Notes under the pieces: generated by a model | Told to the model about the DNA's origin: nothing | The model's input: only the letters and a program-made list of their open reading frames with translations | Database searches by the model: none | Translations under genes and position numbers: made by a program | Part shown: positions 1 to 41,069 of the stretch, in pieces | Layout: each line of letters opens with the position of its first letter | How positions within the stretch are numbered: the first letter of the stretch is position 1 | Virus record (IMG/VR): IMGVR_UViG_2737471864_000010 | Location: 1-41,069 of that record | Source of the DNA: a virus | Lineage: Duplodnaviria; Heunggongvirae; Uroviricota; Caudoviricetes | Length of the DNA stretch: 41,069 nt | Strand: one strand, 5' to 3'

Positions 1-933
1 ATGGACAACGACAAAATTGATCAACACAGCGACGAAATTGAAGTTGAGAGCGAAGAAAAAGAGCGCGGCAAAAAAATAGAAATAGATGAAGACCGACTCC
101 CCTCCCGGGCGATGGCAATTCATGAGCATATCCGCCAGGATGGTGAAAAAGAGCTGGAACGCGACGCAATGGCGCTACTGTGGTCAGCCATTGCGGCGGG
201 TCTGTCGATGGGCGCTTCGTTACTGGCAAAAGGGATATTTCAAGTCGAACTGGAAGGTGTGCCGGGCAGCTTCTTGCTGGAGAATCTCGGTTATACCTTT
301 GGTTTTATTATCGTCATTATGGCCCGCCAGCAATTATTTACCGAAAATACCGTGACTGCGGTACTACCCGTCATGCAAAAACCGACAATGAGCAACGTCG
401 GCTTACTTATACGGTTATGGGGCGTCGTGCTGCTGGGTAATATTCTCGGGACAGGTATTGCGGCGTGGGCATTTGAATATATGCCTATCTTCAATGAAGA
501 AACTCGCGATGCATTTGTCAAAATCGGCATGGATGTGATGAAGAACACCCCCAGCGAGATGTTTGCCAACGCGATCATTTCCGGCTGGCTGATCGCCACT
601 ATGGTTTGGATGTTTCCTGCAGCGGGTGCGGCAAAGATTGTGGTGATTATATTGATGACCTGGCTTATTGCCCTGGGTGACACCACCCATATCGTGGTCG
701 GTTCTGTTGAAATCCTCTATCTGGTGTTTAACGGTACGCTGCACTGGAGCGATTTCATCTGGCCCTTCGCACTACCTACTTTAGCGGGGAACATCTGCGG
801 CGGCACCTTTATCTTCGCGTTAATGAGTCATGCACAGATTCGTAACGACATGAGCAATAAGCGTAAAGCAGAAGCACGCCAAAAAGCAGAACGTGCGGAA
901 AACATTAAGAAAAATTATAAAAACCCGGCATAA
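1..933 (+). CDS. yfdC: Formate/nitrite transporter (FNT) family inner-membrane protein, chromosomal flank of the prophage
   Basis: 310-aa ORF with several hydrophobic segments; recognised as the YfdC-like FNT protein that sits next to argW in E. coli. Recognition from memory. Confidence 0.75.
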   Translation: MDNDKIDQHSDEIEVESEEKERGKKIEIDEDRLPSRAMAIHEHIRQDGEKELERDAMALLWSAIAAGLSMGASLLAKGIFQVELEGVPGSFLLENLGYTFGFIIVIMARQQLFTENTVTAVLPVMQKPTMSNVGLLIRLWGVVLLGNILGTGIAAWAFEYMPIFNEETRDAFVKIGMDVMKNTPSEMFANAIISGWLIATMVWMFPAAGAAKIVVIILMTWLIALGDTTHIVVGSVEILYLVFNGTLHWSDFIWPFALPTLAGNICGGTFIFALMSHAQIRNDMSNKRKAEARQKAERAENIKKNYKNPA

Positions 934-985
934 ATGGCGAGGGTTTAAGCAATCGAGCGGCAGCGTACTTACCCCGCACTCCATT

Positions 986-1005
986 AGCGGGTATACTCAT
1001 GCCGC
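986..1005 (+). promoter_or_regulatory. Candidate argW promoter -10 element (TATACT) just upstream of the tRNA 5' end
   Basis: TATACT hexamer about 12 nt upstream of the mature tRNA start; no clear -35 identified. Confidence 0.3.
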
Positions 1006-1008
1006 ATT

Positions 1009-1083
1009 GTCCTCTTAGTTAAATGGATATAACGAGCCCCTCCTAAGGGCTAATTGCAGGTTCGATTCCTGCAGGGGACACCA
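1009..1083 (+). tRNA. argW: tRNA-Arg, anticodon CCU
   Basis: 75-nt sequence GTCCTCTTAGTTAAATGGATATAACGAGCCCCTCCTAAGGGCTAATTGCAGGTTCGATTCCTGCAGGGGACACCA with cloverleaf-compatible stems, anticodon loop CTCCTAA, T-loop GGTTCGATTCC and encoded CCA. Confidence 0.9.
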
Positions 1084-1244
1084 TTTATCAGTTCGCTCCC
1101 ATCCGTACCAGTCCGCAAAACCCCCTGAATATCAAGCCTTCTGTAGATGCACAGTTCGTAATGGTTCGCGTCAGATCGTTGACAGCCGCACTCCATGACG
1201 GGTAAAAAGTGGATAAAATAATTTTACCCACCGGATTTTTACCC

Positions 1245-2402
1245 ATGCTCACCGTTAAGCAGATTGAAGCAGCAAAGCCGAAAGAAAAACCATACCGCCT
1301 ACTCGATGGTAATGGCCTGTACCTTTATGTCCCTGTATCCGGAAAAAAGGTCTGGCAGCTTCGCTACAAGATTGACGGTAAGGAAAAAATACTGACCGTA
1401 GGAAAATATCCGCTTATGACTTTGCAGGAGGCAAGGGATAAAGCATGGACTGCGAGGAAAGACATCTCGGCTGGTATCGATCCGGTAAAAGCGAAAAAGA
1501 CTTCGTCTAACAACAATTCCTTTAGCGCCATTTACAAGGAATGGTACGAGCACAAGAAGCAAGTCTGGTCAGTAGGCTATGCGACTGAACTTGCAAAAAT
1601 GTTTGATGACGACATTTTACCCATCATCGGCGGTCTTGAGATTCAGGATATTGAGCCGATGCAACTGTTGGAAGTAATCCGCAGATTTGAAGATCGCGGT
1701 GCAATGGAGCGAGCCAACAAAGCACGCAGAAGATGCGGCGAGGTTTTCCGTTACGCTATTGTCACCGGCAGGGCTAAATATAACCCGGCACCTGACCTTG
1801 CAGACGCCATGAAAGGATACCGCAAGAAGAACTTCCCGTTTCTTCCAGCAGACCAGATCCCTGCATTCAACAAAGCACTGGCAACATTTTCAGGAAGTAT
1901 CGTATCGCTCATTGCGACCAAAGTTTTACGCTATACAGCCCTAAGAACGAAAGAGCTTCGTTCCATGCAATGGAAGAACGTCGATTTTGAAAACAGGATT
2001 ATCACCATCGACGCCAATGTGATGAAGGGACGCAAAATTCATGTGGTTCCTATGTCAGACCAGGTAGTTGAACTTCTCACTACGTTAAGCTCCATCACCA
2101 AACCAGTATCAGAGTTTGTTTTTGCCGGGCGAAACGATAAGAAGAAGCCAATCTGCGAGAATGCGGTATTGCTTGTGATCAAACAAATCGGCTATGAAGG
2201 TCTGGAAAGCGGTCACGGATTCAGGCATGAATTCAGCACGATTATGAACGAGCACGAATGGCCTGCTGACGCTATTGAAGTGCAACTGGCACATGCCAAC
2301 GGCGGATCTGTGCGCGGGATTTACAACCATGCTCAGTATCTCGATAAACGCAGAGAAATGATGCAGTGGTGGGCTGACTGGATTGATGAAAAGGTTGAGT
2401 GA
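1245..2402 (+). CDS. intS: Tyrosine recombinase / prophage integrase (P4-like family), 385 aa from the internal ATG
   Basis: Track ORF 1209..2402 begins at a GTG; the ATG at 1245 gives MLTVKQIEAAKPKEKPYRL..., the typical N-terminus of P4-like integrases, and a C-terminal catalytic region ending ...HAQYLDKRREMMQWWADWID. Position next to argW matches IntS of CPS-53-type prophages. Confidence 0.85.
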   Translation: MLTVKQIEAAKPKEKPYRLLDGNGLYLYVPVSGKKVWQLRYKIDGKEKILTVGKYPLMTLQEARDKAWTARKDISAGIDPVKAKKTSSNNNSFSAIYKEWYEHKKQVWSVGYATELAKMFDDDILPIIGGLEIQDIEPMQLLEVIRRFEDRGAMERANKARRRCGEVFRYAIVTGRAKYNPAPDLADAMKGYRKKNFPFLPADQIPAFNKALATFSGSIVSLIATKVLRYTALRTKELRSMQWKNVDFENRIITIDANVMKGRKIHVVPMSDQVVELLTTLSSITKPVSEFVFAGRNDKKKPICENAVLLVIKQIGYEGLESGHGFRHEFSTIMNEHEWPADAIEVQLAHANGGSVRGIYNHAQYLDKRREMMQWWADWIDEKVE

Positions 2403-2425
2403 TCCACCTGAACCATTATCGAAGA

Positions 2426-2475
2426 GCACAAAGCCTTGCAATCCAGTACAAAGCTTTGTGCGTCTTATGTTTATT
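2426..2475 (+). terminator. Candidate intrinsic terminator downstream of int
   Basis: 9-bp inverted repeat GCACAAAGC/GCTTTGTGC followed by a T-rich tract; the loop is long, so confidence is low. Confidence 0.35.
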
Positions 2476-2523
2476 GTTATGGTGTATTTATTTGTAATAC
2501 AAGAACCAAAATAATAAATATTA

Positions 2524-4359
2524 TCAATCAACCATTGATGGGAATGATGTTGCTATAGTAAGAACAGAACCTGAAGGAAATGATTGAATTGTAACATTTC
2601 CGTTAGCCGAAATATTGATCAGTGCTATAGCATTGTTTGTTCCACAAGGTATATAAGATATATCTTTTTCTGGCCTGAACCCTGAAGGAAGATTCATTAT
2701 AACCGTTCCAACAGAAGTTGCCCCTCCAGTTAAAACGCAATTTATATTTATAATACCATCCAGAGATTTTTGGTATGTCCCTTTCCTTGATTCTCCTATA
2801 ACCCATCCATTTTGTAACAGGCCAGATATTTCATATTGCTTACCACGCCACTGTGACCATGTGTTCTCACTTATCCTTCCTATGCGAGTAAAACACACTC
2901 TGCTACTTTCAGATATATATCCATATAATTTTTGCAACACTACTCCATCAACAAATCTATCGACCTGAATAACACCATCAAGAGGCCAAGAAGAATCATC
3001 AGGATTTGTTCTCCACCATGAAGTCCCCATATGAAACGTATTTGGTGGATATGAACTACCAACAAATTGCAAAGATGAACCATTGTTAGAAAATAAATTA
3101 GAACTTCCATTTACTACTTTGCATGGGCCATATATGTAATCAAGTAACTCATGGTGAATTTGGGCGCTAAAAACATAATTTGGATGAATTCCGCGACCAT
3201 CCACATATGGATTATCAAGCCAGTTACCTGCTGCGCCTCTGGAATCCTGCCACATACCGTAAGTGTCAAAAAACATGCACTTATATTGTTTAGCTTTAGC
3301 TCTAAGCACGGCTGTTAACTGTTCATACCATTTTTCATCACGTCCGTTTGGTGTGTCTGATGTTGAGTTTGGGGACATGATAATAATTGATTGCTGGGAA
3401 ACTGATTTGTTATTTCGTAACTTGGAAAGACCTCTATCTAATGCGTCTTTTACTTGATCCAATGTATAACCATAATATGGATCGTTAATTCCCCATCGTA
3501 AAACAATCAAATCAGCAGCAGAAAAAACAGACCATTCCCGATCAATATACCAATTACCCCATTCGTATAGAGTTTTACCTGAATGACCTAACGATGTATT
3601 TTTTACATCAATAATTCCATACCTTTTTGCATAAAAATCAGCGATAGTGGCTGGAGGCCATGACTCAGAGTTTACACCAACTATAGTGGAGTCTCCAGAC
3701 CATAAAATATATGTTTTTTTATCTGAAGTTACTCCGTCACCGTTAATAAGTTTATTTGTAACATAATTTAAATACTCTTGACCTATAACAAATCTATTCC
3801 TCGGATTTGTGTATGTTGATAACTGGACACCATCCCTATTAAAAACTCTTCCCCTTCTAGCATCGATTTCCACACCATAATCATTGTTAATAGAATCAAC
3901 AACCTCATCTTCATTAATTGTTAACACCGTCTGACCTGAGACGGATGAATTAATAGCGTCTTGTATTTTTGTTTCGATAGCGCCAGATCTTTTAATGTCT
4001 TTTTCAGCACGATAATATGCCTGATCTGGGTCATATTTTAACACATTCGGAAAATAGAACTGCTGTGCACCATATGCATCATAAACAGCCATAGAATGGC
4101 CTTGCACAGTTACGAACTTGGCAATCTGTCCGTTATATACCGGGTAACCAGCAGCGTTAATGATGATTGGTTGCGATACAGGAACGTGAGAGCCATCTTC
4201 GTTCTCCACATAAACCTGCACTTGATTCTGTGGGAGCGTAGGATCGGAATCTATCTTACCAATGAATATCTTGCCATTGCTTGCGGCCTGGAATTTTCTG
4301 GCTAACGTAAATAGTTGACTTGGCATTGAAATTATAACATTTGGCACAATATTTGACAT
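2524..4359 (-). CDS. Tailspike protein: P22-type N-terminal head-binding domain fused to an SGNH/GDSL-hydrolase-like (esterase) domain
   Basis: N-terminal ~110 aa (…NGKIFIGKIDSDPTLPQNQVQVYVENEDGSHV…VTVQGHSMAVYDAYG…NVLKYDPDQ) closely resembles the P22 gp9 head-binding domain; central region carries SGNH blocks WSGDSTIVG, RWGINDP and DGRGIHP. The 3' two-thirds is visibly AT-rich. Confidence 0.75.
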   Translation of the reverse strand: MSNIVPNVIISMPSQLFTLARKFQAASNGKIFIGKIDSDPTLPQNQVQVYVENEDGSHVPVSQPIIINAAGYPVYNGQIAKFVTVQGHSMAVYDAYGAQQFYFPNVLKYDPDQAYYRAEKDIKRSGAIETKIQDAINSSVSGQTVLTINEDEVVDSINNDYGVEIDARRGRVFNRDGVQLSTYTNPRNRFVIGQEYLNYVTNKLINGDGVTSDKKTYILWSGDSTIVGVNSESWPPATIADFYAKRYGIIDVKNTSLGHSGKTLYEWGNWYIDREWSVFSAADLIVLRWGINDPYYGYTLDQVKDALDRGLSKLRNNKSVSQQSIIIMSPNSTSDTPNGRDEKWYEQLTAVLRAKAKQYKCMFFDTYGMWQDSRGAAGNWLDNPYVDGRGIHPNYVFSAQIHHELLDYIYGPCKVVNGSSNLFSNNGSSLQFVGSSYPPNTFHMGTSWWRTNPDDSSWPLDGVIQVDRFVDGVVLQKLYGYISESSRVCFTRIGRISENTWSQWRGKQYEISGLLQNGWVIGESRKGTYQKSLDGIININCVLTGGATSVGTVIMNLPSGFRPEKDISYIPCGTNNAIALINISANGNVTIQSFPSGSVLTIATSFPSMVD

Positions 4360-4379
4360 AGTGAATCTCTATTTAAGGA

Positions 4380-4874
4380 ATGAATATGATTACTCATAAA
4401 GAATTAACCTCTTCACTCAACTACAACCCAGAAACAGGCGTCTTCACTTGGAAGATAGCTTCTGGTAGCTCCAGTATCGGAAAGGTTGCTGGATTTAAGA
4501 CGAACTCACAGGCCGACTACTTATCAATACGGATTAATGGAAAATCGTATCTTTGCCACCGACTTGCTTGGTTTTATATGAAAGGATGCTGGCCTAAAGG
4601 GTTAATTGACCATATTAACGGGGTTAAAAATGACAATAGAATTTCAAACCTAAGAGAAGTAACCAGAGGTCAGAATAAAACCAACAGCGTTTCATCATCC
4701 AATACAGGTATAAAAGGAGTTCATCTTCTTAAAGGGAAAAACACATATAAAGTTATGTTCAAACTAAAAGGTAAGTCTATTTTCCTTGGGTATACCGATG
4801 ATATTGAGCTGGCAGAATTAATGTCTATTGCATTCAGGGAAAAATATCATGGCGAGTTTGCTTGTTTTAGGTAA
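4380..4874 (+). CDS. HNH homing endonuclease with AP2-like DNA-binding domain (paralog 1 of 3)
   Basis: 164 aa; motifs NYNPETG, HRLAW, DHINGVKNDNRISNLR and C-terminal GIKGV…KYHGEF; AAGGA ribosome-binding site 7 nt upstream. Confidence 0.75.
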   Translation: MNMITHKELTSSLNYNPETGVFTWKIASGSSSIGKVAGFKTNSQADYLSIRINGKSYLCHRLAWFYMKGCWPKGLIDHINGVKNDNRISNLREVTRGQNKTNSVSSSNTGIKGVHLLKGKNTYKVMFKLKGKSIFLGYTDDIELAELMSIAFREKYHGEFACFR

Positions 4875-4907
4875 TGTCTGTCATTTAATTTGCTCCAGAT
4901 ACAAGGA

Positions 4908-5007
4908 ATCGCCGCAGCATGGCTACGGTTGGCGTTTGTTTGGTTTTTGAACTACGAAAATTTCGTAGTGCTATCCATCAAGGCCATCGCCGCAGCATGG
5001 CTACGGT
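4908..5007. repeat. Two copies of a 22-bp direct repeat (ATCGCCGCAGCATGGCTACGGT) flanking a perfect 19-bp palindrome (ACTACGAAAATTTCGTAGT)
   Basis: Direct reading; copies at about 4908-4929 and 4986-5007, palindrome at about 4951-4969. Confidence 0.6.
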
Positions 5008-5019
5008 GAATTTTTGGCA

Positions 5020-5044
5020 TAAAAAAACCCAGCCGAAGCTGGGT
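5020..5044 (-). terminator. Intrinsic terminator downstream of ant
   Basis: Minus strand reads GACCCAGC-TTCG-GCTGGG followed by TTTTTTT. Confidence 0.65.
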
Positions 5045-5062
5045 CATTGCGTTGGTTATCTG

Positions 5063-5986
5063 TCAGTAGTTATGTACTGAAGGAGGTAATTCTTTATTCT
5101 TAAGTCTCATCCATGCGGAAAGATTCGCTGGTCCGTCTGGCTCATTAATATCAACATCTCGTGTGTGGTTTATTAAAACGTCTCTCGCCATTCCTATAAC
5201 ATACGAGAACTCATGACCGTAGTCGTAACATCTGCCGGAATAGTTCGATTGAATTTGTTTTAGCGCCGGATACAATTCGCGGAATAATGCCTGTGAGCGG
5301 TTGGCATAATCCCATAACCATACGAGGCTGTTTGCTTCTTTTGCAGAAAGCTCGTTGGTTTTCTTCTCTTGTTTGCAGATGAACTCACCTTCAAGCGGAA
5401 CGCGAGCTGCAAGTGACAGTGCTTCGGTAAACTGCTCCTCACTAATTTCTTTGTACGAACATCCAAAATGGGATTTCAGTGACGACCACATGGTGATCAT
5501 CGCCTTAGCCTGTTTTTCTTTTGGCAGAGACTGACCGCGACTCATGACGAGTTGTTTAATGGCTTCCTGCTGTTCAGTGGTGATTTTACCCTGCAACGCC
5601 TTTTTAGCTTTGCGTGGGTTAACTACATGGCCTTTAGTCCAGTACTCATAGAGCACATCGTCACACTCTTCCTGATACTGGATTACCTTGTCGCGGATTT
5701 CAGGGCGGACTTTGTTTGGACTGATGGTTTGCAACCAGCCATTAAGTTTACGTAAAGCAAGGCAAATCATGTTCTGCACACCGCCAACTGAAGGTATTGC
5801 GATTTCCACAATACCTTTAGCAAATCTTTGTTTTAACTTTGTAAACTGTGAAGCCCAATCCATACCCATTCCCTCAACGATAGGTTTCATTGGGGTGTAC
5901 GGCTCACCGTTGTGATTGACAACATAAAGCTCTGCGCCGTGGAATGGTACATTGATAGTAGATACTGCTGTTGCTATACTTTTCAT
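5063..5986 (-). CDS. ant: Antirepressor (Ant-like) protein
   Basis: 307 aa located downstream of an Arc-like gene and divergent from mnt, as in the P22 immI region; N-terminal region resembles phage antirepressor domains. Recognition from memory. Confidence 0.55.
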   Translation of the reverse strand: MKSIATAVSTINVPFHGAELYVVNHNGEPYTPMKPIVEGMGMDWASQFTKLKQRFAKGIVEIAIPSVGGVQNMICLALRKLNGWLQTISPNKVRPEIRDKVIQYQEECDDVLYEYWTKGHVVNPRKAKKALQGKITTEQQEAIKQLVMSRGQSLPKEKQAKAMITMWSSLKSHFGCSYKEISEEQFTEALSLAARVPLEGEFICKQEKKTNELSAKEANSLVWLWDYANRSQALFRELYPALKQIQSNYSGRCYDYGHEFSYVIGMARDVLINHTRDVDINEPDGPANLSAWMRLKNKELPPSVHNY

Positions 5987-6049
5987 GTCGTTAATTCCTA
6001 TGCGTGGTTTTACGATACCGAAGCCCTGACTGTTACCGCAGTTGGGGCT

Positions 6050-6253
6050 TCAACTTTCTGCTCTATCAGTTATATCTTTCCCTTCATATACTTCACCTAT
6101 ATTGCTAATGCTGGCAGAACATCCAAGATGCTTGTATCTTATGATGTCCAACACGCAGTCACTACACAGCATCCGACCTGTTTCTTTAGAGTAAATGTAT
6201 GTTTGATCAGCGTCTGATTCGCTAATGCCGCAGAAACAACATTCTTTACTCAT
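6050..6253 (-). CDS. Small Cys-rich (zinc-ribbon-like) hypothetical protein between arc and ant
   Basis: 67 aa with CCFC…CSDC cysteine pairs; start overlaps the arc stop. Confidence 0.4.
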   Translation of the reverse strand: MSKECCFCGISESDADQTYIYSKETGRMLCSDCVLDIIRYKHLGCSASISNIGEVYEGKDITDRAES

Positions 6254-6390
6254 ACCGTTATCCCCTCTCTCTTCAGGCTGTCCATCACCCGTTTAATTAC
6301 TTCTGCACTAAATGAGCGACACTCTTCCTTTGCTTTCTCTTCAAGGATTTTTTCTAACTTCTCTGGCATACGCAGTGTTTTTACCTTCAT
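6250..6390 (-). CDS. arc: Arc-like ribbon-helix-helix repressor (below the ORF-track length cutoff)
   Basis: Hand-called 46-aa ORF MKVKTLRMPEKLEKILEEKAKEECRSFSAEVIKRVMDSLKREGITV with a GGAGG ribosome-binding site; resembles P22 Arc. Confidence 0.5.
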   Translation of the reverse strand: MKVKTLRMPEKLEKILEEKAKEECRSFSAEVIKRVMDSLKREGITV

Positions 6391-6489
6391 TGCATCCTCC
6401 GTTGTATGTGGTACGCATACATAGTATTTAGGTACGCATTGATAGTCAATAGATACCTACATATCCTGTGGTAAAAAATTATTCAGGAT
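6391..6489. promoter_or_regulatory. Divergent immI control region (Pant/Pmnt-type) with operator-like palindromes
   Basis: Intergenic region between divergent arc and mnt-like genes; contains repeated GGTACGCAT and the palindrome ATTGATAGTCAAT. Confidence 0.4.
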
Positions 6490-6495
6490 GTGCCG

Positions 6496-6753
6496 ATGTC
6501 TGATCGTAAGTACAAAAACCCTCAAGTGAATCTGAGGCTTCCTGTAGAGATAAAGGAACGTCTTATTGAACTGGCTGAGGCTAATTCTCGTTCATTAAAT
6601 GCTGAGATGGTCGCGGCACTTGAAGCATGGACCGAAAAAAATAAACACATTCAAGCACTAGACCTTGCAACTATAGCATCACGATTGATAGATCTTGAAC
6701 ATGATGTTGAGAAGTTGAAATGCATGTATAGCAACAATAAAGACGAAAGTTAG
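6496..6753 (+). CDS. Ribbon-helix-helix (Arc/Mnt family) DNA-binding protein, second Mnt-like paralog
   Basis: Track ORF starts at a GTG at 6490; the ATG at 6496 with an AGGA site is preferred. The N-terminus NLRLPVEIKERLIELAEANSRSLNAEMVAAL fits the RHH pattern. Confidence 0.55.
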   Translation: MSDRKYKNPQVNLRLPVEIKERLIELAEANSRSLNAEMVAALEAWTEKNKHIQALDLATIASRLIDLEHDVEKLKCMYSNNKDES

Positions 6754-6776
6754 AGATACTAACTTGGAGTGATGGC

Positions 6777-7028
6777 ATGGCTAGAGACGATCCGCACTTT
6801 AACTTCCGTATGCCTTTGGAAGTAAGAGAAAAATTGAAATTAAGAGCAGAGGCTAACGGAAGGTCAATGAACTCAGAGTTATTACAAATCGTTCAGGATG
6901 CGCTATCAAAACCATCACCGATTGCAGGCTATCGAGACGATGCAGAACGCATCGCTGATGAGCAGTCCGAACTTGTTAGGAAGATGGTGTTTGATACGCT
7001 GAAGGATTTGTACAAAAAACCCACCTGA
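6777..7028 (+). CDS. mnt: Mnt repressor (ribbon-helix-helix)
   Basis: 83 aa MARDDPHFNFRMPLEVREKLKLRAEANGRSMNSELLQIVQDAL…, very close to P22 Mnt as I recall it. Confidence 0.8.
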   Translation: MARDDPHFNFRMPLEVREKLKLRAEANGRSMNSELLQIVQDALSKPSPIAGYRDDAERIADEQSELVRKMVFDTLKDLYKKPT

Positions 7029-7040
7029 CGGTGGGTTTTA
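7013..7040. terminator. Bidirectional intrinsic terminator between mnt and the convergent two-gene cassette
   Basis: AAAAAA-CCCACC-TGAC-GGTGGG-TTTT; overlaps the mnt stop codon. Confidence 0.6.
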
Positions 7041-7460
7041 TTAGTGCTTGTATAGGTTGAACTCTCTATCAAGCCATATAACAAAAAATGTCGATCCAAG
7101 ACGATAACCAACCATGGCTTTCAAATCATCAAATCTAAAAGCCAAGAAATGATCTACGTCTTCCGTTATATGACTGGGGATACCTGCTTTAATTGCACCC
7201 CTTGCAATCTTCTCAAATCCAAGCTTATGCCTACCTTGCTGCTTAATATCTGCCCATGTTAGTTGACTTAATCTGTATAATTTATCAGCTAAGCCAGCTT
7301 TCTCATCTTTTTGGCATTTCGTTATGCAGTGAGAGCTTTGGATGTAACAGAATGAAAATTTCGGTTTCTTTTGATCTGAATTCCCCCCTGACTGCGGCCC
7401 TAACTTTAACTTACCTGTAGATTCAGCAGGGGGGATAATCCTTTTAGATTTTCTTGCCAT
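7041..7460 (-). CDS. Hypothetical protein, candidate toxin partner of the upstream Panacea-domain protein
   Basis: 139 aa from MARKSKRIIPP…; starts 4 nt after the upstream stop. C-terminus …GYRLGSTFFVIWLDREFNLYKH loosely recalls RelE/YoeB-type toxin C-termini. No confident family assignment. Confidence 0.4.
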   Translation of the reverse strand: MARKSKRIIPPAESTGKLKLGPQSGGNSDQKKPKFSFCYIQSSHCITKCQKDEKAGLADKLYRLSQLTWADIKQQGRHKLGFEKIARGAIKAGIPSHITEDVDHFLAFRFDDLKAMVGYRLGSTFFVIWLDREFNLYKH

Positions 7461-7464
7461 CTCG

Positions 7465-7914
7465 TTAGTTAATCCGAGTTGCAAAGTACTCTGCCATCTC
7501 CTTAGAACTAATTTCAGAACCACCAACACCCTCAATATAGTTTGATCTCCATGGTGACTCTTCGTGTGTCATGTTCCTCAGTTTCCAGGCAGAAAATTGC
7601 CCAAAAACATCCCAGACTTCTTCTAATAGCTCTAACTGTTCTTCGCTGAATTTTTCAGCATCAAAAGACTCTGGAGAAGGGATAGCACCATTACCATATT
7701 GTTTATAACGGTGATAAAGCTCAGGGACAACAGGGCCATGCATCCAAGCTTCCATCTTATTCTGAAAAAGAGGCTCGCCAAGCAACGCCAATGAAAAACC
7801 CTGAGCATAGTAAACAAGCTTTTGTAATTTTAAATTAGAGATTGCGTCACCGCTATCCTCGTCACACCGCGACAGGAAGTAGTCGGCGACATCAAAACAA
7901 GTAAGCATGAACAC
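7465..7914 (-). CDS. DUF4065 / Panacea-domain protein (COG3600, GepA-like), candidate antitoxin
   Basis: 149 aa with the characteristic NLKLQKLVYYAQGFSLALLGEPLF…EAWMHGPVVPELY block; GGAGGTG ribosome-binding site. Recognition from memory. Confidence 0.6.
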   Translation of the reverse strand: MFMLTCFDVADYFLSRCDEDSGDAISNLKLQKLVYYAQGFSLALLGEPLFQNKMEAWMHGPVVPELYHRYKQYGNGAIPSPESFDAEKFSEEQLELLEEVWDVFGQFSAWKLRNMTHEESPWRSNYIEGVGGSEISSKEMAEYFATRIN

Positions 7915-8282
7915 ACCTCCATCTTGATAGCCACAGCTAAGTATCCAACTATGTCAAATGTCATTTAATACTATAACAAAGCTATCAGCAATCCTTCGGA
8001 GGCTAACTTACAACCACTTTAGCGACATGTTTAAACCATTACGTTTCACATTTACTGCATTTTCGCCGAAGTTACCTATAAGGTAATGTCACATTTCCTG
8101 CAAGTTTCATGCAATGTTGAAAAGTGAGCTATTCACTTTTCTATGACACCAAACACCAAAAATAGCACTTTTTGCTAAATCATTCGTCCAAGTTGTGGAT
8201 GGTTTGTCGTTGACACGTTTTCACACACCACTCCACCAATAAAGTATCATCTGGTATCCTGAGCAAAACTAAGGAGGTTGGT

Positions 8283-8777
8283 GTGTCTGATTCTATGAGT
8301 TACGCTGTGCTAGTTGCCGCAACTCTATTTCTGGGGATAGGGTTGCAGATTGCGTGGTTCTTTTTTTCTAGTTTTATTAAACGTAAAAGAATTGAATCAA
8401 GGATATCTGAGATTTCTATTGCTATAGGGAAAAATGCTGAAAATCCAGAGAATGAGGCCTGCGCACTGAATTACCTTAAAGAAAAGTTTTCCCCTGAAAA
8501 ATTTGAAAACAGAATTACTGATGCTCTTGGATTGGTAATATCAGTAATTCATATGCCACTAAGTTTGCTGATAACAGTGTGGTACTTCGCCATGATCGCC
8601 GGAAGAATATTTGGTTTCATGAATATAGAGCCTGTAGTTCTTTGGGTTCCAATGATACTGCAATTGTTGTTAAGCGTTGCTATCTTTATTTTTTCTGTTT
8701 TTATAAAAATTGTCTTCGGAAGATACCCCGGAGAAGCGAAGGGATTTAATAAAGAATTCATAAAAACTATAAAATAA
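8283..8777 (+). CDS. Polytopic inner-membrane protein at the sieA (superinfection exclusion) position
   Basis: 164 aa with about four hydrophobic segments; GTG start preceded by AAGGAGG; lies between the gp16-like gene and the immI region where P22 carries sieA. Homology to SieA not verified. Confidence 0.4.
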
Positions 8778-8799
8778 ATGCCGTCCTTGGCTTACAGTG

Positions 8800-10641
8800 C
8801 TACTGCCGGGTAGCTTCGTTAACTAAGAGCGGGCGCACGGCAGTAGCCGCCTGATTTAGCGCTCTTTCATAAGCTGGCGTTCCAGCTTTAGTGTTTGCCA
8901 GACGTAAGAGCGCATTCCTTGCTGCTTTGGATTCATACAAGCGCATCATTGCACCGAAACCAGCCTCAAGCCCCATTGATACGCCAAGAGTCGTAGTTGC
9001 GCCAATCGTCCTTATCCTGTTGGCTTGCGATTGCCCCGTCTGAGTTACTACATTTGCGGTGTCTGATCTTGCTGTTTGCTGTAGAACTTCATGAAGAGCA
9101 TCAAGTTCTTTCATGTGCTTTCCAGAAAAAATAGCGTTGTAAATTTCACCACCTGACTGAGATTTCAGCTTATTAACTTCCGTGATGAACTTGGCTGGAG
9201 AGTCACCGGCCTTTTCCGCTATTTTGCTGACGTAAGCTGCACGCATAGCATCTTTCCCTTTATCATCCAATGCGCTCCAGATTCGTTTCACGTCAGATGG
9301 TTTTCTGCTTAATACAACAGTATTTATAAGTTCAGGACTGGCTTCACTGCTTGCCTTGTTGAGCTTGTTAGCAATGTTTTTATTAAGCACCTTATTATAA
9401 ACGTTTGCATAATCGGAATTTGCTTTAAGGTATTTTGCTGCGTCTGAAGCACCGAGGTTTTTAGCAACTGCGTTACGAAGGTCTTTTGACATTGCATTCT
9501 CTACCATATTGGTAGCTGCTTTTGCCTGGTTGGGGAAGACCATGGCATCTCCCTGAACATTAGATCTAAATGCTGTTCTGTGCTGGCGCAAGAGATCAAA
9601 CGTAACATCCAAATCAGTTGCAGGGTTTGCTAATTCTTCACGTAGGTTACGCAAGGATGTAAGCAGGCTTTGATTGGCAGAAGTCCCAAGCCGTTCCTGT
9701 CTTGCGATCGCTGTATTCAGAGCATTCATGGTATTTGTGGTATCAACTGCGGCATTACCCATTTTATTGGTGACGTCATTGATAACAGCGCCAGCGGCAT
9801 CCTTCCGTCCCCTTAACGTGGTGGTCAGAGATTTCACCACATCATCAGGGTTGTACTCACCAAAACGGTCAAAATAATTGCTTACCAGCTTACTACGCGT
9901 TGCATATTGCTCCGCTCTCTTTGAGCCTGTCCCGAGCAAAGCCCCCTCGGCATCCTGAGTAAGGCCGCGAGTGAAAGCATTTTTCGGCGGGATAACATCA
10001 GATGTCATTGGTGTCACGCCCATCGATTCTGATGTGGCAATTTTCTTCGCCACTTCTGGCGCAATATCACCTTTTATAGCCGTTATTCCACGCCCTATTC
10101 CCTTTGCTGCTGCGGAAAGAACACCCTGAGCGGCAAGGTTAACTCCGGCATTTTTAGCTGCATTTTGTGCGAAATCACCTTTCTGATTTGCGGCCTCTGC
10201 CAGTGATCCAATAGCCATGCTTCCTGCCGTTCCAACTCCTGGAACTAAATACCCGCCAATTGTTTCTCCAGCTTGAGCGTAGGGGTCTGTCGGTCTGTCT
10301 ACTGGACGATAAACATCATCCAAAACCTTGGGGCCACCAAGCCCCTGACTGATTGCATTAATCAGACTTGCGCCACCCTGCAATACGTCAAATGGTATGT
10401 TTACCAGACCACGACCAGCCTGTTCTGCAATTTGCCCTGCACTTTGACCACCAGTGAGCCAATCGCCAGCTTGTTGCATCAATGATGGTTCTTCCCGTGT
10501 TGGTGCATTATTGGCCTGATTAACTGTTTGTTGCTGAACAGCCTGACCAGCAAAATACTCATCAATGGCGGTGCCAATATCTTCGGTGCTCGTACCATCA
10601 GGGAAGGTAAATGTCTTACCGTTTGCAGTTACTTTCATCAT
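8800..10641 (-). CDS. Ejection (internal virion) protein, P22 gp16-like
   Basis: 613 aa, Ala/Gly-rich; size and position after gp7 and gp20 match P22 gene 16. Confidence 0.65.
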
Positions 10642-12089
10642 TCCACCGTAAATTGAATGCCTGATTTTGACGTGTAGCTACCTCCTGCTGATTGCTGAGT
10701 AGGCGGCTGTTGCATTGATGATTTCTTCCCTCCATTACCGACATTAACGTTATATTGCTGGTTGTAATTGTCGGTATATTGCTGAATGTCGCGCATTGAT
10801 TGTTGCAGCGCTTCAGGACTTGAGAAATCAGGCTTTGGCATACCCTGAAAATACCTATTGGCCTCTGCTTCGGTGTTGATGCCAGATGCCCCCATATCTC
10901 GGGCTGCTGCAATCCCCTGATTTTGCATTTTGCCCATGATTCGCTGTGCAGCGTTGTATAGCCTCCTCTGATCACCACCAGATGCACGGCTACGAATATC
11001 TGCACCAAGAGCAAAAGAACCTGAAGAACCTGTAATACCTGTCATGAAGCCAAGATCGTCAATTGATGCGCCAGAAATTGCATCAATATCTTTCTTCATT
11101 TCGTAATTCTGTGCATTAGCTGCCGATGTAGCCGGAGCAGCAATAGAACTGGCGGGGACGCGAATCATATTGCCCTCGTTGTCTATTCCTTCGTAGAACG
11201 CATTAGCACCAGCGCCGTGAAGCTTCCTACCAACCGTTACTGTTCTGCCATCTGCCAGTTGCACAACATTCTCCCCGCCAGCATCAGGACGGCCTCGAAC
11301 ACGAAGATATGTCTTTTGTTGCTCCGGAGACAGGCTGTTGAAATATTGATATTCTTTAACAGATGCAGGAACAGCACCTCCAGCAGTGCGCAGGGAGTTT
11401 TCACGGCTAACAGCAATGCTTTGCGCCTGTAAACCTTCCCCAGCTTTATTGCTGCGAATCGTCTCTGCCAACTTGCCACGCTCAATATCCCGCCCCTCCA
11501 TTCGATCTTTTATATCGAAGTACTTCTCATGACCGAGAGAAAATAGTGCCAGATTACCTGCGAAGTGCTGGAAGCCCTGCGGGTCATTAACCTGCATTTC
11601 AGCAATAGTTTCTGGAGGTATACCTAAACGACGCATCTCCTTTTCGTTATCCATCATGAACCTGCCAAATGCACCCGAGCCAAGCGACGAAGCTACCTGA
11701 GCCTTGAGCGCCAGATTGCCAAAATCATCCCGCTGGGCGTCATCGACATAGCCCATTCCTTTACGGACTTCCTCAAACTCTTCAGGGAATGCTGTAATAA
11801 GATTACGCATCTGCTCCCTGTCGCCGGACGCATAAGCATCTGCATAACCTTTCTGGAATGCAGCTTTACGCTCCTGCTGTTGCTGCTGCTTATAAATATC
11901 AGCAACTCCAGCCAGACCACGTAACGCGGTCAGACCAACGTTATTTACACCTGAGCGAGCCAGTTCATTGTTTTCGCGGATCAGGCCAAGCGTTGCATTA
12001 ATGTCTTTTGCCTTTGGCGCATTCTCGTTTTGCGCACCAATGCCAGCCAGAAAACCACCAGAATTAATACCCTGTTGCCACGTAGCCAT
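10638..12089 (-). CDS. Ejection protein, P22 gp20-like
   Basis: 483 aa; gene order and size. Confidence 0.65.
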
Positions 12090-12099
12090 TGATTACCCC

Positions 12100-12792
12100 T
12101 TAAAACAACGAGCCAAGCAGACCAAGACCAGCACCGATACCAGCACCCCACGGAGTTGATAGCTCGAGAGCACTGGCTATGCCACCACCCAAAAGCGCAC
12201 CGGATGCAGCACCACTAACCCCCTGCTGCAATGCTGACGGTCGGTTGGCGTTTGCCGCAGCCAGCGCCGCGCTTTGCTGTGAAATCTGACTCATGTTGTT
12301 GGCATATGTTTGCCCGGCGTTTGCCTGACCTTGCAGAGCACCAAGCCCAACGTTTGCCAGATTCTGGTAGTTGTTCATCTGACCAGACAGCCACTGCTGA
12401 CCAAGCGTTGGTGCGATTGTTGCTAACTGATTACCGGTTGCAGTGGAACCCAATCCACCTGTTGCTTCCGCTGCCGCCAGACTCTGATAGCGAGCCTGAC
12501 CAGCAAGATCTTTGTACTGCTGAGAGTTGTAATACTGGTTAAGTGCCTGACCTTGCCCTTCCAGAGACGATAAGTTCTCGAGGCTGCCGACATACTTATC
12601 AGCCAGAGGAGTAAACGGCTTCAGGTTGTTCATGATGGTGTTGAACTGCTGATTTTGCAGGTCTGCTGCATACTTCTGAGCTTCTGCTGCATACTTTGCG
12701 CTTTTATCAGAGCTGCCACCTTTCCCGCCTTTTTCAGGGCAATAAGGTTCCTCGCCGCGCAGTTTTCTGCCCAGCTTAAATGCATATAACAT
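12100..12792 (-). CDS. Ejection protein, P22 gp7-like
   Basis: 230 aa, Gln/Ala/Gly-rich with a hydrophobic C-terminus; gene order and size. Confidence 0.6.
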   Translation of the reverse strand: MLYAFKLGRKLRGEEPYCPEKGGKGGSSDKSAKYAAEAQKYAADLQNQQFNTIMNNLKPFTPLADKYVGSLENLSSLEGQGQALNQYYNSQQYKDLAGQARYQSLAAAEATGGLGSTATGNQLATIAPTLGQQWLSGQMNNYQNLANVGLGALQGQANAGQTYANNMSQISQQSAALAAANANRPSALQQGVSGAASGALLGGGIASALELSTPWGAGIGAGLGLLGSLF

Positions 12793-12794
12793 GG

Positions 12795-13250
12795 CTATCT
12801 CCCGTGATTCAGGAAGTCGATTAGTTCTTCGCGTGTGGCGCTGTAAAAAGTCACGTCATCCACGCCTTTAAAGTATTTCTTGATGGTTCCTACACGATTA
12901 AGGCCAATCATTGCGCAGTAAATCTGCCCGTGGCGGAATTTGCGTGCTGCGAACGATGTGACGCACTGAACGGTGGTGTTAGTCAGAATGTATCGCCAGA
13001 ACGCCAGCCCGATTTCCTTGCTGAAGCCGCGAATCTCTGACAGGAACATGGCGTGGCAATCGAATGTCAGCGGCTGAATCTCCTGATAGTAAACAATGCC
13101 GCCGAACTGCCCGTGCACGTTCACCTCAAAGTAACGGCAATCAGGTTTGTAGTCGTATCCATCACCGTTGTTGCTCCCGGCAATAATGTCAGGGTGATTT
13201 CCTACTGCTTCTATCAGGTCGATGTTTCGCGTTGGTTTGAATGTAATCAT
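12795..13250 (-). CDS. P22 gp14-like virion assembly protein
   Basis: 151 aa between the tail-needle and gp7-like genes. Confidence 0.5.
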   Translation of the reverse strand: MITFKPTRNIDLIEAVGNHPDIIAGSNNGDGYDYKPDCRYFEVNVHGQFGGIVYYQEIQPLTFDCHAMFLSEIRGFSKEIGLAFWRYILTNTTVQCVTSFAARKFRHGQIYCAMIGLNRVGTIKKYFKGVDDVTFYSATREELIDFLNHGR

Positions 13251-13888
13251 TAATCAATCAACCCATGTGCACGCAAGGCGTCTTCCAAAGCCTTAGTGCG
13301 CCGACGCTCAGCAATTAGAGCATTGGCTATAGTCTGGATTTCAGATTGCGTGTAAGTATCGCTAACGGTGAATGTCAGGTCAGCATTGAATACGCCTTTA
13401 TTCGCCGTACCTGTTGCCGCGGTCCATCCAGTCTGGCGAGCGCCAACAACTTTTGTACCGTTAACAGAATAACTTCCTGATACGTTAAGGGATGAGGCAA
13501 GAGTTTGAGTTCCTGCTCTGCTGAGTGAAACATAATCAACGATTATCTCTGATACCTTACCGTCGATATCCTGAACTTTTATTTTCAGACCATTAACATC
13601 ATTCTCTATTTCAAGAAGCTTTACTTTTATTCCTGAAATATCCTCTTCTGTTTTTGCAATTCTTTTTTCGTGCTCATCAAGAATTACATCCTGCTCATCA
13701 TTTCTGACCTGCGCATCATAAGCACCGCCTCCTGCCTGATTTGCCTTTTCTGCAATGGAGCCAACATCAGTACCCTGATTTATGACATACAGAAGGTAAG
13801 ACTGACTGAATATGTTGCGAGGGAGAATAGATGCATCAATGCGTGTAGCCTGAACCACGACAGGCTTATTAAGTGACGGGTCTGCCAT
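13250..13888 (-). CDS. Tail needle protein (P22 gp26-like)
   Basis: 212 aa; N-terminus [27 protein letters not shown] and C-terminus …[33 protein letters not shown] closely match P22 gp26 as recalled. Confidence 0.85.
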
Positions 13889-13891
13889 ATT

Positions 13892-15310
13892 TTACTCCAG
13901 ACGAATTTGACACCCGGATAGTGTTACTGGTGACTTCGTGATAACGCGCAATTTGAAGCCGACATTTTTCCTGATGCGCCCGACTCGCTTCCACAAAACA
14001 CGTTTGTCGTAAACGAACGGTTCATTCTGTTCAATCATCTGCTCACGTCCGTAATTGATTCCGTCAGTGGTTGCAGAGAGGAACAGGCGGTCGGCGTACT
14101 GCGCAACACCAGTTGAAGATTCAACCTCAAGGTCGAACACTCTTGCGTTATCCGCTTTGAACAGCGGAGTAAACAGCAGATGTTCCTGTTGCTTGTCGTA
14201 CTGGCTGCTGATATCGAATTGCAATTTCCCGGTAACAGATTCCAGCTTATCGCCACACGTTATCTGATTGCCTTCGTAAATGAAGTCGATAGCGCGGTAC
14301 ACATCGTCATACAAGCCAGTTTTCAACACACACCATTGCGGACCATTGGCGCTTGAAGATGCGTCGTACACGAGGACGTGGCGCGGAAGGTGGATAATCA
14401 GCAACTCATGAGCATCAAACCGCAGCGATTCCATCACACCATCAGCCAGTTCATCAGCAGTGTAGGAGCGGAGAATTTTCTCAATGCTCGCGCTGGCGAT
14501 TGGTGACACCTGACCGGAGCCGATGATATATACAGACGGCGCACCTGTTGCCGGATTGCTGATGAAAGCATAGGAATCAGCGAATGGCGTTTTGCAGTAA
14601 GTCCCGGCGATACCTTTTTGCACCATCAGTGATGGCTGTGCGACATACAAAGCAGCACCAACGGTGGTTGCGCCAGTCAGGGAGAAATATTCAATCGTCG
14701 ATGAACCAAAGCAGACGATGAAGTCTCGCCATGTTCCGATGCCGATGATGCCGTCAGGCTGCGATTCTGCGCGATATTGTGCGCTGTATCGGTCAGGATG
14801 TGATTCGTCTTCAAGGTCAGTGATAAACCATGAATCAGTACCGTCTTTTGACCACGCATAACGCCCACGTAAGCGCGTAATGTCGCGAACTGAACCTAAC
14901 TCATACTGCGTGAATCCGCTGTCCGTAGGCCAGTTTGAGACGGTTTTAACCGTGCCATCATAGCGATACTCGACCAGTTGACCATTAACGCCTACCGCCT
15001 GTGATGTCCGACCATGCGCCATTGATACGCGACCACTTCCGGCAACATCACCGACCTCGCTTTCGCCCTTATACAACTTGCCACCGCAAACGCGATAAAC
15101 AGCATTCTGCGCCATGTTGTACTCGACACCGCGCGATACACCATTCACATCAGAACGTTTGGCAATGCCCGGGAATGAGCGAAGATATCCGCTGCTGTTG
15201 AGTATTTCTTTGGGTGTAGCCAACATATTCGCTGGCAGATAGTCGATATAGTCGGCGTTTCTGAAATCTTTGCCGACACCTTTCATAAGCGGAAGTTGCT
15301 GAATAGGCAT
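13892..15310 (-). CDS. Tail accessory / head completion protein (P22 gp10-like)
   Basis: 472 aa, same length as P22 gp10, in the conserved position. Confidence 0.75.
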   Translation of the reverse strand: MPIQQLPLMKGVGKDFRNADYIDYLPANMLATPKEILNSSGYLRSFPGIAKRSDVNGVSRGVEYNMAQNAVYRVCGGKLYKGESEVGDVAGSGRVSMAHGRTSQAVGVNGQLVEYRYDGTVKTVSNWPTDSGFTQYELGSVRDITRLRGRYAWSKDGTDSWFITDLEDESHPDRYSAQYRAESQPDGIIGIGTWRDFIVCFGSSTIEYFSLTGATTVGAALYVAQPSLMVQKGIAGTYCKTPFADSYAFISNPATGAPSVYIIGSGQVSPIASASIEKILRSYTADELADGVMESLRFDAHELLIIHLPRHVLVYDASSSANGPQWCVLKTGLYDDVYRAIDFIYEGNQITCGDKLESVTGKLQFDISSQYDKQQEHLLFTPLFKADNARVFDLEVESSTGVAQYADRLFLSATTDGINYGREQMIEQNEPFVYDKRVLWKRVGRIRKNVGFKLRVITKSPVTLSGCQIRLE

Positions 15311-15319
15311 TTATTCACC

Positions 15320-15781
15320 TCACGTACTCGGATCATCTTTCTCGATGTAAAACCGATTCCACGTAAACGCGCTTTTTAACCCCGCCCCGCGAGGCATGTC
15401 ATTTCGTCGCTCAAGTGGTGGTATTTTGGTTAAAGCGATACAGATTGTTTGATATGCACTGTCAGCAGCGGTAAGGAGAGCGTCTGACGGCTGAATGACG
15501 TTATCCATGCACACTTGCACAGCGAGCTTCAAAGCGACGCCATCATTTGCCCATGCAGGGATACCTGAATCATCGTCAGGCAACGGCATGATGCCGTTTT
15601 CTGTATCAGCAAACTGATACCCAAGCTCGATACCTTTCGCCTGCCATGCTGCCATCATGTCTTCGAGGTCATTAATGGCATCTTCAATTGCCTGAGGGTC
15701 GGCATCTGTCAACGTGGCATTGGAATACAGCCCGGCTTTTCGTAAAGCCTTAAGAACGAGATCACCCTTCGTTTTCGCCAT
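15320..15781 (-). CDS. Head completion / tail accessory protein (P22 gp4-like)
   Basis: 153 aa downstream of the coat gene; position and size. Confidence 0.55.
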   Translation of the reverse strand: MAKTKGDLVLKALRKAGLYSNATLTDADPQAIEDAINDLEDMMAAWQAKGIELGYQFADTENGIMPLPDDDSGIPAWANDGVALKLAVQVCMDNVIQPSDALLTAADSAYQTICIALTKIPPLERRNDMPRGAGLKSAFTWNRFYIEKDDPST

Positions 15782-15950
15782 CTTCTTCCGCCTTAGCCAC
15801 TTTTTGCTTCGTTGCGGTTTCTTCAGGAGTTTTTACCCAGCCTTTTTTCAGGTGAGATTTAACTTCTTCGTCATCAACAATGATGTAATCGACAGCAAAC
15901 TGACCACAGGTGATCATGTTGCCCGGCTTATAGAGCATTGTTCGTGCCAT
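15762..15950 (-). CDS. Small hypothetical protein after the coat-gene terminator
   Basis: Track ORF 15762..15986 trimmed to the internal ATG (MARTMLYKPG…) that follows a GGGAGA site and lies just downstream of the terminator hairpin. Confidence 0.3.
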   Translation of the reverse strand: MARTMLYKPGNMITCGQFAVDYIIVDDEEVKSHLKKGWVKTPEETATKQKVAKAEEDGENEG

Positions 15951-15961
15951 TGTCTTCTCCC

Positions 15962-15984
15962 AATAAAAATGGGGCCGAAGCCCC
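15962..15984 (-). terminator. Intrinsic terminator immediately downstream of the coat gene
   Basis: Minus strand GGGGC-TTCG-GCCCC followed by ATTTTTATT. Confidence 0.7.
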
Positions 15985-15991
15985 ACCTAAA

Positions 15992-17245
15992 TTACTGCCC
16001 GGCAATAACGATTCCCGTATATTCAGGAACAAGTACAGAGCAACCGTACAGAGTGGTGAAACGAGCAGTGGTTACGCCTTTGATGTGGTCGAAGGCGTAA
16101 GACATGATCAGCGTAGCGCCCTGCTCGGTGGTTGCTGTCATTACCTGTGGACCCTGACCAGTCGGGAACGCCAGTTTGCCGTACATCAGTTCAACAGAAC
16201 CATCAGCCCAGAACAGGTTAGCCGGTGCGGCATTTTTGTTGAGAATGGTAATTGCTGCACCATTTGCCGCGTTAGCATCAACGTTTGCATATGGACGGCT
16301 GGCGACATCCGCGTTGTCAGGCGGCAGAATTTTCGGGGAGATAGTTACTGTCGTTCCGCTAACTGCAAGAACGCGGAATACCTGCGGTTGCCCGGTGGTG
16401 TCTTTGGTGATCTGGTGTACGGAATTCACGCCAGCAATGGTGAACGCATCGCCAACCTGCAAACCAGATGCAGATACCGTAATAGTCCCCTGTCGGTTAT
16501 CCACTGGCATATCATTGTCATCTTTCGCTTCAACCTTGTGCGCAGGTTCAGCCGCCAGCGTCAGGGAAGTTGCTGTACCCTTCGGGACACGACCAGAAAT
16601 ATCGGTCTTGTAGCTATCGAAGGACGCGACAGGAGGGATTTGCGCTTTTTCGTATGCTGTCAGGGTTGCGCCCTGAGCATAGGCACGGTGACCAAGCTCG
16701 CCAGCAAGGTCTTTGTAGTTGAAGGGGTTCCAGAAAGAGCGACGGTTGATACCCTGAGGTACACCAATCGCCGTCATGGTGGCATCAATACCTGCCGCAC
16801 AGTTCCACAAATCACGGCCCTGTGAACCTGTGGTTGAGTCAGCCATCGTGATCACGTTAGTAGCACGCTGCGTAACCATGGAAATCAGGTCAGAGTCAAT
16901 CTGTGCAGCAAGGCGCATACCTGCGGCGCGACCAGCTTCAGTTTTATGTTCCGGGTCACGCATTTCACGCGCATCCAGAGTGTACAGAATGTTTTTCGGC
17001 TCCTTGAACACAGAAGGAACAAGGCGCTGAACCAGTGCTGTTGGCGTTTTGCCGCTGAGGTCTAGGCCTTCCTCAATGTTCATGTGGTAATGCTGCGGAC
17101 GATACAGAACATCACCTGCTCGCTGCATTGCTGTATCACCGGGACGGAATTTTTTAGCGTTACGGGAAACTACGCAGGCGGCCTCAAAGCCTTCAACGTA
17201 GTTTTCGAACATGATTTCAAGGTCTTTTGCTAATTGGTTAGCCAT
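15992..17245 (-). CDS. Major capsid (coat) protein, P22/Sf6 type
   Basis: 417 aa; blocks such as RPYANVDANAANGAAITILN and VFWADGSVELMYG parallel P22 gp5; follows the scaffold gene. Confidence 0.85.
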   Translation of the reverse strand: MANQLAKDLEIMFENYVEGFEAACVVSRNAKKFRPGDTAMQRAGDVLYRPQHYHMNIEEGLDLSGKTPTALVQRLVPSVFKEPKNILYTLDAREMRDPEHKTEAGRAAGMRLAAQIDSDLISMVTQRATNVITMADSTTGSQGRDLWNCAAGIDATMTAIGVPQGINRRSFWNPFNYKDLAGELGHRAYAQGATLTAYEKAQIPPVASFDSYKTDISGRVPKGTATSLTLAAEPAHKVEAKDDNDMPVDNRQGTITVSASGLQVGDAFTIAGVNSVHQITKDTTGQPQVFRVLAVSGTTVTISPKILPPDNADVASRPYANVDANAANGAAITILNKNAAPANLFWADGSVELMYGKLAFPTGQGPQVMTATTEQGATLIMSYAFDHIKGVTTARFTTLYGCSVLVPEYTGIVIAGQ

Positions 17246-17263
17246 GCTTAATGCTCCGATAGG

Positions 17264-18157
17264 TTATTTTTTTGCCTTTTTAGCGGCGAAATACGGCGTC
17301 CAGTCACCAGTTTCCAGCGCCTTGGCTTTCAGTTTGTCGAGGTTATTGATTACTGCGCCGTTGCTCCCCTTAACTGTCGGGGTTGTGGCTGCCGTGGTTT
17401 TTGCTTTTGGCATGATTCTGGCCTTCGATTCGATACGTTCCAGCAGACGACCAATTGCTACGGGGTTGGTAGCTTCTGCCAGTTGCTTGCGCAGTTCAGC
17501 GTTGCGACCGAGTGCCAGAACAACGATTTCCGGCTTCTCTGACTCAAACAGGATCGCGTTTTGTGTCTCGATGGGGATTTCCTCGAGTACGGCCTGCTCA
17601 GCTTCCTGATAGCCAGGAACTTTGAGAGCCTTAACACGTTGCTGATATTTGGATAATCGCTCTTGATAGGCAGCCTGAAGCTCCTGCTCCTTCTGCTTGC
17701 GAGCCATCTCCTGTTGCTGGTACTTGCCGTTATCCTCTGCCCACTTAGCCATGCGTTGCTGGTAGATTTCTTCATCGAAACCGATGTCCTCATCATCCAG
17801 TTTTGGCATTCGCGGTGGTTGAGTGATTACCGGCTGCTGCTCGACGGGTTTCTGAGACTGACGCATCAGCTCTTTCAGCTCGCGGTCTTTCTCTTTAATC
17901 GTCTTGCGCAGGTGTTTTACCAGTCCATGCTCTGCGCCATCTTCGCTGGTTGGCGAATCCAGCTTTTCGTCACCAAAGTAGAATTCCTGTTCTGATTCGT
18001 CGTCATCAGTTTCAGTATCTTCCTCTGCATCATTGCCGGAGGACTCACTGCCATCTTCTGTTTCGACTTCTTCAGCCCGTTCGACATCATCAGGAATCTG
18101 CTCTGACGCGTCGGTTTCGATTTCAACTTCTGGTGTGTTTTCTGCCATCTGGTCCAT
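17264..18157 (-). CDS. Scaffolding protein
   Basis: 297 aa, acidic N-terminus, helical Glu/Lys/Gln-rich middle, basic C-terminus; sits between portal and coat genes. Confidence 0.75.
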   Translation of the reverse strand: MDQMAENTPEVEIETDASEQIPDDVERAEEVETEDGSESSGNDAEEDTETDDDESEQEFYFGDEKLDSPTSEDGAEHGLVKHLRKTIKEKDRELKELMRQSQKPVEQQPVITQPPRMPKLDDEDIGFDEEIYQQRMAKWAEDNGKYQQQEMARKQKEQELQAAYQERLSKYQQRVKALKVPGYQEAEQAVLEEIPIETQNAILFESEKPEIVVLALGRNAELRKQLAEATNPVAIGRLLERIESKARIMPKAKTTAATTPTVKGSNGAVINNLDKLKAKALETGDWTPYFAAKKAKK

Positions 18158-18247
18158 TTGTTACCCCTGTTTACTCGATGTTCAGCCCATCGGAAGGCAA
18201 TAGGGTGCCAGGCCTCATAAAGACAGCCATTGCACGTTATGGGTTAA

Positions 18248-20446
18248 TTACTGCTGTGGTTGTTGCTGAGTTGATTTTTGCAGGATGCTGCTGATGTCCA
18301 TGCGCTGCGCATGGCCCTGTGCCTGACTTTTCAGGACAAGCTCTGCATCAGCACGGGCATTATCTCCTTGCTGTTGCTGGAACTGTCCGAGCAGTTTCAG
18401 AGCCTCGCGGATATCAGATTTCTGCTGACTATCGGCAGATGCGAGTATTTTCACAACATTTGCCGCTGCAACCTGAGCATCAGTCTGTGCCTGGAATGCT
18501 TTAACCTGAATGGCTGCCTGTTCGTTCTGCGCTTTCTGCAATTCAGCCTGACCAGCAAGAAGCTGACCTTGCGCAGCAACCATAGCCGGATCTGGCTGAC
18601 TGGCCTGTTGTTGTTTCGCCTGCTCAACCATTTGCTGCTCTTCTGGCGTTCTCGGCTTGATAACCCCAGACAGAAGCAACTGATTGCGGTTGTATTCTTT
18701 AAGGTCGCCCATCCCTTCGCCGTCCATATTGTCGAGAATCATCGACGATACAAGGTCGTGCTTCGGCGTTCCTGGTGGGATAAGTGCCAGCATGGAAAGT
18801 AACGACTTAACCGTTGCATCACGGCGAGTAGCGAACGACTGACCGACATCGACAGTCACTTCATAGTTACCCTGCGAAAGGTCGTTAAGCGCGATAACCC
18901 GCCCTGTCTGACGGTCAACCACTTCACCAGTCATCAGCGCCACGTCATCGCTGCCGTCCTCATTAACGATGCGCATTGGCGTATCGCTGCCATAGACTTC
19001 ACGCGCCATAGAAAGCCACACGACGCCAGCGCGGCGCATGGATTTAGCCATGTTGTCCATGTAGATATAGGACTGCGTGTCCATCCGGTTAAAGATGCTA
19101 TCAACGGTATCGGTAGCGACGTTGCTCGGCATATTCTCAAGCTGCGACGCACCTGTAATTTGCTGAATAGCCGTTCCGGTGTACTGCAATAGCCCGGCAA
19201 GAGCAGGAGGCATTTGTGTCGGAGGTGTATAACTGCTGACCTGAGCCTGCGCAGTAATATCTCCGTTTTTGTTTTTCAGACTGACCATCGGCAGGAACGC
19301 CGGGCGCTTTTTGTTGCGCTCCGCCCAATGAGTGGCAAGAGGACCAGGAATCATGTCAACATCAACTACAGGAATGCCATCGCCGCCAGCCTGAGTGGCG
19401 TTATCTGCAATCATGGAAACCATCAGGTTCTCAAGACGCTGTGCATCCATCGCTTTTGCTGCGTGGCCTTCGATTCGCTCCTGATTATCAACAAATGATC
19501 GACGCCCATATACCGGGATGAGAGGAATATGTTCGCCCGGAATACGCTTCGGTTCTTCCAGCCATTCAGCGCCAGACAGAAGACCGCAATAAACGCGGCG
19601 CTTCTTCACCGTTCGCTCGCCAATCAGTTCGAATGCACCATCGGTCAGCTCGTCGACAATATCTTTGATTTGATCTTCATCATAGATTGCCGTTTCTCCG
19701 CTAACAGGGTTACGCCATGCTGTGAGCTTCACCTTCTCTATGCGAACTTCGTAGTAGCGTCCAACATAGATGGCATCAGGCGTTGACCAGTCATATTGAG
19801 TGCCAGTGTCATCACGAGAAAGGCTTGCCGCGATGGAATCAGGGTATTCAGCCTCGAACGCTTTAGGCGTCATGGAGAACATTTCCATAGCCCACATAGC
19901 ATCAGAGCGGTCATATTGCTTGCTGTCCTGATCGAAGAAGACGCATGTCGCTGGGTCGTAAACAGGAAGAAGGCTGATGCGTCGCTGCTCGTTACTCGGA
20001 TCCATTTCATCTTCGTAATCGGCACACATGCGGAAACAACCGAATCCGCCCGTTACAGCATCATCAAATGCGTTATCACACGCTTCGCCACCGGATGTTT
20101 CCTGATAGTCAGCGCGGAATTTGCCGTTCATCTTTTCGGCTAACGCTTCCGATGCCTTGTCGTCCTTCGGCCTGAATTTAACGCTGATGCGATTCTGTCG
20201 ATACTCTCCAATGATGCGATCACATTCGCGGGCAATCTTATTCAGTTCAAAGCGCGGGTAATGCTCAAACCTTCCTTCATCAAATGAGTAACCAGCGTTT
20301 GTGCTGCCTTCCCACTGTGCGCCGGATACCCGGACGAAACGTTGAGCCTCAATAATCTGCTCACGCATATCCTGCGTTGCCGACCAGGCATTATCAAAGT
20401 TGCACAGCACCTTGCGATGCCAGTCAGTCATCTTTTTTTCTGCCAT
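18248..20446 (-). CDS. Portal protein
   Basis: 732 aa directly downstream of the large terminase gene; Gln-rich C-terminal tail typical of P22-like portals. Confidence 0.85.
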   Translation of the reverse strand: MAEKKMTDWHRKVLCNFDNAWSATQDMREQIIEAQRFVRVSGAQWEGSTNAGYSFDEGRFEHYPRFELNKIARECDRIIGEYRQNRISVKFRPKDDKASEALAEKMNGKFRADYQETSGGEACDNAFDDAVTGGFGCFRMCADYEDEMDPSNEQRRISLLPVYDPATCVFFDQDSKQYDRSDAMWAMEMFSMTPKAFEAEYPDSIAASLSRDDTGTQYDWSTPDAIYVGRYYEVRIEKVKLTAWRNPVSGETAIYDEDQIKDIVDELTDGAFELIGERTVKKRRVYCGLLSGAEWLEEPKRIPGEHIPLIPVYGRRSFVDNQERIEGHAAKAMDAQRLENLMVSMIADNATQAGGDGIPVVDVDMIPGPLATHWAERNKKRPAFLPMVSLKNKNGDITAQAQVSSYTPPTQMPPALAGLLQYTGTAIQQITGASQLENMPSNVATDTVDSIFNRMDTQSYIYMDNMAKSMRRAGVVWLSMAREVYGSDTPMRIVNEDGSDDVALMTGEVVDRQTGRVIALNDLSQGNYEVTVDVGQSFATRRDATVKSLLSMLALIPPGTPKHDLVSSMILDNMDGEGMGDLKEYNRNQLLLSGVIKPRTPEEQQMVEQAKQQQASQPDPAMVAAQGQLLAGQAELQKAQNEQAAIQVKAFQAQTDAQVAAANVVKILASADSQQKSDIREALKLLGQFQQQQGDNARADAELVLKSQAQGHAQRMDISSILQKSTQQQPQQ

Positions 20447-20447
20447 A

Positions 20448-21863
20448 TCAACCTACACCACAAGGAATTGAGTAACTGGAATAGTCGGGTTGCGCAGCCG
20501 ACTCCGGGCAATGCATACACATCATCAGCGCATCAGCCAGGTTAGGAGATGGAATACCGAGCTTCTGCTTCATTTCGACCTTAGTCATTAGCTCCAGCTT
20601 CCCGTTGTTATTGAATTTGCGCTGAATCTGCGTAAGTTCTGCAAACAGCTTCTCCAGCATCTTCTCGCCTATTGCTTCTTTGTCGAAACTCAGCATGTCG
20701 TCGGGGTCTGCATACTCACCGTGGACAACCGCCCGATATGTCAGATACAGCCTGTCAGCCAGCGCGTAATAGAATTGCGCTCGCTTATTGCGGAATACAT
20801 CGCCAATAGTACGAACGTTGTCGCCCTGTACGACTTCATCGGCCCATGCTCCGGCCTGATATGGTGCATCTTCATCGAATGGCGATTCGCTGCCCTTGAA
20901 CATCGTGGCGGTGATTTTCTTGCCGGAGAACGCTTCCGTTGTCTGTCTGCGTAGCCCCGCACCAACACCATCACCATCCCACAGGTAATGGTCAGCGCCG
21001 TCTTCAATCGCCAGCGAAGTAGCCCAGTCAGCACCCTCGTTGATGTCCATCAGCAGACCTTCGGCAATGCGCTTAACCACCGAACCGTGACGCGATGCGT
21101 AACCTTTAGCATCCGGCCCTGTATCTGACGGGTCATGTGCAGAAACAACCGCGCCTTTCGCTTTCCATCCGAGTTTCTTGTGCGCATCGGTTGCGGCTTC
21201 AAGCCATTCACGTTTGATGATTGCCATATCACTTGCGCTTACTGGCTCACCAAGCCAGATGTGACGATACAGTGTCGGATTTCTGCGTTTACACTCTTCC
21301 ATCTCCAGACGGAGAACTTCAGGAAAATGCGGGTTGTCGGTGTAGTTCACCGTCAGCAGGCAAATATCATCGGGAGGATTTACAACGAACCGCTGATAGG
21401 TATCGTCGAGGATGTTTTTCGGGTTGAAGCTCACCCATATTTCAGAGAACGGCTTACGGATGGTTGGTATCAGGATATCCCACGATTCCTTTGTTACCGC
21501 TTCCGCTTCTTCCACCCAGCAGATATCAATGCCTTCTAGCGATTTAATCTTCGTCGGGTTGTTTTTGATGCCGTAGAACATGAACTCAGCATTCGTTCCG
21601 AGATGACGAATCATGGAACGCTGAATTTCAAACTCAGCCGAATACCCTTCACGCTCGATAGTGTCTTCAAGCAACCGGATTACCGAATCGCTGATACTGT
21701 TTTGCAGTTCACGAGCGCAAAGTATGCGCACAGGCTGCCGACGCGCCGCTTCAACAAGCAGCCTCGCAATTGCCCATGACTTACCGCTACCTCGACCGCC
21801 TTTGGCGACTTTGTAGCGATGCGCCTCAATGAACGGTTCAAAGATAGGATTAATCGAGGTCAT
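20448..21863 (-). CDS. Terminase large subunit
   Basis: 471 aa; Walker A GGRGSGKS near the N-terminus; overlaps the small-subunit gene by 4 nt. Confidence 0.9.
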   Translation of the reverse strand: MTSINPIFEPFIEAHRYKVAKGGRGSGKSWAIARLLVEAARRQPVRILCARELQNSISDSVIRLLEDTIEREGYSAEFEIQRSMIRHLGTNAEFMFYGIKNNPTKIKSLEGIDICWVEEAEAVTKESWDILIPTIRKPFSEIWVSFNPKNILDDTYQRFVVNPPDDICLLTVNYTDNPHFPEVLRLEMEECKRRNPTLYRHIWLGEPVSASDMAIIKREWLEAATDAHKKLGWKAKGAVVSAHDPSDTGPDAKGYASRHGSVVKRIAEGLLMDINEGADWATSLAIEDGADHYLWDGDGVGAGLRRQTTEAFSGKKITATMFKGSESPFDEDAPYQAGAWADEVVQGDNVRTIGDVFRNKRAQFYYALADRLYLTYRAVVHGEYADPDDMLSFDKEAIGEKMLEKLFAELTQIQRKFNNNGKLELMTKVEMKQKLGIPSPNLADALMMCMHCPESAAQPDYSSYSIPCGVG

Positions 21864-22282
21864 TTTCCGAACAGAGTGCTCATCGGTGATGTTTCAATCT
21901 GAATTGCGCCGCCGTCCTTACCGACAAGCTCGTTAGTTACCTTGTCGCCATACTTACGGGGATTCATTCGGGCCAGCGCCCATTTGCGGGTATCAACGCG
22001 AAGTCTTGCCTTTGCCACTTCAGCAGCATCTGGAATCGCATTGTCAGCAATTTCGAATATCTCTTCGAAAATAGAATCAGCTCGTGCCTCAGTTGCCTTC
22101 GCGTACTTGTCGCGAAAATCCTCATGCTTTGCCAACCAGCGGAAAACAGTGGACTTATCCGGCATACCAGGACGCTTACATACTTTCAGCAAACTTTCGC
22201 CAGAAGAAAGCAACGAGCAGATATCGTCAGCCACCTCCGGCATATAATCAGAGGGGCGACCAGCTTTTGGTTCAGTCGCCAT
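21860..22282 (-). CDS. Terminase small subunit (Sf6 gp1-like)
   Basis: 140 aa MATEPKAGRPSDYMPEVADDICSLL… with a helix-turn-helix-like N-terminus; immediately upstream of the large subunit. Confidence 0.8.
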   Translation of the reverse strand: MATEPKAGRPSDYMPEVADDICSLLSSGESLLKVCKRPGMPDKSTVFRWLAKHEDFRDKYAKATEARADSIFEEIFEIADNAIPDAAEVAKARLRVDTRKWALARMNPRKYGDKVTNELVGKDGGAIQIETSPMSTLFGK

Positions 22283-22494
22283 ATTTATCTCACTTAATTG
22301 TCATTTCAGGCTGAGGACTCTTTCGCGCCTTCAATCAGTGACTGCTTCAGCAATTCGAGTGTGCCAATCGCCTCGCATAAACTGATTTCACCATCGTAAT
22401 CATGGATGACGCTTTCCAGCCTCTCGTATAGCTCTTGAGTAATTGGGAATTTCTTCTCCTTACCAAGATCAACGACGCTTGTCATAGAGGATTC

Positions 22495-22782
22495 CTATAA
22501 TTTTGAATATCCAGACTCAAATACCTCAGCAGGAGAATATGATTCATATCCATCCTCATAGACAACGTAATAGCCTCCAGACATTGGTCGGTGCTTACAG
22601 ATATATTCCGCGCTAACATCAAATGCTGCGTATTTCTTATCATCCGGATGAATAATTGCCCCATAACTAGAAGAGCCAGTCTTACCAGACTGATCTGGGT
22701 TTGGCTTATGTTCTATAGAGCCAATCTTCATGGCGCGAACTTTTTTGTGGCACTGGTATCTCGGCATTTCTTGTTCAGTCAT
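22495..22782 (-). CDS. Hypothetical phage protein
   Basis: 95-aa ORF between the Rha-like gene and terminase; no family recognised. Confidence 0.4.
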   Translation of the reverse strand: MTEQEMPRYQCHKKVRAMKIGSIEHKPNPDQSGKTGSSSYGAIIHPDDKKYAAFDVSAEYICKHRPMSGGYYVVYEDGYESYSPAEVFESGYSKL

Positions 22783-22785
22783 CTC

Positions 22786-23028
22786 TTACACTCCGGTAGT
22801 GAACAGGTCTAACGCTTCCTTCGATTTACGCACCGCTTCGATAGTGCGCGTCGTGATATCTGAATTAGCGCCGCCTGACTGGAAGTGAATTTTGAATAGC
22901 TCAAGCTTCAGCTCGTCAGTGCCAATGAACTGAAATGCTTCTTCTGCGGCTGCGTTCTGGTTCATGACCAGTTTGTAAATCTCTAACTGGAATTTCTGTT
23001 CTTCAGTCATGGGAATAATCTCTGCCAT
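22786..23028 (-). CDS. Hypothetical phage protein
   Basis: 80-aa ORF tightly packed with neighbours on the same strand. Confidence 0.4.
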   Translation of the reverse strand: MAEIIPMTEEQKFQLEIYKLVMNQNAAAEEAFQFIGTDELKLELFKIHFQSGGANSDITTRTIEAVRKSKEALDLFTTGV

Positions 23029-23131
23029 TGTTGGCTCCGTTTATCCGTTAAAAGGGATATCAGTTAAGTTATCCCGTGTAGGGTATAAGCCATTATCAAA
23101 GCCACTCTGTAGGGAATGGCTTTTGTAATAA

Positions 23132-23503
23132 CTACTGTTCGCTTAGCTTCTGCTTCAGCAAGTAACCTTCGAGCATCCAGATTTTGTTTACAGCATTCTG
23201 CCGGGCAATCTTCCGACCAATTTCTGCATCAAAATTTTCCGGACTTGCACAGGCACTCTCTCCGGTGACGGTGAAGCCGTTGCGCAGCACCAGGACGCAG
23301 AACGTCAGCAGAGAAAGTGATTCGTGCGGCTGGTAGTTTACCTCTCCGCCAGTATGTTTCGCTTTTATGGCTTTGCCAAAGGCACCATCCTCTGCTGTGA
23401 AATATGCCTCCTGAGCAATAATGCCTTCGATATGGTCTGGCGTAACGCGCGGTGCCGTTTTGCCTTTCTCAACGATTTCTTTTTCGATTTGCTGGTCGTT
23501 CAT
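23132..23503 (-). CDS. Conserved phage protein, possibly N4 gp49 / Sf6 gp66 family
   Basis: 123 aa; family assignment is from memory and tentative. Confidence 0.45.
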   Translation of the reverse strand: MNDQQIEKEIVEKGKTAPRVTPDHIEGIIAQEAYFTAEDGAFGKAIKAKHTGGEVNYQPHESLSLLTFCVLVLRNGFTVTGESACASPENFDAEIGRKIARQNAVNKIWMLEGYLLKQKLSEQ

Positions 23504-23661
23504 AATTATGACCCTGTAGAGTGGTTGCTTGATTAGGATGTCTTTCCATCAGTCCGCCACCACAAAGAATCTTTTTTGCCAGAAGACTGGAGGTTCATCT
23601 TTCAGTGGCTGCCAGTGTTATTTCCCCACTTACTGGCTTGGGTTGTTTCGCTGTACTGCCG

Positions 23662-24204
23662 TTAATTGATGAGTCCGGGGATTACGGTTTGCCCGTGCTG
23701 TTCAAGGCGTTCAATTCTAGCCATCAGCTGTGGCTTCTTAATTTTGCCCCAGCGATTTAGCAGGCGACCTGACATGCTGGCAACATCCTTCTCTTTCATG
23801 TACTCCAGCATTACGGCATTTCTCTCTTCTTCAAATTGACGATGACCAACCTGAAGCATGGCGTACATCCAGTTAAATGCGTTGATGTAAGCAATTTTGA
23901 TACGCATTGCTTCTTTTTTGGTGTAGGACATAACCAAAAGCATCAACCCATCCTTGCGGAGACGGTAGAATTTTTGCGGCTTACCATTCTGTAACTCATT
24001 GTTTTTATAGCAAAGCTCAAAGTTGAGCTTTGTATCAAACTCAGGAGGGCAAGCTTCTATGGTTCGCTCAATGTCACGAACCACGTTCTTCGGCAGCTTT
24101 CCAAATGCTTTTGCCACCATAAAAGAATCTGTAACCGGATCGTTGTTTGCCACAAAAATCAGTTCTCGGAAATCGATGCCGTTAACGATAGTTGGATAAT
24201 TCAT
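23662..24204 (-). CDS. Rha-family phage regulatory protein
   Basis: 180 aa; N-terminal …VAKAFGKLPKNVVRDIERTIE fits the Rha motif; located after the lysis genes as in P22-like phages. Confidence 0.55.
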   Translation of the reverse strand: MNYPTIVNGIDFRELIFVANNDPVTDSFMVAKAFGKLPKNVVRDIERTIEACPPEFDTKLNFELCYKNNELQNGKPQKFYRLRKDGLMLLVMSYTKKEAMRIKIAYINAFNWMYAMLQVGHRQFEEERNAVMLEYMKEKDVASMSGRLLNRWGKIKKPQLMARIERLEQHGQTVIPGLIN

Positions 24205-24349
24205 CAGTGCTCACCTTTTAGTGATGAACCTTGTCACACAGGATTCCGGCCCACAGAAAGGCACCGATAACCAAACCGGCATCCTCAAGGGTCATCCTGA
24301 AAGGTTCTGTGTTCATAAGTCGCGCGTGTGAAGCGCGTTTACTGCGGAC

Positions 24350-24376
24350 ATAAAAAAGCCCCGCATCGCGAGGCTC
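24350..24376 (-). terminator. Candidate intrinsic terminator downstream of Rz/Rz1
   Basis: Minus strand GCCTCGC-GAT-GCGGGGC followed by TTTTTT; one stem mismatch. Confidence 0.5.
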
Positions 24377-24406
24377 ATTAAATTGACTTTGTGATTTGCA
24401 AAAAAA

Positions 24407-24856
24407 TTATTTCAGGCATTGCGTCCTGATGTACTCCTGCAGGTAGTTAACCTGCGCGGTTATCTTGTCGATTCCACTTCGGAGACGGTAATAATTGAGT
24501 TCAGCATCTGCTGTAAGTCCTGGGCTTTCTCCATCGCCCATGCTGCTGGCTCCGGTCGTTGACTTTGCACAGGTGGCGGCGACTTGCAGGCGCTTACGCC
24601 CAGCAGAAACATCAGCACGGAGACTTTCGATAGTCGCGTTAGCATCAGCAAGCTCCTTTGTGTATCTGGCGTCGAGTTCAGCTACATCACGTTGACGCTT
24701 CTGCATATCAGAGATGATAGATGTGGCTTTATCGCGCTGGTCTTTGTAGGCGATGGCATTATCACGGTAATGATTGACCGCCCACGACAGGCAGACGATG
24801 ATGCAGATAACCAGAGCGGAGATAATCGCGGTTACTCTGCTCATTGTTGCCCCCAC
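24407..24856 (-). CDS. Rz-type i-spanin
   Basis: 149 aa with N-terminal transmembrane segment and helical periplasmic domain; follows the endolysin gene. Confidence 0.75.
24460..24651 (-). CDS. Rz1-type o-spanin lipoprotein, embedded in the +1 frame of Rz
   Basis: 63 aa; signal peptide with lipobox VSAC followed by a Pro-rich mature region. Confidence 0.7.
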
Positions 24857-25344
24857 AAACAGACTTCACGCTCAATCTCACGACGAGTCATCAGGCCTTT
24901 CCATTGCTTACCGCCAGCGTATGTCCAGCGACGTAGCTGGTCACATGCGCCTTTGATATCGCCCTGGTTTATTTTGCGAAGAAGCGTCGATGTTCTGAAA
25001 TTGCCAGCACCCACGTTGTAGACGAACGAGTAAAGAGCGCCGCGCGTTGTTTCCGGTATATCAACTTTTATGTACGGGTTAATTTGTCTGGCGACCGTGG
25101 CAAGGTCTTTATTCAGGAGGGCTTTGCATTCTGCTTCGGTATACGTTTTACCGAGCATAATGTCTTTTCCGGTGTGTCCGTGACATACAGTCCATACACC
25201 AACGATATCTTTGTATGGTATGTAGCTGACACCTTCCAAACCATCGTTACCACTTGGTCCAGTGATTAACACAGATGCTATAGCAATAGCCCCGCCACTT
25301 ATCGCCGCTATTACGCTATTTCGTAGTGCCGGTGACATTGCCAT
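24841..25344 (-). CDS. SAR endolysin (T4-lysozyme-type muramidase with N-terminal signal-arrest-release domain)
   Basis: 167 aa; Gly/Ala-rich weakly hydrophobic N-terminus followed by an E-x8-D-x5-T catalytic arrangement (…[24 protein letters not shown]…). Confidence 0.85.
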
Positions 25345-25519
25345 TCAATCTGTCCTCGCGCTCTTTGCGCTTGTAGTACCAGTTGATGCCAAATGTGCCG
25401 ACAGTACAAAGAATACCAATGATGACAGCCCAGTCATTCAGGGAGAGAATGCCACCCATCGCAGTCAGTCCTCCGAAGCTGTAACTGAACCATTCTCTGA
25501 TTTTGTCCATACGGTACAT
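25316..25519 (-). CDS. Holin (pinholin-like, two transmembrane segments) with dual-start motif
   Basis: 67 aa beginning MYRMDK (two Met codons separated by Tyr-Arg); two hydrophobic segments; immediately upstream of the SAR endolysin. Confidence 0.7.
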
Positions 25520-25860
25520 GCTCTACCCCTTCATTGAGGGGATTTGCTCTATTTAATTAGGAATAAGGTCGATTACTGATAGAACAAATCCAGGCTACTG
25601 TGTTTAGTAATCAGATTTGTTCGTGACCGATATGCACGGGCAAAACGGCAGGAGGTTGTTAGCGCAGCCTCTTGCCACCCGCTTTCACGAAGATCATGTG
25701 TAGAAGGCCGCAGCATAACTATCACTGATGAATTCAGGATAGCCAGTGGCTACGGCTCAGTTTGGGTTGTGCTGTTGCTGGGCGGCGATGACGCCTGTAC
25801 GCATTTGGTGATCCGGTTCTGCTTCCGGCATTCGCTTAATTCAGCACAACGGAAAGAGCA

Positions 25861-26330
25861 TTTATGGCTCGCATCGCGGGAAAAAGCCCACGGTAGAGAG
25901 TCGAACTCTACAAATACTCTTACCTGTTGTGCGCTCCGTTTCGTGGAGCTAACGGCGACGCTAGTACCGGTCTATGCGTCGCACCCTTGAGGGATTTACT
26001 AAGGCGACATGCCCGTTGTTACCCACTCAATTGGACCCTCCCCGTCGCCATCTGGGTCTAGTCAGGAATCGAACCTGCCGAGGGTACATTTGAATGGGTG
26101 CCCATTATTAATCACACCGGGCCAGTGCGCCGAATTTGGTAGCGGGGAGTCGGAAGACCCCGTGATTTTGGTTTCTTAGGCCGCCATCAACATCAAATCA
26201 TCGTTTGCATTTATCTTTGTGGTCAGTTTCTAAAAACCCGCAAAGTCGACAACTCTGACGAAAACTATCGTTGTGCTGCCACAACGATAAGAGCACTCGG
26301 TGCATTTAAGCCAAGCCCCATAAGGGAGAA
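25861..26330. other. Structured non-coding segment of about 470 bp between tR' and the holin, with a tRNA-like T-arm motif and terminator-like hairpins; appears inserted relative to the lambda arrangement I recall
   Basis: No ORF of 60 aa or more; contains GGCAGGTTCGATTCCTGAC on the minus strand, a 10-bp perfect inverted repeat TATCGTTGTG/CACAACGATA, and copies of CTCTTACCTGTT at about 25917 and 26333. Confidence 0.4.
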
Positions 26331-26352
26331 TGCTCTTACCTGTTACACAGAT

Positions 26353-26412
26353 ATAAAAAATCCCGAAACCGTTATGCAGGCTCTAACTATTACCTGCGAA
26401 CTGTTTCGGGAT
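26353..26412 (-). terminator. tR'-like terminator of the short late-leader (6S-type) transcript
   Basis: Long hairpin CCCGAAAC…GTTTCGGG followed by TTTTTT on the minus strand; matches lambda tR' as recalled. Confidence 0.7.
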
Positions 26413-26543
26413 TGCATTTTACAGACCTCTCAGCCTGCGATGGTTGGAGTTCCAGACGATACGTCGAAGTGACCAACTAGGCGGAATCGGTAGTAAGCGC
26501 CGCCTCTTTTTATCTCACTACCACAACGAGCGAATTAACCCAT

Positions 26544-27035
26544 CTATCCCATACTGGAGAATTCACCATGATATTTTATCCTGGCATTTTCCATTGCCTT
26601 TCTCGCCTCCTCGATATCGTCAAAACACCCTACATGAATCCTTTTACCATTGACCCTAATTCTTCCAACCCACTTGTTTGCAGCAGAATTAAAAGTCACC
26701 CCCTTCACACCAGATGAATTGTTTTTCCTCATCTTGCTGTTCCATGAGTTTTGAGTGTTAGTAACAACACGAAGATTGGCTATCCGGTTATCAGATCTAT
26801 CACCATTAATATGGTCAATCACATCGGTTGGCCAATCATTGTAAACCATCAGCCATGCAATTCTATGGACATATAGCCGCATTCCATAAAGTTTTACCTG
26901 CAGATATCCATTTGTTTTATAGCCAACAACAGCGCCATAGATAAATCTAGATGACCGAGGTGGATTCTTCCATGTAAGAATTCCAGTATCTGGATTGTAA
27001 TTAAAAAGTCTCAATGCATCTTCACGTTTTAACAT
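26544..27035 (-). CDS. HNH homing endonuclease with AP2-like domain (paralog 2 of 3), located inside the pR'-tR' leader
   Basis: 163 aa; NYNPDTG, HRIAW, DHINGDRSDNRIANLR, GVKGV…KYHGEF. Confidence 0.75.
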   Translation of the reverse strand: MLKREDALRLFNYNPDTGILTWKNPPRSSRFIYGAVVGYKTNGYLQVKLYGMRLYVHRIAWLMVYNDWPTDVIDHINGDRSDNRIANLRVVTNTQNSWNSKMRKNNSSGVKGVTFNSAANKWVGRIRVNGKRIHVGCFDDIEEARKAMENARIKYHGEFSSMG

Positions 27036-27235
27036 AGGCGAACCACATAGATATTAGAGCCTGCTGACATAGAAATATCACCACGAGAGAAGTCGCCAAA
27101 AGCGATATTTCTCAGGCTCTATTCCTATGTGCTCTCGAGTTTATGATGCGCATGTCAGTGCGCTTAGAACTTAAAGATGAGGTGGGTAAAAACTGAAAGA
27201 ATGTGAACGGATATAAATCTGCCATTCTTGGGTCA

Positions 27236-27264
27236 AATTTACCCAACTTTATTCAAAAAGTCAA
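27236..27264 (-). promoter_or_regulatory. Late promoter pR' (-35 TTGACT, 17-bp spacer, -10 TAAATT) with the start of the Q-utilisation region
   Basis: Minus strand TTGACTTTTTGAATAAAGTTGGGTAAATTTGAC…, near-identical to lambda pR' as recalled, about 40 bp downstream of Q. Confidence 0.7.
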
Positions 27265-27306
27265 TATTATGCCGTTAATATGTTGCCATCCGTGGCAATC
27301 ATGCAG

Positions 27307-27930
27307 CTAACGTGTGACCGCATTCAAAATGTTGTCTGCGATTGACTCTTCTTTGTGGCATTGCACCACCAGAGCATCATACAGCGGCTTAACAGTGCGT
27401 GACCAGGTGGGTTGAGTAAGGTTTGGGATTAGCATCGTTACAGCGCGATATGCGGCGCTTGCTGGCATTCTTGAATAGCCGACACCTTTGCATCTTCCGC
27501 ACTCTTTCTCAACAACTCTCCCCCACTGCTCTGTTTTGGCTATATCAACCGCACGGCCTGTACCGTGGCAATCTCTGCATCTTGCGCCCGGCGTCGCGGC
27601 ACTACGGCAATAATCCGCATAAGCGAATGTTGCGAGCACTTGCAGTACCTTTGCCTTAGTATTTCCTTCAAGCTTTGCCACGCCACGGTATTTCCCCGAT
27701 ACCTTGTGTGCAAATTGCATCAGATAGTTGATAGCCTTTTGTTTGTCATTCTGGCTGAGTTCATGCTTACCGCAGAATGCAGCCATTCCGAATCCGGCTT
27801 GTGATTGCGCCATCCCCATAGCAGCCATCACATCAGTACCGGAAAGAGAGTCAGAAGCCGTGGCCCGTGGTGAGTCGCTCATCATCGGGCTTTTTGGCGA
27901 ATGAAATTTAGCTACGCTTTCGAGTCTCAT
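27307..27930 (-). CDS. Q: Late-gene antiterminator Q (lambda Q type)
   Basis: 207 aa MRLESVAKFHSPKSPMMSDSPRATASDSLSGTDVMAAMGMAQSQAGFGMAAF…, which I recognise as essentially lambda Q. Confidence 0.9.
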   Translation of the reverse strand: MRLESVAKFHSPKSPMMSDSPRATASDSLSGTDVMAAMGMAQSQAGFGMAAFCGKHELSQNDKQKAINYLMQFAHKVSGKYRGVAKLEGNTKAKVLQVLATFAYADYCRSAATPGARCRDCHGTGRAVDIAKTEQWGRVVEKECGRCKGVGYSRMPASAAYRAVTMLIPNLTQPTWSRTVKPLYDALVVQCHKEESIADNILNAVTR

Positions 27931-28475
27931 CGTCTTCCCTTTTTGCCTGGCGTTACCATCAGGACGCCGTTAACTATTACGTGACGCTCGCCTTTGCTGT
28001 CTCGGTTGTACTTGAGCACTGTTCCTCTTGCGCAGGAAAGCATCCTCGCCACTTCGCTCTGATTGCCTCGTGTCTGGATAAGAAGCTCTGGTATCGTTTG
28101 AATTGTGGCGTTCATACGTTCTCCAGGTTCGGTGATTTTTATTCCAAGCCTTCCGCCTGGTACTTTCACACCACGAATTACGCGAATGTCATCGAATTGC
28201 TCGTCGTCTTCCGCAAATCCGGCGTGGATAAGGGAGTCGAGTAAACCTTTCAGGATGTTGTCGAGGTCGCGGCGGCGGGAGTCTGGAACGTCTGCAATGA
28301 CTTTGATGCGGAGTCGTGATTTGGTGAAAATGTCTAACTTGAGTTGCCGGATTATTTGCTGTACGTCTTTTCGGTATTTCTGGCCTTTATCGCTTATGTA
28401 ATATTGGCTTCCCCGTCTTCGCCAGTAGGTATTCAGCGACGGTGGGTACGGAAGTGTGAATCTGTATTCTGCCAT
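27927..28475 (-). CDS. rusA: Holliday-junction resolvase RusA fused in frame to a NinH-like helix-turn-helix domain
   Basis: 182 aa; first ~120 aa show RusA motifs (LPYPPSLNTYW, DVPDSRRRDLDNILKGLLDSL); last ~60 aa (MNATIQTIPELL…GNQSEVARMLSCARGTVLKY…) resemble lambda NinH. Confidence 0.7.
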   Translation of the reverse strand: MAEYRFTLPYPPSLNTYWRRRGSQYYISDKGQKYRKDVQQIIRQLKLDIFTKSRLRIKVIADVPDSRRRDLDNILKGLLDSLIHAGFAEDDEQFDDIRVIRGVKVPGGRLGIKITEPGERMNATIQTIPELLIQTRGNQSEVARMLSCARGTVLKYNRDSKGERHVIVNGVLMVTPGKKGRR

Positions 28476-29000
28476 TTATCCTCTCCCATGATTATGGTGA
28501 TACCCCAATCGTGATTCCGCCAATTTTCTGGCATTAACGGCTAGAGATATGTCATCGTATAATCCAAGAAATATCTTTTTATTATCACTGTTTATATATG
28601 CGCCCCACTTTTTATTCTTCTTATAGTAGGCAACACCCATTACTCCAGAGCGATTATTAATAGGCTTTTTTCTGTTCCTTGAGTTCTGTTTATCATCTAC
28701 AACGCGCAAATTGCATATTCTGTTATCGCTTTTAATTCCATTTATGTGGTCAATTTCCCCATCAGGTTCGCTTCCATAAAATGATATCCATGCGATTCTA
28801 TGAGCTCGACAAACTTTTTTATTTACAGATATACGAACGTATCCTTTTTCATCTATAGAACCAGCAATCTTACCGGCATATGTTGAATTCCAGCACTCTC
28901 TTACACTTTCTCTTCTTTTGTATATAAACAAACCTGTTTCGCTATTATATTCATACAATTCATTGATTTCTTTTTGTGTTGGATATCTTTTACCGTTCAT
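28476..29000 (-). CDS. HNH homing endonuclease with AP2-like domain (paralog 3 of 3)
   Basis: 174 aa; EYNSETG, HRIAW, DHINGIKSDNRICNLR, GVMGV; strongly AT-rich; start and stop abut the neighbouring genes. Confidence 0.75.
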   Translation of the reverse strand: MNGKRYPTQKEINELYEYNSETGLFIYKRRESVRECWNSTYAGKIAGSIDEKGYVRISVNKKVCRAHRIAWISFYGSEPDGEIDHINGIKSDNRICNLRVVDDKQNSRNRKKPINNRSGVMGVAYYKKNKKWGAYINSDNKKIFLGLYDDISLAVNARKLAESRLGYHHNHGRG

Positions 29001-29287
29001 GGCTTAATCTTCCCCTCCTTCAGCAATACCGCCTGCGTCCTGATTACGCCTTCGAGGTGGTAAAGTCTGGCGTCTTTGTTGTCGAGGTTATGGGTGCGTC
29101 GGTCGATCTCCGCGTGGCAGTCACTACAAGCCCATGCGCCGATCAGGTCGTCAGGCTTCATTCCCGTTCCGCAAATTCCAGCCATCCGGTAATGTGCCAG
29201 AACTGTAGTTTCAGGATTGCCATTGCATACGCCGTAAATACGTACCTGGCATTCTCTGCCGCGCGCTTCTTTGCGTAGGTTAGCCAT
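28997..29287 (-). CDS. ybcO: YbcO-like DUF1364 protein (putative Zn-binding nuclease)
   Basis: 96 aa MANLRKEARGRECQVRIYGVCNGNPETTVLAHY…CSDCHAEIDRR…, matching DLP12 YbcO as recalled. Confidence 0.7.
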   Translation of the reverse strand: MANLRKEARGRECQVRIYGVCNGNPETTVLAHYRMAGICGTGMKPDDLIGAWACSDCHAEIDRRTHNLDNKDARLYHLEGVIRTQAVLLKEGKIKP

Positions 29288-29556
29288 TATGGTTCACTCC
29301 AGTAATTCTCAATTGCAGCAGCCATTCTCTGCATCCACTCAGCCAGCTTTAACGCGGCTTCTCTTTCAGAACCACACTTAGGGAAATCCTTCATTTCCAT
29401 GCTGGCCTTATATGTTCTGAATGCCAGGTCTCCGGTAATAATCAACTCCTGATCAAGCACCGAGCGTTTATTCCGGTGTTGAACGTAATAGACAGATTCA
29501 GTCCGCATTTCTTCTCTGTCTTTTTTGAAGGAAATAAGCTCAGAGAAATCACTCAT
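29287..29556 (-). CDS. Hypothetical nin-region protein
   Basis: 89-aa ORF; stop overlaps the ybcO start; no family recognised. Confidence 0.45.
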   Translation of the reverse strand: MSDFSELISFKKDREEMRTESVYYVQHRNKRSVLDQELIITGDLAFRTYKASMEMKDFPKCGSEREAALKLAEWMQRMAAAIENYWSEP

Positions 29557-29719
29557 CGTTTTCTTCCTCGTACATTGAACTATTCGGATCGCTCATCAGT
29601 TCTGCGCAGCAATCTGAGCACACGTGAACTTCCAGCACATGCAGCTTCTGACCGCAGTTAGCGCACGTTAAAGCCCGCTCGACGCTTTCTTGTTCGTAAC
29701 TTCGATTTGGGTCAATCAC
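29549..29719 (-). CDS. ninD: NinD-like zinc-ribbon protein (GTG start, below track cutoff)
   Basis: Hand-called 56 aa …[33 protein letters not shown]… resembling lambda NinD; GAGGA site upstream; coordinates set by overlap with neighbours. Confidence 0.55.
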
Positions 29720-29898
29720 CTTGTTTTCCTCGCACGTTCTCTAAGCCACCGGATATCCCACAGGTGAGCCGTGTAGTTGAAGGTTTTTACGTCAGATTCT
29801 TTTGGGATTGGCTTGCGTTTATTTCTGGAGCGTTTCGTTGGAAGGTATTTGCAGTTTTCGCAGATTATGTCGGTGATGCTTCGTCGCTGTCGTCTCAT
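29716..29898 (-). CDS. ninE: NinE
   Basis: Track ORF 29716..29943 trimmed to the ATG that overlaps the ninB stop; [52 protein letters not shown]… matches lambda NinE as recalled. Confidence 0.7.
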
Positions 29899-30317
29899 TC
29901 GTACCTCCTGTCGGTAAATCTGACACCCTGACCAATAGCCCATGCTGTCGTGTACTCAATCAGGCTTGCCATGCGCTTCACGCTCATCTGCGCGCTACTT
30001 TCGCGAATGTTGACGTATTCGCCTTCAAGCCCGGGCAAAACATCAGCTTCCTGCTTTGTTGCCACTGCATGACCGCTTATCAACAAAACCTTCCATTGTT
30101 CTGGTTTTAACCATTTGCCGCACCATTGAACCTGACTTGCGATATCCGCCAGCATCGCGTGAAATTTTGCGTTCTGGTCAAGGTTGCGCTTGTAGTCAGT
30201 AATGCGGATGGTAACTGGCTTGTCTTTATCGAGTGGTGTTGCGAGGATGGCGGTGATTGCGGCTTGCTGTTGTTGCTTACTCCTGAGGAAAATTGTCTGT
30301 TTCATGGAATTCCTCAA
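29895..30317 (-). CDS. ninB: NinB/Orf-family recombination mediator
   Basis: 140 aa with the NinB-type central block …[32 protein letters not shown]…. Confidence 0.7.
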
Positions 30318-30526
30318 TATGTGTAAAGGCTATATCCGTTTTTATTTGTCCTGGTGCCATAGCCATATAGGCTCCAGTCATCCTGTTTTCTCTCACCAAA
30401 AATATGCTTGCGGTATTCTTCCTGCTGGCGTCTCCATATTTCCATCATGTCTGGCTGGTTCTTTTCTCGCATTTTTCGAATCTGCTCAAGGATGAACTCT
30501 ATTTGCTGCTGATTTGTCATGCTCAC
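30314..30526 (-). CDS. Hypothetical protein
   Basis: 70-aa ORF translationally coupled to ninB. Confidence 0.4.
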   Translation of the reverse strand: MSMTNQQQIEFILEQIRKMREKNQPDMMEIWRRQQEEYRKHIFGERKQDDWSLYGYGTRTNKNGYSLYTY

Positions 30527-30530
30527 TCCT

Positions 30531-30746
30531 TTACTTTAAATCCAGACTCCGAATAATTCTGTTGCGCTGAAACTCATTGTTGAGTTTGGACAACCGTCGA
30601 AGAACACGGTCACGCGGATAGCGTCGTGCAGCAGGTGAATGCTCATACAACTCATCAATCGGCAAACTGGACGATGAACGATACCGATACCAACGCACCA
30701 ACTCTTCACGAAAATTAGCCCTGACAAGCTCAGCTATCGTACTCAT
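30531..30746 (-). CDS. Hypothetical protein
   Basis: 71-aa ORF with a GGAGG ribosome-binding site. Confidence 0.4.
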   Translation of the reverse strand: MSTIAELVRANFREELVRWYRYRSSSSLPIDELYEHSPAARRYPRDRVLRRLSKLNNEFQRNRIIRSLDLK

Positions 30747-30775
30747 TTCTTAAAGCCTCCAATTCCCTCTCCCCC

Positions 30776-30806
30776 AAATAAAAAGGCCTGCGATTACCAG
30801 CAGGCC
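30776..30806 (-). terminator. Intrinsic terminator downstream of the primase-helicase gene (tR2-like position)
   Basis: Minus strand GGCCTGC-TGGTAATC-GCAGGCC followed by TTTTTATTT. Confidence 0.55.
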
Positions 30807-30836
30807 TGTTATTAGCTCAGTGATGTAGATGGTCAT

Positions 30837-32717
30837 TTAATACTCCGTCACGTTTTCCTGTCGCCACGCCTCGTCATATTCCGATTTCGGCATATTGGCG
30901 ATGTAGCTATATGGCGATCCTGATTCAAGTTGCAGGAACTGGTGCGATTGCTCGTCAAGGAACAACGGGACACCACCCTCCCAACCTTCGCCGTTACGTT
31001 GTTTTTCAAGCATCAAAACAGATGCCGGAGATGCCAGTAGCTGTTCGTCCTTCTCTGACATCTTTTCACCACTCTGAACTCTCTGTAACGCTCTCTCGCG
31101 AGCCTTGTTACGCCAGATGATGAAAAGGTTGTCTGTCAGGTCTGTTATCGCTCCAGAGCCTTTTACGTCCATTTTCCCGGTTGGTTTTTCTTCGCTGTCT
31201 CCTTTTCGCGAGTGAGTAACGAGAATGACGTGGGAGTTTGTTTTGTTTTTGAAGTCGCAAATCGAGTCAACAAACGCCTTCTGCCCGTTATAGTCATCGT
31301 CGCCTATGCCACATTTCATCAGGCTGTCGATGATGAATAACTGGATCCCGTATCGGCGGCGAGCGTAGTCGAATATTTCGATCAGCCTGTCGGCTTTCGC
31401 CGTTCCGGTCAGGCCAAACACCCAAAGTCTTTCGTCATAAAATTTAAATGCAGAGTCAATTTCCAGCACTGGCGGCATCTTGCAGCACGTCGCCTGACGG
31501 GTAAGTCGCTTAAGGAGAATGCCTGGCTTCAGCTCAAGTGACGCGATGCACGTCTTCACACCCTGACGCATTGCCTCAAGTGCCATATGCCCGACAACCT
31601 CCGTTTTTCCGTGACCGTTCACACCATTGACCAGCGTCAACTCTGCCTCACGGAACTGGAATTTATCTGCCAGAGATTCCCACGGTGGATTAAACAGATA
31701 CTGCTGCTTGCCGTAGAAAGCGTTGATAGTGTCCTGGTAAAACTCTCGCGCACTGTAGAGTTCTTCAGGATCGAAGTAGGATGCCGTGCCGATGTACTGC
31801 CAGATTTCATCCTCGGTAACACCGTTCATCAGGCATTCGTTGATGTCTTTGTACGGCAGAGTAACAAGACGGCAACGATGTTCACCGAGTCGGCTTGCGA
31901 TTTCCCTTGCGGCTTCACGACCAACATCATCAACATCCATCGAGATGAATATTTCCTCAAACCTGTCGAGGTTGTGATACTCAAACTCAATCCACTGTTG
32001 CTTAGCGCCTTTCCCGCCACCAAACGGCACGGATAACGCCGAGATGCCGTATTGCGCATAGCTCATACAATCAATTTCGCCTTCGCAAAGTACAACCGCC
32101 CTCACGCCAGCGTCCAGAGCCTGCCATCCGAACAGACAAGGTTCGCAATCACCTTCTGCCATAATGACTTTCTTCCCGTCCGGGCGCTCAGTGCTGATTC
32201 GCTTGACCTGCAACAACTCACCATCGCGTTTGTACGGAAGCACCAGAGCATCCAGTTCCCGCTCTCCATTCCACACCTTGCCGCTGACAACCTCGTAGCG
32301 CTTTACGATTTCTGGCGATATGCCACGCGATTGCAGGTACTCAAGATGGGATTCTGTTCTGGTAACGTAGCGGGAGATTTTCTTGCGATCAGGTCTGGAG
32401 AATTTCTTCTCACGTTTGGCATCGAAATGGTGATCGTCATCCTTGATACCGAGAAATGCTTTCGCTTCCTGCATAGCCTGATGCAGGTTAATTCCTCGAC
32501 ATGCCATCCACAAATCAAGCATGTCACCGCCGTCTCCCTCAGCGAAATCAGCCCATTTTTTCTTGCCGCTAAGGTTGACCTTAAGGCTGTTTCCCTTGTC
32601 ACCGTTGACGTTACCGGCAACCCACTCATGCCCCTCTTTCTTGCCGTTTGGCAACAGGTGCGGAGCCACCCTGTCAACCTGCGCCCAAAGCAGGTCGCTG
32701 AGTTCACTTGGCCTCAT
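30837..32717 (-). CDS. Bifunctional DNA primase-helicase (Toprim primase domain plus SF4 DnaB/gp4-like helicase domain)
   Basis: 626 aa; central acidic Toprim-like region (…VVLCEGEIDCMSYAQ…DVDDVGREAA…); Walker A GVNGHGKT and Walker B-like LFIIDSL in the C-terminal half. Confidence 0.8.
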   Translation of the reverse strand: MRPSELSDLLWAQVDRVAPHLLPNGKKEGHEWVAGNVNGDKGNSLKVNLSGKKKWADFAEGDGGDMLDLWMACRGINLHQAMQEAKAFLGIKDDDHHFDAKREKKFSRPDRKKISRYVTRTESHLEYLQSRGISPEIVKRYEVVSGKVWNGERELDALVLPYKRDGELLQVKRISTERPDGKKVIMAEGDCEPCLFGWQALDAGVRAVVLCEGEIDCMSYAQYGISALSVPFGGGKGAKQQWIEFEYHNLDRFEEIFISMDVDDVGREAAREIASRLGEHRCRLVTLPYKDINECLMNGVTEDEIWQYIGTASYFDPEELYSAREFYQDTINAFYGKQQYLFNPPWESLADKFQFREAELTLVNGVNGHGKTEVVGHMALEAMRQGVKTCIASLELKPGILLKRLTRQATCCKMPPVLEIDSAFKFYDERLWVFGLTGTAKADRLIEIFDYARRRYGIQLFIIDSLMKCGIGDDDYNGQKAFVDSICDFKNKTNSHVILVTHSRKGDSEEKPTGKMDVKGSGAITDLTDNLFIIWRNKARERALQRVQSGEKMSEKDEQLLASPASVLMLEKQRNGEGWEGGVPLFLDEQSHQFLQLESGSPYSYIANMPKSEYDEAWRQENVTEY

Positions 32718-32824
32718 GATTCCCTCAGATTGAGATTTTTAAACCAGAAATCGACAAACGAAATACTTAACCAGCCGTGGTTATAACCAGCGACCAGTAG
32801 CGATTTGATTTTTGATTTCATGGT

Positions 32825-33685
32825 TCACCTGTCGAAAAACACGTAGCCAGTTTTCGATACGGTGATTGCGGATGATGGTTTGGATTGTGGTTGAATGGTT
32901 TCTGGCTTTTCGTCGTTCCAGCGCTGACCGTTCAGGTAGCTCGATGGTAACAACCTGTCGAATCCGAACTGCTTACCATTCCTGCATGCGATGTCTTCTG
33001 CCAGCATCGTGGCAAACTCTCTTGCCGTACCCCTGGTAGTTTTACGCCATTCCCTGAACTGTGTTCTGAATGCCGAAGCTGCGTTTTTCTTCCCGGCTTT
33101 CCGCATGCCTGCACACCAGAATATTTCCTCGAATGCCTTGTCGGTTTCTTCGTGACGGTCAGATGATTTTTCACACTCCGTCCGAACACTTTCGGACATA
33201 GTGTTTTTATTATTTCTTTTTTCTTTTGTAATAGTTTCTTTTGTGTGTCCCTGTTTTGGTGACAGCGCTGTCACCGTTTTGGTGACACTTTTTGTCACCA
33301 ATGCAGTGACATTATCACCAGAGTAGTGACACCCTTCGATTTGCCATTCTTCGATGTTCTTGTTAGGCCCGATTTGCTGGCCTTCGCGAAGGATAACCTT
33401 CATCGCGATAAGCTCATTCTTGGCCTTGTTTACCTTCTGTCTTGGCAGCCTGGTAATTTGAGCTAACTGACTATCAGAGATGCGATCCATCTTTTTACCG
33501 TAGCCGTATGTTTTACGGCATATGGCGTGGGCAACCTTGCTCTGATTTTTCGTTAAATCTGCGCCGATAAGCTCTTCATACAGGGCATTTGCAAGACGGG
33601 TATAACCATCTTCAACTTCTGCCACACGACGCTCCACAGGCCGTTGTGAAGGCCTTAAATGTGTTACGGTTGCAAGATTACTCAT
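32825..33685 (-). CDS. Replication initiator with lambda O-like N-terminal origin-binding domain
   Basis: 286 aa; N-terminus …[56 protein letters not shown]… parallels lambda O; iteron-like repeats lie inside the coding sequence. Confidence 0.75.
33258..33334. repeat. Origin-like iteron array inside the initiator gene, followed by an AT-rich tract
   Basis: Reiterated GGTGACA/TGTCACC-type inverted repeats at roughly 20-bp spacing; AT-rich run at about 33205-33250 on the side toward the initiator C-terminus. Confidence 0.65.
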
Positions 33686-33856
33686 GACCTTTCTCCTTCT
33701 GCATCAGCTTCACTTTTTCCAACTCAGCCCGGAATCGACCAGGCTGCTTGAAGCTGGACAGGAAGCGATCACGTAGTATGTGTTTGTGAATTTTGTCCTG
33801 GTAAGGACTGAGTTGTTTTGTCATAATTACTCCCGTGGATTGATCCAGTAATTCCC

Positions 33857-34153
33857 TCAGAATTGCATATCAATTTGCTTAAAATCCTCGGTGGCGGCCG
33901 GGGATTTTTTCTTTGTGAGTCCATCAAGCGCATACTTAAAAGCCCTGCTAATCGGACTGATGTCTGATGCCATTCCGAAAGCACACAAGACCGAAGCAAT
34001 AAATCTCCAGTCCGTTCTGCTTATCTTCGATTCATGACAGCCAATCATCTTTGCCAGACCGCGCTGGGTAAGCGTTGACAGGTTGATGAGTAAATCAGTT
34101 TCAGCGCGATCAATTTCTCGCTGTGTTGGCTTGCTGTAACTTGTTTGTGTCAT
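33857..34153 (-). CDS. cII: CII-like transcriptional activator
   Basis: 98 aa; helix-turn-helix [15 protein letters not shown] and C-terminal [18 protein letters not shown] parallel lambda CII. Confidence 0.7.
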
Positions 34154-34274
34154 TTCTTACTATCTCCATAGGTAAATAATTTGGGTTTTTATCGTGCACC
34201 ATTGACAGTCATCCTTGACCACGCCGGGCACCCGACCGTATACCGGGCCGTTCGGTACTAAAAGTACATTTTTA

Positions 34275-34505
34275 TTACATAACAAACTGCTGTTTACCGA
34301 TACGGCGAATCTGTGCTGCTGAGTACTTGCCGCCTGATGCCTTGGCGATCTTATCCGCATATTCGGTTTCACCAGTGAACTCGGTACGCGGCAGAGAACC
34401 ACGCTCAAGCCACTTATAGATGGCTTTTGGCGTAAGTCCACAAACATCAGCCACAACAGAAACTCGAACGGATTTGATAACTTCTCCAAACGTAACTTCG
34501 TTCAT
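34275..34505 (-). CDS. cro: Cro-like helix-turn-helix repressor
   Basis: 76 aa, divergent from cI, AGGAGA site 6 nt upstream; helix-turn-helix VADVCGLTPKAIYKWLERG. Confidence 0.6.
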   Translation of the reverse strand: MNEVTFGEVIKSVRVSVVADVCGLTPKAIYKWLERGSLPRTEFTGETEYADKIAKASGGKYSAAQIRRIGKQQFVM

Positions 34506-34520
34506 GCTTCTCTCCTGCGG

Positions 34521-34592
34521 TGAACTTATGGTTCATATTATGACGGAACTGATAGTACAGTCAATACCTAATATAGTTGAACTTATGGTTCA
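34521..34592. promoter_or_regulatory. Immunity control region: two copies of a 15-bp operator palindrome TGAACTTATGGTTCA, PR for cro, and PRM-like promoter for cI
   Basis: Operator copies at about 34521-34535 and 34578-34592; minus-strand PR -35 TTGACT and -10 ATAATA with a 17-bp spacer; plus-strand TAATAT 10 nt before the cI ATG. Confidence 0.6.
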
Positions 34593-35292
34593 ACAGAAAG
34601 AGCGTGAAACTTTCTCGCAGAGGCTTGCGCTGGCCTGTGATAAAGCGGGATTACCTTTGCATGGTAGGCAGGCTGATTTAGCTGTCAGGCTTAAGGTCAC
34701 ACCAAAAGCCATTAGTAAATGGTTCAACGGGGAGTCAATACCAAGAAAAGACAAGATGGAATCTCTGGCTTCGGTGCTGGGAACTACTGCTGCATATCTG
34801 CATGGCTATGCTGATGATGACGGTATCACGGTAAATCATCTATCAAGATCAAATGATTATTATCGTGTTGATGTATTGGATGTTCAGGCGAGCGCCGGGC
34901 CAGGAACCATGGTTTCCAATGAATTTATAGAAAAGATAAGAGCAATTGAATATACGACCGAGCAGGCAAGAATTTTATTTAATGGAAGGCCACAGGAAAG
35001 CGTAAAAGTCATCACGGTTCGCGGTGACAGCATGGAGGGAACCATCAATCCGGGAGATGAGATCTTTGTTGATGTATCCATAACCTGTTTTGATGGCGAT
35101 GGCATTTATGTGTTTGTATACGGGAAAACAATGCACGTTAAGCGCCTGCAAATGCAAAAGAACAGGCTTGCCGTCATCTCTGACAATGCCGCTTATGATC
35201 GATGGTACATAGAAGAAGGTGAAGAAGAGCAACTTCACATTCTAGCCAAAGTCCTCATTAGGCAGTCAATCGATTACAAGCGATTCGGATAA
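34585..35292 (+). CDS. cI: CI-type prophage repressor (N-terminal helix-turn-helix, C-terminal S24 LexA-like autopeptidase domain)
   Basis: Track ORF 34420..35292 trimmed to the ATG at 34585 because the longer form overlaps cro and the promoter; helix-turn-helix QADLAVRLKVTPKAISKWFNG; S24 Ser motif VRGDSMEG and Lys in GKTMHVKRLQ. Confidence 0.85.
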   Translation: MVQQKERETFSQRLALACDKAGLPLHGRQADLAVRLKVTPKAISKWFNGESIPRKDKMESLASVLGTTAAYLHGYADDDGITVNHLSRSNDYYRVDVLDVQASAGPGTMVSNEFIEKIRAIEYTTEQARILFNGRPQESVKVITVRGDSMEGTINPGDEIFVDVSITCFDGDGIYVFVYGKTMHVKRLQMQKNRLAVISDNAAYDRWYIEEGEEEQLHILAKVLIRQSIDYKRFG

Positions 35293-35307
35293 AAATAAAT
35301 TTCCTTA

Positions 35308-35342
35308 AAGTTCACTAACTTATGATGTAGTGAGCTTTTTAT
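35308..35342 (+). terminator. Candidate intrinsic terminator just downstream of cI
   Basis: 10-bp stem AAGTTCACTA/TAGTGAGCTT with a 10-nt loop, followed by TTTTTATA. Confidence 0.4.
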
Positions 35343-35644
35343 ACCCATAAAATGTACTATTGGTACTTTACATTAATGAACTTTAAGTACATCATAAGCC
35401 CATAGACGAACGGCGCGTCTTTAAACCATGCGTCGGGAGCGCGGCGGGTTCAGGATGAACGGCAATGCTGCTCATTAGCGAGAAGGCTTTTTTGCTTTTA
35501 GTCACAAAAAGCAAAGCAGCTTTTTGATATAGAAGTCGTTCGAAAAAATAGAAGTATTTATTGCAAAGATTCAAACCCATTAGGAAACAAAATACATGCA
35601 GTCCAAAAAATAAAATTGTACAGTAAACTACCGTACGGTGCTTA

Positions 35645-35989
35645 TTGGGTATGCTTATGGTGAAAAAGACTATTTATGTTAATCCTGACAGCGGACAAAA
35701 CAGAAAAGTATCTGATAGAGGTCTTACATCTCGAGACAGGAGGAGAATAGCGAGATGGGAAAAAAGGATAGCATATGCATTAAAAAACGGTGTAACACCT
35801 GGATTTAATGCTATAGATGACGGTCCTGAATATAAGATTAATGAAGAACCAATGGACAAAGTTGACAAAGCATTAGCAACACCATTTCCTCGCGATGTCG
35901 AAAAAATTGAAGATGAAAAATATGAGGATGTAATGCACAGAGTTGTTAATCACGCTCACCAACGAAATCCAAATAAAAAATGGTCATAG
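35645..35989 (+). CDS. Candidate N-like transcription antiterminator (arginine-rich motif protein); true start uncertain
   Basis: First gene of the early-left operon; arginine-rich segment TSRDRRRIARWEKRIAYA; followed immediately by a strong intrinsic terminator and more same-strand genes. No sequence match to known N proteins recognised. Confidence 0.35.
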   Translation: MGMLMVKKTIYVNPDSGQNRKVSDRGLTSRDRRRIARWEKRIAYALKNGVTPGFNAIDDGPEYKINEEPMDKVDKALATPFPRDVEKIEDEKYEDVMHRVVNHAHQRNPNKKWS

Positions 35990-36012
35990 CCCACTTCGGT
36001 GGGTTTTTTTGT
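35990..36012 (+). terminator. Intrinsic terminator (tL1-like) immediately after the N-like gene
   Basis: CCCAC-TTCG-GTGGG followed by TTTTTTTG. Confidence 0.8.
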
Positions 36013-36193
36013 TGTCTGAACAAACCTAATTTACTACCGCAAGCCACGCAGTGAAATGGGCGTGACTTGTGTTGGTCGCCAGAAAATGAAATTAGGCAGC
36101 AAACCACTTATTTGAGGTGATATATGGAAGAAGAATTTGAAGAGTTCGAAGAGCATCCGCAGGATGTGATGGAACAATACCAGGACTATCCGT

Positions 36194-36394
36194 ATGACTA
36201 CGACTATTGATAAGAATCAATGGTGTGGACAATTCAAACGATGCAATGGATGCAAGCTGCAATCGGAATGCATGGTTAAGCCTGAAGAAATGTTTCCTGT
36301 AATGGAAGATGGGAAATATGTCGATAAATGGGCAATACGAACGACGGCAATGATTGCCAGAGAACTTGGTAAACAGAATAACAAGGCTGCCTGA
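36194..36394 (+). CDS. ral: Ral-like restriction-alleviation protein
   Basis: 66 aa MTTTIDKNQWCGQFKRCNGCKLQSECMV…, at the position lambda carries ral; identity is from memory and not verified. Confidence 0.5.
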   Translation: MTTTIDKNQWCGQFKRCNGCKLQSECMVKPEEMFPVMEDGKYVDKWAIRTTAMIARELGKQNNKAA

Positions 36395-36528
36395 TGGTAG
36401 CCTTTATTTTTGGCATAAACAACAGAATAAACACTGCACTGTGTATTCATTCCAACGAGTGAATACACGGAGCAATGTCGCTCGTAACTAAACAGGAGCC
36501 GACTTGTTCTGATTATTGGAAATCTTCT

Positions 36529-36558
36529 TTGCCCTCTAATGTGAGGGCAATTTTTTTG
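36529..36558 (+). terminator. Intrinsic terminator within the early-left operon (tL2-like)
   Basis: TTGCCCTC-TAATGTG-GAGGGCAA followed by TTTTTTT, 12 bp before the next gene's ribosome-binding site. Confidence 0.8.
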
Positions 36559-36569
36559 ACGGAGGAATT

Positions 36570-36986
36570 ATGGAAATTACAGATATTCTGGTTAATCCAG
36601 ATAATTACGACCAATTCAATATCTCTACTCAATCAGTTGATTTGGGATGTGCAACTGTCAGCGCATGGCTACTTAATGGTAAACAGTTGGATAAATGCCT
36701 TGATGCACATATGACGGTTAACAACTTCCTTGCAGAAAAAACACACTGGCAAGATGCTGGAGGGAAATATGCTGGATGGCTTGAAAGCATGGGGTTTGAA
36801 TATCAATCTGATGAAGGTTGGTGGAGCCTTATAGCTGTAACGCCTGAGACAATAGAATGCTTCGTTAAATACTCAAACGACGATGACTATAAAAACCAGG
36901 TAGATTCTGCGATAGAAAGATATAAAAGAAAATCATTCAGCCACGAAATATCATCAGTTCTTGATTTCATAGAAGTCTTCAAATAA
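36570..36986 (+). CDS. Hypothetical early protein
   Basis: 138-aa acidic ORF with a GGAGG site; no family recognised. Confidence 0.45.
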   Translation: MEITDILVNPDNYDQFNISTQSVDLGCATVSAWLLNGKQLDKCLDAHMTVNNFLAEKTHWQDAGGKYAGWLESMGFEYQSDEGWWSLIAVTPETIECFVKYSNDDDYKNQVDSAIERYKRKSFSHEISSVLDFIEVFK

Positions 36987-37069
36987 GCCGCCAAGCGCGG
37001 CTTTACCGCATACCAATAACGCTTCACTCGAGGCGTTTTCGTTATGCAATCAAACAGAAGGAGCATCCT

Positions 37070-37240
37070 ATGCAACAGTTCGCTATTGCAGGGGCGGCAT
37101 CGGTTCGCCCTTTCAACCCGATTTTATCGGTACAGCATTCACGAAAAAATATTTTAACCGGAGCAGACTTTAAACAACCAAGAATGAAAAGTTTGCTCGA
37201 AAAGCTTTGGGATATTTTGAAACAACAAGGCCGTCCATGA
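37070..37240 (+). CDS. cIII: CIII-like protein (below track cutoff; frame and start uncertain)
   Basis: Hand-read C-terminal portion …AIAGAASVRPFNPILSV…SLLEKLWDILKQQGRP resembles lambda CIII; my reading of the 5' end disagreed with the track frame by one base. Confidence 0.4.
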   Translation: MQQFAIAGAASVRPFNPILSVQHSRKNILTGADFKQPRMKSLLEKLWDILKQQGRP

Positions 37241-37407
37241 GTTTTACCAATAACTGGTCAGACGAAGAATTCATTCGTCAGATGAAAGATTTAATCGGTA
37301 ACGAAGGAGATATTCATGTCACTTGCAACCACAGTGAAGGAGAGCAAGTTACAGAGACGCATGTACACGCAGCAGGCGTTAATGTATCGCCAGAAGGGAG
37401 ATCGTGA
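37237..37407 (+). CDS. Small hypothetical early protein
   Basis: Track ORF 37207..37407 (TTG start) trimmed to the ATG that overlaps the preceding stop; 56 aa. Confidence 0.35.
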   Translation: MSFTNNWSDEEFIRQMKDLIGNEGDIHVTCNHSEGEQVTETHVHAAGVNVSPEGRS

Positions 37408-37496
37408 AGGTGTTCGCGTCTTTTTAAATGCGGCAAAGACCGAAGTATTAAATCAGCGTTATTTCCTTGGTCCATGTCCATTCTGAGAACAATCAT

Positions 37497-38102
37497 ATGA
37501 GCAAAGAATTTTACGCAAGACTGGCAGCTATTCAGGAAAATCTGAACGCGCCCAAGAATCAGTACAACTCATTCGGTAAATATAAATACAGAAGCTGCGA
37601 AGACATTCTTGAAGGCGTTAAGCCGTTACTGAATGGTCTGTTTTTATCAATCAGCGATGAAGTTGTGTTGATTGGTGATCGGTATTACGTGAAAGCCACG
37701 GCAACTATTACCGATGGCGAAAACAGTCATACGGCAACCGCTCTTGCACGAGAGGAAGAAAGCAAGAAAGGAATGGATTCTGCACAAGTTACGGGAGCTA
37801 CAAGCTCTTATGCACGCAAGTATTGCCTCAATGGTTTGTTCGGCATTGATGATGCGAAAGATGCAGATACAGACGAGCATAAACATCAGCAGAACGCAGC
37901 AGCAAAGCAATCAAAACCATCACCTACACCTGAACAGGTTCTAAAAGCATTCACTGACGCAGCATTGCAGAAAAACACCGTAGAAGAGCTTAAACAGGCG
38001 TTCGCCAAAGCGTGGAAGATGCTCGAAGGCACACCGGAGCAGCACAAAGCGCAGGACGTTTACAACATCAGACGAGACGAATTAGAAGGAGCGGCTGCTT
38101 AA
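37497..38102 (+). CDS. erf: ERF-family single-strand annealing protein
   Basis: Track ORF trimmed to ATG; MSKEFYARLAAIQENLNAPKNQYNSFGKYKYRSCEDILEGVKPLL… closely matches P22 Erf as recalled. Confidence 0.85.
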   Translation: MSKEFYARLAAIQENLNAPKNQYNSFGKYKYRSCEDILEGVKPLLNGLFLSISDEVVLIGDRYYVKATATITDGENSHTATALAREEESKKGMDSAQVTGATSSYARKYCLNGLFGIDDAKDADTDEHKHQQNAAAKQSKPSPTPEQVLKAFTDAALQKNTVEELKQAFAKAWKMLEGTPEQHKAQDVYNIRRDELEGAAA

Positions 38103-38485
38103 TGGCACATTCGATTACTGTAAGACTAAACAAGCCCGCAAGAGAGTTTCAGGCCGGGGAAAATATCGGATTCAACATCCGTGCTGGCGTTCAGTATTAC
38201 GATCGCCAGACAAAAAAGAAAGAATGGACAAACTACAGCGCCGTTGTATTTGCCAAGCCTGGAGCGCAAGCGGATTACTACCGTAGTGTTCTTGTTGAAG
38301 GTGGCATTGTGGAAATTACCGGAGAAAACATCAGGGTTGATGTTTATCAGGGGCAAAATGGTCAATCAATCACTCTTGAATTACTGAATGCAAAGATTGG
38401 ATTTGCAACTTCAGGAAACAGCCAACAGCAACAAAGTAGCAATCATCAAAATCATCCTGAATACGACGATTCAATTCCCTTCTAA
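38102..38485 (+). CDS. Phage single-stranded-DNA-binding protein (OB-fold, acidic C-terminal tail)
   Basis: Track ORF 38012..38485 trimmed to the ATG overlapping the erf stop; 127 aa ending …EYDDSIPF, which mimics the SSB C-terminal DDDIPF tail. Confidence 0.6.
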   Translation: MAHSITVRLNKPAREFQAGENIGFNIRAGVQYYDRQTKKKEWTNYSAVVFAKPGAQADYYRSVLVEGGIVEITGENIRVDVYQGQNGQSITLELLNAKIGFATSGNSQQQQSSNHQNHPEYDDSIPF

Positions 38486-38508
38486 ATTAGCAACATAAGG
38501 ATTCCATT

Positions 38509-38805
38509 ATGCCAGCGCCTCTGTATGGTGCGGATGACCCGCGCCGCTGTTCCGGCAATTCCGTATCGGAGGTGCTGGATAAATTCAGAAAAAACTACGA
38601 TCGAATAATGTCTCTACAACAGGAAACGAAAGAGGAAAAGGAATTTCGCCACTGTATATGGCTTGCAGAGAAAGAAGAACGAGAGCGAATTTACCAGACA
38701 TCAATCCGACCATTCCGCAAAGCCACATATACCCACTTCCCTGAATATATCGACCCGCGCCTGCGTAATTACCGCTCACGCTATGGCGCTATCAGTAATG
38801 ACTGA
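38509..38805 (+). CDS. Hypothetical early protein
   Basis: 98-aa ORF; no family recognised. Confidence 0.45.
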   Translation: MPAPLYGADDPRRCSGNSVSEVLDKFRKNYDRIMSLQQETKEEKEFRHCIWLAEKEERERIYQTSIRPFRKATYTHFPEYIDPRLRNYRSRYGAISND

Positions 38806-38815
38806 GGAATTAACA

Positions 38816-39106
38816 ATGAAAACAATGAAGCTAAACATCGACCTCGGAAAATACGTTATTACCGGAACCAAACACGATCTGATTCTTAGCGAAAGAGGAA
38901 TTATCAAAGAAGGCGAGAATGCAGGGAAAGAAACACTAAGCCGTATCGGTTATTACAGCAAGTTTGAGCATCTGGTTAAAGAGTTATGCAACCGTGAAAT
39001 TCTGTTATCTCAGGCACGGACGCTACAGGATATTCAGCAGCATATCGAAGCTTTAGGTATGTCACTTAGCATGGCTATTGACCAGTTCGTGGAGAGTAAA
39101 TCATGA
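38816..39106 (+). CDS. Hypothetical early protein
   Basis: Track ORF 38663..39106 trimmed to [13 protein letters not shown]… which follows a GAGGAA site; 96 aa. Confidence 0.45.
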
Positions 39107-39266
39107 GAGGACTTGCATACAATCCCGGCATTCTTCCGGCAGAAATGATTATTCGCCAACGCGTAAAGCCAATGCCATCGAGAGAGGAATTGCTTAAGAG
39201 AAATAGTTTCGGTTCTGTTAATGACAACAAATATCTGAATGCGATGTGGCGCAAAGGAGGCAACCA

Positions 39267-39812
39267 GTGAGTGTAACGGTTGAAAAGATTGATGTGTTGT
39301 CATTCGTTATAACCGGTGCAGAGCGACTAGATCCGGTTCGAGTGATGATTGAAAACTACGAACCTGGTAAGGGAAGAATCACCATCACCTGCTACGGAAA
39401 AGCGTGGACTGCGGCTTGGTTTGCTATGGGCGGTGATGATGTGCAGACGTTCATTAAGCGGGTCAGCAACGAGTATCTAATCGGCTATTTCGACCCTCAA
39501 CTGCGAAGCACGGTCGACGATGACAACGATGCAAATCTGCTTTTCGTGAAGTCAGAAATCATAAAATTACGAAGAGAGAGAGAAATCGACGCGGTACAGG
39601 CTCGCGAAATGTGGGACGAGGCGGAAAACGCCGATGACGTAAAAGAAAGCTGCTGTTGTTTCGGCGTCGGTAACAAACTGCTGAATCTCTTTGGTGATGA
39701 TCCATGGTATGCCGACTGGCCAAAGGCACCAAACCCGAAATACCAGTATCTGGAACGCGTACTTAATGCAGTGAGAGACGGTCTTAAGCAAATAGAGAAG
39801 GTGGAACCATGA
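39267..39812 (+). CDS. Hypothetical early protein
   Basis: Track ORF 39246..39812 trimmed to the GTG preceded by AAAGGAGG; 181 aa, acidic. Confidence 0.5.
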
Positions 39813-39864
39813 CTGTATGTCTTATTGATAAACGTCGACGTGGGCAACAATACCATCTGTTGGA

Positions 39865-40107
39865 ATGCCGAATCACACATGGTTTTGCGTACTTGATATC
39901 GATGGTATGGATGCGTTGGTTGAAACTCGTCATTACTGCGATACCGCAACAGCTACTCCGGCGAAAGCAAAGAAAATGGCTGCTCTGATAGAAAACTGGA
40001 CTCCACCTGATGGTTGGTGCAATGGGAATGATCGAGATTGGCATGAAAAAATGAAGGGCTATATCTGCGATTTCTTACGTAAATGCAACGGCTTCAGGGT
40101 GATGTGA
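39865..40107 (+). CDS. Hypothetical early protein
   Basis: 80-aa ORF; an alternative overlapping frame starting near 39809 exists, so start and frame are uncertain. Confidence 0.35.
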   Translation: MPNHTWFCVLDIDGMDALVETRHYCDTATATPAKAKKMAALIENWTPPDGWCNGNDRDWHEKMKGYICDFLRKCNGFRVM

Positions 40108-40108
40108 T

Positions 40109-40798
40109 ATGACCAAAATTAACTATCAGTCACTGCGTGAAGCGGCAGAAAAAGCAACGTGTGGTGAGTGGTCGCTCGAATATGGAGAAAGCCGATTTGA
40201 TGGTGATGATGCGCTAATTCATCGTGAAGTTGCTGGATATATTCCTATTTGCAGAATTGAAGGAGCGCATCCTGAAAGCGGTTTCGATGAAGATTTCCAA
40301 ATGGAACAGCAGGCCAATGCTGAATTCATCGCTGCAGCCAATCCGGCTACCGTGCTGGCACTGCTGGATGAACGGGAAAGAAACCAGCAATACATCAAAC
40401 GCCGCGACCAGGAGAACGAGGAAATTGCGCTAGCGGTAGGGAAACTGCGTGTTGAGCTGGAAGCCGCAGAGAAGCGCAACGCAAAATTACAAAGCGAGAA
40501 TGCATACATCCGCAACCGGTTCAAAGAACTGGACCTGTTAATCGGGAAAAACATTCTGGTCATGCAGGCTGCGATTATCGAATGGCAGGCAACTGGCGAC
40601 GCTAAAAGCGGACTGGCATGGATTTATAACACACTGTTTGGCCCAGGCGAATTGCCGGACGAATCTGAGAAAGATGCTCAGGCCTACTTTAATCGCAAAT
40701 ATGCACCGATTGACGAAAAGCTTATGGAGCTTCACAAGTGGTTTTGGGAACAAAGTGAAGCCGAGCGCACTGCTGGTATTCGCATCAAAGGAGAGTGA
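40109..40798 (+). CDS. Ead/Ea22-like early protein
   Basis: 229 aa; N-terminus MTKINYQSLREAAEKATCGEW and a coiled-coil central region resemble Ead/Ea22-family proteins; tentative. Confidence 0.45.
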   Translation: MTKINYQSLREAAEKATCGEWSLEYGESRFDGDDALIHREVAGYIPICRIEGAHPESGFDEDFQMEQQANAEFIAAANPATVLALLDERERNQQYIKRRDQENEEIALAVGKLRVELEAAEKRNAKLQSENAYIRNRFKELDLLIGKNILVMQAAIIEWQATGDAKSGLAWIYNTLFGPGELPDESEKDAQAYFNRKYAPIDEKLMELHKWFWEQSEAERTAGIRIKGE

Positions 40799-41000
40799 TA
40801 TGAGCAGGAATACGGGTTTGTAAAAAATAACGCTTGTGAAAATGCTGAATTTCGCGTCGTCTTCACAGCGATGCCAGAGTCTGTAGTGTCAGATGATGAC
40901 CGTACTCAAACATCGGGTTGAGTATTATCTTACTGTTTCTTTACATAAACATTGCTGATACCGTTTAGCTGAAACGACATACATTGCAAGGAGTTTATAA

Positions 41001-41069
41001 ATGAGTATCAATGAGTTAGAGTCTGAGCAAAAAGATTGGGCGTTATCAATGTGGATTTGCCCCTATATT
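41001..41069 (+). CDS. 5' fragment of a further early-operon gene, truncated by the window end
   Basis: ATG preceded by CAAGGAG; only 23 codons visible. Confidence 0.3.
   Translation, partial: MSINELESEQKDWALSMWICPYI

What the first reader, a model, noticed from the sequence alone, without database searches (positions are those of the whole stretch)
26544..27270. HNH homing-endonuclease gene inserted inside the pR'-tR' late leader
A lambda-type pR' promoter sits about 40 bp after Q, and a tR'-type terminator sits at about 26353-26412. In lambda these bracket a short ~190-nt leader; here a 163-aa HNH-AP2 endonuclease gene lies between them, with similarity to the lambda leader diverging a few bases after the transcription start and resuming just before tR'. 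The gene would be transcribed from pR' in both terminated and Q-antiterminated modes, and the insertion changes the early transcribed sequence that normally contributes to Q engagement.
Basis: partly seen in the sequence, partly recalled or inferred. Interest (0 to 1): 0.65.

Follow-up and report, generated by a model that had tools for sequence, protein, structure and literature searches.

The report
HNH cassette inside phage late leader
A small optional cassette, made of an HNH nuclease gene and a folded RNA leader, sits three bases after the start of a lambda-like prophage's late transcript; the gene type is ordinary, the location is unusual, and the RNA leader belongs to a widespread family that has no match in Rfam.

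Summary
Phage genes lie on the minus strand. A lambda-type Q gene is followed by pR', whose transcript starts at 27229. A 683-nt segment (27227-26545) replaces only base +3 of the lambda 6S leader. The rest of that leader (+4 onward) and an unchanged tR' follow the HNH stop codon.

The segment holds a 64-nt spacer, a roughly 130-nt conserved structured RNA, and a 163-aa HNH_3 + AP2 protein with an intact catalytic motif. It is optional: 16 of 5426 complete E. coli genomes carry it, always at this site. Near-isogenic empty alleles, frameshifted copies and deleted copies exist, and the segment varies less than its flanks. Relatives down to 56% identity also sit directly behind Q genes. This fits a mobile, probably homing, endonuclease cassette, but no cleavage has been shown.

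The Q-loading elements survive, so the leader is remodelled rather than broken.

It is a hairpin that buries the ribosome-binding site and is locked by two short covarying contacts. It precedes Rha, antirepressor, KilA-N, Acb2/Tad1-like or HNH genes in late operons. The layout parallels Gifsy-1 antQ-isrK/C4-anrP.

The parts
27307..27930 (-). Lambda-type antiterminator Q gene (207 aa)
   Evidence: Pfam Antiterm PF03589, E=1.3e-57. About 97% nt identity to lambda Q. The protein is identical to that in 80 viral-contig loci.
27236..27264 (-). pR' late promoter: -35 TTGACT, 17-nt spacer holding the Q-binding element, -10 TAAATT
   Evidence: Promoter scan. Aligned with lambda pR'. The allele TTGACTTTTTGAATAAAGTTGGGTAAATT is the commonest among loci with an identical Q protein, whatever their leader type.
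27224..27229 (-). Transcript positions +1 to +6, AAGAAT: the sigma-dependent pause element (-10-like). Lambda has AACGAT here.
   Evidence: Position follows from the alignment to lambda 44587-44592. A+2 and T+6 are kept. The role of this element is taken from PMC9388147 and from general knowledge of lambda pR'.
26545..27227 (-). Optional 683-nt cassette replacing lambda base C+3
   Evidence: Boundaries come from lambda and from near-isogenic empty alleles. Present in 16 of 5426 complete E. coli genomes, one copy each, always at this site, at 98.8-99.6% identity. Absent from 50,697 phage records.
27166..27227 (-). Variable 5' spacer of the cassette (+3 to about +64), with no terminator
   Evidence: Alignments A2 and A4. 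Relatives L125 and L126 carry an intrinsic-terminator-like hairpin at this position, and the E. coli type does not. No terminator-like site was found.
27026..27165 (-). Conserved structured RNA leader ('gate'): hairpin H0, then a long hairpin whose base pairs with the region just upstream of the start codon, plus two pseudoknot contacts
   Evidence: Covariance model R1 scores 139.7 bits. 96.8% of cells are paired, against 34-55% when partners are slid, and 6 pairs show double-sided changes. The loop-loop contact is 100% paired. RNAalifold finds the same hairpins independently. MFE -59 kcal/mol, z = -3.46. No Rfam match.
26544..27035 (-). HNH_3 + AP2 endonuclease gene (163 aa)
   Evidence: Pfam. 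PHROG 99, E=4.7e-76. D74, H75, N77, D82, N83, N87 and N99 are invariant and N96 is nearly invariant across 23 relatives.
26413..26544 (-). Body of the lambda 6S leader (lambda +4 onward), now downstream of the HNH stop codon
   Evidence: 210 of 217 nt identical to lambda 44589-44805.
26353..26412 (-). tR' terminator (compound hairpin plus U tract)
   Evidence: Identical to lambda tR' from AAAATGCAATCCCGAAAC to GGGATTTTTTATATCTG.

Best explanation
A 683-nt mobile cassette has entered the late-operon leader of a lambda-Q-type prophage at transcript position +3.

**Order on the RNA:** pR' start, then pause element AAGAAT, a 64-nt spacer, a roughly 130-nt RNA gate, the HNH-AP2 ORF, the full lambda 6S body, and tR'.

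**Shown:**
- The cassette is optional and site-specific.
- It decays in some lineages.
- It is more uniform than its flanks.
- The protein keeps the His-Me catalytic motif.
- The Q-loading DNA elements and tR' are intact.
- The leader RNA is a covarying structure.

**Inferred:**
1. RNA polymerase starting at pR' transcribes the gate and the HNH gene up to tR' without Q. The mRNA is therefore made whenever pR' fires, and also as part of the long late transcript once Q loads.
2. Translation is normally held down because the basal helix of the gate pairs with the stretch that carries the ribosome-binding site. The two short pseudoknot contacts stabilise or switch that hairpin.
3. The endonuclease cuts or nicks cassette-free late leaders of related phages. 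The intact target would span roughly -5 to +15 and is split in carriers. Repair from the carrier copies the cassette in, which is homing, or at least excludes the rival allele.
For: **Insertion anatomy.** The lambda alignment and near-isogenic empty alleles define a clean insertion at +3.

**Distribution.** The cassette is in 16 of 5426 complete E. coli genomes, single copy, always behind Q. About 1666 genomes carry the Q region.

**Life-cycle stages in viral contigs**:
- intact copies;
- frameshifted copies (L009, L022);
- internally deleted copies retaining aa 1-23 plus 132-163 (L032, L033);
- leader-only derivatives, consistent with deletion between two TAGAGCCTG repeats (L002, L003 and 7 viral contigs).

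**Uniformity.** Relative to the window, the cassette differs by 3-9 of 682 nt. The adjacent Q gene differs by up to 33 of 624 nt and the 79-nt promoter stretch by 1-5 nt, so the left edge is sharp at +1.

**Conserved location.** Relatives at 86, 74, 66, 62 and 56% aa identity all lie 250-270 nt after a Q gene. Three of those Q proteins are only 32-38% identical to lambda Q.

**Protein.** HNH_3 and AP2 domains with invariant D74-H75, N77, D82-N83, N87 and N99.

**Transcription.** No promoter-like site other than pR' lies upstream, and no terminator-like site precedes the ORF. tR' is identical to lambda. The Q cassette logic comes from PMC9388147.

**RNA gate.** Covariation is documented. A second copy in this window (24197-24340) keeps both pseudoknot contacts with entirely different letters. 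Gifsy-1 shows experimentally that an RNA-gated gene occupies this same slot behind antQ.
Against: - No cleavage, target site or biased inheritance has been demonstrated.
- The low divergence of the cassette could reflect purifying selection plus ordinary recombination rather than homing.
- No co-conversion gradient is seen in the flanks.
- The constant Q-proximal position of relatives could be shared ancestry of the slot rather than repeated homing.
- The same RNA gate precedes non-nuclease genes, so the cassette may move as a gate-plus-cargo unit without help from the nuclease.
- The start codon has only a weak Shine-Dalgarno match, so the level of translation is unknown.
- The transcribed sequence at the lambda pause site (+15 to +18) differs: UAUA here against UCGC in lambda. 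Pause position and Q loading are therefore untested.
- The sequences in the covariation alignments are related to one another, which inflates shuffle-based support.
Confidence: 0.6

Rival explanations
1. Gate-plus-cargo moron moved by ordinary recombination. The HNH gene is one of many interchangeable cargo genes behind this RNA gate. It reached the pR' leader by illegitimate or homologous recombination between lambdoid phages. It serves the phage as a weapon or exclusion function, for example by cutting competitor or host DNA, and does not propagate itself.
For: - The same gate precedes Rha, P22_AR_N antirepressor, KilA-N, AlpA-like, Acb2/Tad1-like and unknown genes.
- It occupies two different late-operon slots: behind Q, and within or after the lysis cassette.
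- No co-conversion tract is seen.
- The late leader behind one Q protein is already a mosaic hotspot with at least four leader types.
Against: - The HNH_3 + AP2 domain architecture is typical of free-standing phage endonuclease genes.
- Frameshifted and deleted copies fit the gain-decay-loss cycle of selfish endonuclease genes.
- The cassette is clearly more uniform than both flanks.
- A second paralogous HNH gene in the same prophage is also a precise presence/absence insertion.
Confidence: 0.28
2. Inactive relic. The ORF is a decaying passenger with no current activity, and the conserved 5' leader is retained for other reasons.
For: Some lineages carry frameshifted or internally deleted copies. 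The cassette is rare, at about 1% of Q-lambda-type prophages.
Against: In this window the ORF is full length, and all family-invariant catalytic residues are intact. Most carriers encode proteins 98-100% identical over 163 aa.
Confidence: 0.06
3. Packaging-associated HNH. The protein would be a terminase cofactor like HK97 gp74, needed for DNA packaging.
For: HNH proteins are known packaging cofactors in some phages. This rests on general knowledge (Kala et al. 2014), seen only in the reference list of PMC12315714.
Against: - The gene is dispensable: near-isogenic prophages lack it.
- It lies next to Q, not next to terminase.
- Its domains are HNH_3 + AP2, not those of the gp74 type.
- The prophage carries a P22-type sar RNA, which points to a P22-like immI region.
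Confidence: 0.03
4. Late-transcription regulator. The AP2 DNA-binding domain would bind the pR' region and tune late transcription.
For: The AP2 domain is present and the gene lies inside the regulatory leader.
Against: An intact nuclease motif is conserved. The gene is absent from about 99% of phages using the same Q and pR'. No data point to such binding.
Confidence: 0.03

Closest known systems
Lambda Q / pR' / 6S RNA / tR' antitermination cassette
   Same: Q protein family, promoter hexamers, Q-binding region, -10-like pause element at +1 to +6 with A+2 and T+6, the 6S body and an identical tR' (PMC9388147).
   Different: A 683-nt cassette sits at +3. The terminated leader is about 876 nt instead of 194 nt and encodes a protein. 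Sequence from +9 onward, including the lambda pause site at +16/+17, is replaced.
Free-standing phage homing endonuclease genes (HNH / His-Me finger type, such as I-HmuI and T4 Mob/Seg-like genes) and bacterial or phage HNH-AP2 proteins
   Same: A small intergenic ORF with a nuclease domain plus a DNA-binding domain, presence/absence at a fixed site, decayed copies, and low divergence relative to flanks.
   Different: No solved close relative exists; I-HmuI 1u3e matches only at E=0.66. The target site is unknown. The insertion lies in a transcription-regulatory leader rather than between or within coding genes. It also carries its own conserved structured 5' leader.
Gifsy-1 antQ - isrK - orf45 (C4 RNA) - anrP
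   Same: It occupies the same slot: a roughly 270-nt RNA-rich leader directly after a Q gene, followed by an accessory gene and then the lysis genes. The read-through mRNA is translationally inactive until its structure is remodelled (PMC4825925; Rfam hits isrK, c4-a1b1 and C4 in L161).
   Different: The cargo is an antirepressor, not a nuclease. The RNA is of the C4/IsrK type, and model R1 scores only 7.8 bits there. In Gifsy-1 a terminator lies before the gate, whereas in the window it lies after the cargo gene.
P1/P7 c4 antisense RNA with its a/b target boxes (immI: c4-icd-ant)
   Same: Two short (5-8 nt) complementary contacts between loops of a structured RNA and nearby sequences, upstream of an antirepressor-type gene. 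The contacts vary between elements while staying complementary. The P1/P7 side of this comparison rests on general knowledge; the window side is.
   Different: There is no sequence or covariance-model similarity to Rfam clan CL00128. No downstream a2/b2-like repeat of the boxes was found. Both partners lie on one transcript and are compatible with a pseudoknot, so action in trans is unproven.

Membership tests
HNH (His-Me finger) endonuclease, Pfam HNH_3 | Profile match above the curated cut-off | tested here: met
   PF13392 scores 61.5 bits against a cut-off of 24.8. PHROG 99, E=4.7e-76.
HNH (His-Me finger) endonuclease, Pfam HNH_3 | Catalytic D-H ... N ... N motif conserved | tested here: met
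   D74, H75, N77, D82, N83, N87 and N99 are invariant, and N96 is at least 90% conserved, in 23 relatives.
HNH (His-Me finger) endonuclease, Pfam HNH_3 | Metal-dependent DNA cleavage or nicking | not testable with these tools
   Needs purified protein.
AP2 DNA-binding domain | Profile match above the curated cut-off | tested here: met
   PF00847 scores 33.6 bits against a cut-off of 33.3, which is borderline. The best PDB sequence matches are plant AP2/ERF factors, with WRI1 at E=0.0026.
Homing endonuclease gene (functional class) | Presence/absence polymorphism at one defined site in otherwise homologous genomes | tested here: met
   16 of 5426 genomes carry it, always behind Q. Near-isogenic empty alleles exist.
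Homing endonuclease gene (functional class) | Gain-decay-loss cycle (degenerate copies) | tested here: met
   Frameshifted, internally deleted and leader-only derivatives were found.
Homing endonuclease gene (functional class) | Co-conversion of flanking markers | tested here: inconclusive
   The cassette has 0-2 differences per 192 nt (leader) and 2-8 per 490 nt (ORF). The adjacent 79-nt promoter stretch has 1-5, so no gradient is visible.
Homing endonuclease gene (functional class) | Site-specific cleavage of the empty allele and biased inheritance | not testable with these tools
   Needs cleavage assays and phage crosses.
Lambda-type Q antitermination cassette | Q gene, pR' with Q-binding region, -10-like pause element and downstream terminator | tested here: met
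   The pause hexamer AAGAAT keeps A+2 and T+6.
Lambda-type Q antitermination cassette | Sigma-dependent pause at about +16 and Q-dependent read-through of tR' | not testable with these tools
   The sequence at +9 to +25 differs from lambda. In vitro transcription is needed.
C4 antisense RNA / IsrK (Rfam RF01695, RF03163, RF01394) | Covariance-model match | tested here: not met
   No hit at E<=5-10 on either gate copy or on a Xenorhabdus copy. The same models hit Gifsy-1 strongly, and R1 does not hit Gifsy-1.
C4 antisense RNA / IsrK (Rfam RF01695, RF03163, RF01394) | Two short variable complementary boxes linking a structured RNA to nearby sequence upstream of an accessory gene | tested here: met
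   Seven loop types and at least eight 'a' types were found. Complementarity within an element is 6-7 nt (one element scored 4 nt under the automatic loop trimming). It is mostly 2-4 nt between unrelated types, and higher between types whose boxes differ at a single base. This is a resemblance in logic, not evidence of homology.

The most novel reading that the evidence does not exclude
The roughly 130-140-nt leader in front of the HNH gene may belong to an undescribed, widespread class of phage RNA 'gate'. It is a long hairpin that buries the ribosome-binding region. It is locked or switched by two short contacts that are hypervariable and assort independently of each other.

On this reading the gate controls translation of accessory 'conflict' genes embedded in late operons of lambdoid and P22-like prophages. 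The cargo genes seen are Rha, antirepressor, KilA-N, AlpA-like, Acb2/Tad1-like and HNH. Hosts include E. coli (with Stx2a phages), Salmonella and Xenorhabdus. Its function would parallel c4 and IsrK.

The HNH endonuclease may use this conserved gate as a landing pad, which would explain cargo replacement. Two copies with orthogonal contacts coexist in this one prophage.
Probability: 0.45. Interest if true: 0.7.

Novelty: new variant of a known kind. Interest (0 to 1): 0.55.

Why it matters
**For lambda biology.** This is a natural construct in which a protein-coding, RNA-gated gene sits between the Q-loading site and tR'.
- It tests how much of the early transcribed region Q needs, because only +1 to +8 is kept.
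- It predicts a Q-independent mRNA of about 876 nt in place of 6S RNA. A selfish nuclease gene could thus be transcribed even in lysogens.

**For phage evolution.** It shows the late leader as a recurrent insertion slot. Q-proximal cargo is seen with several distinct Q proteins and in Gifsy-1.

**For RNA biology.** The more valuable product is the leader itself: a large family absent from Rfam, with clear compensatory variation in two specificity contacts. It is present in medically relevant Stx2a phages and offers a testable model of translational gating of antirepressor, Rha and anti-defence genes.

Tried and rejected
- **Rfam.** Searches at gathering and at permissive E-values found no family over the cassette leader, the second gate copy or a Xenorhabdus copy.
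- **Model R1 on Gifsy-1.** No real match (7.8 bits), so homology with C4/IsrK was dropped and only the analogy kept.
- **Phage GenBank collection.** No record carries the cassette. There are only three short hits inside HNH ORFs.
- **PDB sequence search.** Only weak AP2 and I-HmuI matches. Structure prediction was not run, because the Pfam evidence sufficed.
- **Literature.** Searches for an HNH gene in the late leader, for the RNA gate and for phage tmRNA-like elements found nothing specific.
- **Co-conversion test.** It gave no gradient.
- **'Replacement of the leader'.** Considered and rejected: the whole lambda leader from +4 is retained.
- **A terminator between pR' and the ORF.** Considered and rejected: only a weak AU-rich 5' hairpin with a non-adjacent U run is present, and the scan did not call it.
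- **A coding explanation for leader conservation.** Considered and rejected: the 44-aa ORF at 27112-27246 has no family, and variation follows base-pairing, not codons.
- **ARAGORN on the neighbouring tmRNA-like module.** It gave only a dubious call at a very low threshold.

Full report
**Observation**

All phage genes in this part of the window are on the minus strand. A 207-aa lambda-type Q gene (27307-27930) is followed 43 bp later by a promoter with lambda's pR' hexamers: TTGACT at 27264-27259 and TAAATT at 27241-27236. Global alignment to lambda NC_001416 gives two collinear blocks at about 97% identity. Window 27930-27228 matches lambda 43886-44588, and window 26545-26329 matches lambda 44589-44805.

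With lambda's 6S RNA start at 44587, the window's transcript starts at 27229. This assignment is based on the position of the hexamers and on the known AACGAT pause element at +1 to +6, which is general knowledge. Left-hand identity runs through +2. Right-hand identity begins at the G of the HNH stop codon, which equals lambda G+4. A 683-nt segment (27227-26545) therefore replaces the single base C+3.

The entire 6S body and a base-identical tR' (26412-26355) follow the gene. Natural empty alleles exist. L068 has the uninterrupted junction GGGTAAATTTGACCCAACGATGGGTTAATTCGC. It differs from the window at only 9 of 699 nt upstream and 2 of 202 nt downstream.

**The gene**

The 163-aa product matches HNH_3 (61.5 bits against a cut-off of 24.8) and AP2 (33.6 against 33.3), and PHROG 99 'HNH endonuclease' at 4.7e-76. 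In an alignment of 23 relatives, D74, H75, N77, D82, N83, N87 and N99 are invariant and N96 is nearly so. The His-Me catalytic core is therefore intact. No close solved structure exists.

**Is the cassette mobile?**

The cassette occurs in 16 of 5426 complete E. coli genomes. It is single copy, always behind Q, and 98.8-99.6% identical. About 1666 genomes carry the Q region without it, and none of 50,697 phage records has it.

Viral contigs show several states:
- intact copies;
- frameshifted copies (L009, L022);
- an in-frame internal deletion (L032, L033);
- leader-only derivatives (L002, L003 and seven others).

The leader-only junction is consistent with a deletion between the TAGAGCCTG in the cassette leader and the TAGAGCCTG inside tR'.

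Relative to the window, carriers differ at 3-9 of 682 cassette positions. They differ at up to 33 of 624 positions in Q and at 1-5 of 79 positions in the promoter stretch. The cassette is therefore more uniform than its flanks and has a sharp left edge at +1. These are the expected marks of a selfish endonuclease cassette. However, no co-conversion gradient is visible, and neither cleavage nor biased inheritance can be tested here.

**A recurrent slot**

Relatives at 86, 74, 66, 62 and 56% identity all sit 250-270 nt downstream of a Q gene and upstream of lysis genes. Three of those Q proteins (254-276 aa) are only 32-38% identical to lambda Q. A relative at 48% identity lies elsewhere.

**Q engagement**

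The window's promoter/Q-binding allele is the commonest one among 80 loci that encode an identical Q protein, whatever leader follows. Those loci carry at least four leader types. The cassette-free types share AACGATGG at +1 to +8 and diverge from +9.

The cassette type reads AAGAATGG. It keeps A+2 and T+6 and is closer to TATAAT than lambda's hexamer. A structural study built its loading complex with a consensus version of this element (PMC9388147). The DNA elements for pausing and Q loading are therefore present. Sequence at lambda's pause position differs, so pause position and loading efficiency remain open.

No terminator-like site lies between pR' and the ORF. The inference is that the gene is transcribed up to tR' without Q and beyond it with Q. 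In relatives L125 and L126 a terminator-like hairpin precedes the gate, so in those the gene would be Q-dependent.

**The leader is a structured RNA family**

The roughly 130 nt before the start codon are more conserved than the protein across relatives. A motif scan of one genome per species found the same element in 12 Xenorhabdus species, often two or three copies per genome. There it lies 10-15 nt before the start codons of different genes: P22_AR_N antirepressors, Rha, an Acb2/Tad1-hairpin protein and a 44%-identical HNH. It sits between endolysin and Rz/Rz1 and is preceded by a terminator-like hairpin.

The structure has four parts:
- a small hairpin, H0;
- a long two-part hairpin whose base pairs with the stretch carrying the Shine-Dalgarno sequence;
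- a contact between the H0 loop and an internal loop of the long hairpin;
- a contact between a single-stranded box 'a' and the apical loop.

On 25 distinct copies, 96.8% of cells are paired, against 34-55% when partners are slid. Six pairs show double-sided changes, and the loop contact is 100% paired with GC/AU exchange. RNAalifold recovers the nested hairpins independently. The window's leader folds at -59 kcal/mol, z = -3.46.

A covariance model (R1) finds 57 copies in the loci held. Post-lysis copies in many E. coli prophages score 54-70 bits. A very diverged second copy in this window (24197-24340, 27 bits) sits between a terminator and a Rha gene. That copy type is 98-99% identical in Stx2a phages such as P13374, and about 90% identical in Salmonella ST104 and ST64B.

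Across subtypes there are seven loop types and at least eight 'a' types. Complementarity within an element is 6-7 nt; one element scored 4 nt under the automatic loop trimming. It is mostly 2-4 nt between unrelated types and higher between types whose boxes differ at a single base. The two contacts assort independently. Cargo genes also include KilA-N(+P63C) and an AlpA-like HTH protein. No Rfam family matches any copy.

**Comparison with known systems**

In Gifsy-1 the 272 nt between antQ and the antirepressor gene anrP carry isrK, the c4-a1b1 boxes and a C4 antisense RNA. The published work shows three things (PMC4825925):
- IsrK is the terminated leader RNA;
- read-through mRNA is translationally inactive;
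- short IsrK activates it in trans.

This is the same slot and the same kind of logic, with a different RNA (R1 scores 7.8 bits there) and a different cargo. The two short variable contacts recall the a/b boxes of P1/P7 c4, a comparison that rests on general knowledge. Here, though, both partners are on one transcript and are compatible with a pseudoknot. Action in trans is therefore only a possibility.

**Verdict**

The finding is real and correctly located. It is best read as an RNA-gated HNH-AP2 endonuclease cassette, probably homing, inserted at +3 of a lambda-type late transcript. Q-loading elements and tR' are preserved. The gene type is ordinary. The location and the leader RNA are the unusual parts.

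Noticed in passing
window 25861-26328 (minus strand), just downstream of tR': A second insertion relative to lambda replaces lambda 44806-44846 and contains a tmRNA-like module. Rfam tmRNA models hit it weakly (E about 0.006-0.02).

It has a resume-codon consensus followed by a 10-codon tag, ANDDLMLMAA-stop. Five unrelated phages (Bas79, PJ16, Klebsiella MK54, Cronobacter CS01, Salmonella Akira) carry the same roughly 170-nt core. Their tags are ANDDVVLMAA, ANEERFLMAA, ANEEMYLAVA, ANDDLMLMAA and ANDDVILMAA. These show synonymous third-position changes and a compensatory hairpin after the stop.

Some part of the module matches in 438 of 5426 E. coli genomes (41 at 80% coverage or more) and 491 phage records. 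It is unannotated in every record examined. No canonical tRNA-like domain was found, and ARAGORN is negative at normal thresholds. No literature was found in the library.
   Followed up: partly
window 24197-24340 (minus strand) and ORF 23662-24204: A second, strongly diverged copy of the RNA gate (R1, 27 bits, E=7e-5 for the whole window). It lies after Rz/Rz1 and a terminator-like hairpin (GAGCCTCGCGATGCGGGGCTTTTTT) and directly before a 180-aa Rha-family gene. Both pseudoknot contacts are kept with different letters: UCACAC/GUGUGA and CACAGAA/UUCUGUG. The same copy type occurs in Stx2a phages and in P22-like Salmonella phages.
   Followed up: yes
window 28476-29000 (minus strand): A second HNH_3 endonuclease gene (174 aa, 40% identical to the first). 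It is wedged precisely between a DUF1364 gene and rusA. It is present in 32 of 5426 E. coli genomes, while about 895 carry at least part of the flanks. This is another presence/absence endonuclease insertion in the same prophage, and it has no R1-type leader.
   Followed up: partly
window 27927-28475 (minus strand): A single 182-aa ORF carries both a RusA domain (residues 9-114) and a NinH domain (121-179). In related prophages (L002, L003, L006) these are separate genes.
   Followed up: no
L002 2501-2720 and L003 2501-2650 (E. coli prophages), plus 7 viral contigs: Leader-only derivatives. The first roughly 118 nt of the cassette run straight into the 3' half of tR', consistent with deletion between two TAGAGCCTG repeats. 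The HNH gene, the 6S body and the 5' half of the terminator are lost. tRNA-Asn and tRNA-Thr genes and a class II holin follow. Whether any terminator remains before the late genes was not examined.
   Followed up: partly
window about 26325-26345 and about 25845-25935; lambda 44790-44870: A conserved long stem (CACAACAGGTAAGAGCA ... TGCTCTTTCCGTTGTG) occurs just after tR' in lambda. It flanks the tmRNA-like module on both sides in the window, and it recurs next to that module in unrelated phages. Its function is unknown.
   Followed up: no
window 5988-6055 (+) and 1009-1083 (+): A P22-type sar antisense RNA (Rfam 85.7 bits) and a tRNA-Arg(CCU) gene near the window's left end. They suggest a P22-like immI region and a prophage integrated next to a tRNA-Arg gene.
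   Followed up: no

What the first reader, a model, noticed from the sequence alone, without database searches (positions are those of the whole stretch)
27927..28475. In-frame fusion of RusA resolvase with a NinH-like DNA-binding domain
The 182-aa ORF has a RusA-like first ~120 residues and continues without a stop into a ~60-residue segment beginning MNATIQTIPELL… that resembles lambda NinH. In related phages these are separate adjacent genes. This could be a real fusion protein, a sequencing frameshift, or loss of a stop codon.
Basis: seen in the sequence. Interest (0 to 1): 0.45.

Follow-up and report, generated by a model that had tools for sequence, protein, structure and literature searches.

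The report
One-base frameshift fuses rusA to ninH
Two well-known neighbouring phage genes, the RusA DNA-junction cutter and the small NinH DNA-binding protein, read as one 182-residue protein here only because this sequence carries one extra C just before their normal overlap; it is a one-off lesion of one bacterial isolate, not a new kind of protein.

Summary
Window 27927-28475 (minus strand) is one 182-aa ORF with a complete RusA domain (aa 1-116) followed by a complete NinH (aa 121-182).

The cause is a single extra C (GAACTGG to GAACCTGG, window 28126/28127), 10 nt upstream of the usual ATGA rusA-stop/ninH-start overlap. It shifts rusA into the ninH frame. The TGA is still present but out of frame, so this is a frameshift, not a lost stop codon.

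The lesion is private:
- The mutant junction is absent from 488 complete E. coli genome records, 35 phage records, and the viral, species-representative and metagenome collections.
- The exact fused protein occurs on one contig among about 15 billion proteins. That contig is 100% identical to the window, so it is the same sample.
- The same DNA allele without the C exists in other isolates. The two halves occur as separate proteins on 515 and 43 contigs.
- A search of 1.84 billion representative proteins found no conserved RusA-NinH fusion family.

The rest of the window has no other unanimous uncompensated indel. A real recent mutation in a prophage (about 0.7) is therefore more likely than a sequencing error (about 0.22), but only the reads can decide. 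The finding is ordinary and of low interest.

The parts
27927..28475 (-). Fused ORF rusA::ninH, 182 aa (ATG 28475-28473, TGA 27929-27927)
   Evidence: ORF list; Pfam RusA plus Phage_NinH, both above curated cutoffs
28128..28475 (-). RusA part, aa 1-116, identical to the first 116 residues of the free-standing 120-aa RusA of E. coli MS1718
   Evidence: Translations. Ungapped alignment of aa 3-119 to E. coli RusA 1Q8R, E 1.6e-25, with D70, D72, K76 and D91 retained. AF2 pLDDT block means 77-92.
28126..28127 (-). Site of the single-base insertion: CC on the coding strand (GG on +) where all relatives have one C. It creates a CCTGG (Dcm) site.
   Evidence: Alignments A1, A2, A4. 138 of 138 related loci have a single C. 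No 100% match of the junction in 488 E. coli records or 35 phage records.
28116..28127 (-). Four frameshifted codons, aa 117-120 (PGER replaces LENV/LENA), forming the linker. They contain the ninH Shine-Dalgarno GGAG (28121-28124).
   Evidence: Sequence and translations. AF2 pLDDT below 50 for residues 119-126.
28112..28115 (-). Ancestral ATGA overlap: ninH ATG (28115-28113) and former rusA stop TGA (28114-28112), now out of frame for rusA
   Evidence: Sequence; annotation of relatives shows rus ending 4 nt after the ninH start
27927..28115 (-). Complete ninH (62 aa plus stop), aa 121-182 of the fusion. It still has its own SD and ATG.
   Evidence: Pfam Phage_NinH, profile 1-59 of 60. Exactly this 62-aa sequence is a free-standing 'protein ninH' on 43 contigs.
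27307..27930 (-). Downstream gene Q (antiterminator, 207 aa); its ATG overlaps the ninH stop (ATGA)
   Evidence: Pfam Antiterm, 1.3e-57; ORF list
28476..29000 (-). Upstream HNH endonuclease ORF (174 aa) between ybcO and rusA; its TAA stop abuts the rusA ATG
   Evidence: Pfam HNH_3. Same layout in E. coli MS1718 and F1005 and in L134 and L137.

Best explanation
The ORF is the ordinary rusA-ninH gene pair of a P22-like (Lederbergvirus-type) lambdoid prophage of E. coli, integrated beside tRNA-Arg(CCU). One extra C in the last codons of rusA, 10 nt before the ninH ATG, moves rusA translation into the ninH reading frame. Ribosomes that start at rusA now read ...IKITE-PGER-MNATIQ... and end at the ninH stop. 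The product is RusA residues 1-116 (all catalytic residues present), a 4-residue frameshifted linker, and the whole of NinH, a Fis-like helix-turn-helix DNA-binding and bending protein.

The wild-type ninH frame is open for 24 codons upstream of its ATG. Any net +1 insertion in the last 72 nt of rusA therefore produces such a fusion, so occasional fusions are expected.

ninH keeps its own GGAG Shine-Dalgarno and ATG, so free NinH can probably still be made by internal initiation (inferred). RusA can be made only as the fusion.

The lesion is private to one sample and shows no sign of being conserved or selected. It is most likely a genuine, recent, neutral or mildly harmful mutation in a non-essential nin-region gene of a resident prophage (inferred).

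Shown here: the lesion, its uniqueness, the intact domains, and the existence of the wild-type allele. Inferred: that the C is in the DNA rather than an error, that the fusion is expressed, and that both domains stay active.
For: - **Lesion.** Alignments to CUS-3, HK620 and HK629, to the closest complete genomes MS1718 and F1005 with the same ybcO-HNH-rusA layout, and to L130 and L137 show a single indel: the extra C.
- **Wild-type allele exists.** L130 (GCA_002227115.1) is identical to the window from about rusA codon 12 through ninH into Q, apart from that C.
- **Private.** The exact 182-aa protein is on 1 Logan contig (SRR2239590) among about 15 billion proteins, and that contig is 100% identical to window 25033-38475.
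- **Mutant junction absent elsewhere.** The pattern gave 0 hits in viral, species-representative genome and metagenome contigs. The wild-type pattern gave at least 120 in viral contigs. No 100% match in 488 E. coli complete-genome records or 35 phage records.
- **Halves are normally separate.** The 62-aa NinH is on 43 contigs and the 120-aa RusA on 515 contigs.
- **No conserved fusion family** among 1.84 billion representatives. The few hits spanning both parts are singletons with different lesions or noisy sequence.
- **Clean sequence.** Over about 21.8 kb covered by at least 3 relatives, this is the only uncompensated non-3n indel on which all relatives agree.
- **Relaxed selection is plausible.** The sister prophage L137 (99.85% identical over 1981 nt) has an independent rusA nonsense mutation, Y25*.
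- **Recent event.** The 7 rusA differences from MS1718 in A2 lie at third-codon positions, and RusA residues 1-116 are identical in the two sequences, so all are synonymous.
- **Domains intact.**. The AF2 model shows two folded parts joined by a low-confidence linker at residues 119-126.
- **N-terminal fusion tolerated.** N-terminal His- and GST-tagged NinH still dimerise or bind DNA (PMC7166090).
Against: - No reads were available, so a base-calling or assembly error at the CC dinucleotide cannot be excluded.
- The two 100%-identical assemblies (window and Logan contig) may derive from the same reads and would then share a systematic error.
- Expression and activity of the fusion are untested.
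- 120 of the 138 comparison loci were retrieved with the wild-type pattern itself, so only the other 18 loci plus searches are unbiased.
Confidence: 0.7

Rival explanations
1. Sequencing or assembly artefact: the isolate's DNA has the normal single C and separate rusA and ninH genes, and the extra C is a consensus error.
For: The lesion is a one-base length change in a short homopolymer, the classic error type. It is seen in only one sample. The database contains other evident artefactual read-throughs of this locus: P0173 is a noisy RusA-NinH-Q read-through and P0145 is a chimera.
Against: A Logan assembly of SRR2239590 carries the same C and is 100% identical to the window over 13,443 nt. 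The window shows no other private uncompensated indel over about 21.8 kb of comparably covered sequence, including longer homopolymers. That is not what an indel-prone platform produces. A CC dinucleotide is a poor substrate for homopolymer errors (general knowledge).
Confidence: 0.22
2. A genuine, selected bifunctional protein: a Holliday-junction resolvase tethered to a Fis-like DNA bender, maintained because the fusion benefits the phage. This would be a 'Rosetta-stone' sign that RusA and NinH work together.
For: Both domains are complete, with key residues kept. Both partners are homodimers: NinH per PMC7166090, RusA from established knowledge. N-terminal tags on NinH are tolerated. The AF2 model gives two folded domains with a flexible linker. 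The genes are always adjacent and overlap by ATGA in relatives, which suggests translational coupling (inference).
Against: There is no second occurrence anywhere and no conserved fusion family in 1.84 billion representatives. An identical allele without the C circulates. The linker is simply frameshifted rusA sequence. Other fusions at this locus have different lesions and are singletons. NinH homologues are free-standing proteins of about 62 aa.
Confidence: 0.04
3. The mutation hard-wires a fusion that wild-type phages already make at low level by -1 ribosomal slippage on the A-run (AUA AAA AUC) near the end of rusA.
For: In the wild type, the ninH frame (-1 relative to rusA) is open for 24 codons upstream of the ATG. 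An A5 run lies 18 nt upstream of the overlap.
Against: There is no canonical X XXY YYZ heptamer in the rusA frame and no downstream stimulatory structure was sought or seen. A 24-codon open stretch is unremarkable. No experimental or comparative support was found. This is pure inference.
Confidence: 0.02

Closest known systems
RusA Holliday-junction resolvase of lambdoid phages and prophages (E. coli DLP12 RusA, PDB 1Q8R/2H8C; phage HK620/CUS-3/HK97 gp67 'rus')
   Same: Residues 1-116 are a full RusA domain. Pfam PF05866 scores 59.2 bits. The alignment to 1Q8R is ungapped. D70, D72, K76 and D91 are conserved. Residues 1-116 are identical to the free-standing RusA of E. coli MS1718. The gene sits in the same nin-region position, upstream of ninH and Q.
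   Different: The last four residues (LENV/LENA) are replaced by PGER, and the chain continues for 62 more residues (NinH) instead of stopping at 120 aa.
NinH, the Fis-like nucleoid-associated-protein mimic of phage lambda (PMC7166090); HK620/HK97 gp68-type NinH
   Same: Residues 121-182 are identical to a free-standing 62-aa NinH found on 43 contigs. Pfam PF06322 scores 76.4 bits. N18, R30, T32, K35 and H45 of lambda NinH are conserved (direct reading).
   Different: Here it is also translated as the C-terminal part of RusA. Position 34 is L rather than R, and the C-terminal tail differs from lambda. Both features are shared with the normal HK620-type alleles and are not caused by the fusion.
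Sporadic frameshift or deletion read-throughs at the same locus in public data (P0001, P0002, P0027, P0120, P0173)
   Same: Each is a one-off joining of adjacent overlapping nin-region genes by an indel. P0001 is also a RusA::NinH fusion by frameshift into the ninH frame.
   Different: The lesions differ: P0001 shifts about 11 codons earlier, P0002 is an in-frame deletion, P0027 is a larger deletion, P0120 joins NinH to Q, and P0173 is noisy sequence. None shares the extra C.

Membership tests
RusA family (Pfam PF05866, crossover junction endodeoxyribonuclease) | Profile match above the curated threshold over the whole domain | tested here: met
   59.2 bits against a cutoff of 22.8; aa 9-114 match profile positions 1-123 of 124
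RusA family (Pfam PF05866, crossover junction endodeoxyribonuclease) | Catalytic acidic residues D70, D72, D91 and K76 (E. coli RusA numbering; identity of these residues from established literature, recalled) | tested here: met
   Ungapped alignment of aa 3-119 to 1Q8R places D70, D72, K76 and D91 of the window protein at the same positions
RusA family (Pfam PF05866, crossover junction endodeoxyribonuclease) | Stand-alone protein of about 120 aa with its native C-terminus | tested here: not met
   The last 4 residues are replaced and 62 residues are appended because of the +1 C
RusA family (Pfam PF05866, crossover junction endodeoxyribonuclease) | Homodimeric, Mg2+-dependent cleavage of Holliday junctions | not testable with these tools
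   Needs biochemistry or complementation of ruv mutants
NinH family (Pfam PF06322, Fis-like phage DNA-binding protein) | Profile match above the curated threshold over the whole protein | tested here: met
   76.4 bits against a cutoff of 29.8; aa 121-179 match profile positions 1-59 of 60
NinH family (Pfam PF06322, Fis-like phage DNA-binding protein) | HTH DNA-contact residues N18, R30, T32, R34, K35 and dimerisation residues H45, H55, R56 of lambda NinH (PMC7166090) | tested here: inconclusive
   N18, R30, T32, K35 and H45 are present. Position 34 is L and positions 55/56 are T/P. The same or similar deviations occur in the common free-standing HK620-type NinH.
NinH family (Pfam PF06322, Fis-like phage DNA-binding protein) | Small free-standing protein (about 60-70 aa) encoded just upstream of Q | tested here: not met
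   The position upstream of Q is kept and its own SD and ATG are retained, but the reading frame is continuous with rusA. Homologues are free-standing.
Conserved RusA-NinH fusion architecture (hypothetical family) | Recurrence of the fused architecture in independent lineages | tested here: not met
   0 hits for the mutant junction in three collections. None in 488 E. coli plus 35 phage records. Only singletons with different lesions among 5.8 billion clusters and 1.84 billion representatives.

The most novel reading that the evidence does not exclude
The extra C is real, and the RusA::NinH protein is expressed and active in both halves. The Fis-like bender would then be physically tethered to the resolvase dimer and would change where or how junctions are cut. 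This would hint that the always-adjacent, overlapping RusA and NinH also cooperate in wild-type lambdoid phages, which would give NinH a recombination role.
Probability: 0.05. Interest if true: 0.45.

Novelty: already known. Interest (0 to 1): 0.1.

Why it matters
Its main value is as a caution. Overlapping phage genes (ATGA junctions) are one indel away from an apparent domain fusion, and single-genome fusions should not be read as new architectures or as Rosetta-stone evidence of interaction. Annotation pipelines would label this ORF a 182-aa 'RusA family' protein or a pseudogene. The correct description is rusA and ninH joined by a +1 frameshift. If the C is real, the allele is a ready-made natural construct for asking whether RusA tolerates a C-terminal DNA-binding extension. 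Nothing suggests biological significance beyond that.

Tried and rejected
- **Stop-codon loss.** Rejected: the ATGA with its TGA is intact.
- **Recombination or mosaic joint creating the fusion.** Rejected: the sequence on both sides of the C is identical to L130, and a mosaic breakpoint exists only at the 5' end of rusA.
- **Conserved fusion family.** Searched with the full protein in the 5.8-billion-cluster database, with the NinH part, with HMMER over 1.84 billion representatives, and with DNA patterns in three collections. Only singletons with other lesions or noisy sequences were found.
- **Generally noisy assembly.** Rejected: no other unanimous uncompensated indel.
- **Programmed -1 frameshifting in the wild type.** Considered; there is no canonical slippery heptamer and no supporting evidence, so it is kept only as a 2% rival.
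- **Literature search 'NinH' + 'RusA'** returned mostly irrelevant hits. The NinH/Fis paper does not mention RusA fusions.
- **The P0001 cluster of 60 members** looked at first like a fusion family, but its listed members besides P0001 and the window's own protein are ordinary 120-aa RusA or fragments.
- **Structure comparison (fold search)** was not run. The AF2 model simply shows the two known domains.

Full report
**Observation.** The ORF list shows a 182-aa ATG-to-TGA ORF at 27927..28475 on the minus strand. Pfam finds RusA (PF05866, aa 9-114, 59.2 bits, cutoff 22.8) and Phage_NinH (PF06322, aa 121-179, 76.4 bits, cutoff 29.8, profile 1-59 of 60). The RusA part aligns without gaps, residues 3-119, to the crystallised E. 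coli RusA (1Q8R, E 1.6e-25). D70, D72, K76 and D91 are in place; that these are the catalytic residues is established knowledge, recalled.

**Context.** The window is a mosaic P22-like (Lederbergvirus-type) prophage of E. coli.
- At the left end are a formate/nitrite-transporter-family host gene, tRNA-Arg(CCU) at 1009-1083, an integrase, and a tailspike.
- Around the finding, on the minus strand, the order is ninB, ninE, ninF, an 89-aa ORF, ybcO (28997-29287), an HNH endonuclease (28476-29000), rusA::ninH, Q (27307-27930), and an HNH-AP2 endonuclease (26544-27035).

**What the lesion is.** In phages CUS-3, HK620 and HK629, rus (363 nt, 120 aa) and ninH (189-195 nt) are separate genes overlapping by ATGA. 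The same holds in the closest complete E. coli genomes, MS1718 and F1005, which share the ybcO-HNH-rusA layout.
- Alignments show exactly one indel. The window reads ...ATCACCGAACCTGGAGAACGTATGAAC..., where every relative reads ...ATCACCGAACTGGAGAACG(T/C)ATGAAC....
- The extra C (window 28126/28127) lies 10 nt upstream of the ninH ATG (28115-28113). It shifts rusA into the ninH frame.
- RusA residues 117-120 change from LENV to PGER, and translation runs through the ninH ATG to the ninH stop.
- The old TGA (28114-28112) is still there but out of frame, so this is a frameshift, not a stop-codon loss.
- ninH retains its own GGAG (28124-28121) five nt before the ATG, so independent initiation of NinH remains possible (inference).
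- In the wild type, the ninH frame is open for 24 codons upstream of its ATG. Any net +1 insertion in the last 72 nt of rusA gives a fusion.

**How widespread it is.**
- The exact 182-aa protein is on record once among about 15 billion proteins, on Logan contig SRR2239590_205. That contig is 100.000% identical to window 25033-38475 (13,443 nt), so it is the same sample.
- The mutant junction pattern gave 0 hits in IMG/VR viral contigs, in one genome per species of GTDB, and in JGI metagenome contigs.
- A 71-nt query centred on the junction found 488 records in 5,426 complete E. coli genomes and 35 phage records. None matched at 100%; the best were 70 of 71, which is the gap itself.
- The two halves are common as separate proteins. 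The exact 62-aa NinH is on 43 contigs, and the 120-aa RusA with identical first 116 residues is on 515 contigs.

**The wild-type counterpart exists.** Contigs encoding the exact NinH allele include two informative loci.
- L130 (GCA_002227115.1) is identical to the window from about rusA codon 12 through ninH into Q, except for the extra C.
- L137 (GCA_002226905.1) has the same ybcO-HNH-rusA-ninH-Q-HNH/AP2 layout and is 99.85% identical over 1981 nt. It lacks the C but carries its own rusA nonsense mutation (TAT to TAA, Y25*).
- Independent inactivation of rusA in a sister prophage fits relaxed selection on this gene in lysogens. The nin region is dispensable in lambda (the nin5 deletion; established knowledge).
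- The seven rusA differences from MS1718 in alignment A2 lie at third-codon positions, and RusA residues 1-116 are identical in the two sequences, so all seven are synonymous. The gene was under purifying selection until recently.

**Is there a conserved RusA-NinH fusion family? No.**
- In the 5.8-billion-cluster search, only P0001 (181 aa), P0002 (171 aa) and P0027 (138 aa) carry both domains. Each is on one contig and each has a different lesion: a frameshift about 11 codons earlier, an in-frame deletion, and a larger deletion.
- The 60-member P0001 cluster otherwise lists ordinary 120-aa RusA proteins and fragments.
- HMMER against 1.84 billion representatives found no further genuine fusion. 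P0173 is a noisy RusA-NinH-Q read-through, P0145 is a chimera, and P0174 is a Rha-like N-terminus joined to NinH.
- NinH homologues are free-standing proteins of about 62 aa.

**Real mutation or error?** Reads were not available.

For a real mutation:
- The Logan assembly carries the same C.
- Across about 21.8 kb of the window covered by at least 3 relatives at 93% identity or more, the 28126/7 insertion is the only uncompensated non-3n indel on which all relatives agree (138 of 138). The others are compensated pairs, intergenic, or supported by only some relatives.
- 120 of those 138 loci were retrieved with the wild-type pattern. The unbiased support is the other 18 loci.
- An indel-prone platform would be expected to leave more such lesions.

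For an artefact:
- It is a one-base homopolymer-length change seen in one sample.
- Both assemblies may rest on the same reads.

I put a real private mutation at about 0.7 and an artefact at about 0.22.

**Likely consequence if real.**
- An AlphaFold2 model (mean pLDDT 76.5) shows a confident RusA domain (block means 77-92 up to residue 110). The junction has low confidence (below 50 for residues 119-126). The NinH part is moderately confident (65-72) with helices at 128-135 and 139-146, which corresponds to the HTH region.
- Lambda NinH is a Fis-like homodimer that binds and bends DNA. Its HTH is N-terminal and its dimerisation determinants are C-terminal. N-terminal His- and GST-tagged versions remain active, and overexpression is toxic through DNA binding (PMC7166090).
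- RusA is also a homodimer (established knowledge).
- A bifunctional dimer is therefore plausible but untested, and nothing indicates that it is selected.

**Verdict.** These are known genes in their known arrangement, joined by a private +1 frameshift. Interest is low. The useful lesson is that ATGA-overlapping phage genes readily produce spurious 'domain fusions'.

Noticed in passing
window 28476-29000 (-), and the rusA 5' end at 28440-28475: An HNH endonuclease ORF (174 aa) sits between ybcO and rusA, and its TAA abuts the rusA ATG. Phages without it (CUS-3, HK620, HK629) have ybcO/hkbD overlapping rus directly and a different RusA N-terminus (MNEYQFVLPYPPSV versus MAEYRFTLPYPPSL here). A mosaic or homing breakpoint therefore lies within roughly the first 35 nt of rusA. 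The same insertion occurs in E. coli MS1718 and F1005 and in L134 and L137.
   Followed up: partly
window 26544-27035 (-): A second HNH endonuclease, with an AP2 DNA-binding domain (163 aa), lies between Q and the lysis genes. HK629, L005 and L137 have an HNH (or HNH-AP2) gene at the same position. This looks like a recurrent homing-endonuclease insertion site in the late-operon leader.
   Followed up: no
L137 5642-6004 (GCA_002226905.1, NLII01000015.1): A sister prophage, 99.85% identical over Q-ninH-rusA-HNH-ybcO, has an independent premature stop in rusA (codon 25, TAT to TAA). No rusA gene was called there. This suggests rusA decays repeatedly in this prophage lineage.
   Followed up: partly
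window 27927-27960 (-), the ninH 3' end: Six substitutions cluster within 20 nt at the ninH/Q overlap, giving the tail VTPGKKGRR instead of the commoner VKQGKRGRR. Both tails are common natural alleles; this one is on 43 contigs.
   Followed up: partly
window 2524-4359 (-): The tailspike has a P22-type head-binding domain followed by a GDSL lipase/esterase domain rather than a typical endoglycosidase. It may be an O-antigen deacetylase-type receptor-modifying tailspike.
   Followed up: no
window 1-2402: The prophage is integrated beside tRNA-Arg(CCU) (1009-1083) and a formate/nitrite-transporter-family host gene (1-933). The integrase is at 1209-2402. Phage phiv205-1 annotates attL at the equivalent spot.
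   Followed up: partly
window 28123-28127: The inserted C creates a CCTGG motif, which is a Dcm methylation site, where relatives have ACTGG. This is probably a coincidence.
   Followed up: no
L130 565-2958 (GCA_002227115.1): A 797-aa DnaB-type helicase in a related prophage has a faint LAGLIDADG hit between two DnaB_C hits. This suggests an intein inside the phage helicase.
   Followed up: no
window 15376/15384, 16549/16553, 29613/29618, 34168/34172: These are pairs of nearby +1/-1 indels relative to some relatives: compensated frameshifts or local alignment alternatives in variable segments. None is unanimous among relatives.
   Followed up: partly
proteins P0173, P0145, P0120, P0003, P0009 (public protein collection): The rusA-ninH-Q overlap region yields many one-off read-through or chimeric 'proteins' in public data: a RusA-NinH-Q noisy read-through, a NinH-Q fusion, and RusA extended in the third frame. 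This shows how often indels at ATGA overlaps create spurious architectures.
   Followed up: partly

Follow-up and report, generated by a model that had tools for sequence, protein, structure and literature searches.

Gene content of the replication module

The window, a stretch of 41,069 nucleotides (positions 1 to 41,069 of IMG/VR virus record IMGVR_UViG_2737471864_000010), contains the replication module of a P22-like lambdoid E. coli prophage of the ES18/epsilon34/mEp043 type. On the minus strand the order is cro, cII, DUF2740, the initiator, a gene of 35 codons, the primase-helicase and a terminator (Table 1), and the stop and start codons of the initiator, the 35-residue gene and the primase-helicase overlap or abut. 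The module combines a lambda-O-type origin-binding protein with the phage's own T7-gp4-type primase-helicase, without the lambda P helicase loader. The primase-helicase lies exactly where lambda has P and P22 has gene 12, and its translation is coupled to that of the initiator. No homolog of lambda P was detected in the window by tblastn (the best match, with an E-value of 0.04 over 28 residues, lies elsewhere in the window). Likewise, no lambda P or DnaC-type loader gene is found directly downstream of the initiator, where the 35-residue gene and the primase-helicase are located instead. This confirms the initial annotation, which had paired a lambda-O-like initiator with a Toprim and SF4 helicase protein in place of a P-type loader; domain annotation of both proteins gave the same assignments, and their coordinates were exact.

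The module ends in a terminator-like hairpin, consisting of an 8-bp stem with 6 G-C pairs followed by TTTTATTT. The annotation of phage g341c has a terminator at the corresponding position. A search for RNA families between positions 30000 and 35500 gave no Rfam match.

Table 1. Features of the replication module, by position in the window
Feature	Position	Strand	Evidence
Intrinsic-terminator-like hairpin	30784..30807	-	30 nt past primase-helicase stop
Primase-helicase gene, 626 aa, T7 gp4 family	30837..32717	-	ORF; Pfam; PHROG; PDB; AF2/Foldseek
SF4 helicase domain (aa ~335-600)	30918..31715	-	Pfam; T7 gp4 alignment; 64 homologs
Primase RNA-polymerase/Toprim domain (aa ~120-320)	31758..32360	-	Toprim_2 match; T7 gp4 alignment
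N-terminal domain (aa 1-95), DnaG zinc-binding-domain homolog without Cys/His ligands	32433..32717	-	NCBIfam dnaG; alignment
35-aa gene (MKSKIKSLLVAGYNHGWLSISFVDFWFKNLNLRES)	32714..32821	-	phrog_21848, E 4e-26
Replication initiator gene, 286 aa	32825..33685	-	ORF; Pfam PF04492; TIGR01610; lambda O identity
Conserved C-terminal tail (aa 272-286), candidate docking peptide	32828..32872	-	Alignment; predicted beta-hairpin
Helical C-terminal domain (aa 179-252)	32930..33151	-	AF2 pLDDT 86-92
A+T-rich tract, presumed DNA-unwinding element	33198..33245		Sequence; base composition
Four ~19-bp dyad-symmetric iterons, TGTCACCnnnnnGGTGACA type	33246..33331		Direct and inverted repeat search
Winged-helix origin-binding domain (aa 20-114), putative binding	33344..33628	-	Pfam match

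The initiator and its in-gene origin

The initiator consists of a lambda-O-type N-terminal domain, a disordered linker and a C-terminal region that is not of the lambda type. Residues 20-114 match Pfam Phage_rep_O (PF04492; E 1.3e-37, 128.6 bits against a cutoff of 28.7), and the protein scores 105.5 bits against a cutoff of 45.5 with the NCBIfam model phage_O_Nterm (TIGR01610). The N-domain is 49% identical to lambda O, but only to residues 1-155 of that protein. Beyond residues ~155-157 of lambda O there is no similarity, and the lambda O C-terminus (the P-binding domain) had no match in the window when used as a tblastn query. The N-terminal domain is thus lambda-O-like, as first proposed. 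In the AF2 model a winged helix (residues 21-107) is followed by a disordered segment (121-175) and a helical domain (179-252). A Foldseek search with the full-length model returned only CRP/MarR-type winged helices, with weak E-values, all from the N-domain.

The helical C-domain carries the motif FEEIFWxAGMRK, and its alignment includes both invariant and near-invariant columns. It has no Pfam match at E-values up to 10, and comparison with PDB sequences gave only a chance match (E 0.57). Protein homologs retrieved with this domain are mostly partial database entries, among which two types of N-domain are evident. The extreme C-terminus is a conserved tail in which residues 274-284 are modelled as a hairpin at low confidence (pLDDT ~55).

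The initiator gene also contains the elements expected of an origin in the initial annotation, namely GGTGACA/TGTCACC iterons and an adjacent AT-rich tract, and both are borne out. Four dyads are located at 33246-33264, 33269-33287, 33293-33311 and 33312-33331, with a spacing of 20-24 bp, a layout that parallels the four annotated iterons of lambda. Four exact heptamers fall inside 42 bp of the origin; across the whole window 11 are observed, against 4.07 +/- 1.96 expected. The tract adjoining the iterons is A-rich on the coding strand, and its 33200-33239 portion contains 17.5% G+C (~82% A+T) compared with ~47% G+C around it. By analogy with ori-lambda, it is presumed to be a DNA-unwinding element.

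The primase-helicase

The downstream gene was first described as a 626-residue Toprim plus SF4 helicase protein, and profiles, fold and catalytic residues all uphold this description. Profile matches cover Toprim_2 (residues 209-296, E 3e-12) and AAA_25/DnaB_C (residues 355-594), although Pfam DnaB_C itself falls under threshold (23.8 versus 27 bits). The protein belongs to phrog_239, 'DNA primase/helicase' (E 3e-171), and matches T7 gp4 among PDB sequences with an E-value of 3e-23. Its AF2 model has a pLDDT of 92.7, and the best Foldseek match is T7 gp4 (5ikn_J, E 1e-26, target-normalised TM 0.77 over 524 alignment columns), followed by Twinkle, DnaB and Aquifex DnaG.

Conservation of motifs was counted over 64 representatives of the family. 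The Toprim residues E212, D261, D263 and D291 correspond to E157, D207, D209 and D237 of T7 gp4, and each is kept in 62-63 of the 64. In the helicase domain, K371 (Walker A, GVNGHGKT, 365-372), E395, D464 (Walker B) and H502 (the sensor histidine) correspond to T7 K318, E343, D424 and H465, and are invariant in all 64. None of the aligned Toprim acidic or Walker residues is missing. The position of the T7 arginine finger, R522, is occupied by K519; lysine is found here in 39 of the 64 homologs and arginine in 20, so that this is a conservative departure from the SF4 motif set. The enzyme is a predicted primase and 5'-3' helicase.

The N-terminal domain is less typical. The NCBIfam dnaG model matches residues 26-143, and the domain is confidently folded in the AF2 model, with beta strands in residues 26-64 followed by two helices. 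Strongly conserved positions include L21, P23, G25, G35, G39, G42, S44, G51, D57, G64 and D65. There is no cysteine before C73, and no conserved cysteine column in the 64 homologs. The zinc N-terminal domain of T7 gp4 is required for template-directed priming. The loss of the ligands raises the possibility that the enzyme is a helicase only, whose zinc-less N-domain cannot direct template-specific priming, and that host DnaG makes the primers as it does with P22 gp12. The absence of any Cys4 or CHC2 ligand set from both the window protein and its 64 homologs is consistent with this, as is the presence of metazoan Twinkle among the best structural matches. Metazoan Twinkle has lost both its zinc ligands and primase activity. 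However, the near-universal retention of the four Toprim residues, together with the strong conservation of the N-domain, argues for selection on a working primase, and a helicase-only enzyme seems unlikely. By analogy with P22 gp12, P4 alpha and T7 gp4, we infer that the module may function independently of both host DnaB and host DnaG, but the missing zinc ligands make independence from DnaG less secure than that from DnaB.

The 35-residue gene

The small gene between the initiator and the primase-helicase, conserved and translationally coupled, was overlooked in the initial annotation. Its ATG lies 3 nt past the initiator stop, and its own stop overlaps the primase-helicase start (ATGA). 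All three variants compared have exactly 35 codons while being 51-71% identical, and the window copy differs from that of epsilon34 at 9 codons synonymously and at 10 non-synonymously. The gene is annotated as epsilon34 gp51 and ES18 gp60. Fusion of the initiator to the 35-residue protein by stop-codon readthrough was considered. The two reading frames agree in the window, but in three other loci they do not, and such a fusion was discarded as a conserved feature.

It is present in every IMG/VR locus whose contig extends that far, and 27 loci of Enterobacterales genomes carry it, with primase-helicase identity as low as 53%. It is absent from some Xenorhabdus and Providencia loci, where the primase-helicase is 68-70% identical and the initiator tail is kept. 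In Legionella, Geobacteraceae and other distant lineages the gene is also missing, and the initiator gene abuts the primase-helicase.

The coupling on both sides, the fixed length across divergent variants, the family of its own in PHROG and the breadth of the Enterobacterales distribution would fit a true adaptor or loader. Such a protein would be a miniature analogue of lambda P, either bridging initiator and helicase or cracking the helicase ring, and recruitment would then be indirect. However, no homology to any loader was detected in Pfam, PHROG or NCBIfam, and the absence of the gene both from distant lineages and from several Xenorhabdus and Providencia loci that keep the initiator tail suggests that it is dispensable. 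We consider an adaptor or loader role for this protein doubtful.

Modularity and distribution

This module is found widely among prophages of E. coli, Salmonella and Shigella, Stx2a phages among them. Of 5426 complete E. coli genomes, 251 contain it at a query coverage of at least 80%. The N-domain type of the window is the commonest in IMG/VR. The C-terminal region was found in 80 IMG/VR loci; the 35-residue gene and the primase-helicase lie directly downstream wherever the contig extends, and lambda P is present in none of the 80.

The same C-terminal region, 85-98% identical, also occurs behind other N-domains, namely the lambda type (epsilon34/ES18), an unrelated HTH_36 domain (Stx2a_F403) and a fourth type (LMessi). 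These initiators are again followed by the primase-helicase, which is 95-99% identical to that of the window, or 61% in LMessi. The iteron sequence changes along with the N-domain type (epsilon34/lambda; Stx2a_F403). The initiator gene is a mosaic whose two halves can be exchanged, such that the N-domain moves together with its iterons and the C-terminal region with the 35-residue gene and the primase-helicase. The joint falls within the disordered linker, the coding sequence of which consists of the iterons and the A-rich tract.

Bacterial genomes were scanned for the primase-helicase family with an alignment of nine sequences. In 71 of 78 loci with a family member, a same-strand open reading frame of at least 150 residues ends no more than 260 nt upstream. 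The gaps between this frame and the primase-helicase are bimodal, either -4 to +22 nt or 101-116 nt, the latter being the space that holds the 35-residue gene. Upstream proteins that were sampled carry Phage_rep_O, HTH_36 or Lin1244_N DNA-binding domains. Co-inheritance of adjacent DNA is also possible from linkage alone.

The C-terminal domain, the tail and the downstream partner

Relatives of the helical C-domain that are 37-44% identical lie upstream of a DnaC-like loader in Pseudomonas phage Skulduggery and upstream of unrelated proteins in Vibrio phages. Conversely, lambda-O-type C-domains are found directly upstream of primase-helicases in other bacteria. Given these mixed partners, the type of C-domain is not what determines the downstream protein, and the hypothesis that the partner class is set by the helical C-domain is rejected at large evolutionary distance.

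The tail shows a different pattern. Among loci whose primase-helicase is at least 66% identical, the hairpin tail is present in 20 of 21 (21 of 21 with a near-variant that falls outside the pattern), and in this clade it is kept behind three different types of preceding domain. In the clade at ~60% identity the tail is replaced, and the helical domain is retained. In these sequences the last ~15 residues of the initiator, and not the helical C-domain, track the lineage of the primase-helicase. Lambda O has a similar C-terminal end (...YGVDL), and a role shared by all such initiators, rather than helicase binding, is therefore conceivable for the tail.

Direct recruitment of the primase-helicase by the initiator C-terminal domain, as proposed in the initial annotation, is plausible. 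It is also conceivable, with rather low probability, that there is no specific contact between the two proteins. The initiator and transcription would open the origin, the enzyme would load itself, and the shared C-terminal region would reflect linkage and a recombination-tolerant linker. The position of the mosaic joint in the disordered linker would fit such a reading, as would the mixing of helical-domain types and downstream partners at large evolutionary distance and the loading of T7 gp4 without a loader (PMC9198812). However, the conservation of the tail behind three domain types, following the primase-helicase clade, is not readily accommodated, and the presence of an initiator-like gene that ends 0-22 nt upstream of nearly all family members exceeds the needs of origin opening.

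A proposed model for initiation

The explanation that we favor, and consider probable, is that the initiator melts the origin and that its C-terminal region hands over to the phage primase-helicase. Initiator dimers would bind the iterons, form an O-some-like complex and melt the A+T-rich tract. The C-terminal region would then pass the opened origin to the hexameric primase-helicase, the likeliest contact being the conserved beta-hairpin tail behind its flexible linker, and the 35-residue protein possibly assists in the hand-over. The enzyme would open its ring and load in the manner of T7 gp4, with no ATP-driven loader, unwind in the 5'-3' direction and probably lay primers for host DNA polymerase III. 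It is very improbable that the origin instead fires through host DnaB by an unrecognised route, with the primase-helicase reserved for, e.g., late rolling-circle replication or defence evasion, as the module has no loader gene and the enzyme is located exactly where lambda P or P22 gene 12 would be, translationally coupled to the initiator.

A more specific version can be offered tentatively, as possible but not likely. The module could be a self-contained helicase-delivery device of three parts, in which a beta-hairpin peptide of the initiator docks a zinc-less gp4-type enzyme, with the 35-residue accessory protein added in enterobacterial lineages, and in which the peptide can be transplanted behind unrelated domains. 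If so, temperate phages would have a form of loader-free replication independent of DnaB, DnaC and DnaG and running on host Pol III. Partner specificity would be set by the tail rather than by the domain, and the principle might extend to lambda O with its ...YGVDL end.

Which host proteins a temperate phage requires depends on the type of its replication module, and the host mutations or defence systems able to block the phage may, by extension, vary with that type as well. In Stx phages the module type has been associated with the stability of lysogens (PMC8044961, PMC8951638). In the searchable literature we found no biochemical study of this module, nor experiments on it in ES18, phi24B or Eru5 phages or on its dnaB/dnaG dependence. 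The contrasting behavior of tail and domain, together with the 35-residue gene, provides concrete targets for mutagenesis.

Relation to known systems

The pairing of an O-type initiator with a primase-helicase is common and previously described rather than new; it is an ordinary arrangement that has already been catalogued. T7 gp4 and mitochondrial Twinkle share the fold and catalytic residues of the window enzyme, at an identity of about 21%. In contrast to T7 gp4, the window enzyme has no zinc ligands in its N-domain and has lysine at the R522 position. Unlike either protein, it is encoded in a temperate phage beside an iteron-binding-type initiator, and no polymerase gene was seen in the module or in the nin genes next to it. 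P22 genes 18 and 12 likewise provide an O-type initiator and a phage SF4 helicase with no loader. However, P22 gp12, summarised as a DnaB-type helicase with citation of Wickner 1984 (PMC8022706), has no primase domain and works with host DnaG, whereas the window enzyme is gp4-like with a fused DnaG-type primase. Lambda O and P share the gene position in the pR operon, the homologous N-domain and the in-gene origin with four dyad iterons and an A+T tract. The C-terminal domain of lambda O is unrelated to that of the window, and lambda P, the loader that captures host DnaB, is replaced here by a phage enzyme.

Among Stx phages, the window module overlaps the 'Eru5' replication type (reference Stx2a_F403; also phi24B and Min27), as judged by protein identity. 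Eru5 is catalogued as an HTH protein plus a primase, and is typed by identity to Stx2a_F403 of the two proteins next to cI on the opposite strand (PMC8951638). The last ~144 initiator residues are 85% identical to those of the window, and the exteins of the primase-helicase are 96-99% identical to the window enzyme. However, the N-domain of Stx2a_F403 is HTH_36, with GGGCAGCTCCTGCCCCACCCC repeats, and that of the window belongs to another family. The Eru5 enzyme also carries a 342-residue Hint/LAGLIDADG intein in its Walker A loop, whereas the window copy has none.

The three-gene architecture of the window is found in the Salmonella phages ES18 (gp59-gp60-gp61) and epsilon34 (gp50-gp51-gp52), and also in g341c and SEN22. 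Within this group the C-terminal region of the initiator shares ~98% and the primase-helicase 95% identity with the window, and the 35-residue gene is annotated. Their N-domain, at 94% identity to lambda O, is lambda-specific, and the iterons are of the lambda type (ATCCCTCAAAACGAGGGA), whereas the N-domain of the window is 49% identical to lambda O and is accompanied by TGTCACC/GGTGACA iterons. The gp50 protein of epsilon34 has been described as an origin binder and the region as ES18-like (PMC2629481), and the occurrence of an O relative together with a primase-helicase in some P22-like phages is explicitly noted in a 2023 paper. The closest relatives are mEp043, Sf101 and vB_EcoP-720R6, which are 98.1-98.6% identical in nucleotide sequence over 83-85% of positions 30500-34200. 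They have the same initiator, small gene and primase-helicase, the differences being confined essentially to the flanking cII and nin genes.

Operon setting

The module lies in the rightward early operon of a P22-like prophage, on the minus strand of the window. The virion genes (window 1-25000) are a ~95% match to the E. coli phages phiv205-1, CUS-3 and Sf101. ORF calls place the module exactly at 30837-33685 with a 626-aa primase-helicase, as in the initial annotation.

Features of the early operon, in order of transcription
Feature	Position	Strand	Remark
pR-like promoter	34537-34564	minus	first in operon order
cro	34275-34505	minus
cII	33857-34153	minus	Pfam Phage_CII
DUF2740 gene	33678-33824	minus
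Initiator gene	32825-33685	minus
Dyad repeats (iterons)	33246-33264, 33269-33287, 33293-33311, 33312-33331		inside initiator gene
35-aa gene	32714-32821	minus
Primase-helicase gene	30837-32717	minus
Strong terminator-like hairpin	30784-30807	minus	after primase-helicase
DUF7301, NinB, NinE, NinF genes		minus	beyond terminator-like hairpin

On the plus strand, antisense to the operon, a terminator-like hairpin (33881-33908) has a 12-bp stem followed by TTCTTTG; it overlaps the 3' end of cII. Its placement and orientation resemble those of the lambda OOP antisense RNA terminator; it has no match in Rfam. The cI ORF as called mechanically (34420-35292, plus strand, 290 aa) overlaps cro on the opposite strand, and the true start is probably an internal Met near MVQQKERETF, well downstream of the called start.

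Initiator and in-gene origin

The N-terminal portion of the initiator is lambda-O-like, as first annotated. Residues 20-114 match Pfam Phage_rep_O far over threshold (E 1.3e-37) as well as NCBIfam phage_O_Nterm, and BLASTP gives 49% identity to lambda O across residues 1-157, with no similarity past residue 157. The GGTGACA/TGTCACC repeats reported inside the gene form four dyads of 19-20 bp, of the form TGTCACCnnnnnGGTGACA, spaced by 20-24 bp and adjoining an A+T-rich tract (33200-33239, 17.5% G+C). Exact GGTGACA heptamers occur four times in 42 bp, and 11 times across the whole window against ~4 expected. Ori-lambda has the same layout of iterons and A+T tract inside the initiator gene.

The AlphaFold model (input alignment of 26 sequences) predicts a winged helix (aa 21-107), a disordered region (aa 121-175) whose coding sequence coincides exactly with the iterons and A-rich tract, a helical domain modelled with confidence (aa 179-252, pLDDT 86-92) and a low-confidence beta-hairpin (aa 274-284).

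The C-terminal region is found on several different N-terminal domains. In epsilon34 and ES18 it is ~98% identical and joined to a lambda-specific N-domain, which in epsilon34 gp50 shows 94% identity to lambda O (PMC2629481). In phage Stx2a_F403 it is 85% identical over the last ~144 residues (96% by tblastn with a 122-residue C-domain query) and follows an unrelated HTH_36 domain, while in phage LMessi it is 60% identical and follows a fourth N-domain type. The downstream primase-helicases are 95%, 96-99% and 61% identical, respectively, and the iteron sequence varies with the N-domain type. Because N-domains and iterons swap while the C-region keeps its primase-helicase, the initiator gene consists of two exchangeable cassettes, with the joint in the disordered linker.

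Primase-helicase and 35-aa gene

No credible match to lambda P was found anywhere in the window by tblastn. In its place, in agreement with the initial annotation, is a Toprim-plus-SF4 protein with Pfam Toprim_2 (aa 209-296) and AAA_25/DnaB_C (aa 355-594) domains. It belongs to PHROG 239 'DNA primase/helicase' (E 3e-171), and T7 gp4 (E 3e-23) and Twinkle are the sequences closest to it in the PDB. None of the Toprim acidic or Walker residues is missing. Sequence alignment to T7 gp4 (T7 residue in brackets) pairs the Toprim acidic residues E212 (E157), D261 (D207), D263 (D209) and D291 (D237), Walker A K371 (K318), the catalytic Glu E395 (E343), Walker B D464 (D424) and the sensor His H502 (H465). 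An exhaustive search identified 8324 homologous cluster representatives at E <=0.001 (854 at E <=1e-30), and in a family alignment of 64 representatives, 34-60% identical, each of these residues is kept in 62-64. The AlphaFold model (pLDDT 92.7) is closest in structure to T7 gp4 (5ikn_J, E 1e-26, TM 0.77 on target); Twinkle, DnaB and the Aquifex DnaG zinc-binding and polymerase domains come next.

The protein differs from T7 gp4 at two points. The first ~95 residues correspond by homology to the zinc-binding region of DnaG (NCBIfam dnaG match, aa 26-143); T7 gp4 has zinc ligands in this region, whereas neither the window protein nor the 64-member alignment has any. The T7 arginine finger, R522, is replaced by Lys at K519, a position that is K in 39/64 representatives and R in 20/64. 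On this alignment, Lys and Arg alternate throughout the family at this catalytic trans-acting residue.

A 35-codon ORF separates the two genes. It starts with an ATG 3 nt past the stop codon of the initiator and ends with a TGA that overlaps the ATG of the primase-helicase. The product belongs to PHROG 21848, a family without assigned function; the epsilon34 counterpart is annotated gp51, similar to ES18 gp60. Variants 71% and 51% identical also have exactly 35 codons, and the epsilon34 copy differs by 9 synonymous and 10 non-synonymous codons. The gene is found in every IMG/VR locus reaching that far and in 27 genome loci, where identity of the primase-helicase goes as low as 53%. Among the genome loci compared, several of Xenorhabdus and Providencia lack it, as do all distant lineages. 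The product is likely to be a genuine accessory protein, and one that is probably dispensable.

Insertions in and near the module

Several relatives carry insertions. Modules in L048, L051, L070, L082 and L086 (comparison loci; ~locus 4480-4970) and some E. coli genomes have ~490 bp between the 35-aa gene and the primase-helicase, encoding a homing-endonuclease-like protein (NUMOD4/HNH_3, 164 aa) that starts at an ATG overlapping the 35-aa gene stop; they are otherwise near-identical to those without it. The primase-helicases of Stx2 phages F403 (L001, 3086-5992), phi24B and Min27 and of some IMG/VR contigs (L016, L037) contain 342 additional residues exactly between K371 and T372, in the Walker A loop. 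This segment starts ACPLNE, ends ...THN|T and matches Pfam Hint and LAGLIDADG_3, which identifies it as an intein that contains a homing endonuclease; the window protein is without it. In a 1.8-billion-protein library, the family members P0187, P0200, P0231 and P0287 are split at the same Walker A residue, and P0194, P0228 and others near residue 209-211. In the IMG/VR locus L032, ~1.25 kb (~locus 5268-6519) interrupts residue 263, inside the DxD motif, and is probably an insertion sequence inactivating the gene; E. coli VR50 has an annotated IS3-family transposase in the corresponding region. The nin region of the window has a free-standing 174-aa HNH_3 endonuclease gene (28476-29000, minus strand) immediately downstream of the gene for a putative YbcO-family nuclease (28997-29287), which looks like a further homing-endonuclease insertion.

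Choice of helicase partner

Relatives of the helical C-domain (37-44% identity) precede a DnaC-like loader in Pseudomonas phage Skulduggery and unrelated 173-213-aa proteins in Vibrio phages D65 and PVA1. Searching one genome per species with the primase-helicase alignment gave 80 loci, ranging from Enterobacterales to Legionella, Geobacteraceae and Vampirovibrio. In 71/78 loci the primase-helicase is preceded on the same strand by an ORF of at least 150 aa that ends no more than 260 nt upstream, with a bimodal gap (-4 to +22 nt, or 101-116 nt). In the genome loci sampled these upstream proteins have Phage_rep_O, HTH_36 or Lin1244_N domains and at least 4 or 5 types of C-terminal domain, including what is clearly the lambda O type (L139, L153, L166). 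With both C-domain types and downstream partners mixed, the domain type does not encode the partner.

The last ~15 residues of the initiator (aa 272-286) behave differently from the domain type. By pattern, a hairpin-like tail is present at 20/21 loci of the clade with at least 66% primase-helicase identity, where it follows three different domain types; the remaining locus, L105 (...GDYYYLER), has a near-variant. In the ~60% identity clade the same helical domain is kept and the tail is different. Distant-lineage initiators end in ...LMAGVI-like peptides. These patterns support a short C-terminal docking peptide on the initiator. Lambda O ends in the similar ...DWIYGVDL, so a role common to all such initiators is possible for the tail.

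Zinc-less gp4-like primase-helicases 42-47% identical to that of the window are common in Legionella, other Gammaproteobacteria, Geobacteraceae and Vampirovibrio (L088-L167), each directly after an HTH_36, Phage_rep_O or Lin1244_N initiator-like gene. At least five copies are present in Symbiopectobacterium purcellii.

Proposed mechanism

The gene pairing described in the initial annotation is confirmed, and its interpretation, that the initiator C-terminal domain recruits the helicase directly, is partly supported: the tail follows the primase-helicase clade, but the helical-domain type does not encode the partner. We favour a mechanism based on homology, gene order, translational coupling and comparative patterns, in which the steps past DNA binding are inferred. 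An O-some would assemble on the in-gene iterons and the A+T tract would melt. The C-terminal tail would then deliver the gp4-like primase-helicase that the phage itself encodes, perhaps with help from the 35-aa protein, and this enzyme would unwind and prime for host Pol III. Independence from host DnaB and DnaC is likely; for DnaG it is uncertain, given the missing zinc ligands.

Comparison with known systems

The module DNA is 98.1-98.6% identical to mEp043, Sf101 and vB_EcoP-720R6, and ~88-92% identical to epsilon34, g341c and SEN22. Of 5426 complete E. coli genomes, 2130 match some part of the query and 251 match at least 80% of it. A literature search turned up no experiments on the module itself. 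The arrangement of O-type initiator and primase-helicase is already known. Epsilon34 gp50 was described as an origin binder in an ES18-like replication region (PMC2629481, 2008), and the Stx-phage version, an HTH protein with a primase, is the Eru5 replication type with Stx2a_F403 as reference (PMC8951638, 2022). P22 genes 18 and 12 follow the same logic, with an O-type initiator, a phage-encoded helicase and no loader (PMC8022706).

What the first reader, a model, noticed from the sequence alone, without database searches (positions are those of the whole stretch)
34505..34600. Compact cI/cro switch with only two clear 15-bp operators and a near-leaderless cI
The cro ATG and the chosen cI ATG are only about 80 bp apart. 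Two identical palindromes TGAACTTATGGTTCA lie here; each contains an in-frame ATG on the cI strand, the second being the proposed cI start. A strong PR (TTGACT, 17 bp, ATAATA) drives cro with one operator at its start site, and a weak PRM-like -10 (TAATAT) sits 10 nt before the cI ATG, implying a leaderless or near-leaderless cI mRNA as in lambda. A third operator is not obvious.
Basis: seen in the sequence. Interest (0 to 1): 0.4.

Follow-up and report, generated by a model that had tools for sequence, protein, structure and literature searches.

The report
Known HK022 phage cI/cro switch
This is the well-studied lysis/lysogeny switch of coliphage HK022, sitting in a P22-like mosaic phage; it has three repressor-binding sites rather than two, so it is ordinary and already described.

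Summary
Two identical 15-mers, TGAACTTATGGTTCA, lie at 34521-35 and 34578-92. The cro and cI start codons face away from each other with 79 bp between them. PR has a strong TTGACT -35. No Shine-Dalgarno sequence precedes the cI ATG, which lies inside the second 15-mer.

The region is the immunity region of coliphage HK022: 99.3% identical over 2.2 kb, and the cro-cI intergenic DNA differs by one base. The "missing" third operator is OR2, GGAACTGATAGTACA at 34545-59. It has been annotated since 1989. I confirmed it by comparing 54 loci with related repressors: the half-sites of all three sites are nearly invariant, and a Rahnella relative has changed all three together to TTAAC..GTTAA.

The true half-site is TG(A/T)AC. 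The same motif marks OFR (34254-68), OL2 (35353-67) and OL1 (35377-91).

Transcription would then start at or 1 nt before the cI ATG, giving a leaderless mRNA as in lambda. This is predicted, not shown.

The ATG inside OR1 survives in only 4 of 28 distinct relatives, so it is incidental.

Verdict: already known, low interest. The one point that may be under-described is that OR2's invariant centre coincides with the predicted PRM -35.

The parts
34254..34268 (.). OFR, a distal repressor operator (GGTACTAAAAGTACA) between cro and putR/cII, 267 bp centre-to-centre from OR1
   Evidence: TGWACN5GTWCA with 1 mismatch. Annotated as OFR in HK75 at the aligned position. Found in 47 of 52 distinct loci at offsets -332 to -329 from the cI ATG. 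The literature describes a CI operator about 300 bp downstream of OR that is involved in immunity (PMC8053113 citing Carlson & Little 1993).
34275..34505 (-). cro gene (76 aa)
   Evidence: ORF. Annotated as cro in the HK022 records X16093 and U02466. Matches PHROG 35, transcriptional repressor, E 1.6e-12. Shares the recognition-helix segment TPKAI.KW with CI.
34510..34516 (-). cro Shine-Dalgarno sequence (AGGAGAG on the minus strand)
   Evidence: Read from the sequence. RBS annotated in X16093 at the equivalent of 34512-16.
34521..34535 (.). OR1 operator TGAACTTATGGTTCA, over the predicted PR start site
   Evidence: Exact consensus. Annotated as an oR site in X16093 and as oR1 in HK75. Half-sites are invariant and the centre is free, with 10 variants, in related loci.
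34537..34542 (-).
   Evidence: Promoter scan gives TTGACT-16-CATAAT, 10 of 12 matches. Annotated in X16093 and O276. Conserved in 25-28 of 28 relatives.
34545..34559 (.).
   Evidence: One mismatch to TGWACN5GTWCA. Annotated in X16093 and HK75. Present at offset -40 in 51 of 52 distinct loci. Changes to TTAACTGAAAGTTAT together with OR1 and OR3 in Rahnella locus L073.
34549..34554 (+). Predicted PRM -35 (CTGATA), coinciding with the centre of OR2
   Evidence: Promoter scan gives CTGATA-17-TATAGT, 9 of 12 matches. The OR2 centre is TGA[A/T]A in all 54 loci, whereas the centres of OL1, OR1 and OL2 show 12, 10 and 9 variants in the same loci. Its function is inferred.
34559..34564 (-). PR -35 (TTGACT on the minus strand)
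   Evidence: Conserved in 26-28 of 28 relatives.
34572..34577 (+). Predicted PRM -10 (TATAGT), 7 nt before the cI ATG
   Evidence: Promoter scan. T, A, T and the final T are kept in 26-28 of 28 distinct relatives, while 34565-34570 is variable. Hao et al. label a 'PM -10' in this stretch.
34578..34592 (.). OR3 operator TGAACTTATGGTTCA, centred on the cI ATG and predicted PRM start
   Evidence: Exact consensus. Annotated in X16093 and HK75. Present at offset -7 in 52 of 52 distinct loci.
34585..35292 (+). cI repressor gene (235 aa): HTH domain plus S24 self-cleaving peptidase domain
   Evidence: Pfam HTH_3 (2.4e-9) and Peptidase_S24 (2.6e-19). PHROG 4. Annotated cI CDS start in X16093, O276 and HK75. 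The ATG is kept in 28 of 28 relatives. An Ala-Gly site (QASAGPG), GDSM and VKRL motifs are visible in the translation.
35307..35338 (+). Hairpin followed by a T-run just after the cI stop, possibly the cI terminator; it overlaps both candidate OL3 sites
   Evidence: RNA fold -11.6 kcal/mol, z = -4.0. Its role is not established.
35300..35314 (.). Candidate OL3 (TTTCCTTAAAGTTCA), 53 bp centre-to-centre from OL2; assignment uncertain
   Evidence: Matches the reverse complement of OL1 in 13 of 15 positions. The right half GTTCA is conserved. The literature mentions 53 bp between OL2 and OL3. The HK75 record instead marks the equivalent of 35331-45.
35353..35367 (.). OL2 operator TGTACTATTGGTACT
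   Evidence: Half-sites are invariant and the centre is free in 46 loci.
35377..35391 (.). OL1 operator TGAACTTTAAGTACA, in the PL spacer
   Evidence: Half-sites are invariant, with 12 centre variants in 46 loci.
35367..35395 (+). PL promoter (TTTACA-17-CATCAT)
   Evidence: Promoter scan. Annotated in X16093 and O276.

Best explanation
The finding is the right operator region (OR) of the coliphage HK022 immunity module, carried here by a P22-like mosaic phage or prophage.

Three 15-bp operators with half-site TG(A/T)AC lie in the 79-bp gap between the divergent cro and cI genes: OR1 at 34521-35, OR2 at 34545-59 and OR3 at 34578-92. Centre-to-centre spacings are 24 bp and 33 bp.

CI is an HTH repressor with a LexA-like self-cleaving domain. 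It fills OR1 and the intrinsically poor OR2 together through very strong dimer-dimer cooperativity. OR1 covers the PR start and OR2 covers the PR spacer and the edge of its -35, so cro and the lytic genes are shut off. At higher concentration CI fills OR3, which sits on the start of PRM and of cI, and so limits its own synthesis.

PRM (CTGATA-17-TATAGT) is predicted to start at or 1 nt before the cI AUG. The maintenance mRNA would then be leaderless, as in lambda. A cII-dependent promoter about 430 bp upstream should give a long-leader cI mRNA during establishment.

Cro shares CI's recognition-helix sequence and is expected to read the same sites.

Further operators add to repression and allow OL-OR looping: OFR 267 bp downstream of OR1, and OL1, OL2 and probably OL3 beyond cI.

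Shown here: sequence identity with HK022, the three conserved and co-varying sites, and the conserved promoter elements. Taken from the literature: binding, cooperativity and looping. Inferred: the PRM start point, leaderless translation, and the effect of OR2-bound CI on PRM.
For: Identity: 99.3% to HK022 over 2.2 kb that includes cII, cro, cI and nun. The OR DNA is identical to HK022, O276 and HK75 except for base 34518, which lies outside all sites.

Annotation: X16093 lists three oR sites, PR, the cI start inside the third site, two oL sites and pE. HK75 lists OFR, oR1-3 and oL1-3.

Statistics: TGWACN5GTWCA gives 16 hits against 4.0 expected, and 7 of them cluster in 1.1 kb.

Comparative footprint: in 28 distinct upstream regions the half-sites of all three operators, PR -35 and -10, and T-A-T-n-n-T at 34572-77 are nearly invariant, while 34565-70 and the OR1 centre vary. 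Sites recur at fixed offsets -331, -64, -40, -7, +768 and +792 in 52 distinct loci.

Co-variation: Rahnella locus L073 has a 55%-identical repressor with a different HTH. It carries TTAACN5GTTAA at -63, -39 and -7.

Proteins: CI has HTH_3 plus Peptidase_S24. Cro and CI share TPKAI.KW....S.PR.

Literature: CI binds cooperatively to adjacent operators in OR and OL; there is an extra operator about 300 bp downstream of OR; OL-OR looping has been demonstrated (PMC8053113). The cooperativity factor is about 2000 (PMC7498355). A 'PM -10' label sits directly upstream of ATGGTTCAACAG.
Against: No transcript 5' end or binding data could be examined here, because the primary papers (Carlson & Little 1993, J Mol Biol and J Bacteriol; Oberto et al. 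1989) are not in the library.

The PRM start is only a prediction. In one clade the -10 reads TATGCT, and other overlapping hexamers are conceivable.

OR2 is centred at about -33 of the predicted PRM, on top of its -35. By the lambda precedent (-42) that would be expected to hinder rather than help PRM, so how PRM stays active in a lysogen is not explained by the sequence alone.

The related loci are not phylogenetically independent, so the counts overstate the number of independent observations.
Confidence: 0.9

Rival explanations
1. One reading: a minimal switch with only two operators (the two perfect 15-mers), one on PR and one on the cI start, with nothing functional between them.
For: Only two sites match the perfect TGAAC..GTTCA form. 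The middle site has two mismatches to that strict pattern.
Against: The middle site fits the real consensus TGWAC..GTWCA with one mismatch. It is annotated in HK022 and HK75. It is conserved in 51 of 52 distinct loci. It switches specificity together with the other two in L073. The reported cooperativity of about 2000 explains how a weak site can be filled.
Confidence: 0.03
2. cI is translated from an upstream in-frame ATG (34528 inside OR1, or 34540 inside the PR -10), giving a repressor 15-19 residues longer from a leadered mRNA.
For: The frame is open back to 34420. The ATG at 34540 is kept in 27 of 28 relatives. Transcripts from pE would contain these codons.
Against: The ATG at 34528 is kept in only 4 of 28 relatives. 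The ATG at 34540 is the complement of the PR -10, CATAAT, which explains its conservation. The frame stays open because the variable codons cannot form stops given the fixed bases. All database annotations and the expression construct of Hao et al. start at ATGGTTCAACAG. Neither upstream ATG has a Shine-Dalgarno sequence.
Confidence: 0.04
3. PRM uses the reader's -10 (TAATAT, 34569-74) and starts near 34581, giving a 3-4 nt leader rather than none.
For: TAATAT is a 4-of-6 match with the key A2 and T6, and the predicted start would be a purine.
Against: Its first three positions vary freely among relatives: TAATAT is kept in 7 of 28, and variants such as AGATAT, GGATAC and TTATAT lack the essential A2. 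The overlapping TATAGT frame keeps T-A-T-n-n-T in 27 of 28. The scan scores CTGATA-17-TATAGT instead.
Confidence: 0.15

Closest known systems
Coliphage HK022 OR/PR/PRM region (Oberto, Weisberg & Gottesman 1989, GenBank X16093; Carlson & Little 1993)
   Same: The sequence is essentially the same: 99.3% over cII-cro-cI-nun, and one base differs in the cro-cI intergenic DNA, outside the operators. It has the same three OR sites, OFR, OL sites, PR, PL and cI start.
   Different: The host genome differs. The rest of the window is a P22-like (CUS-3, Sf101, phiv205-1-like) phage, not the HK022 siphovirus. There is one substitution at 34518 (C for T).
Bacteriophage lambda OR (OR1-OR2-OR3, PR/PRM, leaderless cI mRNA)
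   Same: Divergent cI and cro genes. Three operators shared by two back-to-back promoters. Cooperative filling of OR1 and OR2. OR3 used for negative autoregulation. cI ATG with no Shine-Dalgarno sequence immediately after the PRM -10. A second operator cluster at PL and long-range looping. A LexA-like cleavable repressor.
   Different: Operators are 15 bp with 5-bp arms and a free 5-bp centre, against 17 bp in lambda. The whole set is shifted towards cro: OR1 sits on the PR start rather than in its spacer, OR2 sits in the PR spacer, and OR3 sits on the PRM start rather than on its -10/-35. Spacings are 24 and 33 bp, against 24 and 23. The intergenic gap is 79 bp, against about 100 (lambda coordinates are from my own knowledge). 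OR2 is centred near -33 of PRM rather than -42. There is an extra operator, OFR. OL lies about 0.8 kb from OR rather than 2.3 kb.
Lambda cII at PRE (activator half-sites flanking a -35 hexamer on the opposite DNA face)
   Same: Geometry only. The OR2 half-sites flank the predicted PRM -35 hexamer, much as the TTGC repeats flank the PRE -35.
   Different: A different protein family, and inverted rather than direct repeats. No evidence here that CI at OR2 activates PRM in this way. This is an analogy, not membership.

Membership tests
HK022-type lambdoid immunity region (immHK022) | Nucleotide identity with the HK022 cII-cro-cI-nun segment | tested here: met
   99.3% over 2207 bp to AF069308 and NC_002166. 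The OR alignment differs at one base, 34518.
HK022-type lambdoid immunity region (immHK022) | Three OR operators of consensus TGWAC-N5-GTWCA at the annotated positions | tested here: met
   34521-35, 34545-59 and 34578-92. Conserved at offsets -64, -40 and -7 in 51-52 of 52 loci.
HK022-type lambdoid immunity region (immHK022) | Additional operators OFR and OL1/OL2(/OL3) | tested here: met
   OFR 34254-68, OL2 35353-67 and OL1 35377-91. The position of OL3 remains ambiguous.
HK022-type lambdoid immunity region (immHK022) | Repressor physically binds these sites with high cooperativity and loops OL to OR | not testable with these tools
   Literature only: PMC8053113 and PMC7498355, both citing Carlson & Little 1993. 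The primary papers are not held.
Lambda-like CI repressors (HTH plus LexA/S24 autocleavage domain) | N-terminal HTH and C-terminal S24 peptidase domain with an Ala-Gly site and a Ser/Lys dyad | tested here: met
   Pfam HTH_3 2.4e-9 and Peptidase_S24 2.6e-19. The motifs QASAGPG, GDSM and VKRL are visible in the translation.
Lambda-like CI/Cro bistable switch | Divergent cro gene whose product reads the same operators | tested here: inconclusive
   cro is annotated and matches PHROG 35. It shares the recognition-helix segment with CI, 10 of 19 identical. Binding was not tested.
Leaderless cI mRNA from PRM (as in lambda) | Transcript 5' end at the A of the AUG and no Shine-Dalgarno sequence | tested here: inconclusive
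   No Shine-Dalgarno sequence is present. The conserved -10 TATAGT ends 7 nt before the ATG. The 'PM -10' label of Hao et al. falls in this stretch. No 5'-end data were available.

The most novel reading that the evidence does not exclude
OR2 may do two jobs at once. Its 5-bp centre, TGA(A/T)A, is invariant in all 54 related loci. It is kept even in the Rahnella relative whose half-sites changed. The centres of OL1, OR1 and OL2 drift freely in the same loci. With the preceding C, this centre forms the predicted PRM -35 (CTGAWA).

CI at OR2 would then be centred near -33 of PRM, contacting the two flanking major grooves on one face of the DNA. Sigma region 4 would read the central major groove from the opposite face. 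That resembles lambda cII at PRE rather than lambda CI at -42.

If so, HK022-type switches would couple PR repression and PRM control through a single shared 15-bp element, with a geometry not used by lambda, 434 or P22. Carlson & Little may already have addressed this, and I could not read those papers.
Probability: 0.12. Interest if true: 0.35.

Novelty: already known. Interest (0 to 1): 0.07.

Why it matters
It matters little for discovery. The region is a textbook-class phage switch characterised between 1989 and 1993, and its looping was studied again in 2021.

It is useful as calibration. The first-stage reader placed cro, cI, PR, two operators and the unusual cI start correctly from raw sequence. 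It missed the weak middle operator, which is exactly the kind of site that works only through protein-protein cooperativity.

The comparative set assembled here (54 loci, one with switched specificity) gives an independent, sequence-only confirmation of the three-operator layout. It also places the PRM -10 more precisely.

Tried and rejected
1. Strict palindrome search. TGAACN5GTTCA with up to 2 mismatches gave 26 hits against 21 expected, which is not informative. Relaxing the third base of each arm to W, as the annotated OL sites suggested, gave the significant clustering.

2. Close relatives as comparators. HK022, O276 and HK75 have identical OR DNA, so they say nothing about which positions matter. 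I replaced them with S9-5 and 63 loci from viral and genome collections.

3. Intragenic operator-like site. The site at 34872-86 (TGTATTGGATGTTCA, inside cI) stays within one mismatch in only 21 of 52 loci, against 51-52 of 52 for the real operators. I rejected it as a chance or coding by-product.

4. Upstream ATGs as cI starts. Rejected; see the rival explanations.

5. OL3. The HK75 annotation (equivalent to 35331-45) and the site 53 bp from OL2 (35300-14) each keep only one conserved half-site, and together they form a hairpin followed by a T-run. I could not decide between an operator, a terminator or both.

6. Rfam scan of 33500-36200 at E <= 1. No hits, so there is no curated family for putL or putR.

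7. Primary papers. Carlson & Little 1993 could not be fetched by PMC id or PubMed id. Several full-text searches returned only secondary citations.

Full report

Yes. The 15-mer TGAACTTATGGTTCA occurs exactly twice in the 41,069-bp window, at 34521-34535 and 34578-34592. The two copies are 57 nt (19 codons) apart, so the ATG inside each (34528 and 34585) is in the same frame. That frame runs into a 235-codon ORF ending at 35292.

On the other strand a 76-codon ORF (34275-34505) starts 79 bp from the second ATG. It is preceded by AGGAGAG.

TAATAT is at 34569-74.

**2. What is it?**

The segment 33800-36006 is 99.3% identical to the immunity region of coliphage HK022 (cII, cro, cI, nun). It is 99.1% identical to the HK022/lambda hybrid O276 and 95.9% to HK75.

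The cro-cI intergenic DNA is identical in all four except for one base, 34518 (C here, T elsewhere). That base lies between the cro ribosome-binding site and OR1.

The rest of the window is not HK022. Its left 25 kb matches P22-like podophages (CUS-3, phiv205-1, Sf101), and the early region is a mosaic. The window is therefore a P22-like phage or prophage carrying the HK022 immunity module. That module occurs in 10 of 5426 complete E. coli genomes.

**3. The third operator**

The 1989 HK022 record X16093 annotates three potential repressor-binding sites in OR. They map to window 34521-35, 34545-59 and 34578-92, with the cI CDS starting inside the third. The record also annotates two sites in OL (35353-67 and 35377-91). 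HK75's record names them oR1-3, oL1-3 and OFR.

The middle site, GGAACTGATAGTACA, and the OL sites (TGTACTATTGGTACT and TGAACTTTAAGTACA) show that the recognised half-site is TG(A/T)AC, not TGAAC.

With that consensus and at most one mismatch, the window has 16 hits against 4.0 +/- 1.9 expected, and 0 of 100 shuffles reach 16. Seven of the hits fall in the 1.1 kb from 34254 to 35391.

**4. Independent comparative test**

The close relatives are uninformative, so I collected loci encoding repressors 50-100% identical to this one from viral and genome collections, plus Salmonella phage S9-5. The upstream regions align to the cI ATG without gaps, except for one sequence whose OR1/OR2 region is shifted by one base. 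There are 28 distinct versions of positions -70 to +12.

- The half-sites of all three operators, the PR -35 and the PR -10 are invariant or nearly so (26-28 of 28).
- The 5-bp centre of OR1 has 10 variants.
- The stretch 34565-70 is free to vary.

Across 52 distinct loci, sites within one mismatch of the consensus recur at fixed offsets from the cI ATG:

| Offset from cI ATG | Site | Distinct loci with the site |
|---|---|---|
| about -331 | OFR | 47 of 52 (offsets -332 to -329) |
| -64 | OR1 | 51 of 52 |
| -40 | OR2 | 51 of 52 |
| -7 | OR3 | 52 of 52 |
| about +768 | OL2 | 42 (offsets 768-770) |
| about +792 | OL1 | 42 (offsets 792-794) |

The most divergent relative is Rahnella locus L073, whose repressor is 55% identical with a different helix-turn-helix. 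It has TTAACTACGAGTTAA, TTAACTGAAAGTTAT and TTAACGAATGGTTAA at -63, -39 and -7. This is a concerted change of half-site at all three positions. It is the strongest sequence-only evidence that all three positions are operators.

**5. The start of cI and PRM**

The ATG at 34585 is kept in 28 of 28 distinct relatives. The ATG inside OR1 is kept in only 4 of 28, so it is an accident of this operator's free centre.

A third in-frame ATG at 34540 is conserved, but it is simply the complement of the PR -10. No Shine-Dalgarno sequence precedes any of the three.

The scan finds CTGATA-17-TATAGT on the cI strand (34549..34577). TATAGT ends 7 nt before the ATG. Its T-A-T-n-n-T skeleton is kept in 27 of 28 relatives (TATAGT, TATGCT, TATGAT, TACAGT, TATATT); the exception is the single sequence whose upstream region is shifted by one base.

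Hao et al. (PMC8053113, supplement) clone HK022 cI with exactly this leader and label a 'PM -10' in it.

The PRM transcript is therefore predicted to begin at or one base before the AUG, making it leaderless as in lambda. This is a prediction, because I had no 5'-end data.

X16093 also annotates a cII-dependent pE about 430 bp upstream, inside cII. A long-leader cI mRNA is therefore expected during establishment and would not contradict the PRM model.

**6. How it most likely works**

CI has an HTH domain and an S24 (LexA-like) self-cleavage domain. The Ala-Gly, GDSM and VKRL motifs are visible in the translation.

According to papers that cite Carlson & Little 1993:

- CI binds cooperatively to adjacent operators in OR and OL.
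- Its dimer-dimer cooperativity is about 2000-fold, against about 100-fold for lambda.
- An operator about 300 bp downstream of OR contributes to immunity.
- CI loops OL to OR.

This explains why the imperfect OR2 suffices.

The geometry from the sequence is as follows. OR1 covers the PR start. OR2 fills the PR spacer and touches its -35. OR3 is centred on the PRM start and the cI ATG, so occupancy of OR3 should shut off cI.

Cro shares CI's recognition-helix segment (TPKAI.KW....S.PR, 10 of 19 identical) and presumably reads the same half-sites.

Compared with lambda, the operator set is shifted by about one site towards cro, and the two promoters are closer together.

**7. An unresolved point**

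OR2 is centred about 33 bp upstream of the predicted PRM start, directly over its -35, not at -42 as in lambda.

Its 5-bp centre is TGA(A/T)A in all 54 loci, and also in the Rahnella relative. In the same loci the centres of OL1 (which likewise sits in a lytic-promoter spacer), OR1 and OL2 have 12, 10 and 9 variants.

The simplest reading is that the OR2 centre is the PRM -35. CI would bind the flanking half-sites on the opposite DNA face, much as lambda cII does at PRE. This is an inference. It may already be treated in the primary papers, which I could not obtain.

**8. Verdict**

'Only two operators' is wrong, and the PRM -10 is placed three bases too far upstream.

This is an already known system. 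Interest is low.

Noticed in passing
window 1-41069: The window is not HK022 itself. It is a mosaic: P22-like morphogenesis genes (CUS-3, phiv205-1, Sf101-like, about 95% identical) joined to an HK022-type immunity region that includes nun.
   Followed up: partly
window 35651-35989 (+): The Nun transcription-termination factor gene is intact (PHROG 5632, E 1.8e-68; annotated in X16093 and O276). It is an exclusion function against lambda, carried here by a P22-like phage.
   Followed up: partly
window ~34193-34254 (-) and ~35411-35473 (+): The putR and putL antiterminator RNA sites of HK022 are present, by alignment to the O276 and HK75 annotations. Rfam 15 has no family that detects them, with no hit at E <= 1.
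   Followed up: partly
window 34410-34433 and 34699-34722: A 24-nt inverted repeat, 79% complementary, between cro and cI. It arises because both genes encode the same recognition-helix peptide, TPKAI(Y/S)KW.
   Followed up: yes
window 34872-34886: An operator-like site, TGTATTGGATGTTCA, inside the cI coding sequence. It stays within one mismatch in only 21 of 52 related loci, so it is probably not functional.
   Followed up: yes
window 35300-35345: The position of OL3 is ambiguous. 35300-14 resembles the reverse complement of OL1 (13 of 15) and lies 53 bp from OL2. HK75's record marks the equivalent of 35331-45. The two conserved half-sites also form a stable hairpin followed by a T-run (-11.6 kcal/mol, z = -4.0) that could terminate cI transcription.
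   Followed up: partly
window 34518: This is the single base that distinguishes the window's OR region from HK022, O276 and HK75 (C instead of T). It lies between the cro ribosome-binding site and OR1. C occurs in 1 of 28 distinct relatives.
   Followed up: partly
L073 (Rahnella sp. PCH160, NZ_JBLOGT010000001.1), offsets -63, -39 and -7 from the repressor ATG: A relative of this switch has the same three-site layout but TTAAC..GTTAA half-sites and a different HTH. It is a natural specificity switch, and it keeps the OR2 centre TGAAA.
   Followed up: partly
L069 (NZ_JBEOWA010000103.1, 1026-bp contig labelled Streptomyces sp. NPDC002677): This contig carries a 79%-identical enterobacterial-type repressor with the same OR sequence. 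It is most likely contamination of that assembly.
   Followed up: no
window 30837-32717 (-): The replication gene downstream of the O-like gene encodes a 626-aa primase/helicase-type protein. Related phages annotate it as DNA primase/helicase or toprim domain protein. It is not a lambda P-type loader.
   Followed up: no

What the first reader, a model, noticed from the sequence alone, without database searches (positions are those of the whole stretch)
35293..36570. Early-left operon with two strong intrinsic terminators and a non-canonical N-like candidate
Two textbook intrinsic terminators (35990-36012 and 36529-36558) interrupt a run of same-strand early genes, so an antitermination mechanism is expected. 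The first gene (35645..35989) has an arginine-rich stretch (SRDRRRIARWEKRIAYA) at the position where N proteins carry their RNA-binding motif, but it otherwise does not resemble N proteins I know, and I could not find convincing boxA/boxB elements. A perfect 9-bp-arm palindrome (GTGTATTCA n10 TGAATACAC, about 36441-36468) lies just before the second terminator.
Basis: inference. Interest (0 to 1): 0.5.

Follow-up and report, generated by a model that had tools for sequence, protein, structure and literature searches.

The report
Known HK022 putL/Nun early-left region
This is the well-studied early-left control region of a phage HK022-type prophage. A short RNA (putL), not the arginine-rich protein, lets RNA polymerase read through the two terminators, and the protein is Nun, which blocks the rival phage lambda, so the finding is real but ordinary.

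Summary
All of it is already explained.

- **HK022 identity.** Window 35293-35650 is 100% identical to the phage HK022 OL/PL/putL/PNun region.
- **The "N-like candidate".** It is Nun, 108/109 identical to PDB 6ALG chain N, with an arginine-rich motif identical to the peptide of PDB 1HJI. Nun arrests transcription on superinfecting lambda. HK022 growth does not need it.
- **Antitermination.** It is expected here, but it comes from the cis-acting putL RNA (about 35402-35473). A second copy, putR, lies at about 34194-34258 on the minus strand. put RNA binds the RNA polymerase beta' zinc-binding domain without any phage protein, which explains why no nut site is found.
- **Terminator 1 (35988-36010).** It overlaps the nun stop codon and probably ends the put-less transcripts from nun's own promoter.
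- **Terminator 2 (36529-36557).** It is lambda tL2a, the 3' end of the Hfq-dependent sRNA PreS/LPR1.
- **The palindrome.** It is a conserved hairpin immediately 5' of PreS. HK022 itself carries IS903 inside it.

The window is a P22-like prophage assembled from known modules. The only open point is what the hairpin does.

The parts
34194..34258 (-). putR, the second put antiterminator RNA, between cro (34275-34505, minus strand) and cII (33857-34153, minus strand)
   Evidence: Identical to HK022 and O276 putR. Coordinates were transferred from the O276 and HK75 annotation. It aligns with putL.
34585..35292 (+). cI repressor of HK022 immunity type
   Evidence: Colinear with O276/HK75/HK022 cI. 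Pfam HTH_3 plus Peptidase_S24.
35331..35390 (.). OL3, OL2 and OL1 operators (35331-35345, 35353-35368, 35377-35390)
   Evidence: Transferred from the HK75 annotation. The sequence is 100% identical to HK022.
35367..35395 (+). PL promoter (-35 TTTACA 35367-35372, -10 CATCAT 35390-35395); inferred transcription start at A35402
   Evidence: Promoter scan. O276, HK75 and X16093 annotation. The start was inferred because the -10-like AACCAT then falls at +23..+28, as stated in PMC9378689.
35402..35473 (+). putL antiterminator RNA (annotated core 35411-35473), a cis-acting two-stem-loop RNA that makes RNA polymerase resistant to terminators
   Evidence: 100% identical to HK022 putL and annotated as putL in O276 and HK75. 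With +1 = 35402, every residue named in the cryo-EM paper has the stated base (A8, A9, C18, U20, U21, C25, C26, U28, G29, U32, G35, G36, G43, A64, U68). Divergent homologues keep two stems, with compensatory changes in 6 of 18 pairs.
35483..35528 (+). A/U-rich hairpin followed by U5. The T6 run at its 5' side (35488-35493) lies about 21 nt past putL stem II, where the put-suppressed pause was mapped. The 1989 HK022 record labelled this hairpin 'put. nutL equivalent'.
   Evidence: Fold -17 kcal/mol, z -3.4. Inverted repeat I2. X16093 feature. Pause position from PMC9378689.
35596..35624 (+). nun's own promoter (PNun: -35 35596-35601, -10 35619-35624)
   Evidence: Coordinates transferred from the O276 annotation. 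Sequence identical to HK022. The reference to King et al. 2000 appears in the reference list seen; the paper itself was not readable.
35660..35989 (+). nun: Nun transcription arrest/termination factor, 109 aa from GTG 35660 (alternative annotated start ATG 35651). Arginine-rich motif at 35714-35791. C-terminal H98, K106, K107 and W108 intact. One substitution, D63E.
   Evidence: PDB 6ALG_N, E 2e-71, 108/109 identical; 1HJI_B 26/26 identical. PHROG 5632. No Pfam family.
35988..36010 (+).
   Evidence: Identical in type to the sequence after nun in mEp235 and Kapi1. It differs from HK022/HK75, where the tail is UUUCAUUUU.
36124..36210 (+). orf28 homologue (28 aa, acidic)
   Evidence: PHROG 16060, 7e-19. 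About 97% identical to lambda and phage 21.
36194..36394 (+). ral, restriction alleviation protein
   Evidence: Pfam Ral 1.6e-48. PHROG 1055. Lambda alignment.
36383..36412 (+). Hairpin plus T-rich tail overlapping the ral stop codon (additional terminator-like site)
   Evidence: Fold -15.2 kcal/mol, z -3.5. Conserved in lambda with 3 substitutions.
36431..36478 (+). Palindromic hairpin (perfect core 36441-36468), the 5' part of the conserved block that also holds PreS and tL2a
   Evidence: Identical in lambda; phage 21 has one loop change. Disrupted by IS903 in HK022 and O276. Part of the sharply bounded block 36436-36557 seen in many flanking contexts, which corresponds to Sf6 'bsq4'.
36470..36557 (+). 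Homologue of the lambda sRNA PreS/LPR1. The 5' end is estimated from the reported sizes of about 88 nt, processed to about 68 nt.
   Evidence: The body is 100% identical to lambda. bioRxiv 10.1101/2024.10.31.621285 places LPR1 between ral and ea10, ending at tL2a. The predicted fold is a stem-loop, a single-stranded A/U stretch, then the terminator.
36529..36557 (+).
   Evidence: Annotated 'tL2a' in O276 and 'homology to phage lambda; tL2A' in Sf6. Three substitutions against lambda, two in the loop and one turning a U.G closing pair into U-A.
36570..36986 (+). Next early-left gene, function unknown (takes the place of lambda ea10), followed by a cIII homologue at 37070-37240
   Evidence: PHROG 8967 (9e-87) and PHROG 550 (1e-22).

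Best explanation
The region is the early-left control module of an HK022-immunity lambdoid prophage.

**In the lysogen.** cI represses PL. The weak constitutive promoter PNun transcribes nun alone. These transcripts carry no put RNA, so they stop at the strong terminator that overlaps the nun stop codon. Nun binds the boxB hairpin of a superinfecting lambda's nut RNA through its arginine-rich motif. Its C-terminus wedges into RNA polymerase and arrests it, which excludes lambda.

**On induction or infection.** PL fires. The first roughly 72 nt of the transcript (putL) fold into two stem-loops that bind the beta' zinc-binding domain of the same polymerase. They stay bound, suppress pausing, and carry the enzyme through the nun terminator, the hairpin at the end of ral, tL2a and later terminators into cIII, erf, ssb and the rest. 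No phage protein is needed. putR does the same for the PR operon.

**At tL2a.** The fraction of transcripts that end there, after 5' trimming next to the conserved palindromic hairpin, gives the Hfq-dependent sRNA PreS. In lambda, PreS boosts dnaN translation and phage replication.

**Shown here:** the sequence identities and the anatomy. **Shown in the literature** for HK022 and lambda: the functions. **Inferred:** that the parts work the same way in this mosaic prophage, that terminator 1 insulates PNun transcripts, and any role for the palindromic hairpin.
For: Window 35293-35650 is 100% identical to HK022 X16093 and O276 across OL, PL, putL and PNun. A 176-nt PL-putL query is 100% identical to HK022. 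putR is identical to HK022 putR.

All residues named in the put cryo-EM paper match when +1 is set at 35402. The -10-like AACCAT then falls at +23..+28.

Divergent put homologues (phiEt88, UPF_BP1, CobraSix, HK639, S9-5, putR) share a two-stem consensus, with compensatory changes in 6 of 18 pairs.

Nun is 108/109 identical to 6ALG_N and 26/26 identical to the 1HJI arginine-rich peptide.

Neither boxA nor lambda boxB occurs above chance, and none sits in the leaders. There is no plus-strand ORF of at least 30 aa between PL and nun.

Both terminators are strong hairpin-plus-U7 structures. Terminator 2 is annotated tL2a in O276 and Sf6. It lies in a block about 97% identical to lambda orf28-ral-tL2a.

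Literature: put acts alone and suppresses intrinsic and Rho-dependent terminators at least 10 kb downstream (PMC9378689). HK022 relies solely on put, and Nun replaces N. Nun's only known role is lambda exclusion, and nun mutants grow normally (PMC4124055). Nun mechanism: PMC5386594. PreS/LPR1 ends at tL2a (bioRxiv 10.1101/2024.10.31.621285).
Against: Nothing was measured in this prophage; function is carried over by sequence identity.

The putL minimum-free-energy fold alone is no better than shuffled sequence (z -0.04). Rfam has no put or PreS family to confirm membership.

Terminator 1 differs from HK022's (U7 here, UUUCAUUUU there), so put read-through of this particular terminator has not been tested.

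The account of PNun and of its transcripts stopping after nun rests on the O276 annotation and on my recollection of King et al. 2000, which could not be read.

The PreS 5' end is estimated from band sizes, not mapped.
Confidence: 0.93

Rival explanations
1. One reading: the arginine-rich protein (35645-35989) is a non-canonical N-type antiterminator that binds a cryptic nut-like RNA in the PL leader and carries polymerase through the two terminators.
For: It sits where N sits. It has an N-like arginine-rich motif and weak local similarity to lambda N (30% over 60 aa, E 3e-4). Terminators lie downstream.
Against: It is 108/109 identical to Nun, whose documented activity is arrest or termination on lambda nut transcripts. 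nun mutations leave HK022 lytic growth and lysogeny unaffected. HK022 needs no phage protein for antitermination. No boxA or boxB is present.
Confidence: 0.02
2. There is no processive antitermination here. The terminators are real operon ends, and the genes beyond them are expressed from internal promoters or are silent remnants of a defective prophage.
For: The window's exact arrangement is not found in any phage or complete E. coli genome record searched. Terminator 1 is stronger than HK022's. Activity of the prophage is untested.
Against: putL and putR are both intact and identical to functional HK022 elements. The early-left genes (ral, cIII, erf, ssb) are intact ORFs packed on one strand. 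Only one promoter-like match was found on that strand downstream of nun, at 36576-36605 inside the next gene (9 of 12).
Confidence: 0.03
3. About the palindrome only: it acts on DNA rather than as an RNA hairpin. It could be a protein-binding site, or a recombination 'boundary sequence' that promotes module exchange among lambdoid phages.
For: It lies at the left edge of a block that has many different upstream neighbours. Sf6 annotates the block as boundary sequence bsq4. The hairpin is almost invariant, so no covariation supports an RNA role. Both strands fold about equally well (-24.9 vs -24.4 kcal/mol). IS903 targeted it in HK022.
Against: The 10-nt 'spacer' is itself largely self-complementary, giving a 14-bp stem with a 4-nt loop. 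That is unnecessary for a two-half-site protein operator. The element lies inside a transcribed operon, directly abutting the estimated 5' end of the 88-nt PreS precursor. In about 8 loci where the hairpin is replaced, homology resumes at 36471, the predicted PreS start.
Confidence: 0.25

Closest known systems
Phage HK022 PL-putL-nun region (X16093, AF069308/NC_002166); also phages O276 and HK75
   Same: OL operators, PL, putL, the A/U hairpin and PNun are 100% identical. Nun is 108/109 identical. putR, cro, cI and cII are colinear.
   Different: HK022 and O276 carry IS903 inserted in the palindromic hairpin and have no orf28-ral. HK75 joins nun directly to the hairpin/PreS block. The last ~30 nt of nun and its terminator are of the mEp235/Kapi1 type here, with a U7 tail instead of UUUCAUUUU. 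The virion genes are P22-like, not HK97-like.
Lambda N / nutL antitermination system
   Same: Same position in the operon and the same biological need: reading through tL terminators to express ral, cIII and the recombination genes. Nun shares an arginine-rich boxB-binding motif with N.
   Different: There is no boxA or boxB. The protein arrests rather than antiterminates. Polymerase is modified by an RNA acting in cis without Nus factors or phage protein.
Lambda orf28-ral-PreS(LPR1)-tL2a segment (lambda 33925-34381)
   Same: About 97% identical, with the sRNA body identical. Same order: orf28, ral, hairpin, PreS, tL2a.
   Different: Three substitutions in the tL2a hairpin. The downstream gene is a PHROG 8967 protein rather than ea10. 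Upstream is nun rather than N and sieB.
mEp235 / Kapi1 / mEpX1-type early-left regions
   Same: The nun allele's 3' end, its terminator and the following ~120 nt are the same.
   Different: Those phages carry an N gene with annotated boxA immediately upstream of nun, and P22-type immunity instead of putL.

Membership tests
HK022 put antiterminator RNA (putL/putR) | putL lies immediately downstream of PL, and a second copy (putR) lies about 270 nt downstream of the PR start, between cro and cII | tested here: met
   putL starts at or near the inferred PL start, 35402. putR is at about 34194-34258 (minus strand), between cro and cII.
HK022 put antiterminator RNA (putL/putR) | A sequence of about 70 nt carrying the functionally critical nucleotides (A9, G35, A64, U68, U28 of the -10-like NANNAT at +23..+28) | tested here: met
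   100% identity to HK022 putL. All named residues match with +1 = 35402.
HK022 put antiterminator RNA (putL/putR) | Two stem-loop secondary structure supported across homologues | tested here: met
   RNAalifold on 8 put sequences gives two stems, and 6 of 18 pairs show compensatory changes. The sample is small and related. The single-sequence fold is not better than shuffles.
HK022 put antiterminator RNA (putL/putR) | Protein-independent terminator read-through that depends on the beta' zinc-binding domain | not testable with these tools
   Known for HK022 (PMC9378689). Testing it here needs reporter or in vitro transcription assays.
Nun transcription arrest factor | N-terminal arginine-rich motif that binds lambda boxB | tested here: met
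   Residues 19-44 are identical to the Nun peptide solved with boxB RNA (1HJI_B, 26/26).
Nun transcription arrest factor | C-terminal RNA-polymerase-interacting residues (H98, K106, K107, W108 as penultimate residue) | tested here: met
   Full-length alignment to 6ALG_N is 108/109 identical. The only change is D63E. Residue roles are from PMC5386594.
Nun transcription arrest factor | Excludes lambda when expressed from the repressed prophage | not testable with these tools
   The PNun sequence is identical to HK022. The phenotype needs a plating assay.
Lambda N-type antiterminator | Cognate nut site (boxA plus boxB hairpin) in the PL and PR leaders | tested here: not met
   boxA-like matches occur at chance level, with none intact in the leaders. 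There is no lambda boxB near PL or PR.
Lambda N-type antiterminator | Sequence membership in an N family | tested here: not met
   No Pfam hit. Similarity to lambda N is limited to 60 aa around the arginine-rich motif. There is no alignment to the HK620-type N of mEp235. The best PHROG is Nun-like.
PreS/LPR1 Hfq-dependent sRNA ending at lambda tL2a | Sequence homologous to lambda between ral and the next gene, ending in a GC-rich hairpin plus poly-U | tested here: met
   The body is identical to lambda, with three changes in the terminator hairpin. Hairpin plus U7. Definition.
PreS/LPR1 Hfq-dependent sRNA ending at lambda tL2a | Accumulates as an RNA of about 88 and 68 nt in the lytic cycle, binds Hfq and regulates dnaN | not testable with these tools
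   Reported for lambda only.
Intrinsic (Rho-independent) terminator | GC-rich hairpin immediately followed by a U-tract on the transcribed strand | tested here: met
   Both sites are listed. Fold z-scores are -2.9 and -5.5.

The most novel reading that the evidence does not exclude
The palindromic hairpin (36431-36478) may be an uncharacterised RNA element that belongs functionally to the PreS sRNA unit. It could be a processing or stability determinant that sets the 5' end of the PreS precursor and protects the 3' end of the upstream ral mRNA. That would explain why hairpin, sRNA and tL2a travel together as one sharply bounded ~122-nt cassette among lambdoid phages. In put-type phages, PreS output might also depend on the fraction of polymerases that fail to acquire put RNA.
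Probability: 0.3. Interest if true: 0.3.

Novelty: already known. Interest (0 to 1): 0.1.

Why it matters
It matters little as a discovery. put RNA, Nun, tL2a and PreS are each described experimentally, and the first two have cryo-EM structures.

The case is useful as a calibration point. A reader working from sequence alone correctly deduced that antitermination must exist and that nut sites are absent. It then assigned the activity to the wrong molecule, because the true agent is a 70-nt RNA that has no Rfam family and is invisible to free-energy scans.

Two minor points of value follow. The window shows the HK022-type nun region without the IS903 insertion, combined with lambda's ral-PreS block and P22-like virion genes. 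It also shows that the hairpin-PreS-tL2a block is a discrete cassette found in many flanking contexts.

Tried and rejected
- **Rfam.** A gathering-threshold scan of the whole window found only sar RNA and a tRNA. Rfam has no put or PreS family.
- **Pfam.** No family matches Nun.
The putL and putR minimum-free-energy folds are no better than shuffled sequence (z -0.04 and -0.49). That test would have missed the real element.
- **boxA and lambda boxB pattern searches.** Chance level only.
- **Nun against the HK620-type N of mEp235.** No alignment.
- **Covariation test for the palindromic hairpin.** 126 homologous loci were collected, but the hairpin is nearly invariant, so the test has no power.
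- **Strand asymmetry of the hairpin.** Uninformative: -24.9 vs -24.4 kcal/mol.
- **King et al. 2000 on PNun (PMC94296).** Not held, so the insulation role of terminator 1 rests on annotation and recollection.
- **Exact 5' end of PreS.** Not given in the preprint text.
- **Source of the window.** No phage or complete E. coli genome record covers more than about 81% of the 1278-bp region in one place.
- **Coordinate slips of mine.** These caused three failed Pfam/PHROG calls (17, 19, 20) and a misplaced PDP110P1 row. None is used as evidence.
Full report
**1. The observation**

- *Terminators.* The pattern scan finds hairpin-plus-T-run sites at 35988-36005 and 36529-36550. The region 33500-41069 has 15 terminator-like sites, against 7.6 +/- 2.9 in dinucleotide shuffles.
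- *Folds.* The first terminator is GCCCAC-UUCG-GUGGGU followed by U7 (-10.3 kcal/mol, z -2.9). It includes the stop codon of the upstream gene. The second is an 8-bp GC-rich stem followed by U7 (-14.5 kcal/mol, z -5.5).
- *The gene.* ORF 35645-35989 contains SRDRRRIARWEKRIAYA.
- *The palindrome.* GTGTATTCA N10 TGAATACAC sits exactly at 36441-36468. It is the core of 22-nt arms. As RNA these form a 14-bp stem with a 4-nt loop plus extensions (-24.9 kcal/mol, z -6.3).
A degenerate boxA occurs 35 times in the window against 36 expected, and none is intact in the leaders. Lambda boxB has no match near PL or PR.

**2. What it is**

A megablast of 35293-36570 against phage records hits HK022, O276 and HK75. 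The features annotated under the match include Nun, 'putL: antiterminator RNA', pL, oL and terminators.

Window 35293-35650 is 100% identical to the HK022 immunity-region record X16093 and to O276. A 176-nt PL-putL query is 100% identical to HK022. Transferring the annotations gives these coordinates:

| Element | Window coordinates |
|---|---|
| cI | 34585-35292 |
| OL3 / OL2 / OL1 | 35331-35390 |
| PL -35 | 35367-35372 |
| PL -10 | 35390-35395 |
| putL (annotated core) | 35411-35473 |
| PNun -35 / -10 | 35596-35601 / 35619-35624 |
| nun (old 112-aa annotation) | 35651-35989 |

The protein read from GTG 35660 is 108/109 identical to the Nun chain of the Nun-arrested elongation complex (PDB 6ALG). 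The single change is D63E. Residues 19-44 are identical to the Nun peptide solved with boxB RNA (PDB 1HJI). The best PHROG is 'Nun-like transcription termination factor' at 1.4e-67. Pfam has no family for it.

On the other side of the immunity region, putR is identical to HK022 putR. It lies between cro and cII at about 34194-34258 on the minus strand.

**3. A check on putL that does not rely on annotation**

The cryo-EM paper on put RNA (PMC9378689) states that a -10-like NANNAT lies at +23..+28 of the putL transcript. It also names residues A8, A9, C18, U20, U21, C25, C26, U28, G29, U32, G35, G36, G43, A64 and U68.

Setting +1 at A35402, 7 nt after the -10 hexamer, places AACCAT at +23..+28. 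Every named residue then has the stated base (read).

I aligned the window's putL and putR with HK75 putR and with diverged put-like elements from phiEt88, UPF_BP1, CobraSix, HK639 and S9-5. The consensus has two stem-loops, and 6 of 18 pairs keep pairing through changes on both sides. The sample is small and related, so this is supporting evidence only.

The single-sequence folds of putL and putR are no more stable than shuffles (z -0.04 and -0.49). Rfam has no put family.

**4. Downstream of nun**

- *A recombinant nun 3' end.* Differences from HK022 cluster in the last ~30 nt of nun. They consist of synonymous changes and a TAG stop in place of TAA. The terminator also differs: GGGUUUUUUU here, GGGUUUCAUUUU in HK022. 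This stretch is identical to the nun allele of mEp235 and Kapi1. In those phages nun follows an N gene.
- *The lambda-like block.* From about 36019 the sequence matches phage 21, CUS-3 and HK544. From 36099 it matches lambda 33925-34381 at about 97%. The block contains orf28 (36124-36210; PHROG 16060) and ral (36194-36394; Pfam Ral 1.6e-48). It also contains a hairpin with a T-rich tail over the ral stop (36383-36412), the palindromic hairpin, and the second terminator.
- *The second terminator.* O276 annotates it as tL2a. Sf6 annotates it as 'homology to phage lambda; tL2A'.
- *PreS.* A 2024 preprint (bioRxiv 10.1101/2024.10.31.621285) shows that tL2a in lambda is the 3' end of LPR1/PreS. This is an Hfq-bound sRNA of about 88 nt, processed to about 68 nt, lying between ral and ea10. 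It is made in the lytic cycle, activates dnaN translation and supports phage replication. The window's copy is identical to lambda in the sRNA body. It differs at three positions in the terminator hairpin, two in the loop and one that turns a U.G closing pair into U-A.
- *Where the palindrome sits.* Counting 88 nt back from the U-run puts the precursor's 5' end near 36470. That is directly at the 3' foot of the palindromic hairpin. The predicted fold is three consecutive hairpins: palindrome, PreS stem-loop and terminator.

**5. The palindrome in context**

I collected 126 loci that contain a 27-nt PreS core. They show a sharply bounded conserved block, window 36436-36557. It has more than ten unrelated upstream neighbours and several downstream ones. 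This corresponds to the 'bsq4 boundary sequence' annotated in Sf6.

The hairpin is almost invariant, so covariation cannot be tested. In about eight loci the hairpin is replaced, and homology resumes at 36471, the estimated PreS start.

In HK022 and O276 an IS903 copy interrupts the hairpin, and TCATTCCAA appears on both sides of the insertion. In HK75 nun is joined directly to the hairpin-PreS block. The window therefore shows an uninterrupted version with lambda's orf28-ral in between.

The hairpin's function is not established. I favour an RNA role tied to PreS biogenesis or ral mRNA stability. A role on DNA, in recombination or protein binding, is not excluded.

**6. Mechanism**

Steps established for HK022 in the literature:

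- put RNA alone modifies E. coli RNA polymerase by binding the beta' zinc-binding domain. It stays associated and suppresses pausing and both intrinsic and Rho-dependent termination at least 10 kb downstream (PMC9378689).
- Nun binds lambda boxB through its arginine-rich motif and arrests polymerase through its C-terminus (PMC5386594).
- Nun's only known role is exclusion of lambda, and nun mutations do not affect HK022 lytic growth or lysogeny (PMC4124055).

Steps I infer for this prophage from sequence identity:

- PL transcripts acquire putL and read through 35988-36010, 36383-36412, 36529-36557 and 37018-37043 into cIII, erf, ssb and beyond (gene identities).
- PNun transcripts start downstream of putL and are not modified, so they stop at the strong terminator over the nun stop codon. 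nun can then be expressed in the lysogen without turning on ral, cIII or kil. This point rests on the O276 annotation and on my recollection of King et al. 2000, which I could not read.
- Nun cannot act on its own phage, because the phage has no boxB.

The T6 run at 35488-35493 lies about 21 nt after putL stem II, which is where the put-suppressed backtracking pause was mapped. The A/U hairpin around it (35483-35528, z -3.4) is the element that the 1989 record labelled 'put. nutL equivalent'.

**7.

The logic that terminators imply antitermination, and the absence of nut sites, were both right. Assigning the activity to the arginine-rich protein was wrong.

The protein is an N relative in position and motif.

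**8. Setting and novelty**

- *The prophage.* The window is a P22-like prophage next to tRNA-Arg(CCT) (1009-1083). It carries an integrase-sized ORF at 1209-2402, a sar antisense RNA (5988-6055) and a Q-type late antiterminator (27307-27930). Its virion genes are closest to phiv205-1, CUS-3 and Kapi1. Its early genes are a mosaic of 720R6, mEp043, Sf101 and HK022.
- *How common the parts are.* putL-type leaders are uncommon but known: 19 phage records and 37 of 5,426 complete E. coli genomes. No record searched holds the exact 1278-bp combination. That reflects ordinary lambdoid mosaicism.
- *Scores.* Every part belongs to a described system, so the novelty class is 'already known' and interest is low. 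The one loose end worth a small experiment is the role of the conserved hairpin 5' of PreS.

Noticed in passing
window 36436-36557: The palindromic hairpin, the PreS sRNA body and tL2a form one sharply bounded conserved cassette of about 122 nt. It is found with more than 10 unrelated upstream and several different downstream neighbours in 126 loci, and it equals Sf6 'bsq4 boundary sequence'. In about 8 loci the hairpin is replaced and homology resumes at 36471, the estimated PreS 5' end.
   Followed up: partly
window 36447-36455; L001 (O276) about 2342-3290: In HK022 and O276, IS903 is inserted inside this hairpin, and TCATTCCAA is present on both sides of the insertion. The window carries the uninterrupted site.
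   Followed up: partly
window 35960-36130: The last ~30 nt of nun, its terminator and the next ~120 nt match the mEp235/Kapi1 nun allele rather than HK022. This suggests a recombination joint inside the 3' end of nun. The resulting terminator has a U7 tail instead of HK022's UUUCAUUUU.
   Followed up: partly
L005 (mEp235) 1313-1959; L007 (Kapi1) 1313-1959: Several lambdoid and P22-like phages carry nun immediately downstream of an N gene with annotated boxA. Those phages have both an N antiterminator and Nun. How such a phage avoids Nun acting on its own nut sites was not examined.
   Followed up: no
window 35483-35528: An A/U-rich hairpin followed by U5 lies between putL and PNun (z -3.4). 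It is identical in HK022, where the 1989 record called it 'put. nutL equivalent'. Its T6 run (35488-35493) coincides with the put-suppressed pause. Whether the hairpin itself terminates unmodified polymerase is unknown to me.
   Followed up: partly
window 35307-35343: A hairpin (AAAGUUCACUA / UAGUGAGCUUU, z -3.9) followed by U5 lies directly after the cI stop codon and overlaps OL3. It may be the cI terminator. If so, it would stop PRM transcripts from running into putL and becoming antiterminated.
   Followed up: no
window 36383-36412 and 37018-37043: Two more terminator-like hairpins lie on the early-left strand. One overlaps the ral stop codon and is conserved in lambda. The other lies just before the cIII homologue.
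   Followed up: partly
window 1009-1083, 1209-2402, 5988-6055: tRNA-Arg(CCT) lies next to an integrase-sized ORF, which suggests an attachment site at argW. A sar antisense RNA (Rfam RF00262, 85.7 bits) marks a P22-type immI region. The prophage therefore combines P22-like virion and immI modules with HK022 immC/put/nun.
   Followed up: partly
window 36570-36986: The gene after tL2a is a 138-aa protein of unknown function (PHROG 8967, no Pfam hit). It occupies the position of lambda ea10.
   Followed up: no
window 35360-35535: putL-type PL leaders are rare. They occur in 19 phage records and 37 of 5,426 complete E. coli genomes. Diverged copies occur in Salmonella, Erwinia and Enterobacter phages, where they are mostly unannotated or lie under 'hypothetical protein' calls.
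   Followed up: partly

What the first reader, a model, noticed from the sequence alone, without database searches (positions are those of the whole stretch)
36122..36208. Strongly acidic 28-residue ORF with a good ribosome-binding site just after the tL1-like terminator
My hand reading gives MEEEFEEFEEHPQDVMEQYQDYPYDYDY, preceded by GAGGTGA at ideal spacing and overlapping the start of the ral-like gene. Short acidic, aromatic-rich peptides in early operons are plausible DNA mimics or anti-defence factors. It is below the ORF-track cutoff and rests on character-level reading, so it is tentative.
Basis: seen in the sequence. Interest (0 to 1): 0.4.

Follow-up and report, generated by a model that had tools for sequence, protein, structure and literature searches.

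The report
Lambda orf28: conserved acidic microprotein gene
The 28-codon acidic ORF is real and is the long-annotated but uncharacterised phage lambda gene orf28; comparison with several hundred related prophages shows that selection preserves the peptide itself and that it travels with restriction-alleviation genes, so it is an old orphan gene with a newly testable role, not a new discovery.

Summary
It has a GAGGTGA ribosome-binding site, sits behind a terminator, and overlaps ral by 17 nt. Its product is 100% identical to phage lambda orf28 (lambdap47, NP_040623) and matches PHROG 16060, which has no known function. The object is therefore already known.

New evidence that it is a real gene:
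- 147 of 155 distinct ral-upstream sequences keep the ORF, and indels are in frame.
- pN/pS is 0.16 in its frame against about 1.9 in the shifted frames.
- Eight residues are invariant: F8, H11, P12, D14, M16, Y19, Q20, Y22.

It also persists, still under purifying selection (pN/pS 0.05), where ral is absent. There it lies after a Lar-family restriction-alleviation gene, alone behind N, or beside ral pseudogenes. This argues against a mere leader ORF.

Best reading: a microprotein co-translated with Ral from the antiterminated early-left transcript, probably an accessory of the restriction-alleviation module. The target and mechanism are unproven, and DNA mimicry is untested. No homologue lies outside this small Enterobacterales prophage family, and no paper found assigns a function. 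Interest is moderate.

The parts
35645..35989 (+). Nun-like gene occupying the N position of the early-left operon. The start codon is uncertain. The product ends ...NPNKKWS.
   Evidence: Full-length match to phrog_5632 'Nun-like transcription termination factor', E=4e-70. No Pfam hit.
35988..36012 (+).
   Evidence: Terminator scan gives stem 35988-36005 (7 pairs) followed by TTTTTGTTGT. The sequence is shown.
36114..36120 (+). Shine-Dalgarno sequence GAGGTGA of orf28.
   Evidence: Sequence. A purine-rich GAGG / AGGG / GGAG box at the same spacing is kept in all lineages, although the flanks further upstream diverge.
36124..36210 (+). orf28 coding sequence: 28 codons plus TGA, product MEEEFEEFEEHPQDVMEQYQDYPYDYDY.
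   Evidence: - Found.
- 100% identical to lambda orf28, NP_040623.
- Matches phrog_16060, E=7e-19.
- Purifying selection shown.
36194..36210 (+). 17-nt overlap of the orf28 3' end with the ral 5' end. The two genes are in different frames.
   Evidence: The same +14 (or +8) stop offset is kept across the family.
36203..36224 (+). Core of an RNA hairpin just inside ral. It contains the orf28 stop codon (36208-36210) in its 5' arm. It is a candidate element for translational coupling.
   Evidence: - RNA fold of 36095-36260: z = -3.7.
- The hairpin recurs in diverged homologues.
- 89.5% of cells are paired, and 3 pairs change on both sides. 9/500 shuffles reach the covariation score.
- This is suggestive, not proven.
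36194..36394 (+). ral, the restriction-alleviation / modification-enhancement gene (66 aa).
   Evidence: Pfam PF11058 Ral, E=1.6e-48. phrog_1055 'restriction alleviation ral'.
36383..36413 (+). Terminator-like hairpin closing the orf28-ral cassette.
   Evidence: stem 36383-36404, then TATTTTTGGC. In lineages without ral, a terminator of the same kind, with a similar GGCTGCC...GC stem, directly follows the acidic ORF.

Best explanation
**What it is.** This is phage lambda's orf28: a real 28-codon gene for a 3.7-kDa microprotein with net charge -12, rich in Tyr and Phe.

**How it is expressed.**
- It is the first reading frame behind the terminator that follows the N/nun gene of the early-left (pL) operon. 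I infer it is made only once that terminator is read through after induction or infection.
- It has its own ribosome-binding site.
- Its stop codon lies 14 nt past the ral AUG, inside a hairpin. I infer that ribosomes finishing orf28 probably open the ral start and re-initiate there. That would make orf28 and ral a co-translated two-gene cassette closed by its own terminator.

**Why the peptide itself matters (shown).**
- It is the selected product: eight invariant positions (F8, H11, P12, D14, M16, Y19, Q20, Y22) and strong purifying selection.
- It is retained where ral is gone.

**Most likely role (inferred, not shown).** It is an accessory of the phage restriction-alleviation module (Ral or Lar, which act on type IA restriction-modification enzymes). 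It would work by binding a specific partner, either the host enzyme or Ral/Lar itself, through an amphipathic acidic segment plus a Tyr-rich tail.

**My confidence in each step.**
- Real translated gene: about 0.9.
- Translational coupling to ral: about 0.55.
- Role in restriction alleviation: about 0.3-0.35.
For: **Identity.** The product is identical to lambda orf28 and sits in the same position. The PHROG 16060 match is E=7e-19.

**Conservation.**
- 147/155 distinct ral-upstream sequences carry the intact core-motif ORF, and 2 more differ only by a substitution at Q20. They span 61 distinct Ral proteins from Escherichia, Providencia, Kluyvera and unnamed IMG/VR viral contigs. Ral homologues in the protein search are annotated from Salmonella, Proteus, Pantoea, Erwinia, Citrobacter and Cronobacter.
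- Indels are in frame.
- A Shine-Dalgarno box is kept while the flanks diverge.

**Selection.**
- Variable sites at codon positions 1/2/3 are 6/8/20.
- pN/pS is 0.16 in frame against 1.99 and 1.86 in the shifted frames.

**Independence from ral.**
- Nine Lar-linked loci have the order Lar (PF14354, E=5.5e-9), then the peptide, then a terminator, with no ral. There pS=0.52 and pN=0.025.
- L457 and L472 have the peptide alone behind N.
- Ten loci have an out-of-frame 103-nt ral deletion but an intact orf28.

**Link to restriction alleviation.**
- The peptide overlaps two unrelated restriction-alleviation families.
- A published ral plasmid was built with a forward primer that starts at orf28 codon 16, so it lacks codons 1-15. 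It gave 'little to no effect' on EcoKI restriction (PMC9410887).

**Coupling geometry.**. Ral lacking orf28 (L176/L217) is instead ATGA-coupled to another upstream ORF.
Against: - No direct evidence of translation was accessible. The lambda ribosome-profiling paper (Liu et al. 2013) is not held.
- orf28 is dispensable for plaque formation in a CRISPRi screen (PMC10695390). [quoted passage not shown]
- Persistence without ral also fits a function unrelated to restriction. Adjacency to Ral or Lar could be plain synteny of accessory genes behind N.
- AlphaFold2 of a natural orf28-Ral fusion gave pLDDT 60, with no confident contact.
- The hairpin arises from codons of a conserved Ral motif (TIDxNQW). 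Its covariation is modest, and the structure was derived from one of the aligned sequences.
- Ral alleviation is modest by the classical literature (from memory), so the weak plasmid result is not decisive.
Confidence: 0.5

Rival explanations
1. Pure leader ORF. On this view orf28 exists only so that its translation unmasks and feeds the ral start (translational coupling). The peptide would be a by-product without a function of its own.
For: - The 17-nt overlap has a conserved stop offset.
- A hairpin spans the orf28 stop and ral codons 4-11.
- A natural 48-nt deletion (L134/L157) keeps a Shine-Dalgarno box plus a 13-codon remnant ending at the same stop.
- Ral without orf28 is ATGA-coupled to another ORF.
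- A ral construct lacking orf28 codons 1-15 worked poorly.
Against: - Selection acts at the amino-acid level: pN/pS is 0.16 against about 1.9 in shifted frames, and eight positions are invariant.
- The ORF stays under purifying selection where there is no downstream gene to couple to. Examples are Lar, then peptide, then terminator (pN/pS 0.05), and N, then peptide, then terminator.
- It is also kept intact beside ral pseudogenes.
Confidence: 0.13
2. Stand-alone host-takeover or anti-defence peptide unrelated to type I restriction. It would target another host protein, for example a protease, a replication or repair factor, or a different defence system. It would sit next to ral or Lar only because accessory genes cluster behind N.
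For: - It survives without ral in three kinds of context.
- Its most constant neighbour is the N/nun gene with its terminator.
- The invariant motif suggests one specific partner.
- Small lambda pL-operon proteins with host targets are a known pattern, e.g. Orf73 (PMC9239242).
Against: - The physical overlap is with two different restriction-alleviation genes, not with arbitrary neighbours.
- One peptide-only phage (L457) has a weak Lar-like ORF about 5 kb downstream in the same locus (weak, E about 6e-4).
- No candidate target is indicated by any search.
Confidence: 0.25
3. One reading: a miniature DNA mimic. Its carboxylates would imitate the DNA backbone and directly block a restriction or defence enzyme, as Ocr and ArdA do.
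For: - Net charge is -9 to -13 in all 28 variants, with no Lys or Arg in the lambda form.
- It is linked to Ral and Lar.
Against: - At 24-30 residues it is far shorter than characterised mimics (established knowledge: Ocr is 117 aa and ArdA about 166 aa, both dimers).
- Acidic positions interchange freely (E/D, and Q/D/A/S), while the invariant positions are F, H, P, M, Y and Q.
- There is no similarity to any known family or solved structure.
- From established knowledge, unmodified lambda is efficiently restricted by EcoKI, so any block is weak or late.
Confidence: 0.1
4. Chance ORF, or a non-coding element (an RNA or DNA signal) that happens to be open.
For: Short ORFs are abundant here: 47 of at least 20 aa in 2.5 kb. 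NCBI's pipeline does not annotate it in E. coli genomes.
Against: - The substitution pattern is frame-specific.
- Indels are in frame.
- The start codon and ribosome-binding site are conserved.
- There is no Rfam match.
Confidence: 0.02

Closest known systems
Phage lambda orf28 (lambdap47, NP_040623.1; PHROG phrog_16060)
   Same: - The 28-residue sequence is identical.
- The position between the N-region terminator and ral is the same.
- The 17-nt overlap with ral is the same.
   Different: - In lambda the sieB gene lies between N and orf28.
- Here the upstream gene is nun-like and abuts a terminator about 110 nt before the ORF.
- No function is recorded for orf28 in any source found.
Lambda Ral (PF11058) and Rac-type Lar (PF14354) restriction-alleviation proteins
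   Same: They share the cassette, the transcript and overlapping reading frames. The inferred pathway is shared: countering type IA restriction-modification.
   Different: There is no sequence relationship. Ral and Lar are 64-77-aa Cys-rich proteins of near-neutral or basic charge, whereas the peptide is a 28-aa polyanion. It is not a member of either family.
T4 Stp, a 26-residue phage peptide acting on a type I restriction enzyme (recalled from the literature, not tested here)
   Same: It is a precedent that a phage peptide of under 30 residues can modulate a type I restriction-modification complex.
   Different: As recalled, Stp is basic and unrelated in sequence, and it comes from a virulent phage. 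This is a resemblance of scale only.
Acidic DNA-mimic anti-restriction proteins (T7 Ocr, plasmid ArdA)
   Same: Strong negative charge and an early-expressed anti-restriction context.
   Different: - The peptide is 4-6 times smaller.
- There is no homology.
- Its conserved residues are mostly aromatic, or His, Pro and Met, not the acidic ones.
Translationally coupled upstream ORFs (leader ORFs)
   Same: The stop codon lies just past the downstream start, and a hairpin sits over that start.
   Different: The peptide sequence is itself conserved, and the ORF persists with no downstream partner.

Membership tests
Lambda orf28 / PHROG 16060 | Sequence match to the lambda orf28 product and to the family profile | tested here: met
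   100% identity over 28/28 residues. phrog_16060 E=7.1e-19, positions 1-28/28.
Lambda orf28 / PHROG 16060 | Position in the early-left operon directly upstream of ral and overlapping it | tested here: met
   17-nt overlap here and in lambda, DE3 (imm21) and Sf101.
DNA-mimic anti-restriction proteins (Ocr/ArdA type) | High density of surface carboxylates | tested here: met
   12 Asp+Glu of 28 residues, no Lys or Arg. Net charge is -9 to -13 across variants.
DNA-mimic anti-restriction proteins (Ocr/ArdA type) | Homology to a known mimic family or solved structure | tested here: not met
   No Pfam, NCBIfam or PDB match even at E<=1-10. A profile search of 1.84 billion proteins found only the family itself.
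DNA-mimic anti-restriction proteins (Ocr/ArdA type) | Rigid fold displaying charges with B-DNA spacing, and binding in the enzyme's DNA groove | not testable with these tools
   AlphaFold2 of the natural fusion gave pLDDT 60 and about 48-60 over the peptide part.
Leader ORF for translational coupling | Upstream ORF terminates at or just past the downstream start codon | tested here: met
   The stop lies 14 nt (or 8 nt) past the ral AUG in all lineages.
Leader ORF for translational coupling | Downstream start occluded by a structure that the upstream ribosome melts | tested here: inconclusive
   The hairpin at 36203-36224 is conserved: 89.5% paired, 3 pairs changed on both sides, 9/500 shuffles reach the score. 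It is built from conserved Ral codons, and the structure was derived from a member sequence.
Leader ORF for translational coupling | Peptide sequence free to vary, and the ORF meaningless without the downstream gene | tested here: not met
   pN/pS is 0.16. It is 0.05 in the ral-less Lar lineage. Peptide-only loci are L457 and L472.
Ral (PF11058) / Lar (PF14354) | Match to the family profile | tested here: not met
   The peptide has no Pfam hit. Only its neighbours match Ral or Lar.
SSB C-terminal-tail mimic (considered) | Acidic run ending in an invariant C-terminal aromatic residue | tested here: inconclusive
   The last residue is Y in 23/25 variants, with F or N in the others. It is also S, H, or truncated in some natural forms. 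The best-conserved block is internal (FxEHPxDxMxQYQDY), not the extreme C-terminus.

The most novel reading that the evidence does not exclude
orf28 defines a class of ultra-short (about 25-30 aa) phage anti-restriction factors. On this reading it is a conserved acidic peptide that acts as the obligatory partner of Ral- or Lar-type proteins, or acts itself on type IA restriction-modification enzymes. If so, the 40-year-old 'Ral' phenotype of lambda would really be the product of a two-protein module.
Probability: 0.25. Interest if true: 0.7.

Novelty: already known. Interest (0 to 1): 0.35.

Why it matters
Lambda is the best-studied temperate phage, yet orf28 has no assigned function, and NCBI's pipeline does not annotate it at the E. 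coli loci examined. It is present in 883 of 5,426 complete E. coli genomes.

This analysis gives a concrete, cheap hypothesis to test. Selection preserves the peptide, which is co-translated with ral and also linked to the unrelated Lar family.

- If the hypothesis holds, it would revise how Ral-type restriction alleviation is understood. It would also explain why ral cloned without orf28 performs poorly (PMC9410887).
- It would add a very small peptide to the anti-defence repertoire.
- If the hypothesis fails, orf28 remains a well-documented example of a conserved microprotein that standard gene callers and tryptic proteomics miss, since it has no Lys or Arg.

Tried and rejected
- **Direct peptide search.** I used two variants joined head to tail. 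Only the same small family came back, often with spurious upstream extensions or read-through junk.
- **Profile search.** A search of 1.84 billion representatives gave 25 hits, all the same family. The motif is not found in any protein longer than about 80 aa.
- **Other libraries.** Pfam, NCBIfam, PDB sequence and Rfam searches were all empty.
- **Structure.** AlphaFold2 on the natural orf28-Ral fusion P0005, with Ral homologues as the alignment, gave mean pLDDT 60.5 and pTM 0.38. I did not use it for fold search. A block-diagonal alignment that added peptide homologues was misaligned by MAFFT and discarded.
- **Literature.** No paper holds the peptide sequence. 'orf28'/'lambdap47' appear only in strain lists and one CRISPRi table. 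The lambda ribosome-profiling paper (PMC3718152) and the PMC id I guessed for the Casjens-Hendrix review are not held.
- **Host of the Lar-linked lineage.** There is no match among sequenced phages, and only 4 unnamed protein relatives.
- **SSB-tail mimicry.** I considered and set it aside because the extreme C-terminus is not the best-conserved part.
- **Promoter.** I considered a promoter between the terminator and orf28. None was found by the consensus scan.

Full report
**1. The observation**

The window holds an ATG-initiated ORF at 36124..36210 on the + strand, stop included. It translates to MEEEFEEFEEHPQDVMEQYQDYPYDYDY.

Everything else in the description is correct.
- GAGGTGA lies at 36114-36120, and its GAGG core ends 6 nt before the ATG.
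- A hairpin plus T run at 35988-36012 precedes the ORF.
- The last 17 nt overlap a 66-codon gene (36194..36394) that matches Pfam Ral over its full length (E=1.6e-48).
- The product weighs 3.70 kDa and has 12 acidic, 0 basic and 7 aromatic residues.
- A 28-codon ORF is not remarkable in itself. Forty-seven ORFs of at least 20 aa overlap this 2.5-kb stretch, so the case for a gene rests on comparison with related sequences.

**2. What it is**

The peptide is 100% identical to phage lambda orf28 (lambdap47, NP_040623.1, lambda 34271-34357 complement). That gene overlaps lambda ral in the same way.

- The same ORF is annotated 'hypothetical protein' in DE3 (imm21) and Sf101.
- It has its own PHROG family, phrog_16060: a 28-position profile of unknown function, E=7e-19.
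- The DNA occurs in 333 phage records and in 883 of 5,426 complete E. coli genomes. RefSeq's pipeline leaves it unannotated in the examples checked.
- So the object is already known. Its function is not.
  - The only statements I could find are strain lists (delta orf28-ral) and a CRISPRi table scoring it non-essential. [quoted passage not shown]
  - No paper contains the peptide sequence.

**3. Context in this window**

The gene order on the + strand is:
- an S24/HTH repressor (34420..35292);
- a Nun-like gene (35645..35989; phrog_5632, E=4e-70, full length; no N-family hit);
- a terminator;
- orf28;
- ral;
- a second terminator (36383-36404);
- a 138-aa phrog_8967 protein of unknown function;
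- then Erf, Abc2 and Ea22-like genes.

On the other strand lie cII and O. This is the early-left operon of a lambdoid prophage with an HK022-type nun in the N position.

**4. Is it a real gene?**

I collected about 470 related loci through Ral, Lar and degenerate DNA patterns.

- Among 155 distinct 240-nt ral-upstream sequences, covering 61 distinct Ral proteins, 147 carry an intact ORF with the core motif HPxDxMxxYQ[DE]Y ending inside ral. Two more differ only at Q20.
- Named loci come from Escherichia, Providencia (Ral 72% identical) and Kluyvera (61%). Most other loci are unnamed IMG/VR contigs. Ral homologues in the protein search are annotated from Salmonella, Proteus, Citrobacter, Cronobacter, Pantoea and Erwinia.
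- Length changes are all in frame, for example loss of FEE, and 24-26-residue forms.
- A purine-rich Shine-Dalgarno box is kept 5-9 nt before the start, while the sequence further upstream differs between lineages.
- In the 22 codons that do not overlap ral, 50 distinct DNAs vary at 6, 8 and 20 sites of codon positions 1, 2 and 3.
- Pairwise pN/pS is 0.16 in the orf28 frame against 1.99 and 1.86 in the two shifted frames.
- Across 28 peptide variants, F8, H11, P12, D14, M16, Y19, Q20 and Y22 are invariant, and acidic positions swap E for D.

This is purifying selection on a protein.

**5. Leader ORF or functional peptide?**

The geometry favours translational coupling.
- The orf28 stop lies 14 nt (8 nt in some lineages) past the ral AUG.
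- It sits in the 5' arm of a hairpin (core 36203-36224) that begins about 10 nt inside ral.
- On 27 distinct homologues, 89.5% of cells pair and three pairs change on both sides. Covariation is modest: 9/500 shuffles reach it. The stem is built from conserved Ral codons.
- Where Ral lacks orf28 (L176/L217), it is ATGA-coupled to a different upstream ORF. A natural 48-nt deletion (L134/L157) keeps a Shine-Dalgarno box and a 13-codon remnant ending at the same stop.

But the peptide is not only a leader.
- In nine IMG/VR loci the homologous peptide, (M)GEDEFEEHPDDDMSQYQDYP[FY][DE][YF]DY, has no ral after it.
  - It overlaps the 3' end of a Lar-family restriction-alleviation gene (PF14354, E=5.5e-9).
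  - It is followed at once by the same kind of terminator that closes ral here.
  - Within that lineage, pair-summed synonymous differences are 76 against 23 non-synonymous: pS 0.52, pN 0.025.
- Two further loci (L457, L472) have the order N, peptide, terminator, with neither ral nor an adjacent Lar.
- Ten loci carry a recurrent 103-nt out-of-frame deletion inside ral with orf28 intact.
- The most diverged Ral genes (L452, L456) still have the peptide upstream. In L452 it is a 56-aa form with a Cys/His-rich N-terminal extension and its own GGAGG site.

**6. What it most likely does**

- *Shown:* a conserved, selected microprotein gene that physically overlaps genes of two unrelated restriction-alleviation families (Ral, Lar). 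It is placed behind a terminator in the early-left operon.
- *Inferred:* it is expressed with Ral from the read-through transcript, probably by coupled translation. It serves the same task, which is countering type IA restriction-modification, by binding a specific partner through the invariant F-H-P-D-M-Y-Q-Y positions.
- *A published experiment that fits:* a helper plasmid carried 'ral' amplified with a forward primer that anneals at orf28 codon 16, so codons 1-15 are missing. It had 'little to no effect' on EcoKI restriction, while ArdA and Ocr worked (PMC9410887). This fits either coupling or a cofactor role. It is not decisive, because Ral's effect is modest in the classical literature (from memory).
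- *Against over-reading:*
  - The peptide's survival without ral equally fits a function unrelated to restriction.
  - No partner is indicated by any search.
  - AlphaFold2 of a natural orf28-Ral fusion was uninformative, with pLDDT 60.

**7. Comparison with known systems**

- It is lambda orf28 / PHROG 16060, and all membership tests for that family are met.
- It is not a member of Ral, Lar or any known DNA-mimic family.
- It resembles Ocr and ArdA only in charge.
- It resembles T4 Stp only in being a peptide of under 30 aa that acts on a type I enzyme. That comparison is recalled from the literature and was not tested.
- It resembles leader ORFs in geometry, but it fails the expectation that a leader's sequence is free to vary.

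**8. Verdict**

- Novelty: already known as an annotated ORF.
- What is added here is the evidence for selection, the Ral/Lar linkage, the ral-independent persistence, and a set of cheap decisive experiments.
- Interest: moderate (0.35).
- The most novel reading still open is that orf28 is an obligatory peptide partner in lambda's restriction alleviation, or a new ultra-short anti-restriction factor. I give that about 0.25 probability. It would deserve about 0.7 interest if true.

Noticed in passing
window 35645..35989 (+): The gene in the 'N position' is a full-length Nun-like transcription termination factor (phrog_5632, E=4e-70; the product ends ...NPNKKWS), not an N antiterminator. This points to an HK022-type immunity region. 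Read-through of the following terminator into orf28-ral may therefore depend on put-type RNA, not on N. No Rfam match was found in 35300-36700.
   Followed up: partly
L333, L335, L336, L339, L383, L402, L422, L430, L438, L440 (equivalent to window ~36226/36230..36328/36332): A recurrent 103-nt out-of-frame deletion inside ral, at a TGGxCAAT microhomology, occurs in 10 of 116 evaluable IMG/VR loci. orf28 is intact in all of them. This is a widespread ral pseudogene allele.
   Followed up: partly
L350 3559..3865 (-), L442-L450, L418: A metagenomic prophage lineage has the order N-like gene, 62-aa ORF, Lar-family gene (PF14354), acidic peptide, terminator. Only an 8-codon remnant (ITTTEAA*) lies where ral would be. 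A 28-aa hydrophobic ORF (MISTGNYIFGWLVIGVLMGLGFIAGGNG) with a GGAGG site follows the terminator. The host genus is unknown.
   Followed up: partly
P0001 (89 aa, 76 member sequences), P0005: These are orf28-Ral fusion proteins created by loss of one G in CAGGAC, giving ...EQYQ-TIR-MTTTIDK... Whether they are natural variants or assembly errors in read-archive assemblies was not resolved.
   Followed up: no
L452 4001..4171; proteins P0128 and P0138: Longer (51-56 aa) relatives of the peptide carry an N-terminal Cys/His-rich extension (e.g. FEHCGKCRNY...HVC) before the conserved FDEHPxD..QY.DYP core. P0128 has its own strong GGAGG site and sits upstream of a very diverged Ral. The extension may be a zinc-binding ancestral or derived form.
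   Followed up: partly
L134, L157 (upstream of ral): A 48-nt deletion between GAGG/CAGG repeats removes orf28 codons 1-15. It leaves a Shine-Dalgarno box and a 13-codon ORF (MNKYQ[DE]YPY[GD]Y[ND]Y) ending at the usual stop inside ral.
   Followed up: no
window 36570..36986 (+), terminator-like site 36529-36550: The gene after the orf28-ral cassette encodes a 138-aa protein of PHROG 8967 (unknown function, E=9e-87). It has only a sub-threshold AbiJ N-terminal-domain-4 hit (E=0.21). It replaces lambda's ea10 at this position and is preceded by another terminator-like hairpin.
   Followed up: no
E. coli genomes (H31-H42); L473 1211..1290: The orf28 DNA is present in 883 of 5,426 complete E. coli genomes (991 places). 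RefSeq annotation leaves the interval between N and ral empty in the example examined (KSC64), and none of the other 11 listed matches shows a separate feature next to ral there. The ORF is below common gene-caller length limits.
   Followed up: partly
PMC9410887, supplementary primer 4576: The published 'ral' expression construct starts at orf28 codon 16 (ATGGAACAATACCAGGACTATC). It therefore expresses ral behind a truncated orf28, which may explain its weak activity.
   Followed up: partly
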